The translations under genes and the position numbers were made by a program. From a virus, in the IMG/VR virus record IMGVR_UViG_3300037264_005839: a stretch of 64,000 nucleotides of DNA; one strand, written 5' to 3'. This document shows, in pieces, positions 1 through 64,000 of this stretch. Position 1 is the stretch's first letter, and each line of letters starts with the position of its first letter. The notes beneath the pieces are model-generated. The model saw nothing but the letters and a program-made list of their open reading frames with translations. It did not search any database and was not told where the DNA came from.

Positions 1-9
1 AGCTGAGTC

Positions 10-378
10 ATGAACCGGGGGAGGCATCAACAACGCGAAATCCCCTGCCCGACGTGTCCTTGGCGACGTTCGGTGCCCAGCCGAGGGTTTCCTGGCGGGA
101 TCGTCGATGCTGAGAGACTTTTGCAGATTCTGCGAGACGGGCTTGAGGGGAAGATCATGCAGTGTCATTGCAGCCCCGATAACGAGCCGAGGGCTTGCGT
201 CGGTTTTGTCCTGCAGGTTGGGACCCGTAGCGTGGCGTGTCGCATCGCTGTTCTGCATGGGTTGTTCAACCCCTCAAAGATGTGTGCCGACGAACCGTTG
301 CACACCCTAGAATCATTGCTTTGTCAGCATGGAGGTCGTCCGTGCGAGAGACTGTCGGACAAGAAGGACAACAAATGA
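10..378 (+). CDS. hypothetical protein (true start may lie upstream of window)
   Basis: 122-aa ORF whose stop overlaps the next ATG (ATGA); only moderate GC3. Confidence 0.3.
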   Translation: MNRGRHQQREIPCPTCPWRRSVPSRGFPGGIVDAERLLQILRDGLEGKIMQCHCSPDNEPRACVGFVLQVGTRSVACRIAVLHGLFNPSKMCADEPLHTLESLLCQHGGRPCERLSDKKDNK

Positions 379-1727
379 GGAACTATCCAGACAACGAAGA
401 TGAAACCCGCGAGGCCCTCGACGAGCTCGCGTGCGAACAGTGGATGCTTGACCAGCTCCGGCGCAACCCGGACTACCCGCACTGGGGACCCCACGAGGAT
501 TACCAGTGGGTTCAAGATTTTCACAACCCAGACAGTCCCAGGGAATTCTCGGACTGGGACCACTTCAAGCGTTGTTTCACGGTGGGCAAGCATCCAGAGA
601 ACCCGGACGACCGCTCAGGCGGCGAGATCGTGAACTGGTATTTCTCGCTTGAGCGTCAACAACATGAGTGCCGTGACTGCGAGCGGTCCGGGCTCAACCC
701 CGCGACCAAGCGACTGTCCGACCACTGGTACAACCACATGCACCCCACGGGCAACGGGTGGTCTCATCAGCTAACCCAGGATGAGGTTGACGCGCTCCAG
801 GAGTCCGGTCGTCTGAATGAGCTTTGCGGCATGCGCACGCTCGAGGAGTTGGAGATCTTGGTGACGGCGGGCAAGATCGAACGTGCCGAGGCCGTCGCAC
901 GATGGGAGGCTCGGGACGCCTCGAAAGATCTCGTGCTGGACAACGGCAGCATCGTCAACCGGATGGTGCACTGGCGCGATCACATTCCGGCTGACGACCT
1001 CAACGAGGCCTACCGCAAAGGCATCGGTCACGATGCCATCAACCAGTGGATCTGCGTCGAGACTCGAGCCAAGCGCCTCGGCGTCTGGGGGACGTGTCTC
1101 ACCTGCGAGGGCACCGGCCGCATCTCCGTCGAGCCACGCGGTCGCCTCGCCATCGTGCTCTGGGTTGTCAACCCACGTACGGGTCAGAACTATGGTGTCG
1201 AGATCCTCAGCGTTCGCGAGACCGATTTGTCCGAGGTCTATGAATTCGTCCTCTCCTGCGGACAGCGTTTGGCCGAGCACCTCGATCTTCCCGATCTCCG
1301 CACTTTCACGGATGTCGCGGAGGTCGCCCGACGCGAGTCAGCTTGGACTCGGCCCGGGTCGGGCCTTGATGGAGACCCTCGTTACCCACAGTCGTGGTGC
1401 GCTCCCGTCGAGCAGGCATCTTGGAAAGAGATGCGACTGGTCCGAGACTGGCGGGGCAACCCTGTTCCACCGGAGGATCCGCAGCACGCCAAGCTCGGTC
1501 CCTCGTGGGAACTCGACTGCTACAACGAACTGATCGGGATCGACTTCGAACCCAACGGGCGTTACCCGGGACGCCTCCACTTCTGGATGGCTCACCCCCG
1601 CAAGGGTGCTAGCCGTCGCCTCACCATCGCCAGCTACGACGAGGGAGACCTCCCCGACATCGTCGCATGGGTCCGGGGTGCGCGGGAGCGAACTCTCAAG
1701 CGGTTCGCCTGCCGGCCCGAGGAGTAG
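375..1727 (+). CDS. hypothetical protein with CxxC pairs (possible zinc ribbon)
   Basis: ATG at 375 preceded by AAGGA; in frame with ORF 237..1727; motifs HECRDCERSG and CLTCEGTG; high GC3. Confidence 0.55.
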   Translation: MRNYPDNEDETREALDELACEQWMLDQLRRNPDYPHWGPHEDYQWVQDFHNPDSPREFSDWDHFKRCFTVGKHPENPDDRSGGEIVNWYFSLERQQHECRDCERSGLNPATKRLSDHWYNHMHPTGNGWSHQLTQDEVDALQESGRLNELCGMRTLEELEILVTAGKIERAEAVARWEARDASKDLVLDNGSIVNRMVHWRDHIPADDLNEAYRKGIGHDAINQWICVETRAKRLGVWGTCLTCEGTGRISVEPRGRLAIVLWVVNPRTGQNYGVEILSVRETDLSEVYEFVLSCGQRLAEHLDLPDLRTFTDVAEVARRESAWTRPGSGLDGDPRYPQSWCAPVEQASWKEMRLVRDWRGNPVPPEDPQHAKLGPSWELDCYNELIGIDFEPNGRYPGRLHFWMAHPRKGASRRLTIASYDEGDLPDIVAWVRGARERTLKRFACRPEE

Positions 1728-1745
1728 AAGGGGGAGGAGACCCTC

Positions 1746-2729
1746 ATGCCAGGATGGCCCTCAGGCAAGTTCTACCGCAAGACACAACACGCCAAGCCGC
1801 GTTTCCAGCTCTACCAGCCCGGCTTCAATAGCATGAACGGGTGCTGGCTCGACGGCGATTGGATCACCGTCCCAAAGGACGAGTGGGATCGTCGCAAAAA
1901 CGAGCATGACAGAACGTACAGCGCCGCCCGGAAGCGACTCTCGTCGCAGCACCATCGTGACGATGGGGTAGCTCCTGAGGCGATGACTCCAGCGCAGAGG
2001 CAGGCGTGGAAACACAACGCGGGCAACGGACGGTTTGATGCGGTTTGGCCTGATGGCCGCATCCAGGGTCTTGAACTCGGCCTGGCGGCCAACAAGATGT
2101 CGGCCGCCAGCGAACGATGGCTCCGCAACCAAGGGGCGAAACTCCTGCGCTGGGTCGTTGGCCCTGGACGCAAGAAAAAGCCGATCAATCAGCTCACCGG
2201 CTTCAACATCCCCGATGATCTCGTGAGCACGGAGCGGGGAACCACTGAGAACGATCCGGTGGACACTTGGCAGCACGTCGTGGATCAGAACGTCGCTGGG
2301 TTTGATGACATGTTCGAGGGCTGCATCCAAGAACTTGAGAGGGCTGAGGACAACGGCATTCAAAAGATTACCCTCTTCGCCGCACAGATGGCATTCCAGA
2401 GGATTATCGAGCTTGAGGAGGAGATCATCCGCATGGAGTGGAACGAGACGCGCGGAGAAAAGGACGAGTTCCAGACGATCCCCGACGAGACGAGGCGGTA
2501 CATCCGTTTAAGGGCACGGCTCTGTACGGCCCTCGACAAGGGTTCCTTCAATGATTGGTATGAGCAGGCCCGGACCACCCACAACGAGTGCGCCCGGACC
2601 AACCTCGACAACACCGAGGGGCGGTTGTACTGCTTCGTGTTGCCGAAGTTTTACGATGATGGTTCGCACGATCCGTGGGGGCCTCGCGACGTCCCGTGGG
2701 GCCAGGAAGCACAGGAGATGTTGGCATGA
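1746..2729 (+). CDS. hypothetical protein
   Basis: 327-aa ORF; GGGGGAGGAG SD-like stretch 8 nt upstream; high GC3. Confidence 0.6.
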   Translation: MPGWPSGKFYRKTQHAKPRFQLYQPGFNSMNGCWLDGDWITVPKDEWDRRKNEHDRTYSAARKRLSSQHHRDDGVAPEAMTPAQRQAWKHNAGNGRFDAVWPDGRIQGLELGLAANKMSAASERWLRNQGAKLLRWVVGPGRKKKPINQLTGFNIPDDLVSTERGTTENDPVDTWQHVVDQNVAGFDDMFEGCIQELERAEDNGIQKITLFAAQMAFQRIIELEEEIIRMEWNETRGEKDEFQTIPDETRRYIRLRARLCTALDKGSFNDWYEQARTTHNECARTNLDNTEGRLYCFVLPKFYDDGSHDPWGPRDVPWGQEAQEMLA

Positions 2730-3007
2730 AGTACCTGATCATCCCTGCGAAAGAACTCCAGGCGGGCGACGTACTGTTCACCGGGTCGCAAGGCCAAGTC
2801 GTGAACTTCTGTGGTCGTGTTGTCGGGATGAACGCTCCAACCCGAGGCGCCCCAACTCTTGAGTTCCGCGTGACGCCACTCATCGATGCGGAAACCAAGC
2901 AGACCATCCTCCAGTTCGGGATTGGTCAACTCGTGGGCGTCGCCCGCGAGGACGCCTACATCGACGTCGACGTGGCCTCAATTCTGGCCGACATTGACGA
3001 GCACTGA
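2726..3007 (+). CDS. hypothetical small protein
   Basis: ATG 2726 overlaps upstream stop (ATGA); 93 aa. Confidence 0.5.
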   Translation: MKYLIIPAKELQAGDVLFTGSQGQVVNFCGRVVGMNAPTRGAPTLEFRVTPLIDAETKQTILQFGIGQLVGVAREDAYIDVDVASILADIDEH

Positions 3008-3008
3008 A

Positions 3009-3410
3009 CTACTTTTTCTCGGAATCTTTCGATTCTTCGGAAGGGGTGGTTTCCGCGTTGCCGGCCGCTTCCTCTTTCACGGCTGTCGTTAGCTCTTGAA
3101 CCCGGATTTCGATGTTGTCGACCTTGCCGGTGATCGCCTCGAGCTTCACCGCGTTCTCGTTGGTAGAGAGCATGTCGGTGATCAGCTTGTCCTGCCGTTC
3201 GATGCGGTGCTCATGTGCTTCCACTTGGGAGCGCAGCGCTTGGTAGAGCGAGTAGAGGGCGATGTCGCCAACCAAGAGGACACCCAGGATCAAGGCAATC
3301 CCGATGCGAAACCAGGAGAGAACTCGCTCCCGCGGACCCTCCGTGACCATGAAGGGTCCCGTGTTGTTCTGGGTCGAGATGGGCTCAGGAGTGGCTTCGT
3401 CGGGCATCAT
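3009..3410 (-). CDS. membrane-anchored coiled-coil protein (single TM, Lys/Glu-rich tail)
   Basis: 133-aa ORF, hydrophobic segment IGIALILGVLLVGDIALY; lone reverse-oriented gene convergent with 2726..3007. Confidence 0.5.
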   Translation of the reverse strand: MMPDEATPEPISTQNNTGPFMVTEGPRERVLSWFRIGIALILGVLLVGDIALYSLYQALRSQVEAHEHRIERQDKLITDMLSTNENAVKLEAITGKVDNIEIRVQELTTAVKEEAAGNAETTPSEESKDSEKK

Positions 3411-3451
3411 TGGTGGGAGGTCATAGTCTGGCTATCGGAACCCATGGGTAG

Positions 3452-4699
3452 ATGGCCTTTCCGCCCATCCCTCCTCTGCCGCAGCTTCCATGGTCGCTGC
3501 CGTTTAATTTCACGATCCCGCCGTCCCACATCCTCACGTTGCCGGACGCCTCTGACGAATTTTGTGCGGAGTGCATCTCTTGCTTCCTCGACTGCCTCGT
3601 GACCGAGTGTGTGGGTCGGGCCGGCTGCGACTGGGTCATCATCCTCAACCGCAAGGTCTACTTCCTCAAGTGGCGAGACGTGACGCCACGGCCGCCGTGG
3701 ACACAACAGGTCTGGGACATCTTCAAGGTGCTCCCGCCGAACTGTGGGTGTCCTAGTGCGCCCGTGAGCTTGGGTTGGCAGTGGTGCTGGGCCGATGTCA
3801 TCAAGACCTTGCGCTACGACATCTTCCTGCACTGGCAGAACGGGGACATCTCTGGGAGCGGGCAGACGGTCGTGGCCATCGGAACGAACGCCTTCCAGTC
3901 CGCCACGGTCGGCATCCCACAGATTGGTCCCGTCCTCTACCTCGACGCAGCGGACTCGAGCTCCATCACGCTCAACGCTGGTTTCGTTGAGGCCTGGTCC
4001 GACAAGAGTACCTACTTCAACAATGCCGTGCAGGCGACGCCAGCCAACCGTCCCACGGTAGCCGCGGCATCTCTCAATGGACTCGACACGCTCCGCTTCG
4101 ATGCTGCGTTCGCGCAGTTCCTCGACGTGCCCACACTCAAGAAGCGCGCCGACTGGCATCTGTTCGTCGTGGGGCGCTTTTTCACGAACGCCGCGTGGCC
4201 TCGCGGCACCTTCTTTTCAGCGACCGGCTTTGATGCCACGTTCGGCGGCATCGAAGGCAAGGTGTATCAGGACGCGACCTTCCAACCGACAGGCACCCCC
4301 TTCACCTTCCTGAATCCGAACGACGTGCCCATGGTCGGCACGAGCTTGAGCTCGGGGACGTTCGGGATCTGGGAGTACCGCGAGAGCATCTCGGGCGACG
4401 GCACAATCAGTATCGGAGTGAATGCCTTCGATCAGCAGGTGTTCTCTGGGAACACGGCCGACGACTTCTGGGACCCGACACGGCAGACTTTCGGTGAGCC
4501 AATCCCTCTACCGGGGGCCGTGGGACGCTCGAACTGGGGAATCAACCCGCTCAGGATGTTCGACTATCTCGATGGGAACGTGGGTCAGCTCCTCCTCTAC
4601 CCGAGGGTGCTCTCCGAAGGAGAACGTGTCCAAGTGCTCAACGTGTTGCGGGCCAAGTGGGGCCTGGGCGCTCCCCTTCCTTTCCCACCCAACCCCTAG
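3452..4699 (+). CDS. hypothetical protein, C-terminal beta-sandwich (LamG/ConA-like?) region
   Basis: 415-aa ORF; good GC3; no catalytic motif recognised. Confidence 0.55.
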   Translation: MAFPPIPPLPQLPWSLPFNFTIPPSHILTLPDASDEFCAECISCFLDCLVTECVGRAGCDWVIILNRKVYFLKWRDVTPRPPWTQQVWDIFKVLPPNCGCPSAPVSLGWQWCWADVIKTLRYDIFLHWQNGDISGSGQTVVAIGTNAFQSATVGIPQIGPVLYLDAADSSSITLNAGFVEAWSDKSTYFNNAVQATPANRPTVAAASLNGLDTLRFDAAFAQFLDVPTLKKRADWHLFVVGRFFTNAAWPRGTFFSATGFDATFGGIEGKVYQDATFQPTGTPFTFLNPNDVPMVGTSLSSGTFGIWEYRESISGDGTISIGVNAFDQQVFSGNTADDFWDPTRQTFGEPIPLPGAVGRSNWGINPLRMFDYLDGNVGQLLLYPRVLSEGERVQVLNVLRAKWGLGAPLPFPPNP

Positions 4700-4714
4700 C
4701 CGGTAGAGTGGCGC

Positions 4715-5053
4715 ATGACCGACGCCGAATTCGTGGACGAGCTGGTCGAGCGATTGAACCTGTGGTTGCAGGGGGACCCTGACCGGGCCAACAAGGTTCT
4801 CTTGACCCCACTCGGTCACGCTGGCTACGCGAACGTGGGCCACCTCTTCAGCCAGTTCTGCTTCCCGCGGGGTATGGATCTCACGAAGCCCCCAGAGAGC
4901 GTGGACGAGGTCAGGTTTCTCTTCCCAGTGGTCGAGGATCGGAGGATCACCGCCTTCCGCTCCCTCTCAGGGGCCGAGATGCAGGAGCACCACCGGGCAA
5001 TGGCGGTGCGGGCGGCCAGCCAGGAGATGCCCAAAGACCCTCCGAAGCACTGA
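4715..5053 (+). CDS. hypothetical protein
   Basis: 112-aa ORF immediately preceded by CCGGTAGAGTGGCGC motif. Confidence 0.5.
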   Translation: MTDAEFVDELVERLNLWLQGDPDRANKVLLTPLGHAGYANVGHLFSQFCFPRGMDLTKPPESVDEVRFLFPVVEDRRITAFRSLSGAEMQEHHRAMAVRAASQEMPKDPPKH

Positions 5054-5102
5054 TCGGCTGACGGGGTAAAAGAAATGATCTTCCTCAGAGGAACAGACAA
5101 AC

Positions 5103-5540
5103 ATGACCACGCACACCTTCCAACTCAAAATTTCCAACTCCCTCCGAGAACTCTGCCGCCGCGCATGCCTCCAGCTCGAGAGTGAGAACGAGAAACTCTC
5201 TCTCTCCGTCGCCCAACATCTGCGGACAGCCACGAGCCTCAATGTGGACGAGGTTGCGCACCTCGAACAGGCACTCGTCGGCTACATCGATGCCAAACTC
5301 TCCAACGACATCGCGGCCCGCGACTTGGCCCGCAGTTTCGTCTGTGTGCTTGCAGATTTTCGCGCGACGCCGCTCGAGGCCGCTGTCCAAGAAGACCCGG
5401 CGCCTCAGCAGGCGAAGGCTGGCTTGGCCGCCCTTCACCGCGCGGATATGGAGTCGTTCAACCAGAAGCGTGACGAGATTTTCCGGCACATCTTCGGAGT
5501 GGACGCCGACCACACGATCTGGGGGACTGAGCGCAAGTGA
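5103..5540 (+). CDS. hypothetical protein
   Basis: 145-aa ORF; AGGAACAGACAAAC upstream. Confidence 0.5.
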   Translation: MTTHTFQLKISNSLRELCRRACLQLESENEKLSLSVAQHLRTATSLNVDEVAHLEQALVGYIDAKLSNDIAARDLARSFVCVLADFRATPLEAAVQEDPAPQQAKAGLAALHRADMESFNQKRDEIFRHIFGVDADHTIWGTERK

Positions 5541-5562
5541 CAGACGCAGTAACGAGTTTAAC

Positions 5563-6090
5563 GTGAGCGACTACGATATCGTCGAGGTCATCCGAGAACC
5601 GTACGACCCGCGCTTCCAACTATGGAAGCGAGAGGGGCTACGTCTTGAGCAAGGGGACAAGGTCCCCATCGTCGGGATGGCCCCCACCTACGCCGTGCGT
5701 CTGCATTCCCAGGTGCCGGCCCCCGCCCGCTACCTCTGGGTTCAGGACGGTGTCATCACCAATCCGATGGCCCACCAGCCTATCGGGGACGCCTCTGTTT
5801 TCGACGCATGGGGTCGCTACCTGGGACGAGGCGGAAGTCCGCTGGACCCTCCCGCCACGGGCACTTGGGAGCAAGTCCTGATACGGGAATTTTCCCCCTC
5901 ATCTTCCCCATCGCCCGTCGAGGCGTCCCCGACACCCACGGCAACCACCGAGATGTTGATGCACCGCTTTCATCTGCGACAGGATCTGGAGATTCAAGTG
6001 AGCCTTCCTGCGGATCTCGACGAACGCGATGTAGGACGCCTGTGCGTATTCCTGCGGTCTCTTCCCTTTGCATCGGAGAAGACTCCGTGA
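5563..6090 (+). CDS. hypothetical protein
   Basis: GTG 5563 in frame with ORF 5182..6090 after the end of the 5103..5540 gene; the upstream part of that ORF is a shadow of 5103..5540. Confidence 0.4.
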   Translation: MSDYDIVEVIREPYDPRFQLWKREGLRLEQGDKVPIVGMAPTYAVRLHSQVPAPARYLWVQDGVITNPMAHQPIGDASVFDAWGRYLGRGGSPLDPPATGTWEQVLIREFSPSSSPSPVEASPTPTATTEMLMHRFHLRQDLEIQVSLPADLDERDVGRLCVFLRSLPFASEKTP

Positions 6091-6809
6091 AGATCGCAGT
6101 GGCGAGCGATCTCCACTTTGAGTTTCACCGGGACGGCGGCTATACGCTTTCGCAGGAGCTGGCAGAGGCGGATGTGCTCGTGTGCGCAGGGGATCTGTCG
6201 AGCTCTCGCGGAATCGGAGGGGCGCTCCAACTGCTTTGCAGTCGCTACCCTCACGTCGTCTTCGTTGCCGGAAATCACGAGCCGTACGGGAGTTCTATCT
6301 CTCAGATTCGCGAGGTACTCCGTCGCGCAGAACAACACAGCAACGGGCGTCTTCACGTGCTCGACAACTCGGTGTGCGAGATCGGTGGCCAGCGGTTCGT
6401 CGGCACCACCATGTGGACCCGTCGAACGCCGGGTATTCAAAAACGCCAACGCATGCTCAGCGACTTCGAGTTGATCAAGGATGCCGACCCGCTAGTGTAC
6501 GAGGAGAACGAGCAAGCCATCGCATTCCTCGAGCGTGAGGTGTCCTTGAGCGACGTGGTTGTCACCCATCATCTGCCTGTCGAGGCATCCATCCACCAAC
6601 AGTACAAGGGCTCACCGCTCAACTGCTTCTTTCTGTGCGACATGGAGCCGCTCATCCTTGAGCGTCAGCCCAGGCTTTGGATCCACGGCCACACCCATAC
6701 GTCGGTGGACGTGAAGATCGGTGCCACCAGGATCTTGTGCAATCCTTTCGGCTACGCTGCCCATGAGGAGAACCCGTCATTCGATTCCAGGCTGATCGTG
6801 GAAATCTGA
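6087..6809 (+). CDS. calcineurin-like metallophosphoesterase
   Basis: GTG 6087 overlaps upstream stop (GTGA); motifs KIAVASDLHFE, GDL, VAGNHE, HGHTH typical of PF00149. Confidence 0.8.
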   Translation: MKIAVASDLHFEFHRDGGYTLSQELAEADVLVCAGDLSSSRGIGGALQLLCSRYPHVVFVAGNHEPYGSSISQIREVLRRAEQHSNGRLHVLDNSVCEIGGQRFVGTTMWTRRTPGIQKRQRMLSDFELIKDADPLVYEENEQAIAFLEREVSLSDVVVTHHLPVEASIHQQYKGSPLNCFFLCDMEPLILERQPRLWIHGHTHTSVDVKIGATRILCNPFGYAAHEENPSFDSRLIVEI

Positions 6810-6841
6810 AGCGCGTCCTGGGCACGTGGGTTGTCTCCTAT

Positions 6842-7144
6842 GTGTCCCCGGAAGATGCTCCTCAGATGCACTTGGTTGTTGCACTCACCGGGGAGAGTGC
6901 CCGAGCCAAGGTTCACGGCGCCACCGGACTTCCGTACGACAATCTCTACGCCGAGCTCGTGCATCGAGACATGTCTCCTGTTCCAGCCAACCGCTGGAAC
7001 CCCAGTCTCGAGCGGTACCTCGGCTCCCTTGCGATATTCTCGCCACGCCACTCACGGCCATGTCCAAGTTGCCCGAGGACGCCGCTCCGCGAGTGCCCAG
7101 TGTGTGCCGGAACCGGGGTGCGTCCGCGGAAGCGCCCCCAGTAG
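6842..7144 (+). CDS. hypothetical small Cys-rich protein
   Basis: 100-aa ORF filling the gap before rtcB; CPSCP...CPVCAGTG. Confidence 0.3.
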   Translation: MSPEDAPQMHLVVALTGESARAKVHGATGLPYDNLYAELVHRDMSPVPANRWNPSLERYLGSLAIFSPRHSRPCPSCPRTPLRECPVCAGTGVRPRKRPQ

Positions 7145-7292
7145 AGGGATCAACGGCCTTCCTCGTGCTGGGTGTTGGGAGGCCCCCAGGACAGCATTTG
7201 GGGCCGTCCGGTACTCCGAGAGTGTAAAAACTACAGGAGACCCGTGTACGGGAGGAGGAAGCCGTCGCGGCTGACCTGCCAGAGGAAATGCC

Positions 7293-8699
7293 ATGAGCTT
7301 CAAGTACATAGTCGAGGCCGTCTCGCCGAATCACTTCGTGCTCCCGAAGACGGGAGACATGCGGTGCCACGTGGACGCGTTCCTGAGCCAGTCGCTCTAC
7401 GAGCAGACGGACGAGGGGCTGTGGCAACAGGCCGTGGACTCTGCCTCGTACGACGGGGTGCTCGGCGTCTACCTGATGCCCGACACGCACCTCGGCTACG
7501 GCATCCCGGTCGGGGGTGTCGTGGTCACCGACAACACGATCATCCAGAGCGGGAGTGGCTACGACATCTCGTGCGGCGTTGTCCAGATGCGCGTGCCGAA
7601 GTTGCACGCCTCGGACGTTGCAGACTGGGACAAGCGCGAGCGGTGGGTCCGTGAGGTCGAGAAGCGCGTCGCTACGGGCCTCGGCAACGACCGACCGGAA
7701 CTCGCCAAGCGGATCAAGCACCGCCAAGTCGAAGATGTGCTCCGATTCGGCGCCAAGGCGCTTGGTGTCTCGGCGGATCTCTGCGAGCGCCAGTACATCG
7801 AGATCCCCGAGGACATCGACCTGACGAAGATCGAGAAGGCGCACGAGAAGTGCATCCACCAGCTCGGAAGTGTCGGAGGAGGCAATCACTTCATCGAGAT
7901 GCAGGTGGACCGTGACGAGGGCTCCGTGTGGGTGATGATCCACTGCGGGTCTCGGGGCTACGGTTGGCAGACCGCGAACCACTTTTTCCACGAAGGGGCT
8001 GCCCTCCGGGGTCTTCCAAAGAACCGACGCGAACAGTCGCACCTCTACGCGGACGAGCCCCTCGGCAAAGAATACTGGGCACATCACAACAGCGCGGCGA
8101 ACTTCGCCGTGGCGAACCGGCACACTATCGTCGAAGGCGTCCAGGAGGCACTCCGAGAGATCTATGGGACGGGGGGCGAGGTCTACTACGAGATCAGCCA
8201 CAACCTCGTGCAGCAGGAGACGCTCGTGCTCCCCGATGGCACGACCAAGAAGGGCTTCGTGCATCGCAAGGGCGCGACGCGTGCCTTCCCGGCCGGACAC
8301 CCGGATCTCCGAGGCACGAAGTGGGAAGGTACGGGCCACCCGTGCCTGATCCCGGGCTCGATGTTGAGCGGGGCCGCGATCTTGTTCCCGAAGGCCGGTG
8401 CCTACGCGTCGGGGTGCTCAGTCAACCACGGGAGCGGTCGCATGCTCGGACGCGCGGCGGCGAAGCGCGAACTCGGCGAGATGCAGGGGGACATCGACGA
8501 CGAGATGCGGACCATCGAGCGTGTGTTCGACGGGGTCCCCATCATAGGCATCGTCGGGAACACCGCGAAGACGCCGCTCGACGAGTGCGGCATGGTCTAC
8601 AAGGATCTCGACGCCGTGCTCGACGTGCTGGTTCAGGAGGGCATCGCCGAGATCGCGCACCGCATGTACCCCGTCGCCAACATTAAAGGAACCGACTGA
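7293..8699 (+). CDS. rtcB: RNA 3'-phosphate/5'-OH ligase RtcB
   Basis: 468 aa; GAGGAAA RBS; blocks GGGNHFIEMQ, HCGSRGYG, SVNHGSGR match RtcB family signatures. Confidence 0.9.
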   Translation: MSFKYIVEAVSPNHFVLPKTGDMRCHVDAFLSQSLYEQTDEGLWQQAVDSASYDGVLGVYLMPDTHLGYGIPVGGVVVTDNTIIQSGSGYDISCGVVQMRVPKLHASDVADWDKRERWVREVEKRVATGLGNDRPELAKRIKHRQVEDVLRFGAKALGVSADLCERQYIEIPEDIDLTKIEKAHEKCIHQLGSVGGGNHFIEMQVDRDEGSVWVMIHCGSRGYGWQTANHFFHEGAALRGLPKNRREQSHLYADEPLGKEYWAHHNSAANFAVANRHTIVEGVQEALREIYGTGGEVYYEISHNLVQQETLVLPDGTTKKGFVHRKGATRAFPAGHPDLRGTKWEGTGHPCLIPGSMLSGAAILFPKAGAYASGCSVNHGSGRMLGRAAAKRELGEMQGDIDDEMRTIERVFDGVPIIGIVGNTAKTPLDECGMVYKDLDAVLDVLVQEGIAEIAHRMYPVANIKGTD

Positions 8700-8747
8700 T
8701 GCCTGAGAAGAACATCCAACCACAGATGACGCAAACGCGTCCTCAAC

Positions 8748-8885
8748 ATCGAGTGGAAGGAGACACAGATCCACGTCCCTCCAGAAATCTTCACCGACGA
8801 AGACGTGACGAAGTGGACGACCGGCATCCACGCGTGGGGAGTGGACAAGGCCATCGAGTACCTGCGGAAGGTCTGGAGCTGCTGA
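8748..8885 (+). CDS. small protein, start unresolved (possible frameshift or non-canonical start)
   Basis: frame with about 89% GC3 (IEWKETQIHVPPEIFTDEDVTKWTTGIHAWGVDKAIEYLRKVWSC) has no ATG/GTG/TTG; the ATG-initiated frame at 8699 is R-rich with low GC3. Confidence 0.3.
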   Translation: MEWKETQIHVPPEIFTDEDVTKWTTGIHAWGVDKAIEYLRKVWSC

Positions 8886-8886
8886 C

Positions 8887-9252
8887 ATGACCTCGATCCC
8901 CGTCATCGACAACAGGTTCATCTGCGTACAGGGCATCGAGATTCCACTGCCCCACTCCAAGGATCCAGAAGGCTTCATCACGCCGGACTGGCATGACATC
9001 ACCGAGTTCTACGGGGCGTGGTGCAACAGGGTGGCTGCGACGGGCCTGGAACCTTGGGCCCCCCAGCCCTTCCTCCTCTCCGTGGCGAAGGAGCTGGAGC
9101 GGCTGGAGGCACGTCCTGGACGCAACGCGGAGATGTGGTTCAAGCGCATGGTTCAGCACTTTGGCCTCGGGTGGCTCAAGGAGCGCATCGAGTTCATGAA
9201 ACGGGATCGCGACGGGCGTCTCGGGCAACTCCAGGAGACAGACGATGGGTGA
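8887..9252 (+). CDS. hypothetical protein
   Basis: 121-aa ORF; high GC3. Confidence 0.55.
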   Translation: MTSIPVIDNRFICVQGIEIPLPHSKDPEGFITPDWHDITEFYGAWCNRVAATGLEPWAPQPFLLSVAKELERLEARPGRNAEMWFKRMVQHFGLGWLKERIEFMKRDRDGRLGQLQETDDG

Positions 9253-9892
9253 CCCACACAACCCGGACCGCTACGGCGAGAGGTGGAACCCAGTGCGTTG
9301 GGCTGTCCTCGCCGCCGAGATCGATGCAGTGAAGGGGTACGGCGCGCTCTCCGGTGGTTGGGCTTGGCATTTTATGAGTCCTCCTCACGACGAGGAGAAA
9401 CACCTTCATGATCATCGCGACATCGACCTGCACGCGTTCCCTGACCGCTTCACCGAACTCATCGTGTTCCTCAAGGAACGCGGTTATCATCGACAGACGA
9501 CACGCTTCGACGATCCGAGTGGGGAGTTCGTGCGTTTTGAGAAGCATGTCGAGGCGTGCCGGACGTGTGGAAGCCAGGAGATCATCAAATCTTCTGAGGA
9601 CGATTCCTCTTTGGAGGAGTGGTTGTGCTTCAAATGTGGAGCGGGATCACCTGGTGGGGGTCCCTCTTGGGAGCCGGAGACTGTAAAGGTCATCTTCGAC
9701 CTGTTCGTGCAAGACGTGCCAACAATCGAGGTGGAGGGTTACTCGGTAGTCGAGCCCGGCCACATGCTGACCTTCTACGGCGTCAAGCACAGCTCGGAGC
9801 AGTGTGTCGCCGTTCAAGCGGCACGTCGCATCCTGGCCGCAGGTGGCGAGATCGTGAAGAACCCCCTCCTCGTCGGCGACTACGGAATTTGA
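9245..9892 (+). CDS. putative Pol-beta-type nucleotidyltransferase with C-terminal Cys ribbon
   Basis: LSGGWAWHF...HDHRDIDLH resembles the GS...DxD motif; CRTCGS...CFKCG. Confidence 0.4.
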   Translation: MGDPHNPDRYGERWNPVRWAVLAAEIDAVKGYGALSGGWAWHFMSPPHDEEKHLHDHRDIDLHAFPDRFTELIVFLKERGYHRQTTRFDDPSGEFVRFEKHVEACRTCGSQEIIKSSEDDSSLEEWLCFKCGAGSPGGGPSWEPETVKVIFDLFVQDVPTIEVEGYSVVEPGHMLTFYGVKHSSEQCVAVQAARRILAAGGEIVKNPLLVGDYGI

Positions 9893-9931
9893 CCCCGGAA
9901 TGGTGAAGATCCGATAGCTCTCTCTCTGAGG

Positions 9932-10639
9932 ATGAGCCGCGTCGAAGAAGACGGGTCGCAGTACCCAGAGGGACCCGTGGATTTGGTGCACGTGGGGCCC
10001 CCAGGAGAGCCTCTCTCCTCGTTCCTGATGCTCTATCACTACGCGGGGGGCATCTTCCCTCTGGGGATGCAACACGAGCGGCATCTGTGGTGGTCCCTTG
10101 AGCCGCGGGCCGTTCTCCAGACGAACCAAGTCAAGGTGAACCGGACACTCCGCAAGGTGATCCGTCGAGGCGACTATGTGGTCCGGGCCGACACGGCCTT
10201 CGATGCCGTCGTGGAACTGTGCCGTCTCACCCGTCAGACGGATGATGGGCCGGGATCGTGGATCACCGACGAGTATGTGCGCGTCTTCAGGACGCTGCAC
10301 AGGCTCGGACACGCCCACAGCATTGAGACTTGGCGGGGGGATCAACTGGCCGGTGGCCTTTTCGGGGTTGCCATGGGCCAAATGTTCTATGGCTGCTCGA
10401 TGTTCCGGCTCCAGCCGAACGCCTCCAAAGTGGCCTTGGTGGCGCTTGCACGGCAGTTGGATGCTTGGGGGTTCCCCCTCGTCGATTGCCAGATCCACAA
10501 TCCTCACTTGGGCCGCATGGGCGCACGCCTCATCCCTCGCATGCGCTTCCACGAGGTCGTGCGGAGCCTTGTACGTGGAAAACGCAGGGTTGGCTCTTGG
10601 GCCGATCAATTCCAAGCGCCGGGCGCCGCATCGTTTTGA
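9932..10639 (+). CDS. aat: leucyl/phenylalanyl-tRNA--protein transferase
   Basis: 235 aa; conserved L/F-transferase blocks WWSLEPRAVL, DTAFDAVVELC, GSWITDEYVRVFRTLHRLGHAHSIETWRGDQLAGGLFGVAMGQMFYGCSMF, DCQIHNPHLGRMGARLIPR. Confidence 0.8.
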   Translation: MSRVEEDGSQYPEGPVDLVHVGPPGEPLSSFLMLYHYAGGIFPLGMQHERHLWWSLEPRAVLQTNQVKVNRTLRKVIRRGDYVVRADTAFDAVVELCRLTRQTDDGPGSWITDEYVRVFRTLHRLGHAHSIETWRGDQLAGGLFGVAMGQMFYGCSMFRLQPNASKVALVALARQLDAWGFPLVDCQIHNPHLGRMGARLIPRMRFHEVVRSLVRGKRRVGSWADQFQAPGAASF

Positions 10640-10871
10640 GTATAAGGGGGGATGCCGGTCGAAAGGACCACCATCCTCCTCACAGGAGAAGAGGCACGTC
10701 GTCCGACACGGCGTGCCTCTCGAGATCGGCCGGAGGGGAAGGAGCTCGACTTGTGGTTCTCGTCGAGAGTTCCTTCCACCTTTGCGCTGTAGGGTTGGGG
10801 CGGGGGGTCGCGAGGCCCTCCGTCCCTGACCCTCTTTTCACGAACACTCTACCCCCACGACGAACAAGACA

Positions 10872-11159
10872 ATGGCCCAACCACAGACCGAAACAGAACG
10901 GAAAGCCAAGCTCGACGACACGATGCGCCGATTCGAGGAGCGCATGGCCGCAAACGAGGAGAAGTCCCGGCCGAAGCGTAGCCGCCAAGAGGTGCTCAAT
11001 GCGGCGATCGACGCCGTGCAGGAGCAGCTCGTCAAGGAACGCGAAGCCCTCCAGAAGAGGTTCCACATGGCCGCGCAGGAACATGCCCAACGCGAGACGG
11101 TCGAGAGTCTCGAGTGGCTCGTCGTCGATCTCAAGCGCATCCGCGACGAAGAGGTATGA
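10872..11159 (+). CDS. hypothetical coiled-coil protein
   Basis: 95-aa ORF downstream of the TTTTCACGAACACTCTACCCCC element. Confidence 0.5.
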   Translation: MAQPQTETERKAKLDDTMRRFEERMAANEEKSRPKRSRQEVLNAAIDAVQEQLVKEREALQKRFHMAAQEHAQRETVESLEWLVVDLKRIRDEEV

Positions 11160-11284
11160 GTCACTGGCACGAGGCACCGGATGTCCAGGGCTTCCGGGGC
11201 ATCTCCGTAATCGGTGCAGAGGCAACCACCAAGAAGTTCGCCGCCGAGGCGATGATTTTGAAGATCAGGGAGAACGGCACATGA
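11156..11284 (+). CDS. hypothetical small protein
   Basis: 42 codons; ATGA overlaps at both ends. Confidence 0.35.
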   Translation: MSHWHEAPDVQGFRGISVIGAEATTKKFAAEAMILKIRENGT

Positions 11285-11745
11285 TGGAACCACTCATCGA
11301 ACACAAAAACCCACACACCCAGATGCAGAGGATGGAGTCGGCGATCACGACGAATACGCAGAAGGCCAGAGAGCTGCTGCACGCCTTGGAACGGGCTCTG
11401 GTCCGATGCGGCCACGTCCGAGACACGATCTACAACAGCCACGTCGCTAATTTCACGTCCAGGCGCGAACGTGGTGTGGTTCTCTACTGGACGAAAGGCT
11501 GTATCTTGTGGGGCAGCGGACTCCTTCCGAAAGAGAGGGGAGAACCGCCAAGGGAACGCCCCCGGATCAGCGTGGACGACATGGATGCGGGGCAGATCCT
11601 CCGGGTCGCGCAGCACCTGAGTCCGTTCGTGGACCATCTTGAGGGCCACACACGCCACCTGTGCGCAAGGTTGATGGAGGCAGTCAACATCTTGGAGGCC
11701 ATGGTCGAAAAGATCCAAGACGACCCTCATCCTCCCGCTTCGTGA
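11281..11745 (+). CDS. hypothetical protein
   Basis: 154 aa; ATG overlaps upstream stop; this is the real part of the long composite ORF 10330..11745. Confidence 0.5.
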   Translation: MMEPLIEHKNPHTQMQRMESAITTNTQKARELLHALERALVRCGHVRDTIYNSHVANFTSRRERGVVLYWTKGCILWGSGLLPKERGEPPRERPRISVDDMDAGQILRVAQHLSPFVDHLEGHTRHLCARLMEAVNILEAMVEKIQDDPHPPAS

Positions 11746-11783
11746 ATCTCACCGTGAACGCTGCCCGGTAGAGTCGGACACAC

Positions 11784-12170
11784 ATGGCAAACGTCGAGTT
11801 CTACCAAGACGAGAGCGAGAAAGCCGAGTGGCGCTGGCGCGTCACGGCGTCCGACGGGACCCTCATCGGAAAGAGCACCGAGGGCTACTCGCGCAAACAC
11901 AACGCCGAGAACAACCTACGTTCCCTTCCAAACTACACGCGGTCCGTGGACATCAAGACCGCAGCAGCCGTGGGCACCACTCGGCCTCCTGGCGCTCGGC
12001 TCCCCCTTGAGTTCTACACGGACGATGGGGGCAAGTGGCGTTGGCGCGTCACGGCTGGCAACGGCAACATCGTGTACGCGTCGCCTGCAGGCTTCGACAC
12101 GAAGGAAACCGCTGTCCTGAATCTTGAAGGACTACTCTACGCCACCGCTGCTTGGAACAAGAAATCATGA
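11784..12170 (+). CDS. tandem YegP/DUF1508-domain protein
   Basis: two repeats (EFYQDESEKAEWRWRVTASDG.. / EFYTDDGGKWRWRVTAGNG..) with the AEN/ETA signature of DUF1508. Confidence 0.65.
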   Translation: MANVEFYQDESEKAEWRWRVTASDGTLIGKSTEGYSRKHNAENNLRSLPNYTRSVDIKTAAAVGTTRPPGARLPLEFYTDDGGKWRWRVTAGNGNIVYASPAGFDTKETAVLNLEGLLYATAAWNKKS

Positions 12171-13099
12171 AGCTGCACTGCCGAATCTTCCGAGACGACG
12201 TTCTCGCCGAAGAACGCCTGTTCGATCAGGACATCATCAAGATCGGGCGTCTCGAGAGTTCACACATCTCCCTCAAAGACATCGCAAGGATGCACGCGGT
12301 GCTCGAGCGAGATCACCACGGTGTTTGGCGGCTCCTCGATCTCGGCAGTTCGATGGGATCGAAACTCAATGGCGTCTTCGTGGACAAGAATGCCGAGATC
12401 GGCTCGTCGGGGGAACTTCAATTCGGATCTTGGCGCATCCTATTCCTTGCGACAGAGGGGACCGACGTGTTGCCGAGTAATGGGCCGGCCCCTGACCCGC
12501 GGGAGCACCACCGAACGCTGCTGGAGGCGTTGATCAAAGAGATGCACAAGCACAGCAGTCAGACTGCGCGCTCCGCCGAGAAACTGCTTGCCACATGGTC
12601 TCTGTTGGACGAGGAACGGAAGCGAAAGATGCTCCGCACGCTCATTGTCGCCATCAGGAGCGCACGCGTCGACTCTGTACGCGTCGGCCGCCAGATGGTG
12701 GCGAGCATGCTCAAGCTGGGGTCCGAGGGCATCGCCGAGATCTACGAACTCGAGCCGGCACAGGCGCTTGTGCAAGCTCGAGCCGCGTTGATCACAGTGG
12801 CGCAGGCGAAGGCGGCCTTGGCAGCTCTTGAGTCGCTCAAGTTGCGCGAGGTCGTGGACAACGCCCCAACCGAAGAGGACGAGGAGAGGAAGGAGAGCAT
12901 CTCCCATTTCGTCAAGGGCCACGAAGATCTTGAGGAGCTGCTACAGCAGGAGATGGTGATGGGGGTCTCGATTCTCAGCGCATGCCTCAGCAGGGCTGGG
13001 GGTCATGTGCTCACGCATCGAGAGCGTGTCGAACTCCGACACGCCTACGAGAAACTCGAGAAGGCGGCGAACGAAGCTAGCGCTTCCACGTCAGCGTGA
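12167..13099 (+). CDS. FHA-domain protein with helical C-terminal region
   Basis: ATGA overlap; KIGRLESSHISLKD...HAVLERD..WRLLDLGSSMGSKLNG fits the FHA fold signature. Confidence 0.6.
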   Translation: MKLHCRIFRDDVLAEERLFDQDIIKIGRLESSHISLKDIARMHAVLERDHHGVWRLLDLGSSMGSKLNGVFVDKNAEIGSSGELQFGSWRILFLATEGTDVLPSNGPAPDPREHHRTLLEALIKEMHKHSSQTARSAEKLLATWSLLDEERKRKMLRTLIVAIRSARVDSVRVGRQMVASMLKLGSEGIAEIYELEPAQALVQARAALITVAQAKAALAALESLKLREVVDNAPTEEDEERKESISHFVKGHEDLEELLQQEMVMGVSILSACLSRAGGHVLTHRERVELRHAYEKLEKAANEASASTSA

Positions 13100-13736
13100 T
13101 CTGCTTCGACTCAAGTCGAAGACGGATGGTCATGCTGTCGTCGTTGATGTGCACCACGTCGCCCTCCATTTCTCGGTAGAGACCGTCGACGACGAGGACT
13201 CTCTCACCCTCAAGGAAGCGCCCTTGGATCTTCGGGGCCTGCGCGAGCAGGTGCTCGGAAGACCAAATTGCAGGCCCGTTGCCCCGGATGGGTTCGTTGA
13301 GAATGCCAGGTTTGCCTACGAGCATCTGGCACGCCGTCCTGACACGCCGGTGCGTGTCGTCGTTACGCATGTCTGTTTGGAGGTGGTTCACCAAGGCACG
13401 GAGGACCCAGTGCCGAACAGCACCCTGACTCGCGTTCATCCTACGTGCCACCTCGGACTGGCTACTCGTTTCCGCGTAGAGAGCCATCGCCTCCACATCA
13501 CTGTCCCTCGCCCCCAACTCTCGGAGAACTCCTCGAATTTCATCTGGCGAAACTCGAGGGATCTTTTCCATGAACTCAAGCCGCTCGCGGGCGCGGGCGT
13601 ACCGGTAGTTCACCGTTGGTTGCGAGACCCCCAAGATTTTCGCAACCTCGGTCTGGGACTTTCTCAACGATAAATGCAGGCGCAGGATGTCGCGCTCCAT
13701 GGGAGGGAGACGCGCGATGTCTTCGCTGTTCAGCAT
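13077..13736 (-). CDS. transcription regulator: two sigma-70 region-4-like HTH plus C-terminal KOW-like domain
   Basis: ERDILRLHLSLRKSQTEVAKILGVSQPTVNYRYARARERL and a second HTH; C-term GERVLVVDGLYREMEGDVVHINDDSMTIRLRL resembles the NusG KOW; start ATG 13736 lies 11 nt after CGGTAGAGTG. Confidence 0.6.
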   Translation of the reverse strand: MLNSEDIARLPPMERDILRLHLSLRKSQTEVAKILGVSQPTVNYRYARARERLEFMEKIPRVSPDEIRGVLRELGARDSDVEAMALYAETSSQSEVARRMNASQGAVRHWVLRALVNHLQTDMRNDDTHRRVRTACQMLVGKPGILNEPIRGNGPAIWSSEHLLAQAPKIQGRFLEGERVLVVDGLYREMEGDVVHINDDSMTIRLRLESKQITLTWKR

Positions 13737-13797
13737 CGGCCATAGACACTCTACCGAGCGATTTCTTCGTCGAAAATGACGGGGTAGAAGGGGGACC
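13737..13797. promoter_or_regulatory. divergent control region between HTH-KOW regulator and RecA-like ATPase genes
   Basis: contains CGGTAGAGTG (minus orientation), palindrome TTCGTCGAA, and GGGGTAGAAGGGGG (plus orientation). Confidence 0.45.
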
Positions 13798-14469
13798 ATG
13801 CAGATCGGGATCGAGTTTTTCGACAAGCAAGAACCCAAACCAGGGGACCTGTGGTTGGTGGCCAGTGGCCCTTCCATGGGCAAGTCGACCGTGCTCCGCA
13901 ACATCGCTGTAGGGATCGCAGACAACCTTGATGGTGGACGGATCACCTACTGGGATCTCGAGCAGACCTACGCAGCTTGGCGTTCGCGCATCGAGAAGAT
14001 GGGGTGCGACGTGCCGGCCACCCTCACCTACCGCAACGACAGTGCATACCTGGACGGCCACCGCAACGGTGAGATCCTTCCTGCCCTGAACCTCGGAGCG
14101 CCATCAGGTACTGCCGTCGTGGTTATCGATCATTTTGATCTGTTCACGGAGACTCACGATGCTGGACTCAAGACCCTCAAGATCTGGCTCGTGCGTACGG
14201 GAAAATTCGGGATCGTCTCGATGAGTCTTCCGCGCGAGGTGTGGGGCAATCTCAAGGCCGAGGGCGAGATCCACCCAGATTCTCTGCCCGAGCACATGCT
14301 CGACAACGCCGACGCTGTCTTTGCCTGTGGGAAGACTCCTCAGCGAGCCATCGACAACGGCGATGCGGACACGCTTCGCGTCGTTGTCTGCAAGACCCCA
14401 ACCGGACTGCGGGACCCCCACAACTATCACGCGTTCATCTGGAACCACAAGACCGGACGCATCTCGTAA
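13798..14469 (+). CDS. RecA-superfamily P-loop ATPase (DnaB C-terminal/KaiC-like)
   Basis: Walker A GPSMGKST, Walker B VVVIDHFD; preceded by GGGGTAGAAGGGGG. Confidence 0.65.
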   Translation: MQIGIEFFDKQEPKPGDLWLVASGPSMGKSTVLRNIAVGIADNLDGGRITYWDLEQTYAAWRSRIEKMGCDVPATLTYRNDSAYLDGHRNGEILPALNLGAPSGTAVVVIDHFDLFTETHDAGLKTLKIWLVRTGKFGIVSMSLPREVWGNLKAEGEIHPDSLPEHMLDNADAVFACGKTPQRAIDNGDADTLRVVVCKTPTGLRDPHNYHAFIWNHKTGRIS

Positions 14470-14481
14470 AGGAGGTTCCAC

Positions 14482-14898
14482 GTGAGGCGAACACCATGCA
14501 TCGCGTTGTCAATGCTCCTCGCGGGGTGCTTCGGCGAGTTTGATCCCGACCTGAGCGGCTTCCAGCCAGAGGAGGGGGTATTCAGCCCGTGCGAGTCGAG
14601 CCAGGATTGTTCCTCCGACGGCGCGTGCCTCGGGTCCTCGGACATGGCTGTCCAGCTCGACGACACATGGGATGGTGAGGGCGCCTGCACGCGGTGGGCG
14701 ACCGGCAGCGACCCTGACCTTGAGTGCGCGCCCTACCCGGAAGGGTACGCGACCGCCGAGATCGCGTACGGAATGGATGCCAGCGGCGATAGGTTCTGCG
14801 TCCTTGAGTGTGCCGGAGGGCTCAAGTGTCCCGTGGGCATGGACTGCATTCACGTCTATAGTCCTGCCGTCATGTACGAGGCCGAGGTGTGCTTGTGA
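14482..14898 (+). CDS. Cys-rich secreted lipoprotein
   Basis: GTG start 7 nt after AAGGAGG; signal peptide with lipobox LLAGC; 10+ Cys in the mature part. Confidence 0.6.
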   Translation: MRRTPCIALSMLLAGCFGEFDPDLSGFQPEEGVFSPCESSQDCSSDGACLGSSDMAVQLDDTWDGEGACTRWATGSDPDLECAPYPEGYATAEIAYGMDASGDRFCVLECAGGLKCPVGMDCIHVYSPAVMYEAEVCL

Positions 14899-14952
14899 AT
14901 TCCCGAATTCAGATGCCGCTGGGTCCCCTCCACTGGGCATGGAGATGGTGTC

Positions 14953-15288
14953 GTGTCCCAAAGTGATCGCCAGATCGAGATCCCCATCGAGCTTCTCGGG
15001 CACCAGCTTCGTGAGAAGATCGTCGAGATGCTCGTCCTCGTGGAGCACCTCTCGATCATGGCGACGCCACCAGGTCTCTCGATCTTCGGGAACCTCTGCA
15101 TGCTGGGAGCGCAGTGTTGTCAGCACGTGGCGCTGGGGCGGCGCGAGCAAGCTCTCTTCGCTGCAATCACCATTGGTCGTGCAGTGCCACATGCCTTCCC
15201 GGTCGGGCGTGAGCGGGAAGTTCTTGAGCAGGCTCTGGAGGAGATCATCGCGGTCCTCGAGTGCCCCACGAGCGACGACCTCCACTAG
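14953..15288 (+). CDS. hypothetical protein
   Basis: 111 aa; about 77% GC3; fits exactly between neighbours; the antisense ORF 14509..16572 is judged a shadow. Confidence 0.4.
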   Translation: MSQSDRQIEIPIELLGHQLREKIVEMLVLVEHLSIMATPPGLSIFGNLCMLGAQCCQHVALGRREQALFAAITIGRAVPHAFPVGREREVLEQALEEIIAVLECPTSDDLH

Positions 15289-15318
15289 ATTTTTCACGAT
15301 TGGCGTATAAGCCATGCG

Positions 15319-16614
15319 ATGAGTCGGCGACGCGTTGGGACCTTCCAGATGCTGTGGGACTGTTCCTGCGGCACCGGCCCCTTGCTGGGCATCGACCATC
15401 GGCACTGCCCTTCCTGTGGGCGCCCACAGGACCCCCTGCGTCGGTACTTCCCGGATCAGAGGGATGCGGTTCCGGCCCCCGAGTGGGTGGTCGGCAGCGG
15501 TGCTGACCTCTACTGCCCGTACTGCTCCACGGCCAACGTGGCCCAAGCCACCTTCTGTGTGGGTTGTGGGGGACCCATGGACGGCTCCAAGGAGGTCGAG
15601 CGTCGGGAGGCCAACCACGGGACCTCGGCCGAGACGATCCAAGACGCCCTCTCTGAGGCTCGCCAGGAGGCCCAGGAACGGCGCGAGGCCGTGGCAGAGG
15701 CCCAGGCCCCAGACGCGCAGCGGGCCCGGGAGAGGGCTCGTGCAGCCGATCAGGCAACCCCTCGTGAGAGCACGCAGGTGAGGGTGGAATCCCCGCGTAA
15801 ACCCCGCGCTCCGCATCCAAAAATGGCGGCCTTGAGGCGCCACTGGGATCACCTCCGACGACCGGCGATGGTCGGGATGGGGGTGCTCGGTTTGCTGGTG
15901 CTCCTGTGGGCCATCTTCGCGTGGGAGAAGACGATCACCGCCGAGGTTGAGCACCGCTCGTGGGAGCGCTCGCAGGAGATCGAGCGTTTCGTACAACTCT
16001 CTGACTCGTCGTGGTGCGACGACCGACCTGGAGATGCCTACGATGTTGATGAGAGTCGTCGACAACGAGGCACGAGGACAGTCATTGACTGTCGAGACTG
16101 CGACTGCCACACAGAGCAAGTCAAGGTTGGCGAGAACTGTTACGAGGCGAACTGCAGGACCGTCCGCACGGACAATGGCAACGGATCGTTCGACGTGACT
16201 GAAGTGTGCGACCGCAGGTGCGATCCCGTTCACGAAGACCGGCAGATCTGCAAGGACCGGACACACGAAGAGTCCGTCTACGACGAATGGTGCTCGTACA
16301 GGATGGACCGATGGCGACCCCACCGCACGGCCTCGGAAGAGGGCAACTTCTCGCGTGCCCCGGCGTGGCCGGAGCTCGATCTGCGGACGTGCGGCAGGAT
16401 CGAGTTCGGGTGCGAACGACCGGGAGCCAGGAAAGAGAACTACGTCGTCAGTTTCCGCGACGTGCAGGATGACGAGCACTACGAGTGCTCCTACCCGCAG
16501 TCGGCGTGGACTCGATACGAAGAAGGAAGTTTGTGGAAGGCAACGGTGAAGCGTCTCGGTGGCCGCTTCCAATGTGCCTCGCTCGTTGCCATGGCTTCGG
16601 AGACGGAGATCTGA
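15319..16614 (+). CDS. membrane protein with N-terminal zinc ribbons and Cys-rich extracytoplasmic domain
   Basis: CPSCG, CPYCS, CVGCG, then TM segment VGMGVLGLLVLLWAIFAW, then many Cys; TATAAG 7 nt upstream of ATG (leaderless-type). Confidence 0.6.
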   Translation: MSRRRVGTFQMLWDCSCGTGPLLGIDHRHCPSCGRPQDPLRRYFPDQRDAVPAPEWVVGSGADLYCPYCSTANVAQATFCVGCGGPMDGSKEVERREANHGTSAETIQDALSEARQEAQERREAVAEAQAPDAQRARERARAADQATPRESTQVRVESPRKPRAPHPKMAALRRHWDHLRRPAMVGMGVLGLLVLLWAIFAWEKTITAEVEHRSWERSQEIERFVQLSDSSWCDDRPGDAYDVDESRRQRGTRTVIDCRDCDCHTEQVKVGENCYEANCRTVRTDNGNGSFDVTEVCDRRCDPVHEDRQICKDRTHEESVYDEWCSYRMDRWRPHRTASEEGNFSRAPAWPELDLRTCGRIEFGCERPGARKENYVVSFRDVQDDEHYECSYPQSAWTRYEEGSLWKATVKRLGGRFQCASLVAMASETEI

Positions 16615-16633
16615 TCATGGGAGAGAACGGAAG

Positions 16634-17500
16634 ATGACCGACAAGACCTCACTTGGGGACAGGATGAAACACTACGAGGAGGTGTCCTGCACCATCCTCA
16701 CGCCTCGCATGCCGATGATCATCCGCATCGACGGACGTGCCTTCCACACGTACACGAAGAAACTGCATCACGGGATGCGGGAAGAGTCTCCGTGGAATCC
16801 CGTGATGCGCGATGCGATGACGGCTGCCGCCCGCGGTCTCATGCGTGAGATCAGCGGGGCCAAGATTGCATACCTCCAGTCTGACGAGATCAGCGTCCTC
16901 GTCACCGACTACGACAAACTGTCTTCGCAGGCTTGGTTCGACAAGGCCGCGCAGAAGGTGTGCTCGGTGGGGGCGTCCATCGCTACGATGGAGTTCAACA
17001 ACAACATCCGCGACTACATCGACTCCGGGCTCCCCGCCGAGATGTTCCCGACGACTGCGACGTTCGACGCGCGCGTCTTCGTGGTGCCGAGGGAGGATGT
17101 CTGCAACTATTTCATCTGGCGGCAGCGGGATGCAGAGAAGAACTCGATCTCGATGCTGGCGCAGACGCATTTCTCCCCCAAGCAGCTCCATGGCAAGGAC
17201 GGCAACGCAAAGCAGGACATGTTGATGCTCGAGAAGGGCGTCAACTGGAACGACCTGCCGACGTGGCAGAAACGCGGGTGGTGCGTGGACCGCAAGACGA
17301 TCACCATGACCGTGGCCGAACTCGAGATGGCGGGCGGCAAAGTGACACGGAATCCCGGCGTTGTGCTCGACCCGAACACCGAGGTCACACGCACCGTGGT
17401 TGAACCTGACTGGGAGATCCCGATCTTCACGAAGGACCGCGGCTACATCGATCAGTTCGTGAACGTGGACGAGGCGCCCTTGAAGGGGGAGGAGCCCTGA
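16634..17500 (+). CDS. Thg1-like protein (tRNA-His guanylyltransferase family 3'-5' polymerase)
   Basis: RMKHYE, RIDGRAFH, QSDEISV, FDARVF, NYFIWRQRDAEKNSI, WQKRGWC blocks. Confidence 0.8.
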   Translation: MTDKTSLGDRMKHYEEVSCTILTPRMPMIIRIDGRAFHTYTKKLHHGMREESPWNPVMRDAMTAAARGLMREISGAKIAYLQSDEISVLVTDYDKLSSQAWFDKAAQKVCSVGASIATMEFNNNIRDYIDSGLPAEMFPTTATFDARVFVVPREDVCNYFIWRQRDAEKNSISMLAQTHFSPKQLHGKDGNAKQDMLMLEKGVNWNDLPTWQKRGWCVDRKTITMTVAELEMAGGKVTRNPGVVLDPNTEVTRTVVEPDWEIPIFTKDRGYIDQFVNVDEAPLKGEEP

Positions 17501-18252
17501 TGCGCTTGGTCATCACCAGCGACACGCATGGTTTCCATCGCGGATGGGGCGTCTACGACAAGGCGATGCCTGAGGGGGACGTCCTCGTCCATGCGGGAGA
17601 CTTCTCTCGAGACCATGGCTCGTGGCAGGACGTGGTGCGCTTCGCCGCGTGGATGGAGAAGCAGCCACACCGGCACAAAATCCTGTGCCCCGGCAACCAC
17701 GATGTGGGGATCCACGAGAACCGGAACAAAGCGGCGCTGCTGTTCACGGCGCACGGAATTCATCTCCTCGGCATCCAGACCGACCGCGTCGAGATCGACG
17801 GGATCACCTTCGCAGGAGCTCCTTGGATGCCAATCAGTGGATGGGTTCCCCCTTGGGGGTTCGAGACGCCCGATTACGAGCGAGAGAGGCTGTGGGCTCG
17901 GGTAGAACCCTCGGATGTCCTCGTGACCCACTCGCCTCCCATGGGAATCCTCGATCAGACGGCCAAAGGCGAGCACATCGGGTGCCCACTGCTCCAGCGC
18001 CACGTCCTCGGGCGCCTCCGTCCACGTCTCCACATCTTTGGACACGTCCACGAAGCGCGAGGCATCCACGAGGAAGAGGGCATCGTCTTCATGAACGCCT
18101 GCTCTAACACACGGGGCACTTTTGTCCGCGACGACATCAAGGGGATCACGCACATGACCATGGGCATCCACGACCCGATGGTCTACAACCTTGAGCGTGA
18201 TCCTACCGGCCCTGCAGAAGTTGCCTATGGAGATCATAAGGTTGAGAGGTGA
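17500..18252 (+). CDS. calcineurin-like metallophosphoesterase
   Basis: TGATG overlap; ITSDTHG, HAGDFS, CPGNHD, THSPP, GHVHE motifs. Confidence 0.8.
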   Translation: MRLVITSDTHGFHRGWGVYDKAMPEGDVLVHAGDFSRDHGSWQDVVRFAAWMEKQPHRHKILCPGNHDVGIHENRNKAALLFTAHGIHLLGIQTDRVEIDGITFAGAPWMPISGWVPPWGFETPDYERERLWARVEPSDVLVTHSPPMGILDQTAKGEHIGCPLLQRHVLGRLRPRLHIFGHVHEARGIHEEEGIVFMNACSNTRGTFVRDDIKGITHMTMGIHDPMVYNLERDPTGPAEVAYGDHKVER

Positions 18253-18265
18253 GCGAGCAGGGGAC

Positions 18266-18766
18266 GTGAACACGCCGTACGGACAGTTGGAGGCACTCCT
18301 CCAGAATCTTCGGGAATGCGGCCTGACGGTCGCGTTCGCTGAATCCTGCACGGGAGGGCGCCTCTGCGCAGATCTGACGACCGTGCCGGGATCTTCTGAT
18401 GTCGTGGTTGGATCTGCTGTGTGCTACCAACTGGCAGCGAAACGGAAGGTGTTGGGTCTTGAGGATGTGGACGAGCAGAATGTGGTGTCGGGTCAGACGG
18501 CGCTGGCGATGGCGACAGCTACACGTCGCCTCTTCGGGGCGGACTTCGGTGTCGCGACGACGGGCTATCTGAGTCCGCATGAATCCAACGGACAAGCGTG
18601 GGAACCCGCCGCCTACTGGGCGATAGCAGGACCCCAGGTGGAACGGTGGGACGGCGTGGAGCTCTCGTCACACATGCCTCGAGACTTGAACCGCGAACTT
18701 GTCGTACGCGCCACGATGCAGGCATTGGTAACGGCTGTTTCTCGAGAGAAGAGGAGCCCGGCATGA
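18266..18766 (+). CDS. CinA C-terminal domain / NMN amidohydrolase PncC-like
   Basis: TVAFAESCTGGRLCADLTTVPGSSDVVVGSAVCYQLAAKRKVLGL; GTG start after AGGGGAC. Confidence 0.75.
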   Translation: MNTPYGQLEALLQNLRECGLTVAFAESCTGGRLCADLTTVPGSSDVVVGSAVCYQLAAKRKVLGLEDVDEQNVVSGQTALAMATATRRLFGADFGVATTGYLSPHESNGQAWEPAAYWAIAGPQVERWDGVELSSHMPRDLNRELVVRATMQALVTAVSREKRSPA

Positions 18767-19044
18767 CCCATGAGCAGCACATCGCCGTCCTGAAGCGGTA
18801 CGCCGAGAAGTTCACGAAGTGGTCAAGCGAGTGCTGTCCCGGCAACTTCGACCAGCCTCCAGGGGTGGGACGCGCGGTGAAACATATCAACTGGATGATC
18901 CACGAAATGCTGCACCGTCTGGAAGCCCACGAGGATCGTCCAGGACAAGCTGACCGTTGGATAGGGTTCATCCAAGGCGTCCTCTGGAACAACGGCTTTT
19001 TCACGATCGACGATATGAAGGCTCACAACACCGAGCCCGCGTAG
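18763..19044 (+). CDS. hypothetical protein
   Basis: ATGA overlap; 93 aa. Confidence 0.5.
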   Translation: MTHEQHIAVLKRYAEKFTKWSSECCPGNFDQPPGVGRAVKHINWMIHEMLHRLEAHEDRPGQADRWIGFIQGVLWNNGFFTIDDMKAHNTEPA

Positions 19045-19052
19045 GAGCACCC

Positions 19053-19493
19053 ATGGACCTCAAGTACGACCCTGCACGCCACGCCGTCTGCTGTCTCCTG
19101 ATGAATCAGGACGGGGACATACTTGCAATCTCTCGCCTCAAGGTAGGCCCTGCGGACCAGCCGGTCGCCGACCACGACCGATGGGGAATGCCGGGCGGCA
19201 AGGTCGAGAGCAACGAGTCTCTCGACGTGGCCGTCGTGCGAGAGACCTACGAAGAAACCGGCTTCGTCATCGCAGCTCCTCAGTCCGTCTACACCGCGTT
19301 CGTTCCTGGCGAGAGCAACTTCATCTGCACGACCTTCGTGGCGCACATCGTGGCACAGGCCCCGGATGCACCTCGCAGCGTGCCCTTTGAGGGTGACGTC
19401 GCCTGGGTGTCTCCCGCCGTCCTCGCCGCGGGGCCCTTCGCGGAATACAACCAGGCGTTGTTTGAACATCTCAACATCCGGTGGCATGAGTGA
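19053..19493 (+). CDS. NUDIX hydrolase
   Basis: Nudix box GGKVESNESLDVAVVRETYEETGF. Confidence 0.8.
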   Translation: MDLKYDPARHAVCCLLMNQDGDILAISRLKVGPADQPVADHDRWGMPGGKVESNESLDVAVVRETYEETGFVIAAPQSVYTAFVPGESNFICTTFVAHIVAQAPDAPRSVPFEGDVAWVSPAVLAAGPFAEYNQALFEHLNIRWHE

Positions 19494-20142
19494 GACTCAC
19501 CTGTTGGTGGCGCACACAATGAACAATCCATTCGACGAGCTTCACGAACAGGAGCGGCACTGGACTCTGAGCGACGAGGGGATCGAGATCACCTACGATG
19601 CGGATTTTCTCGTAGACGTTGACGCTGACCGTCAGTTCGCAGCCCTCAAGACAGAGATCCCGTGGCGCCGCTTCCAGATGTCAACGCCAGACGGACCACG
19701 TGCGGTGCCAAGGATGATCTCGTGGCATGCAGACGCAGATCTCAGCTACAAGTACGGCGTCGTCACTCACGCGTGGCAGGCTTGGACTCCGACTTTACTG
19801 GAAGTGCGGGGTCTTCTTGAGGCAAAGCTCGGGATCTATTTCAACGGGGTCCTCGCCAACCTCTACGAGAATGAGCGTGACTCGGTGTCTCCCCATGCGG
19901 ACGACGAGCGTGACATGGTCGACGGAGCAGCCATCGCCTCGGTGAGTTTTGGGGCCACCCGGGAGTTCGTCGTCCGGCACATGACCAACCGAAATCGCTA
20001 CGCCACCCACCTTGAACACGGATCCCTCTTGGTGATGAGCGGAGACACCCAGAGGGTCAGCCGGCACTCTGTGCCGAAGGCCAAGCGGGCGTGTGGCCCG
20101 AGGATCAATCTGACTTATCGCATCGCGCGAGGCAGCGGTTGA
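19486..20142 (+). CDS. alkB: AlkB-like Fe(II)/2-oxoglutarate dioxygenase
   Basis: HADDE..(HxD), VSFGATREFVVRH, GSLLVMSGDTQRVSRHSV(P) match the AlkB core. Confidence 0.8.
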   Translation: MSETHLLVAHTMNNPFDELHEQERHWTLSDEGIEITYDADFLVDVDADRQFAALKTEIPWRRFQMSTPDGPRAVPRMISWHADADLSYKYGVVTHAWQAWTPTLLEVRGLLEAKLGIYFNGVLANLYENERDSVSPHADDERDMVDGAAIASVSFGATREFVVRHMTNRNRYATHLEHGSLLVMSGDTQRVSRHSVPKAKRACGPRINLTYRIARGSG

Positions 20143-20203
20143 CGCGGACGCTTCTCCATGGATTCGACGAAACCCTTCGATTACCCAAGTAGGATCACCG
20201 ACG

Positions 20204-20458
20204 ATGTCTTGCTCCCCTTTGCTCAACGGTGTCTCGGACCCGCTCAAGGTGCTCAAAATCGTGTGGGAACACCGGATCTTGTGCTGGTCCGAGCCTCCAA
20301 ACACGTTCCGTCCGCTCGAGCAACTCGGGTGGGTCGTATACCGTGAGGGGGCATGGCGTATAACGGATGAGGGGAAAAAAGCTGCACTCGCAGCGGTGGC
20401 TGAGACTGTCGAAGTTGAGGACACCCCCACATCCATCGCGGAGTTCTTCGGACTATGA
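20204..20458 (+). CDS. hypothetical protein (winged-helix-like?)
   Basis: 84-aa ORF with good GC3; the alternative 20158..20346 is R-rich. Confidence 0.45.
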   Translation: MSCSPLLNGVSDPLKVLKIVWEHRILCWSEPPNTFRPLEQLGWVVYREGAWRITDEGKKAALAAVAETVEVEDTPTSIAEFFGL

Positions 20459-20784
20459 CCCCCGCAGCACAAGCTCTCCAAGAGTGGTGGGACCATATGG
20501 CTACCATGTTTGCACGCTATGGCGATGCGGAGGGGATCGAGCAGACCCCAGAGTGGTCCGAGCATCAGACACTACAGAACACCCTCCTCGTCGAGCTGCG
20601 ACGAGAGACCGTGTCGCCTGAGGAACTCCTCATGGACGTGCTTCAAGTGTCGATCCTAGCCACACTGGGTTCCGAGCCTACGCGGATGTCCCCAGATACG
20701 GCCGAATTGATTGTATCCGACACGAAGCGTCGGACCGCGGAGCACGAAGCGCGAAGGATCACGTCCGTAAATCTGATGAACTGA
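20455..20784 (+). CDS. hypothetical protein
   Basis: ATGA overlap; 109 aa. Confidence 0.5.
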   Translation: MTPAAQALQEWWDHMATMFARYGDAEGIEQTPEWSEHQTLQNTLLVELRRETVSPEELLMDVLQVSILATLGSEPTRMSPDTAELIVSDTKRRTAEHEARRITSVNLMN

Positions 20785-20794
20785 GGAGGGTACG

Positions 20795-21163
20795 ATGAGG
20801 AAGATGGAAGCGGTACTTGAGAAGATCCTTGCCCCCGGCATCCTCGCCGTGTACGGACGCAAGGGAGACAACGAGACTCTCCTATTCACCACGCACGGAC
20901 TCCCGTTGCCGCAGGAGGCGAAGGACCAGTGGCACAGCACATTGAAGGGGACCTGTCTTCTTCTCGCCACCGCGAACCGCTCGGGGTGTGGTGTTGACGA
21001 GGTCCGCGTCATGTTGGGGTACCACACGGTTCTCGTCCAACAGTGCGACGGAGTGCTCATCGGCGTCGTTTTCGTCAAAGGGAATGGGGTCGTCAAGTCA
21101 TTGGCCCGGATGGTGCGCAGAACCTTCAAGGTCTTCGGCAAAACACCAAACGTTGAGGTGTGA
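20795..21163 (+). CDS. hypothetical protein (roadblock/LC7-like?)
   Basis: GAGGAGGG RBS; 122 aa. Confidence 0.5.
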   Translation: MRKMEAVLEKILAPGILAVYGRKGDNETLLFTTHGLPLPQEAKDQWHSTLKGTCLLLATANRSGCGVDEVRVMLGYHTVLVQQCDGVLIGVVFVKGNGVVKSLARMVRRTFKVFGKTPNVEV

Positions 21164-21166
21164 GCC

Positions 21167-21862
21167 ATGGGTCTGCACGTGAAGAATGAGATTGTCGATC
21201 CCGAGGAGGATGGCGTCGCGCGAGGGATCCAGACAACTCTGAGTCGAGAAATCCGCCTCGGGGATCAGTTCCGCACCGTGGCAGCCGCCGCCATCGCCTA
21301 TTCACGCGATGAGAAGTGGGGTTACGTGGCAGCCGTAGTACTGAGCGCCACAAATTGGAGTGTTGTGTTCCGACAGCTTCTCAAGATGCCGGTCACCCGT
21401 CCGTACGAGCCAGACCTCCTCGGTTTTCGCGAGGGACCTCTTCTCCTCGAGGCACTTGTGCGGCTTCCCCGAGAACCGGATCTGATCTTGATCGATGGCT
21501 CCGGCATCGCACACCCACGCAAGTTTGGCCTCGCGTGCCACGTTGGCCTTGCGCTTGAGCACCCGACGGTGGGGATCACCAAGTACTGGCCCCTCGGATG
21601 CAAACAGGCGAAGTGCACGGTGGCGCGGAGGCGGGGTTCCAAGACGGCGCTACTGCACGAGACAAGCGGCGACCGCCTGGGCTACGAGGTCTACATGCAA
21701 GACAACACCGATCCCGTCTATGTGAGCCCTGGGCATCGCGTGTCACTCGATGATGCGGTCAGCGTCGCCCTTCGGTGTACTCCTTGGCATCGCTTGTCCG
21801 AGCCGATCCGAGCCGCCGAGAACGCCGCCAACGAACATCGTCTTGAGCAGGAGAAGACATGA
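21167..21862 (+). CDS. nfi: endonuclease V (deoxyinosine 3' endonuclease)
   Basis: ILIDGSGIAHPRKFGLACHVGLALEHPTVGITK and the YVSPGH block. Confidence 0.85.
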   Translation: MGLHVKNEIVDPEEDGVARGIQTTLSREIRLGDQFRTVAAAAIAYSRDEKWGYVAAVVLSATNWSVVFRQLLKMPVTRPYEPDLLGFREGPLLLEALVRLPREPDLILIDGSGIAHPRKFGLACHVGLALEHPTVGITKYWPLGCKQAKCTVARRRGSKTALLHETSGDRLGYEVYMQDNTDPVYVSPGHRVSLDDAVSVALRCTPWHRLSEPIRAAENAANEHRLEQEKT

Positions 21863-22137
21863 TCGTTGTCAAGATCGAAATGTGGCCCAAGGGAGATGCG
21901 TCGCGGGCGAGAGATCTTGGTCGCATGTTCATCTACAACGCCGGAGGCACTGACGAACGCGGCGACTACGAGGTCCGCGTGTGTCGGAAGGGGAACTTCA
22001 ACCCGGGGGTCGCGGCGATTCAGACGGGCGACGGCTTCACTCGAACCGGGCGCGTCGAGAACTACCCACGTCTGGCATACAACATTTGGCGCCTAGTCCT
22101 CCGGGGGCTCCGCTCCGCGTTCCCCGAGGAAGGCTGA
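21859..22137 (+). CDS. hypothetical protein
   Basis: ATGA overlap; 92 aa. Confidence 0.5.
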   Translation: MIVVKIEMWPKGDASRARDLGRMFIYNAGGTDERGDYEVRVCRKGNFNPGVAAIQTGDGFTRTGRVENYPRLAYNIWRLVLRGLRSAFPEEG

Positions 22138-22140
22138 CGG

Positions 22141-22761
22141 ATGGCTATCGTACTTCCAGGAAAGTTCATCTTCTTGGCAACGCCGTACACGGCGTCGATG
22201 GCGGTTGCACGAGCTCTCAAGACGCTGCCTGGTGTTTTCGTAGCCTATGACAAGCGACACGGGATCGGGCATCACGCGCGTCTTGACCAAATCAAGCAGG
22301 TAGCACAGCAACGTCTGACAGGGACCGAGCAGGTGATCGTGGCTGTACGGAACCCCTACGACGTGTTCGTCTCTTGGTATCTTCGCAACCTGAATCATCT
22401 CCAAGTGCTCCACTTGGTCAAGGTGAAGGGACTCCAGCGCGATCCGAATCTCCGGGAGTTCATCGAACTGTGGGCCGACCTTGACATGCCGCCCTACGTC
22501 TCCAAGGGCCGCATCTTCTACCACGCGGAAGATGGTGGCCATGCGGTGACGCGGAAAATCGTCCGCTACGAGGATCTCGAGAACAGCCTCAACGCCGCGC
22601 TGAGAGCATGCAAGGTGCCTCATGTCAAGGTGGGTCGAGAGAATGAGACACCGGACAAGGATCACTGGTCCTCGTACTACGACGAGGACACCTATGCCTT
22701 CGTGAACGAACGCTTCCGCGATGACTTCGTGAAATTCGGATACCCCTTCCTTTGGAAATGA
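22141..22761 (+). CDS. hypothetical protein (sulfotransferase-like fold?)
   Basis: 206 aa; N-terminal FIFLATPYTAS loop-like segment. Confidence 0.45.
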   Translation: MAIVLPGKFIFLATPYTASMAVARALKTLPGVFVAYDKRHGIGHHARLDQIKQVAQQRLTGTEQVIVAVRNPYDVFVSWYLRNLNHLQVLHLVKVKGLQRDPNLREFIELWADLDMPPYVSKGRIFYHAEDGGHAVTRKIVRYEDLENSLNAALRACKVPHVKVGRENETPDKDHWSSYYDEDTYAFVNERFRDDFVKFGYPFLWK

Positions 22762-23483
22762 GCCGTGGCGTAGAAGGGGGGATGTCCCCCGGACCCCGGC
22801 CCGTTCCCGTCGACCAAGGAGAGATCTCCGCCGGGCCCGTGCTCGACGCCTTGGTCGGCCCGGTTCCCGCAGGGTCGGTTGTCGTCGTGACCGGAACGTC
22901 GGGGACAGGAGTCACCACCTTTCTCCGCCACGTGGCCACGCAAATTGGGCAGCACCGACCGGTGTGGTTTGTGTCCAACAGCACCGAACCACCTCGACCG
23001 ATCGGTCCTCCTGCCGATATCGTGTGGATGCACAAAACGTCTTTGACTGACCTGGCCATGCTGACGAAAAGGTCTTTCGTTGCGACCGTCTGGATCGTCG
23101 ACGACGGCGACCAGATGCTTGCAGGGGACGGCGCCCTGGCCTCGAAGGGATGGGCGTCGTTGCTTCCACGCCTTCAAGCTAATGGTGTGACGCTGTTCCT
23201 CGGGATGAAACAACGTCGAGGACCCGACAGACGCCTGCCCCACGCCATCCCTTTCATGGCGACGCTCGGGCTTGAACTCGACGTCGTCGTGCGCACGCAA
23301 GGAAACGACTCCGTGACGGGAGTCGTCGCGGACGTGAAGCTGTGGAAGTCCAAACTTGGGCCAGCCCAGAGCACCGCAGGCCGCGTCTGGATACGGCCTC
23401 TCCACGAACCATCAGTTCGTCTCGAGGCAGGGCGAGATCCCATGCGTCTCTCCTCCCCAGAGATTGAGGGGTTCCTTGGCTGA
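22758..23483 (+). CDS. RecA-fold P-loop-like protein with degenerate Walker A (no Lys)
   Basis: VVVVTGTSGTGVTTF; Walker-B-like VWIVDDGD; ATGA overlap (alternative ATG 22782 right after GCGTAGAAGGGGGG). Confidence 0.45.
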   Translation: MSRGVEGGMSPGPRPVPVDQGEISAGPVLDALVGPVPAGSVVVVTGTSGTGVTTFLRHVATQIGQHRPVWFVSNSTEPPRPIGPPADIVWMHKTSLTDLAMLTKRSFVATVWIVDDGDQMLAGDGALASKGWASLLPRLQANGVTLFLGMKQRRGPDRRLPHAIPFMATLGLELDVVVRTQGNDSVTGVVADVKLWKSKLGPAQSTAGRVWIRPLHEPSVRLEAGRDPMRLSSPEIEGFLG

Positions 23484-23499
23484 GAACCGCAGGCAGAGC

Positions 23500-23823
23500 A
23501 TGGCGAAGAAGGAGGAGCGCGCGGTGGCTCTGCTCCGCCAGAAACACACGGCCGCGTCCGTGGCCAACCACCGATCGGTGCAGGTGCATCCGACGACAGT
23601 CCAAAGATGGGCGCGTAAGCACGGGATCCTCCTCACGTACCCCTACAACCGCCACGAGGGCCGCAAAGACCTTGTGGATGTGGACGAGATCCTGCGGTTG
23701 CGCAGGCGACAGATCGACGGGAAGTGTATCTTCACGCTCGGCGATATTGCCGACCTGTGTGAGTGCTCCTTGAGCTACGTCAAGCAGGTCTGCGCGAAGG
23801 CACGACGAGAAGGAAAGCTATGA
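23500..23823 (+). CDS. HTH DNA-binding protein
   Basis: VQVHPTTVQRWARKHGI helix-turn-helix; 107 aa. Confidence 0.5.
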   Translation: MAKKEERAVALLRQKHTAASVANHRSVQVHPTTVQRWARKHGILLTYPYNRHEGRKDLVDVDEILRLRRRQIDGKCIFTLGDIADLCECSLSYVKQVCAKARREGKL

Positions 23824-24059
23824 CGAAGATACCCTTCACGGCCGACCAAGTCGAGTCGATCAACAGCTACCAACGAGCCGGGATCTTTCACCCGTTCACC
23901 TGCGGAAATGATGGCGAGACGCTTGAGGCGACGCCCGAGGGCATGCGATGTCCCAAGTGCAGCTACGCGCAGGACTGGGTTCACGACTTCATGGCGAACT
24001 GGACATGGAGGCCACCCGAAGACTGGCCGTCCGCGCCGCCCGAAGAACCCGAGAAGTAG
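23820..24059 (+). CDS. hypothetical small Cys protein
   Basis: ATGA overlap; FTCGNDGE...CPKCSY. Confidence 0.5.
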   Translation: MTKIPFTADQVESINSYQRAGIFHPFTCGNDGETLEATPEGMRCPKCSYAQDWVHDFMANWTWRPPEDWPSAPPEEPEK

Positions 24060-25013
24060 ATGGAGGAGCCGATCAATGCCATGGGTTTATGTGCCGGGAT
24101 TGGAGGGATCGAGCTCGGGCTCCGAGCTGCCATGCCCCGATGCCGAGCGGTGGTGTACGTGGAGAGGGAAGCCTTTTCGGCCGCAGTCCTGGCTGCGCGA
24201 ATGGAAGAAGGGCGGCTACCTCCGGCGCCTATCTGGAATGACCTTGAGTCCTTCGACGCTCGAGCGTGGCGTGGAGCAGTGGATCTCGTCACTGGTGGGT
24301 TCCCTTGCCAGCCCTGGAGCGCGGCCGGGAAACGATCCAAAACTGACGACGAACGCTGGCTCTGGCCGCTCGTCGCCCGGATCATTTGCGACGCGCGACC
24401 CCGCCGAGCCGTCTTCTTGGAGAACGTCCCAGGCCTGGCAAACGGAGGCATCCACCACGTTCTCTGGGACTTGGCCGAAGCGGGGTTCGATGTTGAGTGG
24501 GGCGTGTATCGAGCTCTCGACGTCGGGGCAAATCATCGACGACCCAGGATCTTCATCCTCGCCTACCGATCCGACGAGCTTGATGGCCTTCTTCGAGCAA
24601 CATTCGGGGACGGAGGAGGACGACGAGGGTCCGGCGAACGAGTTCTACCCGAACGTATGGCCCACGGCCGTCACGACGGACGCCCCAGGAGCGGCGAGGC
24701 ACACGACGACAACGGGCATCATGAACACGGGCACAATGCTCACGGACGCGATGCGGATCTTCCTGGCGGAGATCCAGGTCAACCTGGACCCGGATTCCCG
24801 CCACCTCCATGCTCTGAAGAACGATGGCGACGATACCTTGATGCAGGCGGTCCTCTCCCCGCTGTTCGTCGAGGCGCTGATGGGATACCCGACCGGATGG
24901 ACCGACTGCGCGCCCTCGGGAATGCGGTCGTCCCCCGAGTGATCGCCGTGGCGTGGCGAGATCTCCTCCGGCAAGCCATCTCCACGCGGGAGGGATCGGG
25001 ATGCTCTTTTTGA
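24060..25013 (+). CDS. DNA (cytosine-5)-methyltransferase
   Basis: motif I LCAGIGG, motif IV GFPCQPWS, ENV (FLENVPGL), motif X GNAVVPRV. Confidence 0.85.
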   Translation: MEEPINAMGLCAGIGGIELGLRAAMPRCRAVVYVEREAFSAAVLAARMEEGRLPPAPIWNDLESFDARAWRGAVDLVTGGFPCQPWSAAGKRSKTDDERWLWPLVARIICDARPRRAVFLENVPGLANGGIHHVLWDLAEAGFDVEWGVYRALDVGANHRRPRIFILAYRSDELDGLLRATFGDGGGRRGSGERVLPERMAHGRHDGRPRSGEAHDDNGHHEHGHNAHGRDADLPGGDPGQPGPGFPPPPCSEERWRRYLDAGGPLPAVRRGADGIPDRMDRLRALGNAVVPRVIAVAWRDLLRQAISTREGSGCSF

Positions 25014-25366
25014 ACTCGACTTCGACCGCGGGCACGACGATCACGTTCACATGGAATACGGTCGCTCCGTCGAATACCACATTCACAACGAATACGGTCG
25101 CTCCGTCGAATACCACATTCACAACGACTTCCTCCGCCCACGTTCCGAAGAAGGCATCGCTTCAAAAACCCACCCCTCCACCACCGAAATTTCGGAAGGG
25201 CGACCCTGTGCGGGTGACTGCCGCAGGCGTCCTCCGCGGACGCATGGGTCTCGTGGAGGGCTTCTTGGCTGTGGGGGATCAATGGACCGTTTTCGTGGGA
25301 TGGCCTGATGGGGGCTGGACGACCTTGGGGGAAACCTCCTTGGAGACGGTGCCAGAAACCGAGTAG
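25001..25366 (+). CDS. hypothetical protein containing an exact 12-aa tandem repeat (NTVAPSNTTFTT x2)
   Basis: coding frame chosen by GC3 and a conserved-looking C-terminal domain; the repeat is encoded by the 36-bp tandem duplication. Confidence 0.45.
   Translation: MLFLNSTSTAGTTITFTWNTVAPSNTTFTTNTVAPSNTTFTTTSSAHVPKKASLQKPTPPPPKFRKGDPVRVTAAGVLRGRMGLVEGFLAVGDQWTVFVGWPDGGWTTLGETSLETVPETE
25054..25125 (+). repeat. perfect 36-bp x2 in-frame tandem duplication
   Basis: GAATACGGTCGCTCCGTCGAATACCACATTCACAAC occurs twice back-to-back. Confidence 0.9.
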
Positions 25367-25377
25367 AAGGAAAGAGC

Positions 25378-26064
25378 ATGGAAGCCACGGTCAGCAAGGT
25401 GATTCTCAGCCCAGACGGCAGCAGCGTTCCTGTCGGGACTCGGGTCACGATGGTCGAGAGCGTCCTCCTGCGAGGAGTGGACTTCGGCGATGGCCACGTC
25501 AGTCGAGTGCCCCGAGAAGATCTCCGTTTCTCGTGCCAAGTGCCGGGGTGCGAACGCGAGGCCACCTACGATGCGCCCGGATGCTGGTGCTCCGTCCACT
25601 GGACCGAGTGGTGGACGGCGGAGGGCGACGAACCCGAGTGGATGGACTTTGAGTCCGACAGGCTGGACCCGTTCGTTATCCTCAAGACAGACCTTGAGCT
25701 GCCGCACGGGGTCACCCATGCAGCCGGGACAGCCGTGACCGTGCTGACGGAGCACCTGACTATCCGCGTGAGGCTCGTCGACGGGATCGAGGTGACGGTA
25801 GCCCGTGATCATCTCTCCATCACCTGCGAGGTTACGGCCTGCCAAGAGGAGGCGCAGTTGTGGCGTCCCTGCTACGTCTGCCGTGAGCACCACGGTGCTT
25901 GGCTCGATGGGGAAATCGAACTCCCCGGGACCGATTTCGAGGAGGACCCTCCTCTGTGGCGGCAGGGACCGGGAGCAGGACGCCCCCCGGACTACCCAGA
26001 TCTATCGCCCCGCGAGCAGTGGGAGATCGACAAACGGCTCGGCATCCTCGACGAGAATTGGTGA
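25378..26064 (+). CDS. hypothetical protein with internally duplicated Cys-containing halves
   Basis: CQVPGCEREATYDAPGCWCSVHWTEWW versus CEVTACQEEAQLWRPCYVCREHHGAWL. Confidence 0.55.
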   Translation: MEATVSKVILSPDGSSVPVGTRVTMVESVLLRGVDFGDGHVSRVPREDLRFSCQVPGCEREATYDAPGCWCSVHWTEWWTAEGDEPEWMDFESDRLDPFVILKTDLELPHGVTHAAGTAVTVLTEHLTIRVRLVDGIEVTVARDHLSITCEVTACQEEAQLWRPCYVCREHHGAWLDGEIELPGTDFEEDPPLWRQGPGAGRPPDYPDLSPREQWEIDKRLGILDENW

Positions 26065-26082
26065 GCAAAGGAAGGACGACAC

Positions 26083-26598
26083 ATGTTGAGCATGATCGTA
26101 GCGATGAGCGAGAGTGCCAGGATCATTGGACTCGACGGGGACATGCCCTGGAAACTCCGGGCTGACCTCCAGAGGTTCAAGCGTCTTACGACCGGTCACA
26201 CGGTCGTGATGGGACGGCGCACTTGGGAATCGATCCCGGCCAAGTTCCGCCCCCTGCCGGATCGTCGCAACATCGTGCTCAGCCGCAACACTGGATACCA
26301 AGCCGAAGGTGCGATGGTGTTTCGGTCGCTGGATACGATGGCCACGCAACTAGCATCCGTCGAAGAGCAGCACACCTTCCTGATCGGAGGCGCGACTCTC
26401 TACGAGGCTGGCCTCGAGGTCGCAGACCGTCTCTACGTGACCTTCGTCGACTACACGGGTCCCGGAGACACCTTCTTCCCTGAGGACCCGTGGACGAAGT
26501 TCAAGCCGCTCGATCTTCAAGAACAGGTCGTGCCGGCAGACGAGAAAAATAGTCACGCCACCCGTTTCATGATCATGGAGCGCCGCAGGGGAAGTTGA
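26083..26598 (+). CDS. folA: dihydrofolate reductase
   Basis: IVAMSESARIIGLDGDMPWKL..DLQRFKRLTTGHTVVMGRRTWESIP, LIGGATLYE. Confidence 0.85.
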   Translation: MLSMIVAMSESARIIGLDGDMPWKLRADLQRFKRLTTGHTVVMGRRTWESIPAKFRPLPDRRNIVLSRNTGYQAEGAMVFRSLDTMATQLASVEEQHTFLIGGATLYEAGLEVADRLYVTFVDYTGPGDTFFPEDPWTKFKPLDLQEQVVPADEKNSHATRFMIMERRRGS

Positions 26599-26608
26599 TG
26601 ACAGTGCG

Positions 26609-26794
26609 ATGGCGAAACCCCCGAGCCGGCAGTTCAACGACTACTTCGTCGAGAGGGACGATGGTTTCGAGCGTTCAAAGATCAAGGTCTTGGATGCAAG
26701 AACGCTGGCCGCGCTCCGTGAACTTGAAGAGGTCCGAACTTGGGCCCAGTTCGTCAAACTCTGCAATGAGCAGCGCCATAAGCGAGGCTGGTAG
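26609..26794 (+). CDS. hypothetical small protein
   Basis: 61 aa; high GC3 in this frame versus the overlapping 26595 frame. Confidence 0.4.
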   Translation: MAKPPSRQFNDYFVERDDGFERSKIKVLDARTLAALRELEEVRTWAQFVKLCNEQRHKRGW

Positions 26795-27367
26795 ATGCTG
26801 AGTCACCGCGTGCGTTTCGACGACGGCCCGGATGACCGCGCCGTGGAGCTGCGGCTTGAGGGGCATCACGTTCTGTCCTTCGATTGTCGCTGGCAAGCAA
26901 AGCAGTGGGTGCCAGACACCAAACCCTTCGCCAAGGCTCTCTGGGACTTTGACGCGCACGCGATCCGCGTCTCTGAGCGCGCGATGCCTCAGGCCCTCGT
27001 CGACGCAGCTAACCGAGCGTTCGGTCCTTTGATGCGCAAGGAGGAGCGCCCGCGACAAGCCAGCCTCTTCCCGAACGCCTGTTGCGTCTGTGGGGCCGAC
27101 CGCAACACGTACCCGGAGACAGCCATCCGCGATGGCTACGGCAACATCTGCGAGACACGCGGCCAGAAGTGGGTGACCCCGGACGAGCCCATCAGGACGC
27201 CCTGCCACGTGTGTGATCGTCTCGTCTGCCGAATGTGCATGCTGACACGCCCAGACTCCGGCTCCATGCAGGAGTACTACTTCCACACGTACTGCTCGGA
27301 GGCATGCCGCAGGGCGGCCCCCTCGAGGTTTGCCCACGACGACGAGTCGATGAGTTTCGGCTCCTGA
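26795..27367 (+). CDS. hypothetical Cys-rich protein
   Basis: TAGATG junction; CCVCG, CHVCDRLVCRMC. Confidence 0.5.
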   Translation: MLSHRVRFDDGPDDRAVELRLEGHHVLSFDCRWQAKQWVPDTKPFAKALWDFDAHAIRVSERAMPQALVDAANRAFGPLMRKEERPRQASLFPNACCVCGADRNTYPETAIRDGYGNICETRGQKWVTPDEPIRTPCHVCDRLVCRMCMLTRPDSGSMQEYYFHTYCSEACRRAAPSRFAHDDESMSFGS

Positions 27368-27420
27368 CGTTGGGAACAAACAACACTCAACTCTGATTCC
27401 CTCTACGAAACGACGACCCT

Positions 27421-27993
27421 ATGGACTTCCTCGCTTGGCACAACGTGCTGTTCCTCTCCTCGACCGGCATCGGCATCTTGATTGCCATCAGCGCTGCCCT
27501 CGGAGCCGCAGACCTCGACGACCCGGACTTTGACGAGGGAGGTGGCTCAGAGGGTCCTCGACATGGGATCCTGAGTTTCCTCGATCTCGGTCATATCCCC
27601 TTCACCGTTCTCCTCCTGGTCTCGAGCCTCACGTTCGGGATCACCGGCGTGGCCGGGAGTTTAACGGCCGCGAAATTGCTCGGCAGTGACGGGCCCTGGA
27701 TGGGCGTCGTGCTGGTGGTGATCGCCTTCGCCGTCATGATCTTTCTGACCGGACGCCTCGCGCGACTGATCATCAAACACGTGCCTGCTTCCGAGACGCA
27801 TGTAGCGAGCCCGGTCGACGTTGTTGGGCACGAAGGGGTGATGTTCACGTTCTCGTTCGCCGACGTGTGCATCGGAGCAGACGTGCACAGGATCTCGTGC
27901 AGGAGCGAGAGCACCCTCGCTCCCGGAGCGCGCGTTCACGTGCTCAGCTACGACGACGACACCAAGACCTACGAAGTCACTCCGCTCAACTGA
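27421..27993 (+). CDS. NfeD-like membrane protein
   Basis: three TM segments plus a C-terminal beta-barrel-like tail; immediately upstream of the flotillin gene. Confidence 0.6.
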   Translation: MDFLAWHNVLFLSSTGIGILIAISAALGAADLDDPDFDEGGGSEGPRHGILSFLDLGHIPFTVLLLVSSLTFGITGVAGSLTAAKLLGSDGPWMGVVLVVIAFAVMIFLTGRLARLIIKHVPASETHVASPVDVVGHEGVMFTFSFADVCIGADVHRISCRSESTLAPGARVHVLSYDDDTKTYEVTPLN

Positions 27994-28017
27994 GCCTCAC
28001 CAGGAACATACAGACAA

Positions 28018-29856
28018 ATGGCACTCACACTCCTCTTCATCGTTGGGTTGCTGCTTTTGGCAGCCCCCATTCTCCTGCCAATCTTTGGCATCAACATCCC
28101 CCTCTCCGCCACCTTCGCCATGCTCGGTGTGGGCGGCTCTCTGGTCGGCCTCATCGGCCTCCTGTGGATCTTCAAGAAGCTGTACGTCAAGACGCGCGCC
28201 GACTTGGCGTTCGTGCGCACGGGACGAGGGTTCAAGATCATCAAGGATGGGGGCAGCATCGTGATCCCGTTCCTGCACGAGATCATCTGGGTCTCGCTGC
28301 GTACTTTCGAGGTGAAGGTGGAGCGCCGAGACAAGGATGCTCTCCTGACGAAGGACAAACTGCGGGCAAACATCGCCGCCGAGTTCTACGTGAAGGTCAA
28401 GCCGGACGACGACGCCATCGGAGCGGCGAGCCGTTCTTTCGGTGAGGAGATGAACGCACATGGCATCCTCCGCATCGTCGAGAAAAAGTTGATCAGCAAC
28501 CTGCGCACCGTTGCCGCGCAGAAGACTCTTGAGGAGCTGAACTCGGACCGCGCAGCTTTCATGGAGCAGGTGACCCACCTCTGCGCGCAGGATCTGATCC
28601 ACAACGGCCTCACACTGGAGTCGGCGGCCATCTCGTCGCTGGACCAGACGAGCAGTGAACACCTGGACCCGAAGAATGTCTTCGACGCCCAAGGCCTCAG
28701 GACCATCGCCGACATCACGGAGGCGAACATGACCCACACAAACAAGCTCCAACGCAACGGCGAGGAGGCGCGCAAGCGCCAAGACGTCGAAACGCGCAAG
28801 GCCATGCTCTCGCTCGAGCAGGAGCGGGAAAAGGCCGAGGCCGAGCAGATAGCCGAGATCAAGCGCATCAAGGCTGAACAGGGGCGACTGGCCCGCGAGA
28901 AGGAGATCGAGGCTACGAAGGCGGTCGAGCTCGCAGAGGTTGAGAAGCACGAGCGTATCGAGGTTGCCAAGAAGGCACAGGAGCAGGCTGTCGAGGTCGC
29001 CGCGCAGGCGAAGGAGCAAGCCGTCGAGGTTGCCACCAGGGCCAAGGAAGCCGCCATCTCCACGGCCGAGAAGGAGCGCGCCGAGAAACAGGCCGAGCAG
29101 GCCGACGCCGAGCGACTGCGTCAGGAGAAGACGGAGGCAATCAAGACCGTCACCATGGTGCAGGAGGCCGAGCGCAAGAAGCAGCAGGCGATCATCGAAG
29201 CGCAGGCTGAGGCCGAGCGCAAGCTGATCTCCGCGCAGAAAGGTGCCGACGCCGAGGCGTACAAGGTGGAGAAAGACGCCGCGGCCCGGAAGGCGGCTGC
29301 TGATGCCGACGCTGAGGCCACGCGCAAGAAGGCCGAGGCGGACAAAGACGCCGAAATCGCCCGCGCAGAGGGCGAGAAGGCGAGGGCCATGGTGCCTATT
29401 GAGGTCAAGAAGGCCGAGCTCGCCATCGAAAAAAGCCGGATCGAGGAGGTCGTCAAGCCGGAACTCGAGGCTCGCGATGCTCACGGCCAGTCGGCGCAGG
29501 AGTTTGAGCTGGCGAAGCTGTATATCGAGGAGCACGCCAAGGTGGAGATCGAGCGCGCGAAGGCCAGCGTCGAGATCTACCGCAAGGTCGAGGTGCAGGC
29601 TTTCACCACGCTCGAGCAGATGGCTGCCGTGCAGCAGCAAGTCGTCCGGGGTCACGGGCTCGCCGGCATGATCAATGGATTTCGCGAGAATCTCGACGTT
29701 GACTCGGCATCTGAGGCAGTCGGAGCCATCAAGAGCATCATCGAAGCTATTCGCGGGTCGCAGCCCAAGTCGGGATCGAACGGAGCACCTGAACCCAAAA
29801 CGGTCGCTCCGAGCGTTTCTCCAGCACCCGCCGCGAAGCCGACGCCCGCAGGCTGA
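28018..29856 (+). CDS. flotillin-like SPFH/band-7 protein
   Basis: N-terminal TM, SPFH core, long E/A/K-rich coiled coil (YqiK/FloT architecture). Confidence 0.8.
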   Translation: MALTLLFIVGLLLLAAPILLPIFGINIPLSATFAMLGVGGSLVGLIGLLWIFKKLYVKTRADLAFVRTGRGFKIIKDGGSIVIPFLHEIIWVSLRTFEVKVERRDKDALLTKDKLRANIAAEFYVKVKPDDDAIGAASRSFGEEMNAHGILRIVEKKLISNLRTVAAQKTLEELNSDRAAFMEQVTHLCAQDLIHNGLTLESAAISSLDQTSSEHLDPKNVFDAQGLRTIADITEANMTHTNKLQRNGEEARKRQDVETRKAMLSLEQEREKAEAEQIAEIKRIKAEQGRLAREKEIEATKAVELAEVEKHERIEVAKKAQEQAVEVAAQAKEQAVEVATRAKEAAISTAEKERAEKQAEQADAERLRQEKTEAIKTVTMVQEAERKKQQAIIEAQAEAERKLISAQKGADAEAYKVEKDAAARKAAADADAEATRKKAEADKDAEIARAEGEKARAMVPIEVKKAELAIEKSRIEEVVKPELEARDAHGQSAQEFELAKLYIEEHAKVEIERAKASVEIYRKVEVQAFTTLEQMAAVQQQVVRGHGLAGMINGFRENLDVDSASEAVGAIKSIIEAIRGSQPKSGSNGAPEPKTVAPSVSPAPAAKPTPAG

Positions 29857-29906
29857 TCTTCGAACAGCCCGGAGAGCCCCCACCCTCCGGGCTGTATCAT
29901 GTCGAC

Positions 29907-30122
29907 ATGGCCAGCTCTCCGGCTTGTTCAACCATCAGCGACCCCGCATACGCGACCGAGACCGAGGTCGTGATCCTTCGCGGTCGCGTCACCGAGCTGG
30001 AAGCGCTCGTGGAGCTCCTTCAGAAGAAGATCGAGACAATGGAGAGCGAAAATGTCGAACTCCGAATGGTTGTGAAGGGAATGCGCGACGGGGTGTGGCT
30101 TAGTCAAGGCGACCGGCTTTAG
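29907..30122 (+). CDS. hypothetical small coiled-coil protein
   Basis: 71-aa ORF. Confidence 0.4.
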   Translation: MASSPACSTISDPAYATETEVVILRGRVTELEALVELLQKKIETMESENVELRMVVKGMRDGVWLSQGDRL

Positions 30123-30243
30123 CGTGGCGACCGTGTGCCAGAGAAGACGCACGCGGGATCACCTTTGAGGCCCTTCCGATGTGCCAGAACCTCCTAGAAG
30201 GGGCAATTCAAGGACCATCCGTGCGAGGAGTATAACGAGGGCG

Positions 30244-30903
30244 ATGCTTTCGGTCTTGCACAATGTGGTCGATCTCGACCTCCTCGGTCTCCTGCGAAAA
30301 CGAAGGGACTGGCGGTCGGTGCATGTCACCTACCACCCGCCACGTGTCGAGCGACTGTGGATCCAGCACGGATCGTTTCGCGTCTTCCTCCACCGCATCT
30401 GGCCATGCGAGGAAGGGGAAGCTCTGCTCCACCCGCATCAGTGGCCCTCTGCCGTGCAGGTGATGAGCGGTAGCTACGAGCACTTGACCGCGTCTCTGGA
30501 CGAAACATCGCCTCGGTCTTCCCCAGACCACGGTCCCATTCTGTGCCGGTCGATTCTGACGGCCGGGTGCTCGTACGAGATGACGCACCCACATGCGTGG
30601 CATTCGGTACGTCCACTCGGAGGGCCCTCTGACTCCATCATGGTCGTCGGACCCCTCTATGCGCCCGCACCGACGATGCCCAGCCCCCCGACAGAGAAGC
30701 AGGGACCCTTGTTACAGGAGCGCTTCGACGCGCTGTTCGAGATGTGGCACGACCTCCTCGACCGCCGCGTGGAGTGCCACGGGTGCGGATGGGAAGGACG
30801 TCGCAGCCACTTGGCCCACTTTGCAGTGGAATCCCCATACGCACGCTGCCCTGAGTGTCTCGATGAGGATCAGGTATGCAGCTTGGACAGGAAGGAAGCA
30901 TGA
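30244..30903 (+). CDS. hypothetical protein (cupin-like?)
   Basis: ATG directly after GAGTATAACGAGGGCG; C-terminal CHGCG...CPEC. Confidence 0.5.
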   Translation: MLSVLHNVVDLDLLGLLRKRRDWRSVHVTYHPPRVERLWIQHGSFRVFLHRIWPCEEGEALLHPHQWPSAVQVMSGSYEHLTASLDETSPRSSPDHGPILCRSILTAGCSYEMTHPHAWHSVRPLGGPSDSIMVVGPLYAPAPTMPSPPTEKQGPLLQERFDALFEMWHDLLDRRVECHGCGWEGRRSHLAHFAVESPYARCPECLDEDQVCSLDRKEA

Positions 30904-31283
30904 GCGACGAGAAAATCAAACAAGAGATGCTCGTTGTCCACAAGGTGATGGCCGAGGCGGTCGCCGAGTGGAGTCAAGAGGTGGGTCTCGATAGTCTGTC
31001 ACAGGAGACACAAGACGCCCTCGTGTCGACGTTTCAGGATGGCTACGGGGCATGCCTCAATCGCACGCTGCGTCCCGCCGTCGATCTGTCGATGGTGCTG
31101 CTCCAGATGATCTCGCTACAGCGAAACAACGGAGCCAAGGATTTCAGGATCTCATCCGAGGCATTGGGCTTCCTGGAGAACTTGTGTAACAAGATCGTGG
31201 GGCTTCCCGAGCAGTGGCAACTCGACGACGTGGTCGAAACCGTCAACGCAGGGGATCTCCCTGACGAGGAGAAGACGGAGTAG
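30900..31283 (+). CDS. hypothetical protein
   Basis: ATGA overlap; 127 aa. Confidence 0.5.
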   Translation: MSDEKIKQEMLVVHKVMAEAVAEWSQEVGLDSLSQETQDALVSTFQDGYGACLNRTLRPAVDLSMVLLQMISLQRNNGAKDFRISSEALGFLENLCNKIVGLPEQWQLDDVVETVNAGDLPDEEKTE

Positions 31284-31290
31284 ACGCATC

Positions 31291-31536
31291 GTGAACGCGT
31301 CAGCACGTGGCTTCGACAAGTTATCGCCGGAGGAAAGAGGGGTCCTCGCGCGCACCCTCCTCGACAAGGCATCGTCGGTGACGCCAGAGGAGGAAGAGGA
31401 TCTCTCCGTGCTGATGCTCATGGGCCTTGGACTGACGGAGAAGGAGGCACGGGCAGACCTCGACCTGCGGCGCCGGCAGCAGGCCAGCATGACGCCTCGA
31501 CCCCCGAAGAAGATGATGCCCCCATGGATGCGCTGA
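31291..31536 (+). CDS. hypothetical small protein
   Basis: GTG start; 81 aa. Confidence 0.4.
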   Translation: MNASARGFDKLSPEERGVLARTLLDKASSVTPEEEEDLSVLMLMGLGLTEKEARADLDLRRRQQASMTPRPPKKMMPPWMR

Positions 31537-31835
31537 GCTGTCCTCCGTGCCCCGTCTGTGGCCGACCAATGGTGCCGGGACCCTCCGTGGGGGATCACCA
31601 TCTCGTCCCCAAGCTCAAGGGTGGGAAGGTGGCTGAACCTGTTCACCAAGTCTGCCACGGCAAGATTCACGCGACCTGGGACGAGAACCAGCTCCGCGAC
31701 GAGTACAACACGTGGAAGAAGATCCGCGAAGCCCCGGAGATGCAATTGTTCATCACGTGGGTCCGCAAGAAACCCCCAGAATTCAGGGACAGCAGCAAGA
31801 TGCGCAACGGACACAAGCGAAGGAAGAGGCACTGA
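31524..31835 (+). CDS. HNH endonuclease
   Basis: CPPCPVCG...DHHLVPKLKGGK...HQVCHGKIH. Confidence 0.7.
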   Translation: MDALSCPPCPVCGRPMVPGPSVGDHHLVPKLKGGKVAEPVHQVCHGKIHATWDENQLRDEYNTWKKIREAPEMQLFITWVRKKPPEFRDSSKMRNGHKRRKRH

Positions 31836-32326
31836 TGGGTGTCGAGGTCACGGCCTACCTGGGCCCCTACGTCGAGTACACCGTACGGGTGCTGCCGCGT
31901 ACGGTCAGCCGTTGCCCGGAACCAGCCGCGTGCCCGAAACCTACCGAGAACTTCTGTCAACGCTGCGGCAAGAGGGCGTCGGACATCCTAGTGCTGACCA
32001 ATTACGAGGAGCCAAAGGTGGACTTCACCGAGGACTATGACGAGGCGTTCTACACGACGAACTTCTACTCGCAACCCATGATTTTTGAGGGCCGGTGCAG
32101 CTACAGAGCGCTCCCGAATCAGAGTCGTCCGGGACGCCCAGAGCGCGAGGATCGATGGGACGCCAAGCGTGGCGAGGAGACGGCAACGAACGTGGCTCCC
32201 GAACAGATCGGCGTGGAGACGGCGTGGTTTGAGACGGCCTTCGCCCCGGAGCTCAAGAAGCTGCGAGACCAGTGTGGTCATGACAACGTACGAGTCCTGT
32301 GGGGGCTCATCATCTACTGCTCCTGA
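31835..32326 (+). CDS. hypothetical protein
   Basis: TGATG overlap; 163 aa; CQRCGK. Confidence 0.5.
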   Translation: MGVEVTAYLGPYVEYTVRVLPRTVSRCPEPAACPKPTENFCQRCGKRASDILVLTNYEEPKVDFTEDYDEAFYTTNFYSQPMIFEGRCSYRALPNQSRPGRPEREDRWDAKRGEETATNVAPEQIGVETAWFETAFAPELKKLRDQCGHDNVRVLWGLIIYCS

Positions 32327-32345
32327 CCTGAGAGGAAAACGAACG

Positions 32346-33230
32346 ATGGACAAGTACATGCTCGAGGAGAGGACCAAGAAGACCGAGTACTTGGTGGAAG
32401 CTGACAACTTTGCCATCCTGAGTCTGTGGCGATGTTATGCCGAGGACGCGATCGAGAAGTTCGGCGACTGGCCTCGATACTCGTGGAAGCAACAGCAGCC
32501 CTCCTGCGGCATTGAGATCGGGCAGCTTGCCGGGTACCCGGTCATGCTCTCACTCGAGTGGAACGTGGTGGGAGGCGCACTGCTGTGCTTCTTCTCAAGC
32601 CCGAGCCGCGTCGTGGATCACCAGATGGTTCGTGATTTCTTGGCGGAACACTTCCCGAACGTGCCCAGGACCGATGCCGTCAACTTCCCATGTGAGCACC
32701 TCCAGCGTCGGGAAGCACCGCCGGTGATCCTTGAGGAGAATGCCCGCACCCTCGGCCGCGAGGCCCTCGAGCGATTCGCCTCACAGGGCATCTTGACGAC
32801 TCAAGAACTCGAGCTTGCCGAGGTGGCCGCCATGCGTGGAGAGGAAGGTGCCGATGCTCTCGTGCGAGCCGTCAGGCAAGTCGGAGATGCCTGCGACCAC
32901 TTCCGGGAGAAGGTGTGGTTGCGGTGGCTCAAGGGCTATTACGACTCCTCACCGGACCGGGGTCACCTCGCGGAGTCTGACAATCTCACCCTGATGGTTT
33001 ACGGCCTCGCTGGGCGCGTCATGGTGACCCTACGCCGGCGCAACCCAGAGAAGACCGACCAATACGTTTCGCTGCTCGGGTACGATGGCAAGGGAGGAGA
33101 CAACATGTATGTTCGGGGAGGGTACGGGACCGCGGAGGATCTCTCCGAGATGATCAACGAGGCCGTGCGTCTTGATGACTCCCTCCAAAAGGGCATCCGA
33201 CCCGACAGCGAGATCCAGCTAGGCATCTGA
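32346..33230 (+). CDS. hypothetical protein
   Basis: GAGAGGAAAA RBS; 294 aa. Confidence 0.55.
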   Translation: MDKYMLEERTKKTEYLVEADNFAILSLWRCYAEDAIEKFGDWPRYSWKQQQPSCGIEIGQLAGYPVMLSLEWNVVGGALLCFFSSPSRVVDHQMVRDFLAEHFPNVPRTDAVNFPCEHLQRREAPPVILEENARTLGREALERFASQGILTTQELELAEVAAMRGEEGADALVRAVRQVGDACDHFREKVWLRWLKGYYDSSPDRGHLAESDNLTLMVYGLAGRVMVTLRRRNPEKTDQYVSLLGYDGKGGDNMYVRGGYGTAEDLSEMINEAVRLDDSLQKGIRPDSEIQLGI

Positions 33231-33237
33231 AAGAAAC

Positions 33238-33699
33238 ATGGCATTCACTGAACAGCAGGCACTTGAGAAGGCCGTGTTGGTCGCTGCGATGTCGCCATGC
33301 GCCAAGAGCAAGCGCGGGGTGGTCATCTTCCACCGGCGCCAGGGGATCGTTGCGACCGGGTTCAACCATCCGCCCCACCCTTTCAAGTGCGACGGATCGG
33401 AAGAATGCCGCACCAACTGCAACAAGGTCTGCGTTCACGCTGAGACGGCGGCCCTTCACGACCTCAGACTTCAACTCGTGCGACTGCACCCGAACACCCT
33501 TGAGATGCTGCACGTCAAAGCCGTCGACGGTACGGCCGTAGCGAGCGGTCCTCCTTCGTGCTGGCAGTGCTCGCGCGAGATCCTCGAGGCGCGCATCTCC
33601 GCCTTCTGGCTACTGCATGCCGAGGGGTTGCGCCGTTACACGGCCGAGGAGTTTCACACTCTAACCATGCAGCAATGCGGGCTGCCGGTGATCCGATGA
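33238..33699 (+). CDS. dCMP/cytidine-deaminase-fold zinc enzyme
   Basis: VHAETAAL ... PCWQC (H-x-E ... PC-x2-C zinc site). Confidence 0.7.
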   Translation: MAFTEQQALEKAVLVAAMSPCAKSKRGVVIFHRRQGIVATGFNHPPHPFKCDGSEECRTNCNKVCVHAETAALHDLRLQLVRLHPNTLEMLHVKAVDGTAVASGPPSCWQCSREILEARISAFWLLHAEGLRRYTAEEFHTLTMQQCGLPVIR

Positions 33700-34838
33700 A
33701 GATCGTCTACGCTCTCCAAGAACCTCCCACCACGATCGAACGATCCGTGTTCCTCGCAGGACCCACTCCCAGGGCCGAGACAGGGGGCAGCTCGTGGCGC
33801 CCGGCCATGCTCGACGCCCTGCGGGCTGCCGGATACGACGGGGTCGTATACGTCCCTGAGACCGAGGACGGACGGTGGCAGCACAGCTACGTCGATCAGG
33901 TTGGGTGGGAGCAGCGGTACTTGGACCAAGCCGACCTCATCCTGGTGTGGGTGCCGCGAGATCTCTCGATCCTTCCCGGATTCACGACGAACTTCGAGAT
34001 GGGTGAGCGGCTGTCGTCGGGCCGTCTCGTGTACGGGCGCCCAGACGGAGCTCCCAAGACCCAGTATCTCGACCGACGCGTGTTTCTTGAGCCCGGTGGT
34101 TTCGTGCACCAGACCATGAACAGTCTTGCCGAGGAGACGGTCGTTCGACTTGGCCGCCCACATCCGAGGACGGATGGGGAGCGGTCTGTCCCGGCCCTCG
34201 TGTGGGCAAGCCCACAGTTCCAAGCATGGTACGCGTCGGTGCGTGACGCCGGCAATCGTCTCGACGACGCGCGCATTCTGTGGGTGTTCCGCGTTGGGCC
34301 AGGCGCGCGCTTCCTGTTCTCGTACGCCTTGTGGGTCAAGGTCTGGGTGGCACAGGAAAACAGGCACAAGGAAAATGAGTACGTGTTCTCGCGGACGGAT
34401 ATCTCCTGCGTCGTGGCTCACCGCGGCGACGAGGTCGTCCTCGTTCGAGAGTTCCGCTCCCCGGGTCGCACGCGCGACGGATTCGTCCATGAACTTCCCG
34501 GAGGGTCCTCTTTCAAGCCAGGACGCGACCCGCTCGTCTGTGCCGCGGAGGAGCTGAGAGAAGAAACGGGACTGCGGGTGGACGCCTCGAGATTCCGCGT
34601 GGTCGGAGAACGTCAGGTCGCAGCCACTCTCTCGAGCCACACGGCGCATGTCTTCGCAGTAGAACTCACTGCCGAGGAGATAGCGTGGGCGCGCGCGGAA
34701 GCCGACGCAAGCATCTTCCGTGGAGTCGCGGCCGACTCCGAGCGCACGTACATCGAGGTTGTTACCGTTGGGGGGATCGTTCGTGACCGTCTGCTCGACT
34801 GGTCGAGCCTCGGCATGATCTTGGAGGCGCTCGCATGA
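33696..34838 (+). CDS. nucleoside 2-deoxyribosyltransferase-like domain fused to a NUDIX domain
   Basis: N-term IVYALQEPP..VFLAGP; C-term Nudix box GGSSFKPGRDPLVCAAEELREETGL. Confidence 0.6.
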   Translation: MKIVYALQEPPTTIERSVFLAGPTPRAETGGSSWRPAMLDALRAAGYDGVVYVPETEDGRWQHSYVDQVGWEQRYLDQADLILVWVPRDLSILPGFTTNFEMGERLSSGRLVYGRPDGAPKTQYLDRRVFLEPGGFVHQTMNSLAEETVVRLGRPHPRTDGERSVPALVWASPQFQAWYASVRDAGNRLDDARILWVFRVGPGARFLFSYALWVKVWVAQENRHKENEYVFSRTDISCVVAHRGDEVVLVREFRSPGRTRDGFVHELPGGSSFKPGRDPLVCAAEELREETGLRVDASRFRVVGERQVAATLSSHTAHVFAVELTAEEIAWARAEADASIFRGVAADSERTYIEVVTVGGIVRDRLLDWSSLGMILEALA

Positions 34839-35044
34839 GCGAGGGATCGAAGGAAGAGGTACCCGCAGGATGTCCGGGATGCAACCCAGACGGCGTCTTG
34901 CCTCTCCTGGAGGCCCGTAACATCAGGGTCGAGGAAGTACCGCGCCCACGACACGCGTGGACAGACATCATCGTATGCGAGGCATGCGGACGCGCGTGGT
35001 TAATGATCCCTCGCCGTGGAGATCCGGGAGCCCCGGTAGCATGA
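34835..35044 (+). CDS. hypothetical small zinc-ribbon protein
   Basis: ATGA overlap; CPGCN...CEACG. Confidence 0.45.
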   Translation: MSEGSKEEVPAGCPGCNPDGVLPLLEARNIRVEEVPRPRHAWTDIIVCEACGRAWLMIPRRGDPGAPVA

Positions 35045-35286
35045 CAGCCATGAGATCGCTCTTTTTGCTCTGCTTGTCCTCTTGCCTTGTCGCCTATGTG
35101 CGTCAGATGGTGCTACCTGCGTCCCAAAGTTTATGGCAGCAAGTGGCCAACAACCATCGGGGGCGGCGAGAAATTGCGATCAAGCACATTGAGAAGCTCG
35201 AGCGCATCCGTACCATTCTCGGGGTTGTGCTCCTGGTTCAGGTGATCGTGGTGGCGACGGCGACGATCATCTTGGTTACGCGCTGA
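35041..35286 (+). CDS. hypothetical small membrane protein
   Basis: ATGA overlap; N- and C-terminal hydrophobic segments. Confidence 0.4.
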   Translation: MTAMRSLFLLCLSSCLVAYVRQMVLPASQSLWQQVANNHRGRREIAIKHIEKLERIRTILGVVLLVQVIVVATATIILVTR

Positions 35287-35288
35287 CG

Positions 35289-35510
35289 TCATCGAGAGAC
35301 AGCCTCCAGCACCTGCATGGCTCGGCGAAGATGCCACTCGACGGCTGGCGCACTCCATCCATGCCGCATGGCGATGTCCCCCACCGTGAAATTCTCGAGC
35401 CAGCGCAGACGGCAGATGTACACGGTCCGGTCGTTCACGTTGGTCCGAGGCAATGGCGGCAGGAGTTCCTCGAGCCGCTCAAGGAGCAGGATCATGTCGC
35501 GCACGAGCAT
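35289..35510 (-). CDS. small sigma-70 region-4-like HTH protein
   Basis: RLRWLENFTVGDIAMRHGWSAPAVEWHLRRAMQVL. Confidence 0.5.
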   Translation of the reverse strand: MLVRDMILLLERLEELLPPLPRTNVNDRTVYICRLRWLENFTVGDIAMRHGWSAPAVEWHLRRAMQVLEAVSR

Positions 35511-35620
35511 AGTTGTACCGCGGAAGCAGTCGCGAGCACGGACGTTACTCCTCCTATCGTTTGGCGGAGGAAGCGAAACAGATCCAACGAGTCATTCGTG
35601 AAACTCTGGTGGGTAGAAGG

Positions 35621-36037
35621 ATGGAGATGTACCGAGCCGTTTGCGGATTCTATTTCTCTGAGGACCGAGAACGCGTCGTCCTGATCAGGAAGATGAGACC
35701 CTCGTGGCAGTTCGAGCTTCTCAACGGCGTGGGTGGGAAAGTCGAGGAAAACGAGTTCGCCAAGGACGCGATGGTCCGTGAGTTCGAGGAAGAGACGGGC
35801 GTCCACGTTGAGAACTGGATCCCATTCTGTGTCCACGAGGACTTATCGCACGGGGTGCACGTCACCTACTACCGGGCCTTCGGGGACGTGAGTGGCTGCC
35901 GTACGACCACGGACGAGAAGATCAGCGTCGAGTTCGTGGCACACTTGGTCCAGCTAGAGACGATCCAGAATTTGAGATGGATCGTGCCCATGGCACTGGA
36001 CCCGACGCTTCAAGAAGCGCACACTGTCTGGCGATGA
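35621..36037 (+). CDS. NUDIX hydrolase
   Basis: GGKVEENEFAKDAMVREFEEETGV; ATG directly after GGGTAGAAGG. Confidence 0.7.
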   Translation: MEMYRAVCGFYFSEDRERVVLIRKMRPSWQFELLNGVGGKVEENEFAKDAMVREFEEETGVHVENWIPFCVHEDLSHGVHVTYYRAFGDVSGCRTTTDEKISVEFVAHLVQLETIQNLRWIVPMALDPTLQEAHTVWR

Positions 36038-36069
36038 TTCCCCTCGCCGAAAAGAAGGCAAACTGACCC

Positions 36070-36303
36070 GTGGCCAAACAGCAAACGAGACGAGCCATCA
36101 GCATCCGAGGACTTACCTACCAGCGGATCAAAGATCACTGCGACGCGATCGGCAAACCCATCAGTGGGTGGATTGAGGAGATCGTCTCCGAAAAGCTCGA
36201 CGAGCTCGGCGTCCCTGAATCATCTGTACTGCGTCCTCGGCCTCCGGCGCCTCCTCGCGCCACGAAGTCGGATGACTTCAAGGGCAGTCACTTCACGTTC
36301 TAG
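36070..36303 (+). CDS. ribbon-helix-helix (CopG/Arc-like) DNA-binding protein
   Basis: RRAISIRGLTYQRIKDHCDAIGKPISGWIEEIV. Confidence 0.5.
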   Translation: MAKQQTRRAISIRGLTYQRIKDHCDAIGKPISGWIEEIVSEKLDELGVPESSVLRPRPPAPPRATKSDDFKGSHFTF

Positions 36304-36698
36304 CCACTCTCGGCCCACTCCTTGGTCCGCTCCGCCCGGTCTCGGATCGTGGAGAACATCTCTTCCAAGCTCTCGTAGTGACGACAGCGTAGAGCATGCT
36401 CGGAAATCCGCACGACCTCCCCGTACCAGCGGTTATCGACTCTCCGTCCAGAGTGCTTGATGGAGTCGGCTCCGAACTCGATCAAGTCTCCCTCCACTAA
36501 AGCTATCACGTTGTAGCGGAGCCGCCCTCGTCCTCGCGGACACCATGTCCGCGACACGCCCCCGGGCGCGCAACCATCGGGCGCAATGACGGCCAGCCAG
36601 TTACGAGCCTGCGGGAAGAAGTCATTCCAGACAGGAGGCCCGACGACATGCCAGTCCTCAAGGGGAAGCTCGTAGCAGGTGCCCTCGTCGTCTGTCAC
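36300..36698 (-). CDS. hypothetical protein
   Basis: GTG start overlapping the stop of the upstream minus-strand gene (GTGA); the longer ORF to 36860 would overlap that gene by 165 nt. Confidence 0.45.
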   Translation of the reverse strand: MTDDEGTCYELPLEDWHVVGPPVWNDFFPQARNWLAVIAPDGCAPGGVSRTWCPRGRGRLRYNVIALVEGDLIEFGADSIKHSGRRVDNRWYGEVVRISEHALRCRHYESLEEMFSTIRDRAERTKEWAESG

Positions 36699-37159
36699 AG
36701 ATCGTTCCACGGCAAGATGTGCGCGTCCTCTCCGAGCATCGTCGCCGCTTGTTCGCACAGGGCCATCCCCATGAGCTGATTTGACGGAGGCTCCCAGGGC
36801 CCTTCCCACCGCCGGTGACACTCCGCTGCGAGGGCCCGCCACGAATGACGTCGTTCGCATCGCAGATCACGTACTTCTTGAGCACGACTATCCGTCATCG
36901 TCTTCATCGCGTAGACGGAGAAAACGCTGGAAGTGCGGCCGGCCGCGCGCTGCATTTCTCGCAGGCCGTCAGGCGTGAGTTCGAAGAACCCCGGCACGGG
37001 TTCCGGTGGTCGCTCGCTCTCGGGCATTTTGCGGAGCACCTCGAGCAGCTCCAAGGACGAGACGACGCGGAGGCCCGGGCGCAGGATCTCTTGGTCCGCT
37101 GGATCGACGATGCCTGGGGTGCGCATGTACAGGTCGTCGGTGACGGCGAGATTGGCCAT
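36695..37159 (-). CDS. hypothetical protein
   Basis: 154 aa; ATG preceded by GTAGAAGGAGCG, with ATTTTCACGAAAGAC further upstream. Confidence 0.5.
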   Translation of the reverse strand: MANLAVTDDLYMRTPGIVDPADQEILRPGLRVVSSLELLEVLRKMPESERPPEPVPGFFELTPDGLREMQRAAGRTSSVFSVYAMKTMTDSRAQEVRDLRCERRHSWRALAAECHRRWEGPWEPPSNQLMGMALCEQAATMLGEDAHILPWNDL

Positions 37160-37273
37160 ACGCTCCTTCTACGATCTGCGAGCCCCGCAGACCAGTCTTT
37201 CGTGAAAATAGGGCGTCGGAAATGACGCAGCCTGACGGATGCCTCAGCCTCAGTGATCCCGGTAGAGTGGGGG

Positions 37274-37651
37274 ATGCTTCCCTGTCCAGAGTGCCACGGG
37301 GTCGGTCAGATTGTCTTGTTTCAGTACCCGAGGACATGCCCCACCTGTCAAGGAGGGGGTGTTCTTGAGGAGCCGGCGAAAAAGGAATCCACGCCCGAAA
37401 GCCGGATCTCTCGCTCGACCCCAGACATCACGATCACCGGAGGGTACGGATCAGGGGGAGGAAACTTCACCACCGTCACCGGAGGGAGCAGTACCTCCAT
37501 CACGATCACTGGAGGGGGAAGTACCTTCACCACATCATCCAGCACGGGAACTCTCACCTTCACCACATCATCCAGCACATCATCCAGCACGGGGATCTTT
37601 GACATTGCTCTCTCCGCCCCAAGGATCACCTTGAGTCCGCCAAAGGGCTGA
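37274..37651 (+). CDS. Zn-ribbon plus Gly/Ser/Thr-rich low-complexity repeat protein
   Basis: CPECHG..CPTCQGGG then ITITGGYGSGGGNFTTVTGGSSTSITITGGGSTFTTSSSTG...; ATG directly after CCCGGTAGAGTGGGGG. Confidence 0.5.
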   Translation: MLPCPECHGVGQIVLFQYPRTCPTCQGGGVLEEPAKKESTPESRISRSTPDITITGGYGSGGGNFTTVTGGSSTSITITGGGSTFTTSSSTGTLTFTTSSSTSSSTGIFDIALSAPRITLSPPKG

Positions 37652-37698
37652 CGGCGACCTCTGCCGAACCTTCCGGTGGGATGGGGTATAAGGGCCAG

Positions 37699-37965
37699 AT
37701 GCCCCCTGGCGACAATACGGAAGCGAGCACGTACGAATTGCTCGCCCGACAGGGCGACGAGCGCTATGAGCCCGGGAAAGGCCCATGGGCCAAGGATGAG
37801 GAACTCGACCAAGTCGACCTCGTGAGGCTTGAGGAGCTCGCGGCCAGGTACGGGATTCTCTCCGACGAGCGCGGGCTTCTCTCGGGTTGCGTGGAGCGTT
37901 TGGTCGAGGAAGTTCGTCGAGCCCGAGGATGGCCAACGCCCCCGCACGGCGAGGAGAACGAGTGA
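37699..37965 (+). CDS. hypothetical protein
   Basis: second ATG chosen because GGGGTATAAGGGCCAG immediately precedes it; alternative start 37681. Confidence 0.45.
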   Translation: MPPGDNTEASTYELLARQGDERYEPGKGPWAKDEELDQVDLVRLEELAARYGILSDERGLLSGCVERLVEEVRRARGWPTPPHGEENE

Positions 37966-38345
37966 TGGACGCTCTGTGTGTCAACTTCCCGGATCGAGCT
38001 GGTGCCCGCATCGACCTCGTTAACGTGAGCCGTGTCCGTGGAGGGGCATACGAAGGCGATGTTGACCGGCCTACCGTGATGCGGACGATGGCCGAGATTG
38101 GTCAGAAACTGTGGGGCGACCGAAGGACAATCCTCTACGCGTGTGATGATCCGCCGGGAGACATGATGGCGCTCGTCTGGCTGAGCCACCATGATCCTGT
38201 GAAGGATGACGCGGCCCACGGGAGCCACGCGTTCCTTGCCTTTTGCGGGGACCACCACGGACTCGACGTAGTCGGAGTCCTGCAGCGCTTCATTGACCGT
38301 CGCGGCCTCATGTGGGCCAATGTGGCGGAGGACTTCGAGATCTGA
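37965..38345 (+). CDS. hypothetical protein
   Basis: TGATG overlap; 126 aa. Confidence 0.5.
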   Translation: MDALCVNFPDRAGARIDLVNVSRVRGGAYEGDVDRPTVMRTMAEIGQKLWGDRRTILYACDDPPGDMMALVWLSHHDPVKDDAAHGSHAFLAFCGDHHGLDVVGVLQRFIDRRGLMWANVAEDFEI

Positions 38346-38361
38346 CGAGAGGAAACAACCG

Positions 38362-38880
38362 ATGACATGGATCATGGTGGATATCGAGAGCGACGGCCCG
38401 GTGCCAGGGCTCTACAGCATGGTGAGTCTCGGAGCCGTGGTCGTGGAACCGAGTCTGCAGCGTACCTTCTACGCACAGTTCCGTCCGATCTCGGACGGGT
38501 GGGTGCCTGAGGCGCTCGCAGTCTCCGGCCACACACGCGAGGAGTGCATGGAGTTTCCTTCCCCCGAAAAGGGAATGAACGAGTTCGCCTCGTGGCTCGC
38601 CAAGAATGGAGGCAATCGGCCGATGTTCGTGAGCGACAACAATGGCTTCGACTGGATGTTCGTGTGTTGGTACTTCTGGAAGTTCACCGGAGGATGTCCC
38701 CTCGGTCACTCGAGCACGAATCTCGGAAGCCTCTACAAGGGGCTCGTCCAGGACATGTCGAAGAACTTCAAGCATCTGAGGAAGACGCGTCACAGCCACC
38801 ACCCAGTTGAAGACGCAAAGGGAAATGCCGAGGCGATGCTCCACCTCAAAGACGAGTTGGGTCTCAAGATCGGATGGTGA
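38362..38880 (+). CDS. DEDD-family 3'-5' exonuclease
   Basis: MVDIESDGP (Exo I motif) and a later H..D; GAGAGGAAAC RBS. Confidence 0.75.
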   Translation: MTWIMVDIESDGPVPGLYSMVSLGAVVVEPSLQRTFYAQFRPISDGWVPEALAVSGHTREECMEFPSPEKGMNEFASWLAKNGGNRPMFVSDNNGFDWMFVCWYFWKFTGGCPLGHSSTNLGSLYKGLVQDMSKNFKHLRKTRHSHHPVEDAKGNAEAMLHLKDELGLKIGW

Positions 38881-38980
38881 TGTCGATGGCCGAGAATGAC
38901 GACTACGAACCCACCTCCGAGGAATTGAAGCTGAGCGCAAGTTCCATGAACTCAGGGAGCGTTACCCCACCTTCCTGCTG

Positions 38981-39217
38981 GTGTCGAAGATCGTGACGCG
39001 GCGCGCGAGGCTTCACCACCTCCGTTCGTTGGGCGCACCGCAAATAGTCTTGGAAGCTGAACAGACAATCCTCGACAACGCGCTCGACGCCTTGTGCGAG
39101 GCACTCCCCTTCGATGCTGAAGAACAGGGCTACCCGCTTCTTGGGACTCTCTTCCACTTCCGTGCAGAGTTCCTTCGATCTCCAGCACGACGTCCCTCGG
39201 GAAAACTCGACTCGTGA
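38981..39217 (+). CDS. hypothetical small protein
   Basis: GTG start; stop overlaps the next GTG start (GTGA), suggesting coupling; competing antisense ORF 38903..39226. Confidence 0.35.
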   Translation: MSKIVTRRARLHHLRSLGAPQIVLEAEQTILDNALDALCEALPFDAEEQGYPLLGTLFHFRAEFLRSPARRPSGKLDS

Positions 39218-39399
39218 CCATGACATTGAGTATTGTGGACGCTCCGACCGAGGTTCTCGCGCAGATCCTTGAGCTCATGGCCGACGACCATGATGACGAG
39301 GAAGTCATCTTGGAAGTGAGGCGCTTGTCTGGAGTTCTCCAGCAAGTCTCACTCAAGATTGGTGATGTTCGTCGGGAACATCGGCGGAGGATGAACTAG
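39214..39399 (+). CDS. hypothetical small acidic protein
   Basis: 61 aa. Confidence 0.45.
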   Translation: MTMTLSIVDAPTEVLAQILELMADDHDDEEVILEVRRLSGVLQQVSLKIGDVRREHRRRMN

Positions 39400-39401
39400 A
39401 C

Positions 39402-40067
39402 ATGGGCAAGAGACTCCTGCCCGTCATCCACGTCGTCGACGAGGCGCAAGCTCTAGCGCAGGTAAAGGTCGCCCGCGATGCAGGAGCCGATGGCGTGTGG
39501 CTCATTGGTCACGCGATGCCTGCCTTGGAGCTGCGGCGGGTCTTCATGAGCGCCCGGCGTGCACACGGCGATTTCTGGCTCGGGATCAACTTCCTCGATT
39601 TGACTGGCCCGAAGGCGATGATGACGGCGAGCGCCCTCACCTTGGTCGCCCGCGTGGATGGTCTGTGGACGGATAACGCCGACCCCGGCTCCTCCATGGC
39701 ATCCCTCGTGTGGGGTATCAAGCAACGAGAAGGCTGGACTGGACAGTATTTCGGGGGAGTAGCCTTCAAGTACCAGCGCGAAGTCAAGGATGTCGCAGCA
39801 GCGGCCGTAGCCGCGATGGCATGTATGGATGTCGTGACAACTTCCGGGGACGCTACTGGCGAGGCCGCCCGTATCGAGAAAATCGCGATGATGAAGCGTG
39901 CCATCGGCTCCTTCCCCCTCGCCATTGCTTCGGGAATTTCTCCCGAAAATGTGGGGGACTACCTCCCCCACGTGGATTGCTTCCTGGTGGCCACCGGGAT
40001 CAGCCGAGATTTCCACGAGCTCGATCCGGGACGTACCCGGACGCTGGCCAACCTCGTGCACGGCTAG
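39402..40067 (+). CDS. TIM-barrel-type protein (BtpA/SgcQ- or PcrB-like?)
   Basis: LPVIHVVDEAQAL...GADGVWLIGH...; function not resolved. Confidence 0.4.
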   Translation: MGKRLLPVIHVVDEAQALAQVKVARDAGADGVWLIGHAMPALELRRVFMSARRAHGDFWLGINFLDLTGPKAMMTASALTLVARVDGLWTDNADPGSSMASLVWGIKQREGWTGQYFGGVAFKYQREVKDVAAAAVAAMACMDVVTTSGDATGEAARIEKIAMMKRAIGSFPLAIASGISPENVGDYLPHVDCFLVATGISRDFHELDPGRTRTLANLVHG

Positions 40068-40160
40068 CCCCTCTGGACACGGATCACCCCACCTCGCTGG
40101 TGACGCTCTACGACGCCTCCTGAGGGCCTGTACTTCTCAGGGGGTACAAGGGAGGAGGCC

Positions 40161-40328
40161 ATGCCCGCCGAATCCCTGACGACCGTCCAGGAGGCCCCAG
40201 AGCCCCTCGACCAAGACCACCTCCAAGAGTCCCTCGACCTCATCAGAGACGAGGCCACGGAGACAGTGCGCCATGGGCGCGGAAGTGTCCCCACACCCGG
40301 CCCGCGAGATGGAAAAGCCGATGAGTGA
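40161..40328 (+). CDS. hypothetical small acidic protein
   Basis: ATG right after GGGGTACAAGGGAGGAGGCC; 55 aa. Confidence 0.35.
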   Translation: MPAESLTTVQEAPEPLDQDHLQESLDLIRDEATETVRHGRGSVPTPGPRDGKADE

Positions 40329-40674
40329 CAAGTGCCCTGATTGCGGAGTATCTCCCGGAGAAGAGCACCAAAGCGGCTGCGACGTAGAGCGCTGCTCCGT
40401 GTGCAAAGGCCAGTGGATCTCGTGCGGCCATGAGGAGCACGACTCGTCGCTGTCGAAGTGGATGGGTGAGTGGCCTGGCGTCGCTGAGTGCCGCGAGCGT
40501 GGCTGGTACGCCGTGCATCGTCCAGACCTCGGCGCCTGCGTGCCGGGGACCGGGAATTGGTGGCCGTGCACGAAGGACTACCCCGACGCGTCGGAGGATC
40601 TCAACCGTTGGACGTACTTCAACCAAACAGGTCACGACCTCTTCGCGGACGCCCCCACCCTCAAGGAGAATTGA
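40321..40674 (+). CDS. Cys/His-rich zinc-binding protein
   Basis: CPDCG...SGCDVERCSVCKGQWISCGHEEH. Confidence 0.5.
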   Translation: MSDKCPDCGVSPGEEHQSGCDVERCSVCKGQWISCGHEEHDSSLSKWMGEWPGVAECRERGWYAVHRPDLGACVPGTGNWWPCTKDYPDASEDLNRWTYFNQTGHDLFADAPTLKEN

Positions 40675-40675
40675 C

Positions 40676-41155
40676 GTGTCAACGCTCGAGCTCGACGAGA
40701 AAGAATCCGAAGTTGTTGTTGTCCTCGTGCGTCGCTTCGCCCGACGCTTGCGTGAGGATGTGTCAGGCGCGATCCTTATGAACATCCCGTCTGGGATCCT
40801 CGACGACAAGGGCGTCGTCGCGCTTGCCAACAAGATCGAGAATCTGACCATCCGAGAGGGATTGCGAGATCGTGACGACGTGCAAATGGGGGCTCCTTCG
40901 TACCTCCCCGACTCCTTCGACACCATCACCGTGAACGTCCTCCTCGATCTGCTTGGGCTTGTGATGGCCCCGGACGAAATGCCGTCGGACAAGATGTTGG
41001 AGGGGCTCACCCGGGAGCAGCTTGAGGAGGTAGGTCGTTGGTGCGGAGACGTGCACCTGGGCGCGTCTGACAATCCGGTTGAGGCCGGCCCGATGCCCGT
41101 GTGCCTCCGGGATCATCTACCAGACGGACACACCTACAAGACTTGGAGGGTGTAA
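40676..41155 (+). CDS. hypothetical protein
   Basis: GTG start 2 nt after upstream stop; 159 aa. Confidence 0.5.
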   Translation: MSTLELDEKESEVVVVLVRRFARRLREDVSGAILMNIPSGILDDKGVVALANKIENLTIREGLRDRDDVQMGAPSYLPDSFDTITVNVLLDLLGLVMAPDEMPSDKMLEGLTREQLEEVGRWCGDVHLGASDNPVEAGPMPVCLRDHLPDGHTYKTWRV

Positions 41156-41158
41156 GCC

Positions 41159-41866
41159 ATGAAACCGGCGCTGCTGATAACGTGGACAGAATCCGAGGCG
41201 GGATGGGGGCAGCGTCCAGATGGTGCGTCGCTGCACCTGTCGCAGGAGGATGTGACCGCCTACATCAAGGACTACTGGGATCGCGAGAAGGAACTCAATC
41301 CAAGTGGCGCTACTCCCCACGAGTACTCACGCCCGGACGGAGACCGAGGACGACTCGTCTTGGTCGATGACAATATCTACGAGAAGATCAAGGCAAGCAC
41401 GAATGGCGTCCTGGTGTGGCAGACGGAGTACAGCAAGATGCGTTCGGAGAAACGCATCGTGACCGACATCGGCAGCCGCCAAGAGGCTGCGACCGTCGAG
41501 CCCGAGGCTGCCTTCGTCGGCATCGTCGAGCGCAACGACTGGGAAGGAGAGGTGTTCGGCTACTACTGGGATCGCACGCCCGAGGCAGAGGAGGCGCTGG
41601 CCGGCATCTTGAAGCGGTACGAGGCCGAGGGCGACATCAGCATGCGCCTGGAGCTGGCGACGGAAGAACGCCTGCGTGAGCTCGACGACGCCGACCGCAA
41701 CGGCTACCGCAAACGCATCACCATCTACGAGCCCCCGGACGACTGGTCCTCGTTCGTCAAGAAACTTGCCCCGGACGCCCAGAAGATCACCGACGACGAT
41801 GTGCACCCCTTCTACAAGGGGCGAGGTCTCCCAACGGAGATGGAACGTCCTCGGTGGAGGGAGTAG
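41159..41866 (+). CDS. hypothetical protein
   Basis: GGAGGGTGTAAGCC RBS; 235 aa. Confidence 0.55.
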   Translation: MKPALLITWTESEAGWGQRPDGASLHLSQEDVTAYIKDYWDREKELNPSGATPHEYSRPDGDRGRLVLVDDNIYEKIKASTNGVLVWQTEYSKMRSEKRIVTDIGSRQEAATVEPEAAFVGIVERNDWEGEVFGYYWDRTPEAEEALAGILKRYEAEGDISMRLELATEERLRELDDADRNGYRKRITIYEPPDDWSSFVKKLAPDAQKITDDDVHPFYKGRGLPTEMERPRWRE

Positions 41867-41875
41867 GATCGAAGC

Positions 41876-42094
41876 ATGCCTCGTGCTGAGTGTCCCGTGT
41901 GCCGCATGCTGCTCTCCGACCAACGGTACCTGCCATCCATCGACGGCAAGCACTGGGAGTGCGCCGTAGGGGCATGGGGCGTCCAGATGATCGAGGAGCA
42001 CGGCGTGCTGTGGCCCGTCAAGTTCGTCGTGAGCATGTTCGTGCTGTCCTTCTTCGCCTCGTGCGCCCTGACAATGTGTGGGGTGTCGTCATGA
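41876..42094 (+). CDS. small Zn-ribbon membrane protein
   Basis: CPVCRM..; C-terminal TM. Confidence 0.45.
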   Translation: MPRAECPVCRMLLSDQRYLPSIDGKHWECAVGAWGVQMIEEHGVLWPVKFVVSMFVLSFFASCALTMCGVSS

Positions 42095-42600
42095 CCGTGA
42101 TCGACATGAAGGAGGCGCGCGAGCGGCTTGAGCGACGCCGGGAGGATGCCGCGCATCAGCGCATGCGCCACAAGATCGAGGAGGAGAAGTCCGAGGCTCG
42201 AGCCAATGGTCTCACCTGGACCAAGTACCGCCCCTTCCACACGAACATGGAGGCCGTAGGAGCAATGGTGTGCTGCTCGTGCCAAGGCCGTGGCCGCAAG
42301 CGTTCAACTGCTCGAGCCGCCCAGTACGTGAGCTACTCGACAGAGCTTCCCGGCCGCGTGACCCAGTGCACTTGGTGCTACGAAGGACTCGGTGTCGTGG
42401 CGGATGAGCTGACCCTCCGCATGAGGGAGATGCTCTCCTACGCCTACGACGAGGATGGCCACGAATGCCTGACTGTCCCGCCAGCCACCCGAGCAGCTCT
42501 GCGACGACGAGACTTGGTGAATGGATGCAGCCTGACCGAGAATGGTCTCAAGGCACGCCTACTCATTCAGGAAGAAGCCAAGCGGAGGCGCACGTCGTGA
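42091..42600 (+). CDS. hypothetical protein
   Basis: ATGA overlap; CCSCQGRG. Confidence 0.5.
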   Translation: MTVIDMKEARERLERRREDAAHQRMRHKIEEEKSEARANGLTWTKYRPFHTNMEAVGAMVCCSCQGRGRKRSTARAAQYVSYSTELPGRVTQCTWCYEGLGVVADELTLRMREMLSYAYDEDGHECLTVPPATRAALRRRDLVNGCSLTENGLKARLLIQEEAKRRRTS

Positions 42601-43319
42601 GCTCGGACATCAGCGACGACCGGGTGCGACGGCTCCTTGAGTACGACCCTCTTCTCGAGGCGGAGTCGGAGTCGCAGGTCACGGGTGTGGATGCGGACGC
42701 CATCGGACTCTTCAACGTCCACGCCAACGCAGCCGCCAAGCAGGAGGCACTGTCAAAGCGTAGGGACACATTCTGGTCGTGTCCGATCGACTACTTCCGC
42801 GAGATCCTGAAAATCGAGGGCTTCTGGCTCATCGACAAGACGGGTGTGCAGGGAGACGAAGAGCAGTTCTACTGGCAACCCGAAGACGGGATCCTGCTGC
42901 ACTCGTCACAGCACGGAGAGACAGACCCTCACCTCGACGCTGCGAGCCTGTACTTCAACTGCCTCGTCCCGTTCGGGAAGTGGAAGGAGTTGCGCGGGGT
43001 CCCGTGCTCCTCTGCTCCCGTCAAGTTGTCGACGGGCGACGAGTTCACGTGCCGATACACGCTCGACGGGCGTGAAGGGATGCGCTTCAAGTTGCGCAAG
43101 CTCAGGACCTACGGGGCCTTCGTGAGCCCATGGATCATGCCTCCACTCTTGACACCCCTCGTCTTCTCAAGCGAGTGGTATGCCATCCGGCGCGCCAGGG
43201 ACGACACGTCATTCCTGCTTGAAGATCCGAGTGTGGTGTCCGTACACGACAAGCGGATCGCTCGCATGCCAGTAGATGTGCGGGCGTGCTTGGCCGTCTG
43301 CCAGGAGAATCGACGGTGA
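42597..43319 (+). CDS. hypothetical protein
   Basis: GTGA overlap; 240 aa. Confidence 0.5.
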   Translation: MSSDISDDRVRRLLEYDPLLEAESESQVTGVDADAIGLFNVHANAAAKQEALSKRRDTFWSCPIDYFREILKIEGFWLIDKTGVQGDEEQFYWQPEDGILLHSSQHGETDPHLDAASLYFNCLVPFGKWKELRGVPCSSAPVKLSTGDEFTCRYTLDGREGMRFKLRKLRTYGAFVSPWIMPPLLTPLVFSSEWYAIRRARDDTSFLLEDPSVVSVHDKRIARMPVDVRACLAVCQENRR

Positions 43320-43711
43320 GGCGGCTCCTCATCGATGACGCCCTCCGGGAGGCATGCAGCAGGTTGCGGGCGCACGCCCACGATCCGGCGCACTGGTACA
43401 GGCTTGGAAAGTCCACGGTCGTGCCAGGGGATATGCCCGAGCATGTGCTCTCGTTGCCCGAAGGGTTTCGCGTGGTGTTCAGTGTCACCGAGGCCCCTGA
43501 GTATAGGCCGCGTCCCTTCCGGCACCTGAGCGTGTCGGTCGACGGCCCGAATTACCCTCATCCGATCGCCGTATGGACACTCGCGGATCTCCTTGGTTTC
43601 ACGGGCGCCGAGATGACGGATGCCGTTGTCGTCGGCCCCGGACCATGGGCCATGGACATCGACAAGACAGAGCACTGCATCGTTGTCCAACAACCGCTGG
43701 AAGATGCCTGA
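43316..43711 (+). CDS. hypothetical protein
   Basis: GTGA overlap; 131 aa. Confidence 0.5.
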   Translation: MRRLLIDDALREACSRLRAHAHDPAHWYRLGKSTVVPGDMPEHVLSLPEGFRVVFSVTEAPEYRPRPFRHLSVSVDGPNYPHPIAVWTLADLLGFTGAEMTDAVVVGPGPWAMDIDKTEHCIVVQQPLEDA

Positions 43712-43721
43712 CAGGAGAAAC

Positions 43722-43922
43722 ATGACCGACCGCATCCATGCCCTCACCGTGATCCTGGACCAAGACTACCGTGACGACGACGTCCAATCCATCATCCAAG
43801 CCATCCAGATGACCAAAGGTGTCCTCGACGTCAAGATGCACGTGACGGATATCTCGGATCTCACGGCCCGAGAACGCGTCAAGCACGAGATGCAGATGAA
43901 GATCTTGGGTCTGTTCAAATGA
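43722..43922 (+). CDS. hypothetical small protein
   Basis: AGGAGAAAC RBS; 66 aa. Confidence 0.45.
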   Translation: MTDRIHALTVILDQDYRDDDVQSIIQAIQMTKGVLDVKMHVTDISDLTARERVKHEMQMKILGLFK

Positions 43923-44668
43923 GCGACGACAAGCAGAACTTGGGCCCATTACTGGCCGGTCTAGGCGCCCGACGGATAGGCGTCGAACACTGGACCGAGC
44001 ACGACTTCGAGATGGAGCGCATCGGTCGTGAACAGAACCAGCGCACGTACGCGCGACGCCTTGAGCAGCTCGAGGCTGCAGGCTGGGTTCCTTTCCAGGG
44101 ACCTTTCTACTACGCGCGTCGAGAGTTCCACGGCGGCCATCTCATCCCGGACACGAAGAAGCGCGTACCCACCAAGGTTGCGTTCGCCATGTTTCGGGAT
44201 CAGAACCCGGATGTCGCACTCGAGCCCTACAGGCCGCACCCGCATGGATGGACGTCACCTCCGAGTACGCGCGGGTTGATCCACCAAGAAATCGTCAGTG
44301 TCGAGCCGATGAAGGTCCCGACGTTCGGGCTCTTCGCGATGAAGAACGAGGATTTCGGCTACGGCACGGAGAATCTCGAGCGTGCAGACCGATGGAGGGT
44401 CTTCTGCGCTGGGTTCACTGGCGTGCGTAGCACGGGGACCGGATCGTCAAGGGACGAGGAGACCGGGAAAGGGCGCGACGCCGTGTTCGTCACACTTGAC
44501 CATGATGCCGACGCGGCGAAGTTCCCTGCCGAGTGGGAGGGACGCCTCGTCGTCGTGCGCGTCAAAGCCGAAGCCGACGAGCTCGCCGAGAAGAAAGCCC
44601 GGCGCGAGATTGAGGAGGCCAGCTACCGGGAAGAGTCCGAGTGGCTCAGAAAGGCAAGGATCTCGTGA
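43919..44668 (+). CDS. hypothetical protein
   Basis: ATGA overlap; 249 aa. Confidence 0.55.
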   Translation: MSDDKQNLGPLLAGLGARRIGVEHWTEHDFEMERIGREQNQRTYARRLEQLEAAGWVPFQGPFYYARREFHGGHLIPDTKKRVPTKVAFAMFRDQNPDVALEPYRPHPHGWTSPPSTRGLIHQEIVSVEPMKVPTFGLFAMKNEDFGYGTENLERADRWRVFCAGFTGVRSTGTGSSRDEETGKGRDAVFVTLDHDADAAKFPAEWEGRLVVVRVKAEADELAEKKARREIEEASYREESEWLRKARIS

Positions 44669-45150
44669 GCGACCACTACAGTTTCCCCATCTACGAGGTT
44701 GTCCCCGCGCTTCGCGACGCAAGGGTGTCCCCTGCGGAACCCTTCAGCCGGAGCCTCTCTCAGGTCGGAGCCAAGGCTCTTGGGGAGGCAGCAGAACTGT
44801 TGAGCAATCACCTCATCCACAACCGCAAAGAAACAGGCATCACGGACGAGGAACTAGACGCGCTTCGGTCGATCCGGCGCAAGCTCGAAGCATGCGAGAA
44901 GGCCGATCTCTTGTTGCGCCGCAAGCAAGACCTGATCCTGCGGTGCATGCATCCCGACGGCTGCTACCACGGTTATCTCTCGAAGGAGATCAAGCTCCGC
45001 GCGTACGAACTTGCCGGAGCCGATCCTCTCGACGGCCTGCATGGGCTGCATCTCGGGTGGGAGAACCAGCAGCTAAACGCCGTCTTTGAATTTCTGGCTG
45101 GGCATGTCGAGAGGTTGCAGCGCGAGGACTTCGCGCGCTGCAGGATCTAG
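44665..45150 (+). CDS. hypothetical protein
   Basis: GTGA overlap; last gene of the long plus-strand block. Confidence 0.5.
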   Translation: MSDHYSFPIYEVVPALRDARVSPAEPFSRSLSQVGAKALGEAAELLSNHLIHNRKETGITDEELDALRSIRRKLEACEKADLLLRRKQDLILRCMHPDGCYHGYLSKEIKLRAYELAGADPLDGLHGLHLGWENQQLNAVFEFLAGHVERLQREDFARCRI

Positions 45151-45371
45151 TTCAGACACTGTTTAGGTGCAGCGACAACTTGGAAGCGGACGGTCATAGG
45201 GAAGACCACCTGCATCCAGCCTTCGGCCTCACGTCGCTCGTCTACGGTGCAGTTCTGGATCTCGATGCGGACATCGCCGATGCCGAGGTCCAAGACGTAC
45301 ACGCGCTCACGGCCGATGCCAAGTTTCTCGGAGAGGACGCTCTTAACTTCTTCGATCTTCGTAGGGGACAT
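45147..45371 (-). CDS. hypothetical small protein
   Basis: 74-aa ORF, convergent with 44665..45150. Confidence 0.4.
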   Translation of the reverse strand: MSPTKIEEVKSVLSEKLGIGRERVYVLDLGIGDVRIEIQNCTVDERREAEGWMQVVFPMTVRFQVVAAPKQCLN

Positions 45372-45396
45372 CTTCTATTCTACGCTGCGGGAGAAG

Positions 45397-45618
45397 TCAT
45401 GGTCGTTGGGGAATGCGGTAGTGCTTGGAGAAACGCTCGCTCGCCTCGTGCAGCGTCTCGCCCTCAAACTCGAATTCCTCGCGCGTGATGATTCTCCAAC
45501 CTCGCTCGACGCTATGCGTCTGACGGTCGAGGCCCAGGAACATCGGGTGATCGAAGACCCGCGCAAGCCAGTCCGGCACCCGGTCCTCTGCCTGCTGAAC
45601 CTGCTTGAGCCAGCTCAT
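45397..45618 (-). CDS. hypothetical small protein
   Basis: 73-aa ORF. Confidence 0.45.
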   Translation of the reverse strand: MSWLKQVQQAEDRVPDWLARVFDHPMFLGLDRQTHSVERGWRIITREEFEFEGETLHEASERFSKHYRIPQRP

Positions 45619-45622
45619 ACTT

Positions 45623-45919
45623 CTACGCTTTCAGCCATTGTTCCAAGAAGTCCGCCACCTGCCGCAGTTCGACTGGTGTGGCGTCGCTTTTAAGTGTGTT
45701 GGCACGATGCGAAAGCACGAGGACGTTCCCACGAACATACCCCAGCCGAGGGTCGATGCGGTCCAAAGATGGAGAATAGGGCGACGCTTTCCCCTCTCCG
45801 GTCCGCAGCGGAATCCCGAGCACAGGGCACTGTTCGGGAACCAAGATGTCGTCGAGAGTCAGGTCGAACGGTAGCCCGTACCGTAGAGCCCGTTGCCTTG
45901 CATTCTGCAGAAGCACCAC
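45623..45919 (-). CDS. HNH-family endonuclease
   Basis: CPVLGIPL...LDRIDPRLGYVRGNVLVLSHRANTLKSD. Confidence 0.6.
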   Translation of the reverse strand: MVLLQNARQRALRYGLPFDLTLDDILVPEQCPVLGIPLRTGEGKASPYSPSLDRIDPRLGYVRGNVLVLSHRANTLKSDATPVELRQVADFLEQWLKA

Positions 45920-45974
45920 TTCCGGTCGAGTCCGGTGGTGCCGTCGATCGGCCGGGGTTTCACCAAGTCAGACA

Positions 45975-46427
45975 TCAGCCTGTCCTGCTCTCTTCCTCGA
46001 AACGTGCTTGTGCCTCAGCATATCGCTTCTCCTGTGCCGCCCACCACCGCTCACGCTGCCGCCGCGCTTTGGCCAACTTCCAGTAGGGCTGGTCTCGCGG
46101 GCTGTCCCTTCCGATCATGGCCGAACCCTTGATAAACTCGGCTCGCTCCTGTGAAAGTACGAGGGAGAACTCAGTGGGCTTCGGGGCGCCTTCGGGACGC
46201 TCCTCGCCCTCAACGACGATCCCCACCTTCTTGGCGACCTGCTGGATCACCTCCCTGAGCGTGTACTCGAGGTGATTGATGTAATCGTAGAGCTCGCGGC
46301 ACTCGTCAGCGGTCAGCGTCGCGTCGCAGTGTGCCTGTGATGCAACGCCGAGGATCCCGTTGACACTTCCGGGACGGATGTCGCCTGGGTGATACATGTG
46401 AAGGGGAGGGCAGTGTGTTCGAGACAT
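45975..46427 (-). CDS. hypothetical protein
   Basis: ATG preceded by TTTTCACGAA...GAGTATAACGAGAGGTC. Confidence 0.5.
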   Translation of the reverse strand: MSRTHCPPLHMYHPGDIRPGSVNGILGVASQAHCDATLTADECRELYDYINHLEYTLREVIQQVAKKVGIVVEGEERPEGAPKPTEFSLVLSQERAEFIKGSAMIGRDSPRDQPYWKLAKARRQRERWWAAQEKRYAEAQARFEEESRTG

Positions 46428-46514
46428 GACCTCTCGTTATACTCGATCCGCGTTCGTGAAAAGTGTGGATCGACCGCGTGCACGGCAAGAATGTCCCTGT
46501 GCCGAAACGGCGTC

Positions 46515-47300
46515 CTATGACCCTTCGGGGCGGTGATCCTCCCCGGAATTGTTGATTTGGGGTGTGCAGCCCTCCACGAGTTGATCCCATCGATGTTCGA
46601 TCAGGTCGCTGTAGAGACGCGCATCCAGGCCGTAGGACCCCAGGGAGATCATGTCGTTGACCTCGACAAGGAGCGTACGCCCGTCCCGAACCCGACCAAA
46701 GTCCAGCGCACAGGCCCGTGGCATGTCGTCGTAGCCGGCGAACGCATGCAGGGCTTGGTGCACGACATCCGCATCCGGGAAGAGAAAGGGATCACCACGG
46801 TAGTGCCCGATGCCAACAGCTTGCCCGTCACGGCAGTAGACGCGCCACTCACTGAGGAACTCGACATACTCGACGCAATACACAAGCGTCGTCGCATCCA
46901 AATGGCTCGTCACGATCAGGTCGCCGAAGCGCGAGACCACTTGGCCAAGGAACAACTTGTGGTGCACCGGCTTGATGAACACGGGAGGACCAGGCTCGTT
47001 GTACCGACGACGGATCACGCTGAGCACATCGACATCGACTCTCCGTCCCATGAAGGGGCGGAGCCGGGACGGGTAATCGAGATGCGTCGGCGTGCAACCG
47101 AGGCGCGCCAAGTAATCTCGCACGATGTTCACGTCGCCGAAGACGAGACAGTCTGGAGTTGCCGGGAGTTCCTCGATCTGCGTCGGATTCAGGGTGCACA
47201 CGTCACGCCCCCGTGCTCGGAACCCGAGGAAGGCCGCGCACAGGGCCGCATTCGGAAATTGCCCGTCCTCGTCGATCTGAATGACTACGCGGTCGATCAC
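46515..47300 (-). CDS. ATP-grasp fold enzyme
   Basis: VFIKP..., EWRVYCRDG, TLLVEVN typical of ATP-grasp ligases. Confidence 0.6.
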   Translation of the reverse strand: MIDRVVIQIDEDGQFPNAALCAAFLGFRARGRDVCTLNPTQIEELPATPDCLVFGDVNIVRDYLARLGCTPTHLDYPSRLRPFMGRRVDVDVLSVIRRRYNEPGPPVFIKPVHHKLFLGQVVSRFGDLIVTSHLDATTLVYCVEYVEFLSEWRVYCRDGQAVGIGHYRGDPFLFPDADVVHQALHAFAGYDDMPRACALDFGRVRDGRTLLVEVNDMISLGSYGLDARLYSDLIEHRWDQLVEGCTPQINNSGEDHRPEGS

Positions 47301-47647
47301 TTGAGTGCATCCACGATGCCCTGCATCACGGCCTTGGCATCCTCAGGGGTTATGTTGTCGCGACCATTCGTCTTGGCACGCCACAGGGCACGCACAAGAC
47401 CCTCCTCCATGGCCTCCCTGATGCGCGGGAGTTCCTCGCAGCCGGTCATCTGGATGAGGAAGTGGACGACGGGCATCGCCTGCCTGGTTCGCATCACCGC
47501 CGCCCCTCGACCTCTGTCGTTGAGCGTCTCCATGTGCAGGTTGCCCCAGATGCAGAACTGTGCCGTGAAGGCGCCGGGACCGAGACGCTGGATATCCTCG
47601 ATCGTCTTCTTGACGTACTCGAGATCCTCGGGATCGACATCCATCAT
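47297..47647 (-). CDS. hypothetical protein
   Basis: overlapping stop/start with neighbours. Confidence 0.5.
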   Translation of the reverse strand: MMDVDPEDLEYVKKTIEDIQRLGPGAFTAQFCIWGNLHMETLNDRGRGAAVMRTRQAMPVVHFLIQMTGCEELPRIREAMEEGLVRALWRAKTNGRDNITPEDAKAVMQGIVDALK

Positions 47648-48267
47648 CGGGAACGTCGCAGCAGTTGGTCAAGGGTGAGTTGCTCGCCCCGCTCAGAGCC
47701 CCACCGTGGGAGGGTCTCCTTCGTCCACGGACACTCATCGTCCTTGATGCTCTCCCATTCCTCGGCGGTCGGCTCGCGCCATTCTCCCGTCGCCTCGAAG
47801 TCCCAGTCGTCGCCGTAGTCGATTGTGGAGACGCGGTAGGACCCCATGGAACCTATCCATACCCAGACTCCAGGGCCCGGGGCCGCGAGGTCGAGGTCGG
47901 AGCACGAGCGCCCGATCTCGTCGAGGTGCCAGTCGATGGCAGGCCCGCACGCATGCAGGAGCACGTCATTGCCCTTCCCGTCCGACGCCACGACAGCACA
48001 TGACTGGTAGATTTTCCCCTCGCCGTCGCGCCACGGGTTCGTGAACTCGTGGATCCACTCGGCCGCCAAGCGTCCCTCAGGAGTCAGCGAGTCGCCGAGG
48101 ATTAGGTCACGCTGTGTCAGGCTGACCCGTACCTCGTTGGGGATGGCGGGATCATCCTCGCGCCACCTGAGGGTGGAGAGAACGTCCCACTCCGCCTCGC
48201 TCAGTTCATGTAGACGGTCGAAACACTTGGGCTTCGGTGGTTCTTCAACGTACTTGATGGTGGTCAT
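47644..48267 (-). CDS. hypothetical protein
   Basis: 207 aa; upstream palindrome carrying GGGGTATAA. Confidence 0.5.
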   Translation of the reverse strand: MTTIKYVEEPPKPKCFDRLHELSEAEWDVLSTLRWREDDPAIPNEVRVSLTQRDLILGDSLTPEGRLAAEWIHEFTNPWRDGEGKIYQSCAVVASDGKGNDVLLHACGPAIDWHLDEIGRSCSDLDLAAPGPGVWVWIGSMGSYRVSTIDYGDDWDFEATGEWREPTAEEWESIKDDECPWTKETLPRWGSERGEQLTLDQLLRRSR

Positions 48268-48303
48268 GGGATCGAAAACCTCGGGCGAAGAAGTCTCTTG
48301 TTT

Positions 48304-48331
48304 TATACCCCGCGTACATGGCCGGGGTATA
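48304..48331. other. perfect 9-bp stem/10-nt loop palindrome TATACCCCG-N10-CGGGGTATA
   Basis: between sirtuin 3' end and start of 47644..48267; no U-tract, so probably regulatory rather than an intrinsic terminator. Confidence 0.6.
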
Positions 48332-48348
48332 AGGGGAAATGTCGCCCG

Positions 48349-49206
48349 CTAGCGCGTCAGGAAATCCACGAGCTCAGGTAACACGACGCCGGCTCGGCCG
48401 CGCAGCCACACCCCTTGCTGCCGTGCAAGGTTAGCGAGGGGGCTGTCCTCAGGGTTGACATCGATGACAATCGCGTCTCGGACCACCGCGTAGTTCGTCA
48501 AGATCTGCGCGATTGGGACGACGGCACTGCACCCCACGGTGAGGACGAGATCGGCCTCCTGTGCGAAGTTGTGGGCCTCCTCGCTCCGGTAGAGCTCCTG
48601 CGAGTACATCTCATCGAACAGGAGCACGTGCGGCCGCATGATGTATCCGCAGTCGGGACAGGTCAGGTCCTCGGGAAACCGGGCGTTCTCTGGAATGTCC
48701 GCGAATTTCGGAACGCCCTGGTTGTTACGTAACCAGCACTCGTCGCTGCATCGCATGCGCTTGTCCCCGTGGAGTTCGATGCACTTCTCGGGTGTGTTGC
48801 CGGCTTCAAGGTGCAGCCCATCGATGTTCTGCGTGACGAGCAGGAACTGACCCTCCGTGGAGTGCATGTAATTCTCGAGGTAGGCGATGGCTAGGTGCGC
48901 CGGGTTGGGCTCCTTACCGCGCATCGTTCCAGCGAATCGGTCAAGGTAGTACTCCCAGAGTTTGTCGATCTGGTGCTCAACCGTGGTACTGCGCAGGAAC
49001 TCAACCGGATTCCAATCGTCGGAATCGTAGATCCCGGTACCGTCGACAGAGCGGAATGTTGGGATACCACTCTCGGCCGAGATGCCAGCTCCGGTGATGA
49101 CGAGCACCTTCCCTTCGTGGACAGCACGACGGGCCCGGCTCCACACGCGGGACGGGATCGAAGCAAGGGCCTCCACTTCTTGTTCGTGCAAGGAAGTTGT
49201 CGTCAT
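48349..49206 (-). CDS. Sir2-family NAD-dependent deacylase (sirtuin) with zinc ribbon
   Basis: GAGISAESGIPTFR, CPDCG...C, catalytic-His region; start ATG 49206 overlaps upstream stop. Confidence 0.8.
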   Translation of the reverse strand: MTTTSLHEQEVEALASIPSRVWSRARRAVHEGKVLVITGAGISAESGIPTFRSVDGTGIYDSDDWNPVEFLRSTTVEHQIDKLWEYYLDRFAGTMRGKEPNPAHLAIAYLENYMHSTEGQFLLVTQNIDGLHLEAGNTPEKCIELHGDKRMRCSDECWLRNNQGVPKFADIPENARFPEDLTCPDCGYIMRPHVLLFDEMYSQELYRSEEAHNFAQEADLVLTVGCSAVVPIAQILTNYAVVRDAIVIDVNPEDSPLANLARQQGVWLRGRAGVVLPELVDFLTR

Positions 49207-49436
49207 GAAATCTCTGGTTCCTTCCACCCGGACTGGCTGCGGATCTCGATAATTTGTTCCCACGAGAGCTTCTCAGGGTTGAGCGCCTCGTCGGGATCTA
49301 TCCACCCCTGACGCCGGGCATACCCCGTCGAGAAGACGGCTCGCGCCATCCCGATGCGCTGGACCTCGGCCGCCTCGTCCTCAGATCCGAGGTGAACGAA
49401 GACGCCCTTGCCGAAGGGGTTTTTGATGGTTGCCAT
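49203..49436 (-). CDS. hypothetical small protein
   Basis: ATG preceded by GGGGGTATAACGCTGGAGGC. Confidence 0.45.
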   Translation of the reverse strand: MATIKNPFGKGVFVHLGSEDEAAEVQRIGMARAVFSTGYARRQGWIDPDEALNPEKLSWEQIIEIRSQSGWKEPEIS

Positions 49437-49488
49437 GCCTCCAGCGTTATACCCCCACGCTACTCGTCCTATCCCTGTCCTCTGATGG

Positions 49489-49839
49489 ATGCAGCAGATG
49501 CCCAAGATCGTGCGCCCGATCAAGATCGTGCAGGTGCCGTCGAGCTGCGCCAGCCCGCTCTTGTTGCTGCATAAGCGGTGGGTTGGACCCATCGTCTTCT
49601 TGGCGCAGGGGGACGTCCCAATAGTGGTCGATGCCCCATCCCGAGCGGTGATCCCCCTCCTGCCGAATCGTGGGACGGTGGGGCGAGAGGCGGCCGCGAG
49701 TTTGCTCAGGGAGGCTGCCCCATATCCTGCGGAGATCTACCTCGTCGCCGTCGAGACGGCTGCTGGCATCCACGGCTTCGGGATGCTCGCGGTTCCGGTG
49801 GCGATGACTCCGACGTTCACGACGGCCCCGACGCCCTAG
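49489..49839 (+). CDS. hypothetical protein
   Basis: about 85% GC3 versus low GC3 for antisense ORF 49447..49773; single plus-strand gene inside the minus-strand island. Confidence 0.5.
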   Translation: MQQMPKIVRPIKIVQVPSSCASPLLLLHKRWVGPIVFLAQGDVPIVVDAPSRAVIPLLPNRGTVGREAAASLLREAAPYPAEIYLVAVETAAGIHGFGMLAVPVAMTPTFTTAPTP

Positions 49840-50231
49840 GCGAACTTCGGCATGAGAGGGTCCTCGTTGCGCTGCTCGCCGTTCACGATGATCTCACGGT
49901 AGCGCTTGAGGAGGGAGACCTCGATCTCCACCACGCGCTTGGTCTCTTGGCTCACGAACTTCGCCAAGAGAGCCTCTTCCTGTTGCTTGATGCGTCGGTC
50001 AAGCCACGCCGCCAAACCTTGGCGCTCCGTCTTCCGCATGTCCTTCTGCTCCTGGAGCTCGCTCCGCAGTTTGTCGTTGGATCGGTCGCTCCAGCGCAAC
50101 CTGTTCCGTTCCTTCGCAAGGGCCTCCCTTGTTTGGTTGAGTTCGTCCTCGAGCGTCTTGATCTGACCCTCAAGGGACTCCACGATGTCGAGAGCTTTTT
50201 GGCTCAGGTCTGCGTTGTCCAAGATGTCCAT
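49836..50231 (-). CDS. coiled-coil protein
   Basis: 131 aa, heptad-rich; ATG preceded by GAGTAGAATGGAGGC. Confidence 0.55.
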   Translation of the reverse strand: MDILDNADLSQKALDIVESLEGQIKTLEDELNQTREALAKERNRLRWSDRSNDKLRSELQEQKDMRKTERQGLAAWLDRRIKQQEEALLAKFVSQETKRVVEIEVSLLKRYREIIVNGEQRNEDPLMPKFA

Positions 50232-50265
50232 GCCTCCATTCTACTCCACGTGGTACGGTGGGAAG

Positions 50266-50796
50266 ATGAGCAACGTGAGAGAGCATGCAGCCAGGGCCTT
50301 CGCAGTCCAGGCTCACGGGGATCAACGGTACGGATCGAAGCCCTATGTCGCGCATCTGGATGACGTGGCTGCCCTCGTGGAGGAGATCGCCGAAATTCAC
50401 GAACGAGAGATCCTCCTCGCCGTCGCATATCTTCACGACGTGCTCGAGGACACCGATGCCACACAAGAACAGATCGACGAGCTGTTCGGTCCAGTTGTGG
50501 CCCAGGCCGTCGCGGAGATCACCGATCCCCCGGGTGAGACACGAAGCGAGCGCAAGAAGATCTTGCACTGGCGCCTTGAGGAGCTGAACGCGAAGACTCC
50601 GGCTGGACACGCGGCGCTGATCGTGAAGGCGGCCGACCGTCTCGCCAACGTGCGTGCCTGCATCGTCGAGGGGAAGGAGGATCTGATCAAGATGTACGTG
50701 AGCGAGCACCTCGAGTTCCGCAAGGGCGCGCACAGGCGAGGCATGTGCGACGCATGGTGGGCCGAACTGGATGCCCTCCACCACGCAAGGCGTTAG
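50266..50796 (+). CDS. HD-domain phosphohydrolase (RelA/SpoT-hydrolase-like)
   Basis: HGDQRYGSKPYVAHL..., LHDVLEDT; ATG preceded by GGTACGGTGGGAAG. Confidence 0.7.
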   Translation: MSNVREHAARAFAVQAHGDQRYGSKPYVAHLDDVAALVEEIAEIHEREILLAVAYLHDVLEDTDATQEQIDELFGPVVAQAVAEITDPPGETRSERKKILHWRLEELNAKTPAGHAALIVKAADRLANVRACIVEGKEDLIKMYVSEHLEFRKGAHRRGMCDAWWAELDALHHARR

Positions 50797-50945
50797 GACG
50801 AGAGGAAGGCGGTGTGGGGAGCCGGTGGTCGAGGCTGCATGAAACGAGAAGACCTCCGGCTTGAACTTGGCGCGTACACCCTCGTCGGTGACGACCGGGA
50901 TGATGACGTCCATCGTCACGCAACAGATGCCGGAGCGTTGGCAGA

Positions 50946-51212
50946 TCAATGGATCATCCTCTCGTCAACGATGGTGCCCCCGAACTGCTCGACGATCTGG
51001 CGTGCCTGCGCCATCGCCTGTTCGTAGTTCTCGCGCAACGCGATCACGAAAAATGTCTGGTCGCCCTCTTGGCTCCCCACAGCCTTCACGGCGATCAAGC
51101 CGTCCTCGGGGCCGTCCTTCTCGAGAGGGCACTCGTCGCCCACGAAGATGACCAGGCCCCCGCTCTCGCAGGCGGTCTTGATCTCCTCGGGTGTTCGCAG
51201 AATCCGATCCAT
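50946..51212 (-). CDS. hypothetical protein
   Basis: internal ATG chosen because GGGGTACAAGGCGAG precedes it; 88 aa. Confidence 0.5.
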   Translation of the reverse strand: MDRILRTPEEIKTACESGGLVIFVGDECPLEKDGPEDGLIAVKAVGSQEGDQTFFVIALRENYEQAMAQARQIVEQFGGTIVDERMIH

Positions 51213-51565
51213 CTCGCCTTGTACCCCTTGACGCGGGTATCGTCGAAGGGTGGCAGCGAACACCAGTTGGAAGGCAGTCCTCGGCCGGGAGAACGTGACG
51301 GTCGTGGCGACGACGCCTGGACCCCTGACGGGCGACGTCGTCTACATGGTCAAACACGAAGATGGGTGTACGAGCTCGTGGCTTCGCCCCTTCAACCAGT
51401 CAATCCCCTACGTGACGGGCTCCCACGCAACCACGCTGCGCCGGAGGTAGGGATCACCGGGCCTCCGCGGAATAGGTGTAGGGAGACCTCGGTTCTGGGG
51501 CCAGCAGGGGCTCAGGCGCCAGACGGCGTAGAAACAGAGCCAAGCCTGATTTTCACGAAAGCCTC

Positions 51566-52213
51566 ATGAAGGAAGCCACCATGTCGAAGCACCACGTCCT
51601 ACGCCGCATCCTCGCGTGCGCCCTCACGGCCGCGATCCCCACCACGCTCGTCCTCCAGTCGGCAGGATGCCTGTGCGGCGTGGACAAGCACGACAAACTC
51701 ACGGCGACGTACCTGACCTGTGACGAAGAGTGGGCGAACATCGAGGCGCAGTACCAGCGCCGCATGGACCTCATCCCGAACCTCGTGAAGGTCGTGAAGG
51801 CATCCGCAGCTCACGAGAAGGACACGCTCGAGGCCGTGATGAAGGCGCGCGCCGAGGCGTCGAAAGTCACTCTCGACGCGAAGTCCCTCTCCGATCCCGA
51901 AGCGATGGCGAAGTTCCAGGCGGCGCAAGGCGAGGTGTCACAGGCACTCGGCAAACTGATGATGGTCTCGGAGGCATACCCGGACCTCAAAGCCAACGAG
52001 CAGTTCGCCACGCTGATGGAGCAGATCGAGGGCACGGAAAACCGCATCCTCGTCGCCCGCAAGAAGTACAACGCCGCCGTCAAGGACTACAACTTCGAGG
52101 TGATGAACTCGGGCGGCAAGGTCTTCAACGCGATCACCGGCGAGATGTTCACGGCCCGCGTCATGTTCACGGCCCAAGCGGGTGCCAACCAGGCGCCGGA
52201 AGTGGACCTGTAG
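51566..52213 (+). CDS. LemA-family protein
   Basis: N-terminal TM; EEWANIEAQYQRRMDLIPNLV...; start could be the second ATG at 51581 (AAGGAAG RBS). Confidence 0.75.
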   Translation: MKEATMSKHHVLRRILACALTAAIPTTLVLQSAGCLCGVDKHDKLTATYLTCDEEWANIEAQYQRRMDLIPNLVKVVKASAAHEKDTLEAVMKARAEASKVTLDAKSLSDPEAMAKFQAAQGEVSQALGKLMMVSEAYPDLKANEQFATLMEQIEGTENRILVARKKYNAAVKDYNFEVMNSGGKVFNAITGEMFTARVMFTAQAGANQAPEVDL

Positions 52214-52214
52214 G

Positions 52215-53006
52215 ATGCAGGCACTCTCGCGCGGGCTCCTCGCGGCAATCGTCGCGCTCGTAGTTTTTCTGCTGAGTTCCGTCGCGTCGGCGGAGTTCAA
52301 GGTGCCACCTCGGCCCGATGGTCCCGTCCACGACGGTGCCGACGTGCTGACGGGCGCACAGGAACGCGCACTTGAGATCAAGCTGGAGAAGTTCCGCGAC
52401 GCCCAAGGCCCTTCCGTCGTCGTGGCATTCATCCCGTCACTCGACGGCGAGCCCATCAACGAGGCCGCGTACGAGATCTTCTCGGCATGGGGCATCGGCA
52501 AGAAGAAACAGAATGATGGTGTGCTCCTCCTGATATCGGTCGCGGAGGCGAAAAAGGCAGGGCCCGGCGCCACGAAGTGCGGCTGTGCGAGGATCGAGGT
52601 CGGCGAGTACATCGAGGGCACCCTCACGGACGCCCGATCTCTCAAGATCCTCAAGGACGATGTGCTCGCGGCCGTCGTGAGCGGCAAGTTCGATGAGGGC
52701 GCCACCAAGGCCACGGACAGCATCATCGGTGTCCTCTCAGGCGACCCAGAGGCCCTTTCGGCGACCGACCCGGGGGATGGGGGCTCCGGCCTCCCCGACC
52801 TGCCCTGGTGGCTCTGGGTGGCCCTCGTGCTGCTCGGCCTCTACGTCCTCTACATCGCCGCCAAGCACGGCCTTCTGGAGGCATTCCTCAGCGGTGGAGG
52901 GGGATCGAGCGGGGGATCCTGGGGTGGGGGATCCAGCGGAGGGGGATCGAGTGGTGGCTCGTCCTTCGGAGGGGGATCGAGCGGAGGCGGGGGCGCCAGC
53001 GTCTGA
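52215..53006 (+). CDS. TPM-domain (TLP18.3/Psb32-like) protein with Gly/Ser-rich tail
   Basis: signal peptide, TPM core DGADVLTG...VVVAFIPSLDG...GVLLLISV, TM, GGGSSGG repeats. Confidence 0.75.
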   Translation: MQALSRGLLAAIVALVVFLLSSVASAEFKVPPRPDGPVHDGADVLTGAQERALEIKLEKFRDAQGPSVVVAFIPSLDGEPINEAAYEIFSAWGIGKKKQNDGVLLLISVAEAKKAGPGATKCGCARIEVGEYIEGTLTDARSLKILKDDVLAAVVSGKFDEGATKATDSIIGVLSGDPEALSATDPGDGGSGLPDLPWWLWVALVLLGLYVLYIAAKHGLLEAFLSGGGGSSGGSWGGGSSGGGSSGGSSFGGGSSGGGGASV

Positions 53007-53028
53007 GATCCTCGCCGCCGAGGGACCG

Positions 53029-53550
53029 CTAGCTCGCGGCCTCCTGGCGTGTTCCCTTCTGCGAACGAGGCCCGAGCGTCATGGACATGTTGCGTCCGTC
53101 CATGCGCGATGCCTGGACGACACTGCACACGTCGGAGAGTTCTCGGCACACGCGGTCAAGGATCGCCTGTCCTGTCTCCGGGTGCACCATCTGGCGCCCT
53201 CTGAACTGCACGAGCAGCTTGACCCGGTGGCCTTCCTCGAGGAAGTCCCGGGTGTGCTTCGCCTTGAAGGTGAAGTCGTGATCGCCGATCTGAGGTCTGA
53301 ACTTCACCTCCTTGAGCTCCTGAGCAGTACGGTTCTTCTTGGAGTCGCGGGCCAGCTTGGCCTGCTCGTACTTGTACTTGCCGTAGTCGATGATTTTACA
53401 AACCGGAGGTTCCGCGTTCGGCGATACCTCGACGAGGTTGAGACCGAGAGCTTGGGCGCGCCGCTGAGCATCGCGGGTGTCCAAGATCCCGAGTTGTTCG
53501 CCCTCCGGTCCGATCACGCGTACTTGCGGTACGCGGATGCGATGGTCCAT
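53029..53550 (-). CDS. infC: translation initiation factor IF-3
   Basis: 173 aa; N- and C-domain blocks (VRVIGPEGEQLGI, EVSPNAEPPVCKIIDYGKYKYE, KEVKFRPQIGDHDF...); TATAAT about 65 nt upstream. Confidence 0.85.
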   Translation of the reverse strand: MDHRIRVPQVRVIGPEGEQLGILDTRDAQRRAQALGLNLVEVSPNAEPPVCKIIDYGKYKYEQAKLARDSKKNRTAQELKEVKFRPQIGDHDFTFKAKHTRDFLEEGHRVKLLVQFRGRQMVHPETGQAILDRVCRELSDVCSVVQASRMDGRNMSMTLGPRSQKGTRQEAAS

Positions 53551-53619
53551 GCGAGGCCCCTTCTGGGGCTGAGGCTTCCTGCCATTTCCGTGTGCCAGAG
53601 TTCCTTCTCCTTGTTTCCC

Positions 53620-53625
53620 ATTATA
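53620..53625 (-). promoter_or_regulatory. candidate -10 element (TATAAT) for infC
   Basis: perfect TATAAT on the minus strand in the 90-nt gap upstream of IF-3; no good -35 seen. Confidence 0.35.
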
Positions 53626-53640
53626 CGCATTCGGTCGTCA

Positions 53641-53838
53641 TCAGCTCGAAGGGTCCACGGACCACTTGCCTGTGTCCATGCCCCCTTGATCGTCAAAATC
53701 CTCGGGGCCATCGTCGTCCTCGGGGGCCTCCTTGCGTCGAATCCCCGATCCTCCACACGCATCGCATGATTCGCGGAGGTGGAAAAGGACGGTCCATCCT
53801 CGACCTTTGCAACGGAGGCATGGCTCCTCGTCTGACAT
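53641..53838 (-). CDS. small acidic zinc-ribbon protein
   Basis: CLRCKG...CDACGG; ATG directly after the tail-fibre gene stop. Confidence 0.45.
   Translation of the reverse strand: MSDEEPCLRCKGRGWTVLFHLRESCDACGGSGIRRKEAPEDDDGPEDFDDQGGMDTGKWSVDPSS

Positions 53839-64000: not shown

Follow-up and report, generated by a model that had tools for sequence, protein, structure and literature searches.

A run of nine consecutive minus-strand genes, containing a sirtuin and an ATP-grasp enzyme, raises two questions: was it recently brought into the viral genome that carries it, and do its two enzymes serve one function or several? The run was analyzed within a window of 64,000 nucleotides, the whole stretch of DNA taken from IMG/VR virus record IMGVR_UViG_3300037264_005839. 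We consider it somewhat more probable than all other outcomes taken together that the region is a native, syntenic and hypervariable accessory arm of large, probably huge, uncultured phages, with no recent import. Two protein-modifying enzymes, both intact, are encoded here along with three small proteins specific to the lineage, and the best reading is that of a native host-takeover or counter-defence arm.

Gene calls and layout of the locus

The nine ORFs that a first-pass annotation had read at 45147-49436 were confirmed as real. Their GC3 ranges from 0.66 to 0.80, a second, independent gene caller found the same nine genes on a Logan contig of identical sequence (L001), and all nine have homologues elsewhere. 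The single plus-strand gene described next to them is also real, being found at the same place and on the opposite strand in six relatives, and the minus-strand gene that follows is conserved in relatives as well. The upstream 45-kb block had been described as purely plus-strand, which is not the case: the L001 calls put minus-strand genes at about 36.7-39.2 kb. The features of the region are as follows (g denotes genes).

45147-45371, minus strand: g1, 74 aa; ORF with GC3 of 0.73 and homologues in L007 and L174
45397-45618, minus strand: g2, 73 aa; homologues at the distal slot end in L004, L005/L006 and L091
45623-45919, minus strand: g3, small free-standing endonuclease labelled HNH; PHROG 3322 match
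45975-46427, minus strand: g4, 150 aa, variable member of the slot; single homologue, in L092
46515-47300, minus strand: g5, R2K.2-family ATP-grasp amidoligase (formerly DUF4343); Pfam R2K_2 and R2K_3
47297-47647, minus strand: g6, 116 aa, five helices, from a very small family specific to the lineage, directly upstream of R2K
47644-48267, minus strand: g7, 207 aa, N-terminal winged helix-turn-helix and conserved C-terminal domain
48303-48332, no strand: interrupted inverted repeat within the 81-nt spacer between the sirtuin gene and g7
48349-49206, minus strand: g8, class III (CobB/Sir2Af1/SIRT5-like) sirtuin, 285 aa when started at the 49206 ATG; Pfam SIR2
49203-49436, minus strand: g9, 77 aa, travels with the block; homologues in L007 and L174
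49437-49488, no strand: divergent intergenic region of 52 bp, containing a start motif oriented towards g9 (GGGGGTATAAC)
49489-49839, plus strand: g10p, conserved, 116 aa, on the opposite strand, proximal border of the slot; homologues in six relatives
49836-50231, minus strand: g11, conserved flanking gene, 131 aa; homologues in five relatives

The ORF coordinates give 4-bp start/stop overlaps for g9/g8, g7/g6 and g6/g5, and the genes form two translationally coupled units, g9-sirtuin and g7-g6-R2K, each preceded by a promoter- or start-associated GTA[TG]AA motif. Concerning the origin of the DNA, PHROG matches together with RtcB, Thg1 and IF3 encoded in the window suggest a phage; no capsid, portal or terminase gene was identified within the window. 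The relatives of the R2K gene among sequenced phages belong almost all to jumbo phages, cultured and uncultured.

A slot with kept borders and variable content

Six metagenomic contigs (L004, L005, L007, L091, L092 and L174) are syntenic with the region. About seven related genomes were compared, all from one clade, so that synteny and selection are not separable among them. In all six contigs the g11/g10p pair bounds the slot on one side and a convergent plus-strand block on the other, and the strand switch is kept along with both borders. The protein g10p is 34-84% identical in the six, with position and orientation maintained, and g11 is 36-61% identical in L004, L007, L091, L092 and L174. 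Within this slot, the relatives carry homologues of eight of the nine genes.

The content of the slot is hypervariable gene by gene. L007 has lost R2K, of which a remnant is left, and keeps sirtuin-g9-g7-g6; L174 has no sirtuin and keeps g7-g6-R2K-g9; L092 has no sirtuin either, with seven genes between R2K and g7; g6 is missing from L091 and g7 from L004. Identities vary in a mosaic fashion: L091 has the closest sirtuin (78%) and yet distant flanks, and R2K is 72% identical to that of L089, where the context is different. Some horizontal exchange inside the clade therefore took place. What else the relatives carry in the slot (a GlnS-like gene, an Apyc1-like MBL, PNK and NADAR) speaks for a theme of counter-defence and RNA repair.

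At the distal end of the slot, g1 has homologues in L007 (52% identity) and L174 (45%) and no match in Pfam, PHROG, NCBIfam or PADLOC. Homologues of g2 (36-44%) lie in L004, L005/L006 and L091, several genes downstream of R2K and past the MBL and PNK genes. The only homologue of g4, in L092 (55%), stands directly after g7; profile searches gave no family match for g4.

Among the nine genes, only g3 looks like a clearly recent arrival. It is absent from all syntenic relatives compared and has the lowest GC3 of the run (0.657). It matches PHROG 3322 "endonuclease" at 1.8e-32 and is 50-57% identical to annotated HNH endonucleases of Mycobacterium, Streptomyces, Synechococcus, Pseudomonas and Caulobacter phages. 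The earlier label of HNH endonuclease agrees with PHROGs and with the labels given by GenBank depositors, although g3 finds no match among Pfam HNH models, even at E <= 10, nor among PDB sequences. Like the free-standing phage HNH-type homing endonucleases of PHROG 3322, g3 is small, stand-alone and scattered among unrelated phages; unlike them it lacks the Pfam match, and the first histidine of the motif could not be placed from its sequence. It is probably a mobile homing-type gene which, perhaps with g4, would have replaced the MBL phosphodiesterase and PNK present at this place in 6/6 relatives.

The two enzymes and their small neighbours

The sirtuin call of the first-pass annotation was correct, with a Pfam SIR2 match at 3.3e-29 and all catalytic motifs in place; the "Zn-ribbon" attached to it is the ordinary four-cysteine zinc module of sirtuins. 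The closest solved relatives of g8 are Sir2Af1 (1.5e-30) and SIRT5 (6e-26). With CobB, Sir2Af1 and SIRT5, which are NAD+-dependent protein lysine deacylases, it shares the NAD-binding loop, the catalytic His and the four zinc-binding Cys, and its Tyr-x-x-Arg pair was aligned with that of Sir2Af1 and matched by motif to Y102/R105 of SIRT5. Four clade members have GAGISAESGIPTFR, the QNID and LHG motifs, the four Cys and Y87-x-x-R90 invariant. Unlike these deacylases g8 is phage-encoded, and it scores below both NCBIfam CobB equivalog cut-offs (176.6 vs 243 and 159.7 vs 320), while matching an NCBIfam deacylase model at 4e-52. The sirtuin retains every residue required for NAD+-dependent lysine deacylation, Tyr-x-x-Arg included. 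In class III sirtuins such as SIRT5 and CobB this pair binds acidic acyl groups, and for this reason g8 would be expected to strip acetyl, succinyl or similar groups off host or phage proteins, using NAD+. It could instead be an ADP-ribosyltransferase. No gene of the region is better conserved than the sirtuin (63-78% identity in relatives), a sign of purifying selection; the closest generic (probably cellular) metagenomic relatives of the sirtuin are only 40-44% identical, and cultured-phage sirtuins 34.5% at most. The neighbouring g9 is found in L007 between the sirtuin and g7 (66% identity) and in L174 after R2K (64%).

The ATP-grasp assignment of g5 also held, with matches to Pfam R2K_2 (1.5e-37, far over threshold) and R2K_3 (9e-29); 268 homologues were found. 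Residues K110, K115, R153, D200 and E213-x-N215, invariant in 20 homologues, correspond to the R2K hallmarks defined in PMC4431377, namely two RAGNYA lysines, the amide-ligase arginine, an aspartate and ExN; the enzyme keeps all catalytic residues of its family. By analogy with ATP-grasp chemistry, it would turn a carboxylate into an acyl-phosphate and then join it to an amine, the likeliest reaction being the addition of amino-acid residues onto a protein. The first-pass suggestion of a protein or peptide ligase co-transcribed with genes of unknown function agrees with the R2K-clade literature, in which addition of peptides or amino acids to proteins is predicted for the family (Burroughs, Zhang, Aravind 2015; PMC4431377). 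R2K.2 genes (Pfam PF18299, formerly DUF4343) are sporadic in jumbo phages (PMC7824862), and g5 is likewise carried by a large phage. In published contexts R2K.2 neighbours GNAT genes, R2K.3 or an ADP-ribosylglycohydrolase, and the R2K.2 genes of cells and cultured phages that we examined are solitary; g5, in contrast, belongs to a conserved triad, usually beside a sirtuin.

This recurring, translationally coupled triad consists of g7, which combines a winged helix with a new domain, of g6, with its five helices, and of R2K. Because g6 and g7 are almost always directly upstream of R2K, we infer that they are lineage-specific partners, substrates or regulators of the ligase. They represent two families without earlier description.

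One system, several, or an import

The sirtuin and R2K are each lost singly in some relatives, and most likely they would be separate host-takeover or counter-defence protein modifiers sharing a neighbourhood. Functional coupling of the two is possible. In its full form, which we regard as rather unlikely, the block would be one functional unit: R2K, aided or targeted by g6, g7 and g9, would ligate an amino acid or acidic acyl group to a protein amine or carboxylate, and the sirtuin would remove the mark or deacylate the acceptor lysine. The sirtuin adjoins triad genes in 5/5 genomes carrying it, in two gene orders (SIR2-g7-g6-R2K in the window and L005, and in L004 apart from its missing g7; g7-R2K-SIR2 in L091), start/stop overlaps run throughout the block in every genome, and g9 stays within the block in three different positions. 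Adjacency despite a change of order is usually read as functional coupling, which argues against fully independent action. The Tyr-x-x-Arg motif observed in the sirtuin also fits, since it suits acidic acyl groups, a glutamyl-type adduct for example. A second link of R2K to NAD/ADP-ribose chemistry is provided by Firmicutes, where R2K.2 and R2K.3 genes flank an ADP-ribosylglycohydrolase (PMC4431377). Against coupling, L174 has the triad and g9 without sirtuin, L007 has the remaining block with R2K deleted, R2K of L092 is seven genes away from g7, and R2K is solitary in L002, L089, L090 and the jumbo phages checked. Neither 80 cellular R2K loci nor 80 generic sirtuin loci showed the sirtuin and R2K linked (0/160 controls), and four jumbo phages, cultured or uncultured (RsoM2USA, AH06, FLC9 and LR756504), did not show it either. 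All positive cases being in one clade, shared ancestry suffices to explain them.

A known operon, SirTM/Macro/GcvH-L/LplA2, combines a sirtuin, a ligase and a small protein that serves as carrier. The resemblance is one of concept, a sirtuin being encoded side by side with an ATP-dependent ligase and its small protein partner; here, however, the ligase is an ATP-grasp enzyme and not a lipoate-protein ligase, the sirtuin is of class III and not class M, there is no Macro domain, and g6 and g7 are unrelated to GcvH.

An RNA-repair role, with the sirtuin removing 2'-phosphates from cleaved tRNA by KptA/Tpt1-like ADP-ribose transfer alongside PNK, MBL phosphodiesterase, NADAR and RtcB ligase, appears improbable, although such a role has been proposed for most viral sirtuins (Iyer, Burroughs, Anantharaman, Aravind 2022; PMC9503650). 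As in those neighbourhoods, g8 is a phage sirtuin without Macro partner, and in relatives the sirtuin is near end-processing enzymes: in L004, L005, L007 and L091 a kinase-plus-HAD-phosphatase PNK lies one to nine genes away, with the MBL enzyme in L004, L005 and L091 and NADAR in L091. The window itself encodes RtcB, Thg1 and two metallophosphoesterases. It has nonetheless lost PNK and MBL, no PNK, MBL or NADAR gene being present anywhere in it, with the sirtuin kept intact; no 2H, cREC, Nudix, PIN or tRNA-ligase gene is adjacent; and L174 has PNK without sirtuin. Moreover g8 is closer to cellular and archaeal deacylases than to cultured-phage sirtuins, and the acyl-lysine motif is kept.

The proposal that the run is a moron-like island, acquired recently, expressed from signals of its own and seeded beside a homing endonuclease, is for the most part refuted by synteny and composition, and we hold it for very unlikely. 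The strand switch at either end, the mobile g3 inside the run, the varying slot content and the mosaic identities would all suit it. The first-pass annotation had named conservation in all relatives, core-gene-like phylogeny and lack of compositional deviation as evidence against its own proposal. In each of the syntenic relatives found, the block does occupy this slot, with variable gene content; it behaves like core genes only in part, as the level of identity changes in a mosaic way between genes; and the expected deviation is absent, GC being 0.607 against 0.614 +/- 0.008 in same-sized windows and the tetranucleotide distance at the 22nd percentile. The start-associated motifs do exist but are not specific to the island: GTA[TG]AA and, after it, a G-rich stretch 2-16 nt before ATG are found on both strands along the whole window. 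Weakest of all, and barely credible, is a phage-borne defence or superinfection exclusion system in which the sirtuin would be the effector that depletes NAD+, on the model of Thoeris, DSR or SIR2-HerA: sirtuin domains are frequent defence effectors and the neighbourhood is conflict-related, but PADLOC models gave no match to g8 and no meaningful one to any of ten proteins, HerA, TIR, SLOG and pAgo partners are absent, and g8 is a compact CobB-type deacylase with zinc module and acyl-lysine motif and no sensor domain.

The "perfect palindrome" reported at 48304-48331 is an inverted repeat, although not a perfect one: its 10-nt arms (48303-48312 and 48323-48332) surround a 10-nt non-palindromic spacer. 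Relatives have no spacer at the sirtuin-g7 position. The repeat is not a canonical terminator, since no U-tract follows it. Both arms repeat the start motif CGGGGTATAA that occurs genome-wide, and the RNA of the sirtuin-g7 spacer folds at -28.3 kcal/mol (z = -3.06).

The nine-gene run and its slot

The gene content of the 45147-49436 region was analyzed. Nine consecutive minus-strand reading frames (g1 to g9) were found there, as the first-pass annotation had described. They are distributed as follows:

Reading frames of the nine-gene run
45147-45371, minus: g1, 74 aa
45397-45618, minus: g2, 73 aa
45623-45919, minus: g3, small endonuclease, 98 aa
45975-46427, minus: g4, 150 aa
46515-47300, minus: g5, R2K ATP-grasp ligase, 261 aa
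47297-47647, minus: g6, 116 aa
47644-48267, minus: g7, 207 aa
48349-49206, minus: g8, sirtuin (SIR2), 285 aa
49203-49436, minus: g9, 77 aa

All nine frames have a third-position GC of 0.66-0.80, as is usual for coding frames of the window, whose overall GC is 61%, and an independent gene caller returned the same ORFs on L001, a Logan contig identical to the window. The start of g8, an ATG at 49206, is backed by homologues. Start and stop codons overlap by 4 bp at three junctions (g9/g8, g7/g6 and g6/g5). Four products (g1, g2, g4 and g9) are without family match. The lone plus-strand gene at 49489-49839 (g10p) and the minus-strand gene that follows it at 49836-50231 (g11) are also real and are kept in relatives. 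The earlier observation is largely real and its gene identifications are right. Three of its details need amending: the palindrome and the start motifs (both treated below), and the preceding 45 kb, described as entirely plus-strand, where the L001 gene calls include minus-strand genes at about 36.7-39.2 kb.

The run had been interpreted as a moron-like acquired cassette with start-associated motifs of its own. Composition, start motif and synteny all argue against this reading. The GC content of the region is 0.607, compared to 0.614 +/- 0.008 for same-sized windows, and its tetranucleotide distance falls at the 22nd percentile of such windows. The start motif, GTA[TG]AA followed by a G-rich stretch, lies 2-16 nt before the ATG and is found upstream of g1, g2, g4, g7, g9 and g11. 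It is not special to the block: it precedes many genes on both strands between 1.7 kb and 37 kb. Examples in the window lie at 1724, 13784, 15305, 22770, 25363 and 30230 (strand not marked) and, on the minus strand, at 37172, 45383, 46442, 49452 and 50244, and TTATACCCCG-like 10-mers are enriched in the window (6 observed vs 0.85 expected). A phage promoter is one possible function of this motif, an extended initiation signal another. Two inverted copies of it make up the repeat that lies between g8 and g7; reported as a perfect palindrome, this repeat instead has two 10-nt arms around a 10-nt spacer (48303-48332). As an intrinsic terminator this hairpin was rejected, being without a U-tract, and scans for sigma-70 promoters and terminators gave chance-level results.

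For the synteny comparison that had been proposed as a check, contigs encoding homologues of R2K, g6 and g7 were fetched and compared by tblastn. The slot, i.e. the position holding the g1-g9 block, is present in all six syntenic relatives, where it is bounded by g11 and the opposite-strand g10p, but its content varies. Its other border is a convergent plus-strand block with homologues of window 43620-44668, wherever the contig reaches far enough.

Gene order of the slot in the window and in six relatives (MBL, Apyc1-like MBL phosphodiesterase; PNK, kinase + HAD-phosphatase)
Window: g9, SIR2, g7, g6, R2K, g4, HNH (g3), g2, g1
L174: g7, g6, R2K, g9, PNK, ..., g1
L007: SIR2, g9, g7, g6, 34-aa R2K remnant, PNK, g1-like
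L005: SIR2, g7, g6, R2K, MBL, 147 aa, PNK, ..., g2, GlnS-like
L004: SIR2, g6, R2K, 502 aa, ..., MBL, ..., PNK, ..., g2
L091: g7, R2K, SIR2, GlnS-like, 499 aa, 115 aa, MBL, NADAR, PNK, ..., g2
L092: g7, g4, ..., MBL, ..., R2K, 500 aa

Both the strand switch and the block go back to the ancestor of the clade, since the slot has the same borders in six relatives. The first-pass annotation had named conservation in relatives and absence of compositional deviation as the observations that would speak against acquisition; this is largely what we observed, with the caveat of a mosaic of identities: for the sirtuin they are 78% to L091 (flanks 42-49%) vs 63% to L007 (flanks 61-84%). The MBL and PNK segment carried by the relatives has been lost from the window, and no MBL, PNK or NADAR gene is present anywhere in its 64 kb. 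In the closest relative, a 34-residue remnant of the R2K C-terminus directly follows g6 (L007 3770-3868); the ligase was therefore recently deleted there, without loss of the sirtuin, g9, g7 or g6. No DNA match to the window was found among 50,697 sequenced phages, and scans of IMG/VR by R2K, g7 and the sirtuin alignment returned no member of the clade.

The only window-specific gene of the slot, compared with the six relatives, is g3, and we count its mobility as shown. The HNH part of its annotation is putative. The endonuclease assignment is backed by PHROG 3322 'endonuclease' (1.8e-32) and by 50-57% identity to small genes labelled HNH endonuclease by their depositors in very different phages, but no Pfam HNH match (at E <= 10) and no PDB match was obtained. 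The motif SLDRID...GN...SHRAN is HNH-like by eye only, and 'HNH' is here a label, not membership of a curated profile.

The predicted ligase and the sirtuin

R2K.2 are ATP-grasp enzymes related to the eukaryotic translation factor CDC123, and are widespread in bacteria and large phages. To our knowledge, no member of the family has a known substrate. The ATP-grasp call for g5 is well founded: its product matches Pfam R2K_2 (PF18299) over profile positions 1-146 of 147 with 129.2 bits, far above the cut-off of 26.2 (E = 1.5e-37; R2K_3, 9e-29), and all hallmark residues are present. The R2K clade owes its name to two lysines in or after RAGNYA strand 2, and its other hallmarks are a conserved Asp in the kinase-like strand 4 and a terminal ExN, the mark of the R2K.2 family, instead of which R2K.3 has ExGD (PMC4431377). 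In an alignment of 20 homologues, K110 and K115 (FIKPVHHK), D200, E213-V-N215 and the amide-ligase arginine R153 are invariant. By its sequence, g5 is an R2K-clade ATP-grasp of the R2K.2 family and should be catalytically competent. Phage R2K.2 enzymes have been proposed to add amino acids to protein (PMC4431377, PMC7824862); g5 would use ATP to form an acyl-phosphate and then an amide bond, most probably adding amino acids to protein.

The closest cellular R2K.2 homologues (L094-L173) are 38-42% identical to g5 and belong predominantly to Planctomycetota, among them Isosphaeraceae, Tautonia, Pirellula, Schlesneria and Gimesia. This predominance hints that Planctomycetota may be the host phylum of the phage clade. 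When the ORFs of these 80 loci were clustered, no recurrent neighbour of R2K.2 was found beyond close-relative synteny, the only clusters reflecting synteny within Pirellula relatives.

The sirtuin call for g8 was confirmed as well. The product matches Pfam SIR2 (PF02146) with 102.5 bits (cut-off 24, E = 3.3e-29). The NAD-binding loop GAGISAESGIPTFR, TQNIDGLH, ELHG with the catalytic His, and the four zinc module cysteines (C153, C157, C183 and C186) are all present and invariant in four clade members. In class III sirtuins, a Tyr-x-x-Arg pair binds acidic acyl-lysines (Y102/R105 in SIRT5; CobB). In g8, Y87-L-D-R90, also invariant in the four members, aligns with Y-A-W-R of Sir2Af1, which is among the nearest solved structures together with SIRT5 and CobB. 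On these motifs we classify g8 as a class III sirtuin with all catalytic motifs. It would be an NAD+-dependent deacylase acting on lysines in proteins of the host or the phage, and the acyl groups that it removes may be acidic. A CobB orthologue was rejected, since g8 falls below the equivalog/subfamily cut-offs of NCBIfam (NF040867 / NF001753: 159.7 bits vs 320; 176.6 vs 243), and it is retained as a Sir2-family member. Its identity to cultured-phage sirtuins is at most 34.5%; a CobB-type deacylase is strongly conserved in a phage here, of another type than the cultured-phage sirtuins of the literature. The one metagenome scan with the sirtuin alignment, run on a generic pattern, gave nothing but generic sirtuins of probably cellular origin, none above 44% identity, and these were taken as a negative control, not as relatives. 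Among the relatives, a SET-domain gene adjoins the sirtuin, and the L004 sirtuin has an N-terminal cysteine-rich extension.

Are the two enzymes coupled?

We rate as most likely, at slightly better than an even chance, that the sirtuin and R2K modify proteins independently of each other and share one native accessory arm. A coupled system is a live but rather improbable alternative: the ATP-grasp would be the 'writer', the NAD+-dependent class III sirtuin the 'eraser' or 'primer', and the winged-helix g7 and helical g6 an adaptor or substrate. That the sirtuin, g9, g7, g6 and R2K.2 form one phage protein-modification system acting on the same target seems to us similarly doubtful. An argument for coupling is that the window, L174 and L005 all have the complete g7-g6-R2K triad, of which L007 lacks only the deleted R2K; each member of the block is, however, lost singly in some relative. 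All five genomes with a sirtuin have it adjoining triad genes, and two gene orders occur; g9 occupies three different positions, all within the block, and genes overlap throughout the block. Against this, R2K is found alone at 65-72% identity, in a different context, in three other contigs (L002, L089 and L090). No sirtuin, g6 or g7 was present within 6 kb of any of the 80 cellular R2K.2 loci, and no R2K, g6 or g7 at 80 generic sirtuin loci. R2K genes flanking an ADP-ribosylglycohydrolase have already been noted (PMC4431377), and we count this for coupling. In cultured phage RsoM2USA, however, the sirtuin and DUF4343/R2K are about 28 kb apart, and in AH06 and FLC9 (cultured) and LR756504 (uncultured) no sirtuin, g6 or g7 lies in the flanks of R2K over the 3.5-6 kb covered. 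The positive cases are confined to a single clade, and shared ancestry suffices to account for them. It is because of the single losses, the 160 unlinked control loci and this restriction to one clade that we prefer independence and hold coupling to be unlikely.

If coupling were true, the uncharacterised R2K.2 family would gain a function and a set of partners for the first time, and R2K ligases would be tied to NAD/ADP-ribose chemistry in a second, independent way. If the enzymes are independent, the arm would be a further huge-phage hotspot for accessory or anti-defence genes. Both enzymes are of kinds already described, and the novelty lies in their recurrent, translationally coupled occurrence with two or three proteins specific to the lineage. 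In this phage lineage R2K.2 has its first recurrent, translationally coupled partners (g6, g7 and g9) and a recurrent sirtuin neighbour, which gives a short list of candidate substrates or cofactors (g6, g7, g9 and the sirtuin) for co-expression.

Among these proteins, g6 and g7 would be partners or targets of R2K. The g6 product is confidently predicted to be a five-helix bundle and belongs to a very small family, of which 1.84 billion proteins include just 10 cluster representatives. Small genes of L092 (116 aa), L091 (115 aa), L002 (120 aa), L175 (121 aa) and L008 (125 aa) were rejected as g6 homologues. The g7 product has two domains (AlphaFold2 pLDDT 80). Its beta-rich C-terminal domain is strongly conserved and gave no structural match; a Cys-His enzyme was rejected for this domain, which is without any invariant histidine. 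A 79%-identical g7 is present in L175 (23-1106) between a homologue of the Leu/Phe-tRNA protein transferase and a homologue of window 10824-11153; the window itself encodes a full-length transferase of this kind at 9932-10639 (plus strand, Pfam PF03588, 2e-60). The location of this copy suggests, from a single case, that g7 moves within these genomes. In the same single case, g7 is found beside a second amino-acid-adding enzyme unrelated to R2K. The large contig L008 is without sirtuin, g6 and R2K; in it the C-terminal domain of g7 occurs by itself (66% identity), with NADAR, SNF2 helicase and Cas7/Csd1-like genes nearby (8480-8935, 10001-10402 and 15066-18728).

Possible counter-defence and RNA-repair roles and the probable phage context

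The arm as a whole would serve host takeover or counter-defence, as the slot neighbours in relatives (Apyc1-like MBL, PNK and NADAR) and a SpoT-like HD hydrolase flanking the slot in the window and L007 suggest. This hydrolase (50266-50796, plus strand) is a small HD_4 protein related to RelA/SpoT (Pfam 1.1e-09; TIGR00691 2e-15; 71% identity in L007), and it could be an alarmone hydrolase.

Viral sirtuins have been proposed to act in RNA repair, in neighbourhoods with 2H, cREC, Nudix, PIN, tRNA ligase, nucleotide kinase and HAD phosphatase genes (PMC9503650). This role is weakened for g8, whose sequence is of the deacylase type and which the window kept when PNK and MBL were lost. None of the genes of such neighbourhoods is present in the block of the window; in L004, L005, L007 and L091, PNK lies 1-9 genes from the sirtuin. 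As for SIR2-based defence (Thoeris ThsA, DSR, SIR2-HerA, pAgo-SIR2), the sirtuin has no PADLOC match, the only match among ten proteins being a marginal one of the R2K protein (E = 0.005), and no HerA, TIR, SLOG or pAgo gene lies near it. Elsewhere the window holds an RNA-repair and translation set: an RtcB ligase, a Thg1-like tRNA-His guanylyltransferase, two calcineurin-like metallophosphoesterases and a full IF3 (7293-8699, 16559-17500, 5808-6809 and 17500-18252, strand not marked; 53029-53550, minus strand). No tRNA gene was found in the window.

The window seems to come from a very large phage. This reading is based on PHROG matches (virion structural protein, Thg1-like enzyme, metallophosphoesterases), on its RtcB, IF3, L/F-transferase and FHA protein, on the IF2, tRNA synthetases, UvrD, protein kinases and Cas genes of its relatives, and on the R2K relatives in sequenced phages, nearly all of them jumbo phages, whether cultured or not. 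The window yielded no identifiable capsid, portal or terminase gene. Further protein-modification genes, among them the SET-domain gene beside the sirtuin and Ser/Thr protein kinases at the edge of the convergent block, are located nearby in L004 (8189-8524, minus strand, and 8603-9637), L005 (19953-20741) and L092 (15261-16703). A LemA and TPM-domain gene pair, unusual for a phage, adjoins the arm (51566-53006, plus strand) and is found at 54-57% identity in L005 (2331-3742). Two giant minus-strand ORFs may encode tail or surface proteins: 53839-56880 (1013 aa), whose only match is a laminin-G/concanavalin-like domain, and 56953-63177 (2074 aa), without Pfam or PHROG match. Finally, the 612-aa product of 28018-29856 (plus strand) contains an SPFH/Band 7 domain (Pfam 2.2e-09), which is uncommon in phages.

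Follow-up and report, generated by a model that had tools for sequence, protein, structure and literature searches.

Cellular infC genes, which encode translation initiation factor IF-3, begin with the noncanonical start codons AUU, AUC, or AUA, and these underlie the autorepression of IF-3. The AUU or AUC start and the autoregulation of cellular infC have been described alongside the rejection of noncanonical codons by IF3, with CUG being one of these codons (PMC5499595). IF-3 is also known from phages: it has been reported from huge phages by Al-Shayeb et al. 2020 (PMC7162821) and Iyer et al. 2021 (PMC7824862), is represented by the family phrog_9787, and occurs in Agrobacterium phage Atu_ph07 and Sinorhizobium phage Phosso. 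The original prediction for the locus described here, which stated that only some large phages encode translation factors, had overlooked this established family.

The IF-3 gene analyzed in this study lies on the minus strand of a 64,000-nucleotide stretch of DNA (hereafter the window; Table 1) and adds one more lineage to the phage-encoded IF-3s already known. Like the bacterial proteins (Escherichia coli, PDB 8jsg; Thermus thermophilus, PDB 5lmn), the window IF-3 comprises two domains, a Lys-rich linker, and a basic N-terminal tail, its key residues are conserved, and its gene has a putative noncanonical start behind a good Shine-Dalgarno sequence. Unlike bacterial infC, however, it is not part of an infC-rpmI-rplT operon but of a phage-like element, it carries the exchange E134Q, and its start would be CUG instead of AUU, AUC, or AUA. 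With the IF-3s of huge and jumbo phages (phrog_9787), it shares the full length and the lack of ribosomal-protein neighbors, and it likewise lies close to genes for translation and tRNA repair in what appears to be a very large phage-type genome. In contrast to these similarities, it is only 30% to 47% identical to other huge-phage IF-3s and closer to cellular IF-3s of the Myxococcota type, and the neighborhood of its lineage (giant protein, Laminin_G_3 protein, small Cys-rich protein, IF-3, and LemA/TPM) differs from theirs as well. The nearest named cellular IF-3s, from Myxococcales/'Deltaproteobacteria' metagenome-assembled genomes (MAGs; P0032, P0039, and P0052), are 56% to 59% identical; unlike the window IF-3, they are 219 to 243 aa long and have long acidic/Pro-rich C-terminal extensions.

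Table 1. Features of the window around the IF-3 gene, with the evidence or description given for each.
Feature	Coordinates	Strand	Remarks
IF-3 gene, preferred model	53029-53598	-	189 aa; putative CUG start 53598-53596; TAG 53031-53029
Candidate noncanonical start CTG, in frame	53596-53598	-	CTG in 9/9 lineage members
Shine-Dalgarno sequence AAGGAG	53607-53612	-	8 nt upstream of CTG
Earlier ORF, alternative/internal start	53029-53550	-	ATG 53550; weak AAGG(GG) Shine-Dalgarno sequence, 8-nt spacing
IF3_N (PF05198)	53344-53547	-	Residues 2-69; E 1.9e-29; 102.1 bits (cut-off 26.9)
IF3_C (PF00707)	53068-53319	-	Residues 78-161; E 3.2e-32; 110.8 bits (cut-off 34.8)
TATAAT, possible -10 element	53620-53625	-	21 nt upstream of CTG, 69 nt upstream of ATG
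Small Cys-rich (CxxC) protein, 65 aa	53641-53838	-	Weak DnaJ_CXXCXGXG match; conserved upstream neighbor
Gly-rich protein, 1013 aa, Laminin_G_3 (ConA-like) domain	53839-56880	-	Pfam; conserved upstream neighbor
Giant protein, 2074 aa	56953-63177	-	Three FxNPxTGNxVxFxSLPK repeats, two HExTH motifs
TPM-domain protein	52182-53006	+	PF04536, E 1.2e-28; convergent, 22 nt between stop codons
LemA-family protein	51566-52213	+	PF04011, E 2.5e-48; LemA-TPM module downstream of IF-3
GH25 muramidase, endolysin-type	63226-63999	+	About 9.7 kb from IF-3, opposite strand

Identity of the IF-3 and its conserved residues

The ATG-initiated ORF of 173 aa encodes a full-length bacterial-type IF-3, and the Pfam profiles IF3_N and IF3_C are each matched over almost their whole length. 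Together with the NCBIfam infC equivalog TIGR00168, for which 202.4 bits were obtained with a longer gene model of 189 aa (see below) and 200 bits with the 173-aa model (cut-off 60), these matches bear out the original prediction of a 173-aa protein with both IF-3 domains. The 189-aa model covers positions 3 to 169 of the TIGR00168 profile and aligns with residues 4 to 179 of E. coli IF3, including the N-terminal tail. Furthermore, the phage family phrog_9787 was matched at profile positions 7 to 166 of 168 (E 7.3e-45), and IF3 chains from the PDB were matched with E-values down to 1e-49. Judged by its sequence, the window gene is thus a genuine, complete, and functional-looking bacterial-type IF-3.

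The equivalents of E. coli R99, D106, K110, R131, R133, and R168 are retained within IF3_C, and that of Y75 is retained as well; these residues are implicated in fidelity, tRNA-elbow contact, or 30S binding. In IF3_N, the equivalents of R25 and Q33 are retained, and that of R66 is a lysine, as in most bacteria; these 3 residues have been described as tRNA-elbow/fidelity residues of IF-3 (PMC9723500). When the lineage consensus (the lineage is described below) was compared with mainly cellular IF3s, it departed from them at only 5 of the 51 columns with a conservation of 80% or more. The lineage-specific glutamine in place of E134 concerns a position that is 97% glutamate in this mainly cellular comparison set, and a literature search for a phenotype of an IF-3 E134 mutant returned none.

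Gene neighborhood, relatives, and nature of the element

Eight other metagenomic contigs carry IF-3s that are 58% to 79% identical to that of the window, most of them within the same gene neighborhood. One of these relatives is the syntenic IMG/VR viral contig IMGVR_UViG_3300022719_000283 (618,736 bp), and the neighborhood is furthermore shared by contigs of 110 kb, 109 kb, 58 kb, 38 kb, and 30 kb. On the upstream side, homologs of the 1013-aa protein (37% to 42% identity) precede IF-3 in L017, L018, and L020, homologs of the 2074-aa protein do so in L017 and L020, and giant ORFs occupy the same position in L176 (2068 aa) and L175 (2471 aa), while a homolog of the small Cys-rich protein or a CHP02642-like protein was found in L017, L018, L090, and the JGI 109-kb contig. 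On the other side, LemA is conserved downstream of IF-3 in L017, L018, and L090, and TPM is conserved near IF-3 in L001, L017, L018, L090, and L175. With eight relatives and mostly common neighbors, IF-3 is a resident gene of the element and not a one-off capture.

The coordinates agree with the claim that IF-3 shares its strand with the 1013-aa and 2074-aa genes and lies downstream of both, whereas the lysis gene that had been placed next to it, the GH25 muramidase, is distant and on the other strand. The description of the 1013-aa protein as tail-fibre-like finds only weak support. Searches of PDB, PHROG, and GenBank phages gave no match, and those of IMG/VR gave short motif-level matches only, one of them to a tail-spike-like protein in a head-tail module carried by an unrelated viral contig of 60 kb; this likeness weakly supports a virion role. 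For the 2074-aa protein, neither PDB nor PHROG yielded a match.

As an alternative to a phage-borne gene, the window IF-3 could be the resident infC of a host, located at a prophage boundary or inside a bacterial chromosome. This reading would fit the 56% to 59% identity of the Myxococcales/'Deltaproteobacteria' MAG proteins, and bacteria commonly carry LemA, TPM, and HD genes. However, neither rpmI nor rplT, for which the original prediction had proposed a check, is present downstream of IF-3, where the convergent TPM and LemA genes are found instead. In line with this, rplT was found within 2 kb downstream at none of 10 lineage loci, compared to 49 of 76 loci from GTDB and 37 of 48 from metagenomes (controls among the matches listed). 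The GC content is flat across the window (0.59 to 0.64) without a compositional break, both flanks of IF-3 are conserved in related contigs, and LemA/TPM and the rest of the neighborhood travel with IF-3 in most of these contigs. Moreover, scans of the whole 64 kb for tRNA genes and against Rfam gave no match, and no ribosomal or other housekeeping families were found in it. A tree built by neighbor joining (NJ) likewise argues against a host gene, as the Myxococcota IF-3s form a clade of their own (bootstrap support 94%) that leaves the window sequence outside. The host infC reading is thus largely refuted and, in our estimate, extremely improbable; as originally argued from the flanking genes, IF-3 is not a resident host gene at a prophage boundary, and these observations support its assignment to a large phage-like element.

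About one quarter of the 81 gene calls in the window match Pfam families. These include RtcB, Thg1, DHFR, EndoV, AlkB, NUDIX, Sir2, R2K ATP-grasp, and GH25, which are typical of huge phages, and besides IF-3, the genes for translation and tRNA repair comprise RtcB, a Thg1-like protein, and a Leu/Phe-tRNA-protein transferase. Genes for terminase, portal, and major capsid proteins were found neither in the window nor in those parts of related contigs that were retrieved, so that calling the element a phage relies on gene content and the IMG/VR classing of one syntenic relative. Two ORFs were considered for virion proteins in this search: the 612-aa ORF at 28018-29856 was rejected as a capsid candidate, since it encodes an SPFH/flotillin protein, and the PHROG match of 3452-4699 to a 'virion structural protein' was set aside because it rests on a short shared domain. 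The missing capsid, portal, and terminase genes would also be expected if IF-3 were carried by a giant extrachromosomal element of a plasmid-like or other non-phage type; the 1013-aa and 2074-aa proteins, which lack PHROG and PDB matches, are compatible with such an element, and plasmid-like sequences exceeding 200 kb are also contained in the data of Al-Shayeb et al. 2020. Against this stand the syntenic IMG/VR viral contig, the endolysin-type GH25 gene, several uncharacterized PHROG families in the window, and the genes for tRNA repair and nucleotide metabolism, as typically found in huge phages. Furthermore, replication, partition, and conjugation families had no match in the window, and PLSDB contains no plasmid IF-3 that is at least 50% identical to that of the window. 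We therefore regard a non-phage element as rather improbable and refer to the element as phage-like.

Profile scans of metagenome contigs and genome contigs with the lineage alignment provided the cellular controls for the lineage comparison; among the matches listed, relatives were at most 58% identical, and no extra lineage members appeared. A phylogeny with a single acquisition of IF-3 was tried by NJ (200 bootstraps) and not retained, the monophyly of the three lineage subclades receiving 18% support; the nesting of bacterial sequences within these subclades was itself almost without support, and the tree did not settle the order of the deep branches. We propose that IF-3 has been stably retained and vertically inherited in this lineage of very large phage-like genomes, the host of which is probably a high-GC bacterium.

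Start codon and proposed feedback-controlled supply

All 9 distinct lineage members have an in-frame CTG 16 to 17 codons upstream of the start of the earlier ORF, and in every one of them, an AGGAG or GGAG Shine-Dalgarno sequence is located 7 to 9 nt before this CTG. Since CTG accounts for 24% of the Leu codons in the window, its invariance in 9 of 9 members corresponds to p of approximately 3e-6 if the members are treated as independent and to 0.0035 for 4 independent clades. The length and frame of the 16- to 17-codon extension are kept in all nine, and in L020, a stop codon is present two codons upstream of the CTG. The extension of the window protein lines up with the N-terminal tail of E. 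coli IF-3 and gains six positions of the TIGR00168 profile. Furthermore, 4 of the 9 members are devoid of any ATG, GTG, or TTG that would keep the IF3 N-terminal domain or the complete protein. At the position of ATG 53550, the codon is ATG in 4 members, TTG in 1, and ACC, ACG, or CGG in the remaining 4. Based on these sequence comparisons, translation of the window IF-3 most likely starts at CUG 53598, resulting in a protein of 189 aa. The ORF of the earlier gene model is real, while its start was probably placed 16 codons too far downstream.

It is conceivable that ATG 53550 is the sole real start and the CTG extension a relic, so that IF-3 would be made constitutively and its dose simply raised, as appears to be the case for most other huge-phage IF-3 genes. 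This ATG does have a Shine-Dalgarno sequence with suitable spacing (AAGG(GG), 8 nt), and the extension of the window protein is not as basic as the extensions found in its relatives. In addition, the start codons of other huge-phage IF-3 genes are mostly ATG, TTG, or GTG: Phosso uses GTG, and just 1 of 81 IMG/VR genes lacks a canonical option, in contrast to the uniform CTG of the window lineage. However, the Shine-Dalgarno sequence of the CTG (AAGGAG, 8 nt) is stronger than that of ATG 53550, and L176, which is 76% identical and belongs to the same subclade A as the window, has ACG at the ATG position but keeps both the CTG and its Shine-Dalgarno sequence. Together with the conserved length and frame of the extension, this makes an ATG-only start unlikely. 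Nevertheless, as the ATG and its weak Shine-Dalgarno sequence are present, a 173-aa product from this canonical start is possible, which would escape autorepression.

Starts were assigned by Shine-Dalgarno linkage, a heuristic of this analysis, and with the same heuristic, the best Shine-Dalgarno-linked start of 78 GTDB infC loci used as a control was ATC in 42, ATA in 14, and ATT in 8 cases. CTG was the best candidate at only 3 of the 78 loci, so that CUG is rare as a start of cellular infC. Genome-wide initiation at CUG was considered as well and rejected, since the window shows no enrichment of CTG behind Shine-Dalgarno sites (ratio 0.95). Many IF3s of the lineage had been shortened by gene callers (e.g., P0014, P0016, and P0017). 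Catalogs of phage IF-3s are thus likely biased, as standard gene callers would mis-start or truncate genes with a CUG start.

Because the noncanonical starts of infC serve autorepression, we infer that the phage gene tops up IF-3 during infection under feedback control. In this model, initiation at CUG 53598 behind the strong Shine-Dalgarno sequence would yield the 189-aa IF-3 with a basic N-terminal tail that is colinear with its E. coli counterpart. As IF-3 rejects noncanonical starts, little phage IF-3 would be made while IF-3 is plentiful, and more once IF-3 activity per ribosome declines. The phage could thereby keep IF-3 topped up through a long infection, with host gene expression presumably switched off. 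Its IF-3 would act beside RtcB, the Thg1-like protein, and the Leu/Phe-tRNA-protein transferase, and the rules of start-site selection would be unchanged. Taken as a whole, the explanation that a lineage-resident IF-3 of a phage-like element is translated from CUG and supplied as an autorepressed top-up is the one we favor with moderate confidence.

A different role had been put forward in the original prediction, according to which an IF-3 variant of altered specificity could shift start selection toward leaderless and GTG-initiated phage mRNAs. The proposal that IF1, IF3, S1, and S21 of huge phages redirect host translation (PMC7162821) is in line with this idea, and the E134Q exchange of the lineage does affect a near-invariant position. 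However, GUG and UUG are already canonical to IF-3, and leaderless mRNAs are disfavored by it (PMC5499595, PMC9723500), so that extra IF-3 would hurt leaderless messages. Nor does the window contain the many leaderless-looking and GTG-initiated genes that had been assumed: among our gene calls, 72% of the starts are ATG, 20% GTG, and 9% TTG, many cistrons are internal and tightly packed, and Shine-Dalgarno cores are enriched approximately 2-fold, occurring at 44% of starts compared to 23% of control codons. The retained tRNA-elbow and 30S-contact residues and the lack of CTG enrichment behind other Shine-Dalgarno sites in the window also argue against an altered specificity. Finally, the conserved putative CUG start implies that the discrimination by IF-3 would be intact and used for control. 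A retuned start-site selection is therefore unsupported, and we consider it very improbable.

The feedback-controlled supply suggests a broader, more tentative proposal, which we rate at somewhat below an even chance: this huge-phage lineage may have kept the self-limiting start of infC, or re-invented it with CUG in place of AUH, and would make IF-3 only when the IF-3 activity of the cell drops, whereas most other huge-phage IF-3 genes would have changed over to canonical starts (ATG, TTG, or GTG) and be translated regardless. If so, virus-encoded initiation factors would follow two opposite strategies, homeostatic top-up and override, and the start codon would be a simple genomic marker to separate them, distinguishing phage IF-3 genes expected to be under IF-3 feedback from those escaping it. 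The idea that phages redirect translation would then become a contrast testable by reporter assays.

Promoter-like element and leader

RNA folding of the leader (53530-53640) revealed no significant structure (z = -0.85), and a terminator scan of 52000-57200 found none where the IF-3 and TPM genes converge. The TATAAT reported by the original prediction is indeed present upstream of IF-3, at 69 nt from the ATG. While it is the only copy in the 64 kb, this count corresponds to chance frequency (1.05 copies expected; at least 1 copy in 58 of 100 shuffles), and a sigma-70 scan of 52000-57200 detected neither a promoter on the strand of IF-3 nor a -35 partner for this hexamer. Among the relatives, L176 keeps tgcgTATAATggg at an equal distance, and L020 has TAGAAT at -26.

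IF-3 protein and its phage and cellular relatives

The 173-aa ORF matches both IF-3 domains in Pfam (IF3_N, residues 2-69; IF3_C, residues 78-161), covering both profiles nearly fully, and scores 200 bits against a cut-off of 60 with TIGR00168, the NCBIfam infC equivalog. The window protein can also be aligned over its whole length with solved structures of IF-3 (T. thermophilus 5lmn, E. coli 8jsg and the IF-3 chain of 5me0), so the full-length, two-domain IF-3 of the original prediction is confirmed. In the alignment, equivalents of Y75, R99, D106, K110, R131, R133 and R168, which we take to be residues tied to function in E. coli IF-3, are all present. The same holds for R25 and Q33, and R66 is replaced by K, the majority residue in bacteria; functional roles of the latter three have been described (PMC9723500). 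Judged by its sequence, the window gene encodes a complete IF-3 carrying function-linked residues. The equivalent of E134, 97% conserved across a mainly cellular comparison set, is replaced by Gln in the window protein and in 82% of lineage sequences; this lineage-specific E134Q may leave a small opening for altered function, and a literature search on changes at IF-3 E134 returned nothing.

Phage-encoded IF-3 as a kind is already known. The window protein matches phrog_9787, the PHROGs phage IF-3 family (E 7e-45), IF-3 is annotated in Agrobacterium phage Atu_ph07 and Sinorhizobium phage Phosso in GenBank, and further matches occur in metagenomic phages (LR7565xx, 460-735 kb) and at 93 confirmed IMG/VR loci, many of which lie on 100-600-kb contigs. 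Al-Shayeb et al. 2020 reported IF1 and IF3 among translation genes of huge phages (PMC7162821), and Iyer et al. 2021 considered that phage IF3 possibly aids phage translation or ribosome rescue (PMC7824862).

A 66-kb JGI contig and a Logan contig encode the identical protein. After these, the best matches, at 58-79% identity (called lengths about 150-177 aa), are on metagenomic contigs, which we group with the window as one lineage, and most repeat the window neighbourhood: a giant protein, a Laminin_G_3 protein, a small Cys-rich protein, IF-3 and a convergent block of DUF2807, TPM and LemA genes, followed farther out by HD_4 and Sir2. These contigs include L017 (110 kb), L018/L019 (38 kb), L090 (58 kb), L175 (30 kb), a 109-kb JGI contig, L020 (IMGVR_UViG_3300022719_000283; 618,736 bp) and L176, which also has a divergent GH25 gene, as well as L173 and L174, which share a smaller part of the neighbourhood. 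Since the neighbourhood is shared, gene order marks IF-3 as a long-standing resident of the lineage and not a boundary artefact.

A prophage boundary with the host infC, which had been raised as an alternative, is contradicted by this shared neighbourhood and by the lack of rplT. Neither rpmI nor rplT was found 3' of the window gene, as had been stated, and convergent TPM and LemA genes lie there instead. Within 2 kb downstream of IF-3, rplT was found in 49/76 GTDB genome loci and 37/48 metagenome loci among the matches listed, in 2/79 IMG/VR loci and in 0/10 lineage loci, and PLSDB plasmids held no IF-3 above 50% identity. The closest named cellular IF-3s (56-59% identity) belong to Myxococcales and 'Deltaproteobacteria' MAGs; in a neighbour-joining (NJ) tree of 195 short sequences (137 columns), the clade of these bacteria has 94% bootstrap support and the window falls outside it, which also speaks against a resident host infC. 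The window and the homologues P0002-P0005 form a small subclade (66% support), and the tree gave no firm arrangement of the deeper branching order.

Two further loci were observed. The 16.8-kb ENA contig L091 has a different IF-3, P0031 (59% identical), whose long N-terminal tail is basic and whose start is ATG; its neighbours are a ThyX gene and many small genes without annotation. The contig appears to represent another phage-like lineage, distinct from that of the window, whose IF-3 resembles that of Myxococcota. The 3.1-Mb JGI contig L092 encodes a bacterial homologue (P0045, 56% identical) without rplT downstream; it has TTG with AGGAG in place of the lineage CTG, and the ATG again follows 16 codons on. 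This may be a second, non-operonic copy in a bacterium.

Start codon of the lineage IF-3

Gene calls of several lineage homologues have truncated N-termini because a canonical start is absent in four lineage members: the position of the window ATG is ACC in L017 and L090, CGG in L020 and ACG in L176, and no ATG, GTG or TTG lies in frame upstream. All 9 distinct members have an in-frame CTG 16 codons upstream (17 in L173 and L176), preceded at 7-9 nt by AGGAG or GGAG; in L020, a stop codon stands two codons ahead of the CTG. The 16 residues following CTG form a basic tail terminating in (E/G/D)PR. In the alignment (query 6-180, E. coli 4-179), it matches the N-terminal tail of E. coli IF-3, and with the extension the TIGR00168 match begins at profile position 3 instead of 9. 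Since only 24% of the window's Leu codons are CTG, its conservation is unexpected for an ordinary Leu codon (chance 3e-6 if members are independent, 0.0035 for four independent clades). Together, the conserved CTG, the Shine-Dalgarno sequence, the tail alignment and the extended TIGR00168 match lead us to prefer a CTG-started model of 189 aa; the downstream window ATG, with a weaker AAGG(GG) Shine-Dalgarno sequence, is a possible second start. Gene calls and Shine-Dalgarno scoring were our own heuristics.

Features of the window discussed in the text
Feature	Coordinates	Strand	Remark
RtcB ligase	7293-8699	+	Pfam
Leu/Phe-tRNA-protein transferase (Aat)	9932-10639	+	Pfam
Thg1-like tRNA-His guanylyltransferase	16559-17500	+	Pfam
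Thg1-like gene with adjoining metallophosphoesterase	16559-18252	+
SPFH/flotillin-type protein	28018-29856	+	612 aa
R2K-clade ATP-grasp ligase and Sir2-family protein	46515-47300 and 48349-49263	-
HD_4 protein (RelA/SpoT-type)	50185-50796	+	203 aa
LemA-TPM module	51566-53006	+	converges on IF-3
IF-3 gene, preferred model	53029-53598	-	189 aa from CTG
IF-3 ORF as originally predicted	53029-53550	-	173 aa
E134 equivalent	about 53191-53193	-	Gln
Proposed start CTG	53598	-	conserved in lineage
Shine-Dalgarno AAGGAG	53612-53607	-	8-nt spacer to CTG
TATAAT	53620-53625	-	sole copy in 64 kb
Laminin_G_3 protein		-	upstream of IF-3; Pfam
Giant protein	56953-63177	-	upstream of IF-3

One start-finding procedure was run on GTDB cellular, IMG/VR phage and lineage loci. 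Among the matches listed, the best Shine-Dalgarno-linked start of 78 cellular loci was ATC (42), ATA (14), ATT (8), TTG (5), CTG (3) or GTG (1), 5 loci had no such candidate, and a canonical start was impossible in 31/78. This control is in line with the published account, in which infC uses AUU/AUC as its start and autorepression follows from the rejection of non-canonical codons, including CUG, by IF-3 (PMC5499595). In the 81 phage loci, the best start was mostly ATG, TTG or GTG, as in the Phosso IF-3 (GTG, with AAGGAG ahead); in the 9 lineage loci, it was always CTG, and a canonical start was impossible in 4. Because phage starts are mostly canonical (1/81 without such an option), whereas ATC, ATA, ATT or CTG is best in about 86% of cellular infC genes (L189-L268 versus phage L002-L089), the comparison suggests that most phage IF-3 copies escaped autorepression. 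Unlike these, the lineage probably retains a non-canonical start, and it would differ from cellular infC in using CUG.

Upstream element and candidate regulation

The TATAAT noted in the original prediction is present upstream of the gene on the minus strand, but its rarity is no signal: 1.05 copies are expected in 64 kb, 58/100 shuffles contain at least one, and a sigma-70 scan found no -35 partner. By count, it is a chance occurrence. Comparative support for a -10 element is weak: 'tgcgTATAATggg' is repeated in L176 at equal distance from CTG, TAGAAT occurs at -26 in L020 and -48 in L090 and TATAAC farther upstream in L173, and L017, L174, L018 and L175 have no TATAAT-like element. As a -10 element, it would place the transcript start about 15 nt ahead of CTG, with the Shine-Dalgarno sequence inside; folding of the leader gave nothing significant.

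We propose that translation of the lineage IF-3 would begin at CUG and that IF-3, whether from host or phage, would repress synthesis from this gene, so that during infection IF-3 would be topped up in a self-limiting way. The earlier idea that phage IF-3 retunes start choice towards leaderless or GTG-initiated phage mRNAs is at odds with the data, since GUG is acceptable to IF-3, which works against initiation on leaderless mRNAs (PMC5499595, PMC9723500). Also against it, Shine-Dalgarno cores accompany 44% of first starts of window genes versus 23% of control codons, and start usage in our own gene calls is ATG 72%, GTG 20% and TTG 9%. In the rest of the window, Shine-Dalgarno sites are followed by CTG no more often than expected (ratio 0.95). 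That mechanistic speculation is not supported, and we regard the gene as a typical case of a known class, set apart by a single proposed regulatory feature that is testable and of modest interest.

Gene content of the window

By our codon-usage call, the window has 81 genes, most of them short and arranged in blocks that share a strand, at a flat GC of 0.59-0.64; about a quarter have Pfam matches, and no tRNA genes or Rfam matches were found in the window. Besides the tabulated RtcB, Aat, Thg1-like, R2K, Sir2 and HD_4 genes, Pfam matches comprise metallophosphoesterases, AlkB-like oxygenase, endonuclease V, DHFR, NUDIX and GH25 muramidase; taken together, these are auxiliary genes of the kind typically carried by huge phages. 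Among the window genes, no ribosomal, replication-partition or conjugation families were found, nor terminase, portal or capsid genes. The phage side of the phage-versus-host reading is supported, 'phage' here not being proven by hallmark genes.

RtcB, Aat, the Thg1-like gene and the metallophosphoesterase next to it make up a set for translation and tRNA repair. In no fewer than 12 unrelated huge-phage loci of IMG/VR (L003, L015, L022-L027, L029, L032, L034 and L039 among them), a Thg1 homologue is also found at most ~8 kb from IF-3. The SPFH protein has the strongest coding signal in the window and shares, over its N-terminal third, 38% identity with an SPFH protein of Phosso (469 kb).

The two large same-strand genes predicted 5' of IF-3 proved real; their products are the Laminin_G_3 protein (1013 aa) and the giant protein (2074 aa). 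The larger product resembles the 'polyvalent' proteins, built of several domains, that phages and conjugative elements encode: it carries 3 copies of a ~45-aa module (core F[RK]NPxTGNxVxFxSLPK; residues 32, 716 and 1677), two HExTH metalloprotease-like motifs (residues 507 and 893) and a weak Peptidase_M91 match, with no match in PHROG or PDB. Homologues, or similarly giant ORFs, lie 5' of IF-3 in L017, L020, L175 and L176.

LemA and TPM genes are usually taken as bacterial membrane-stress genes; they lie near IF-3 in most lineage members examined (L017, L018, L090 and L175), with DUF2807 added in relatives, and the window LemA matches phrog_1383, annotated 'virion structural protein' (E 1.4e-14). 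The HD_4 protein, kept near IF-3 in L090, is possibly a small alarmone (ppGpp) hydrolase. The R2K ATP-grasp and Sir2 genes, close together in the window, are adjacent in L174, beside a glutamine-synthetase-like gene; R2K enzymes are proposed modifiers of translation components (PMC7824862).
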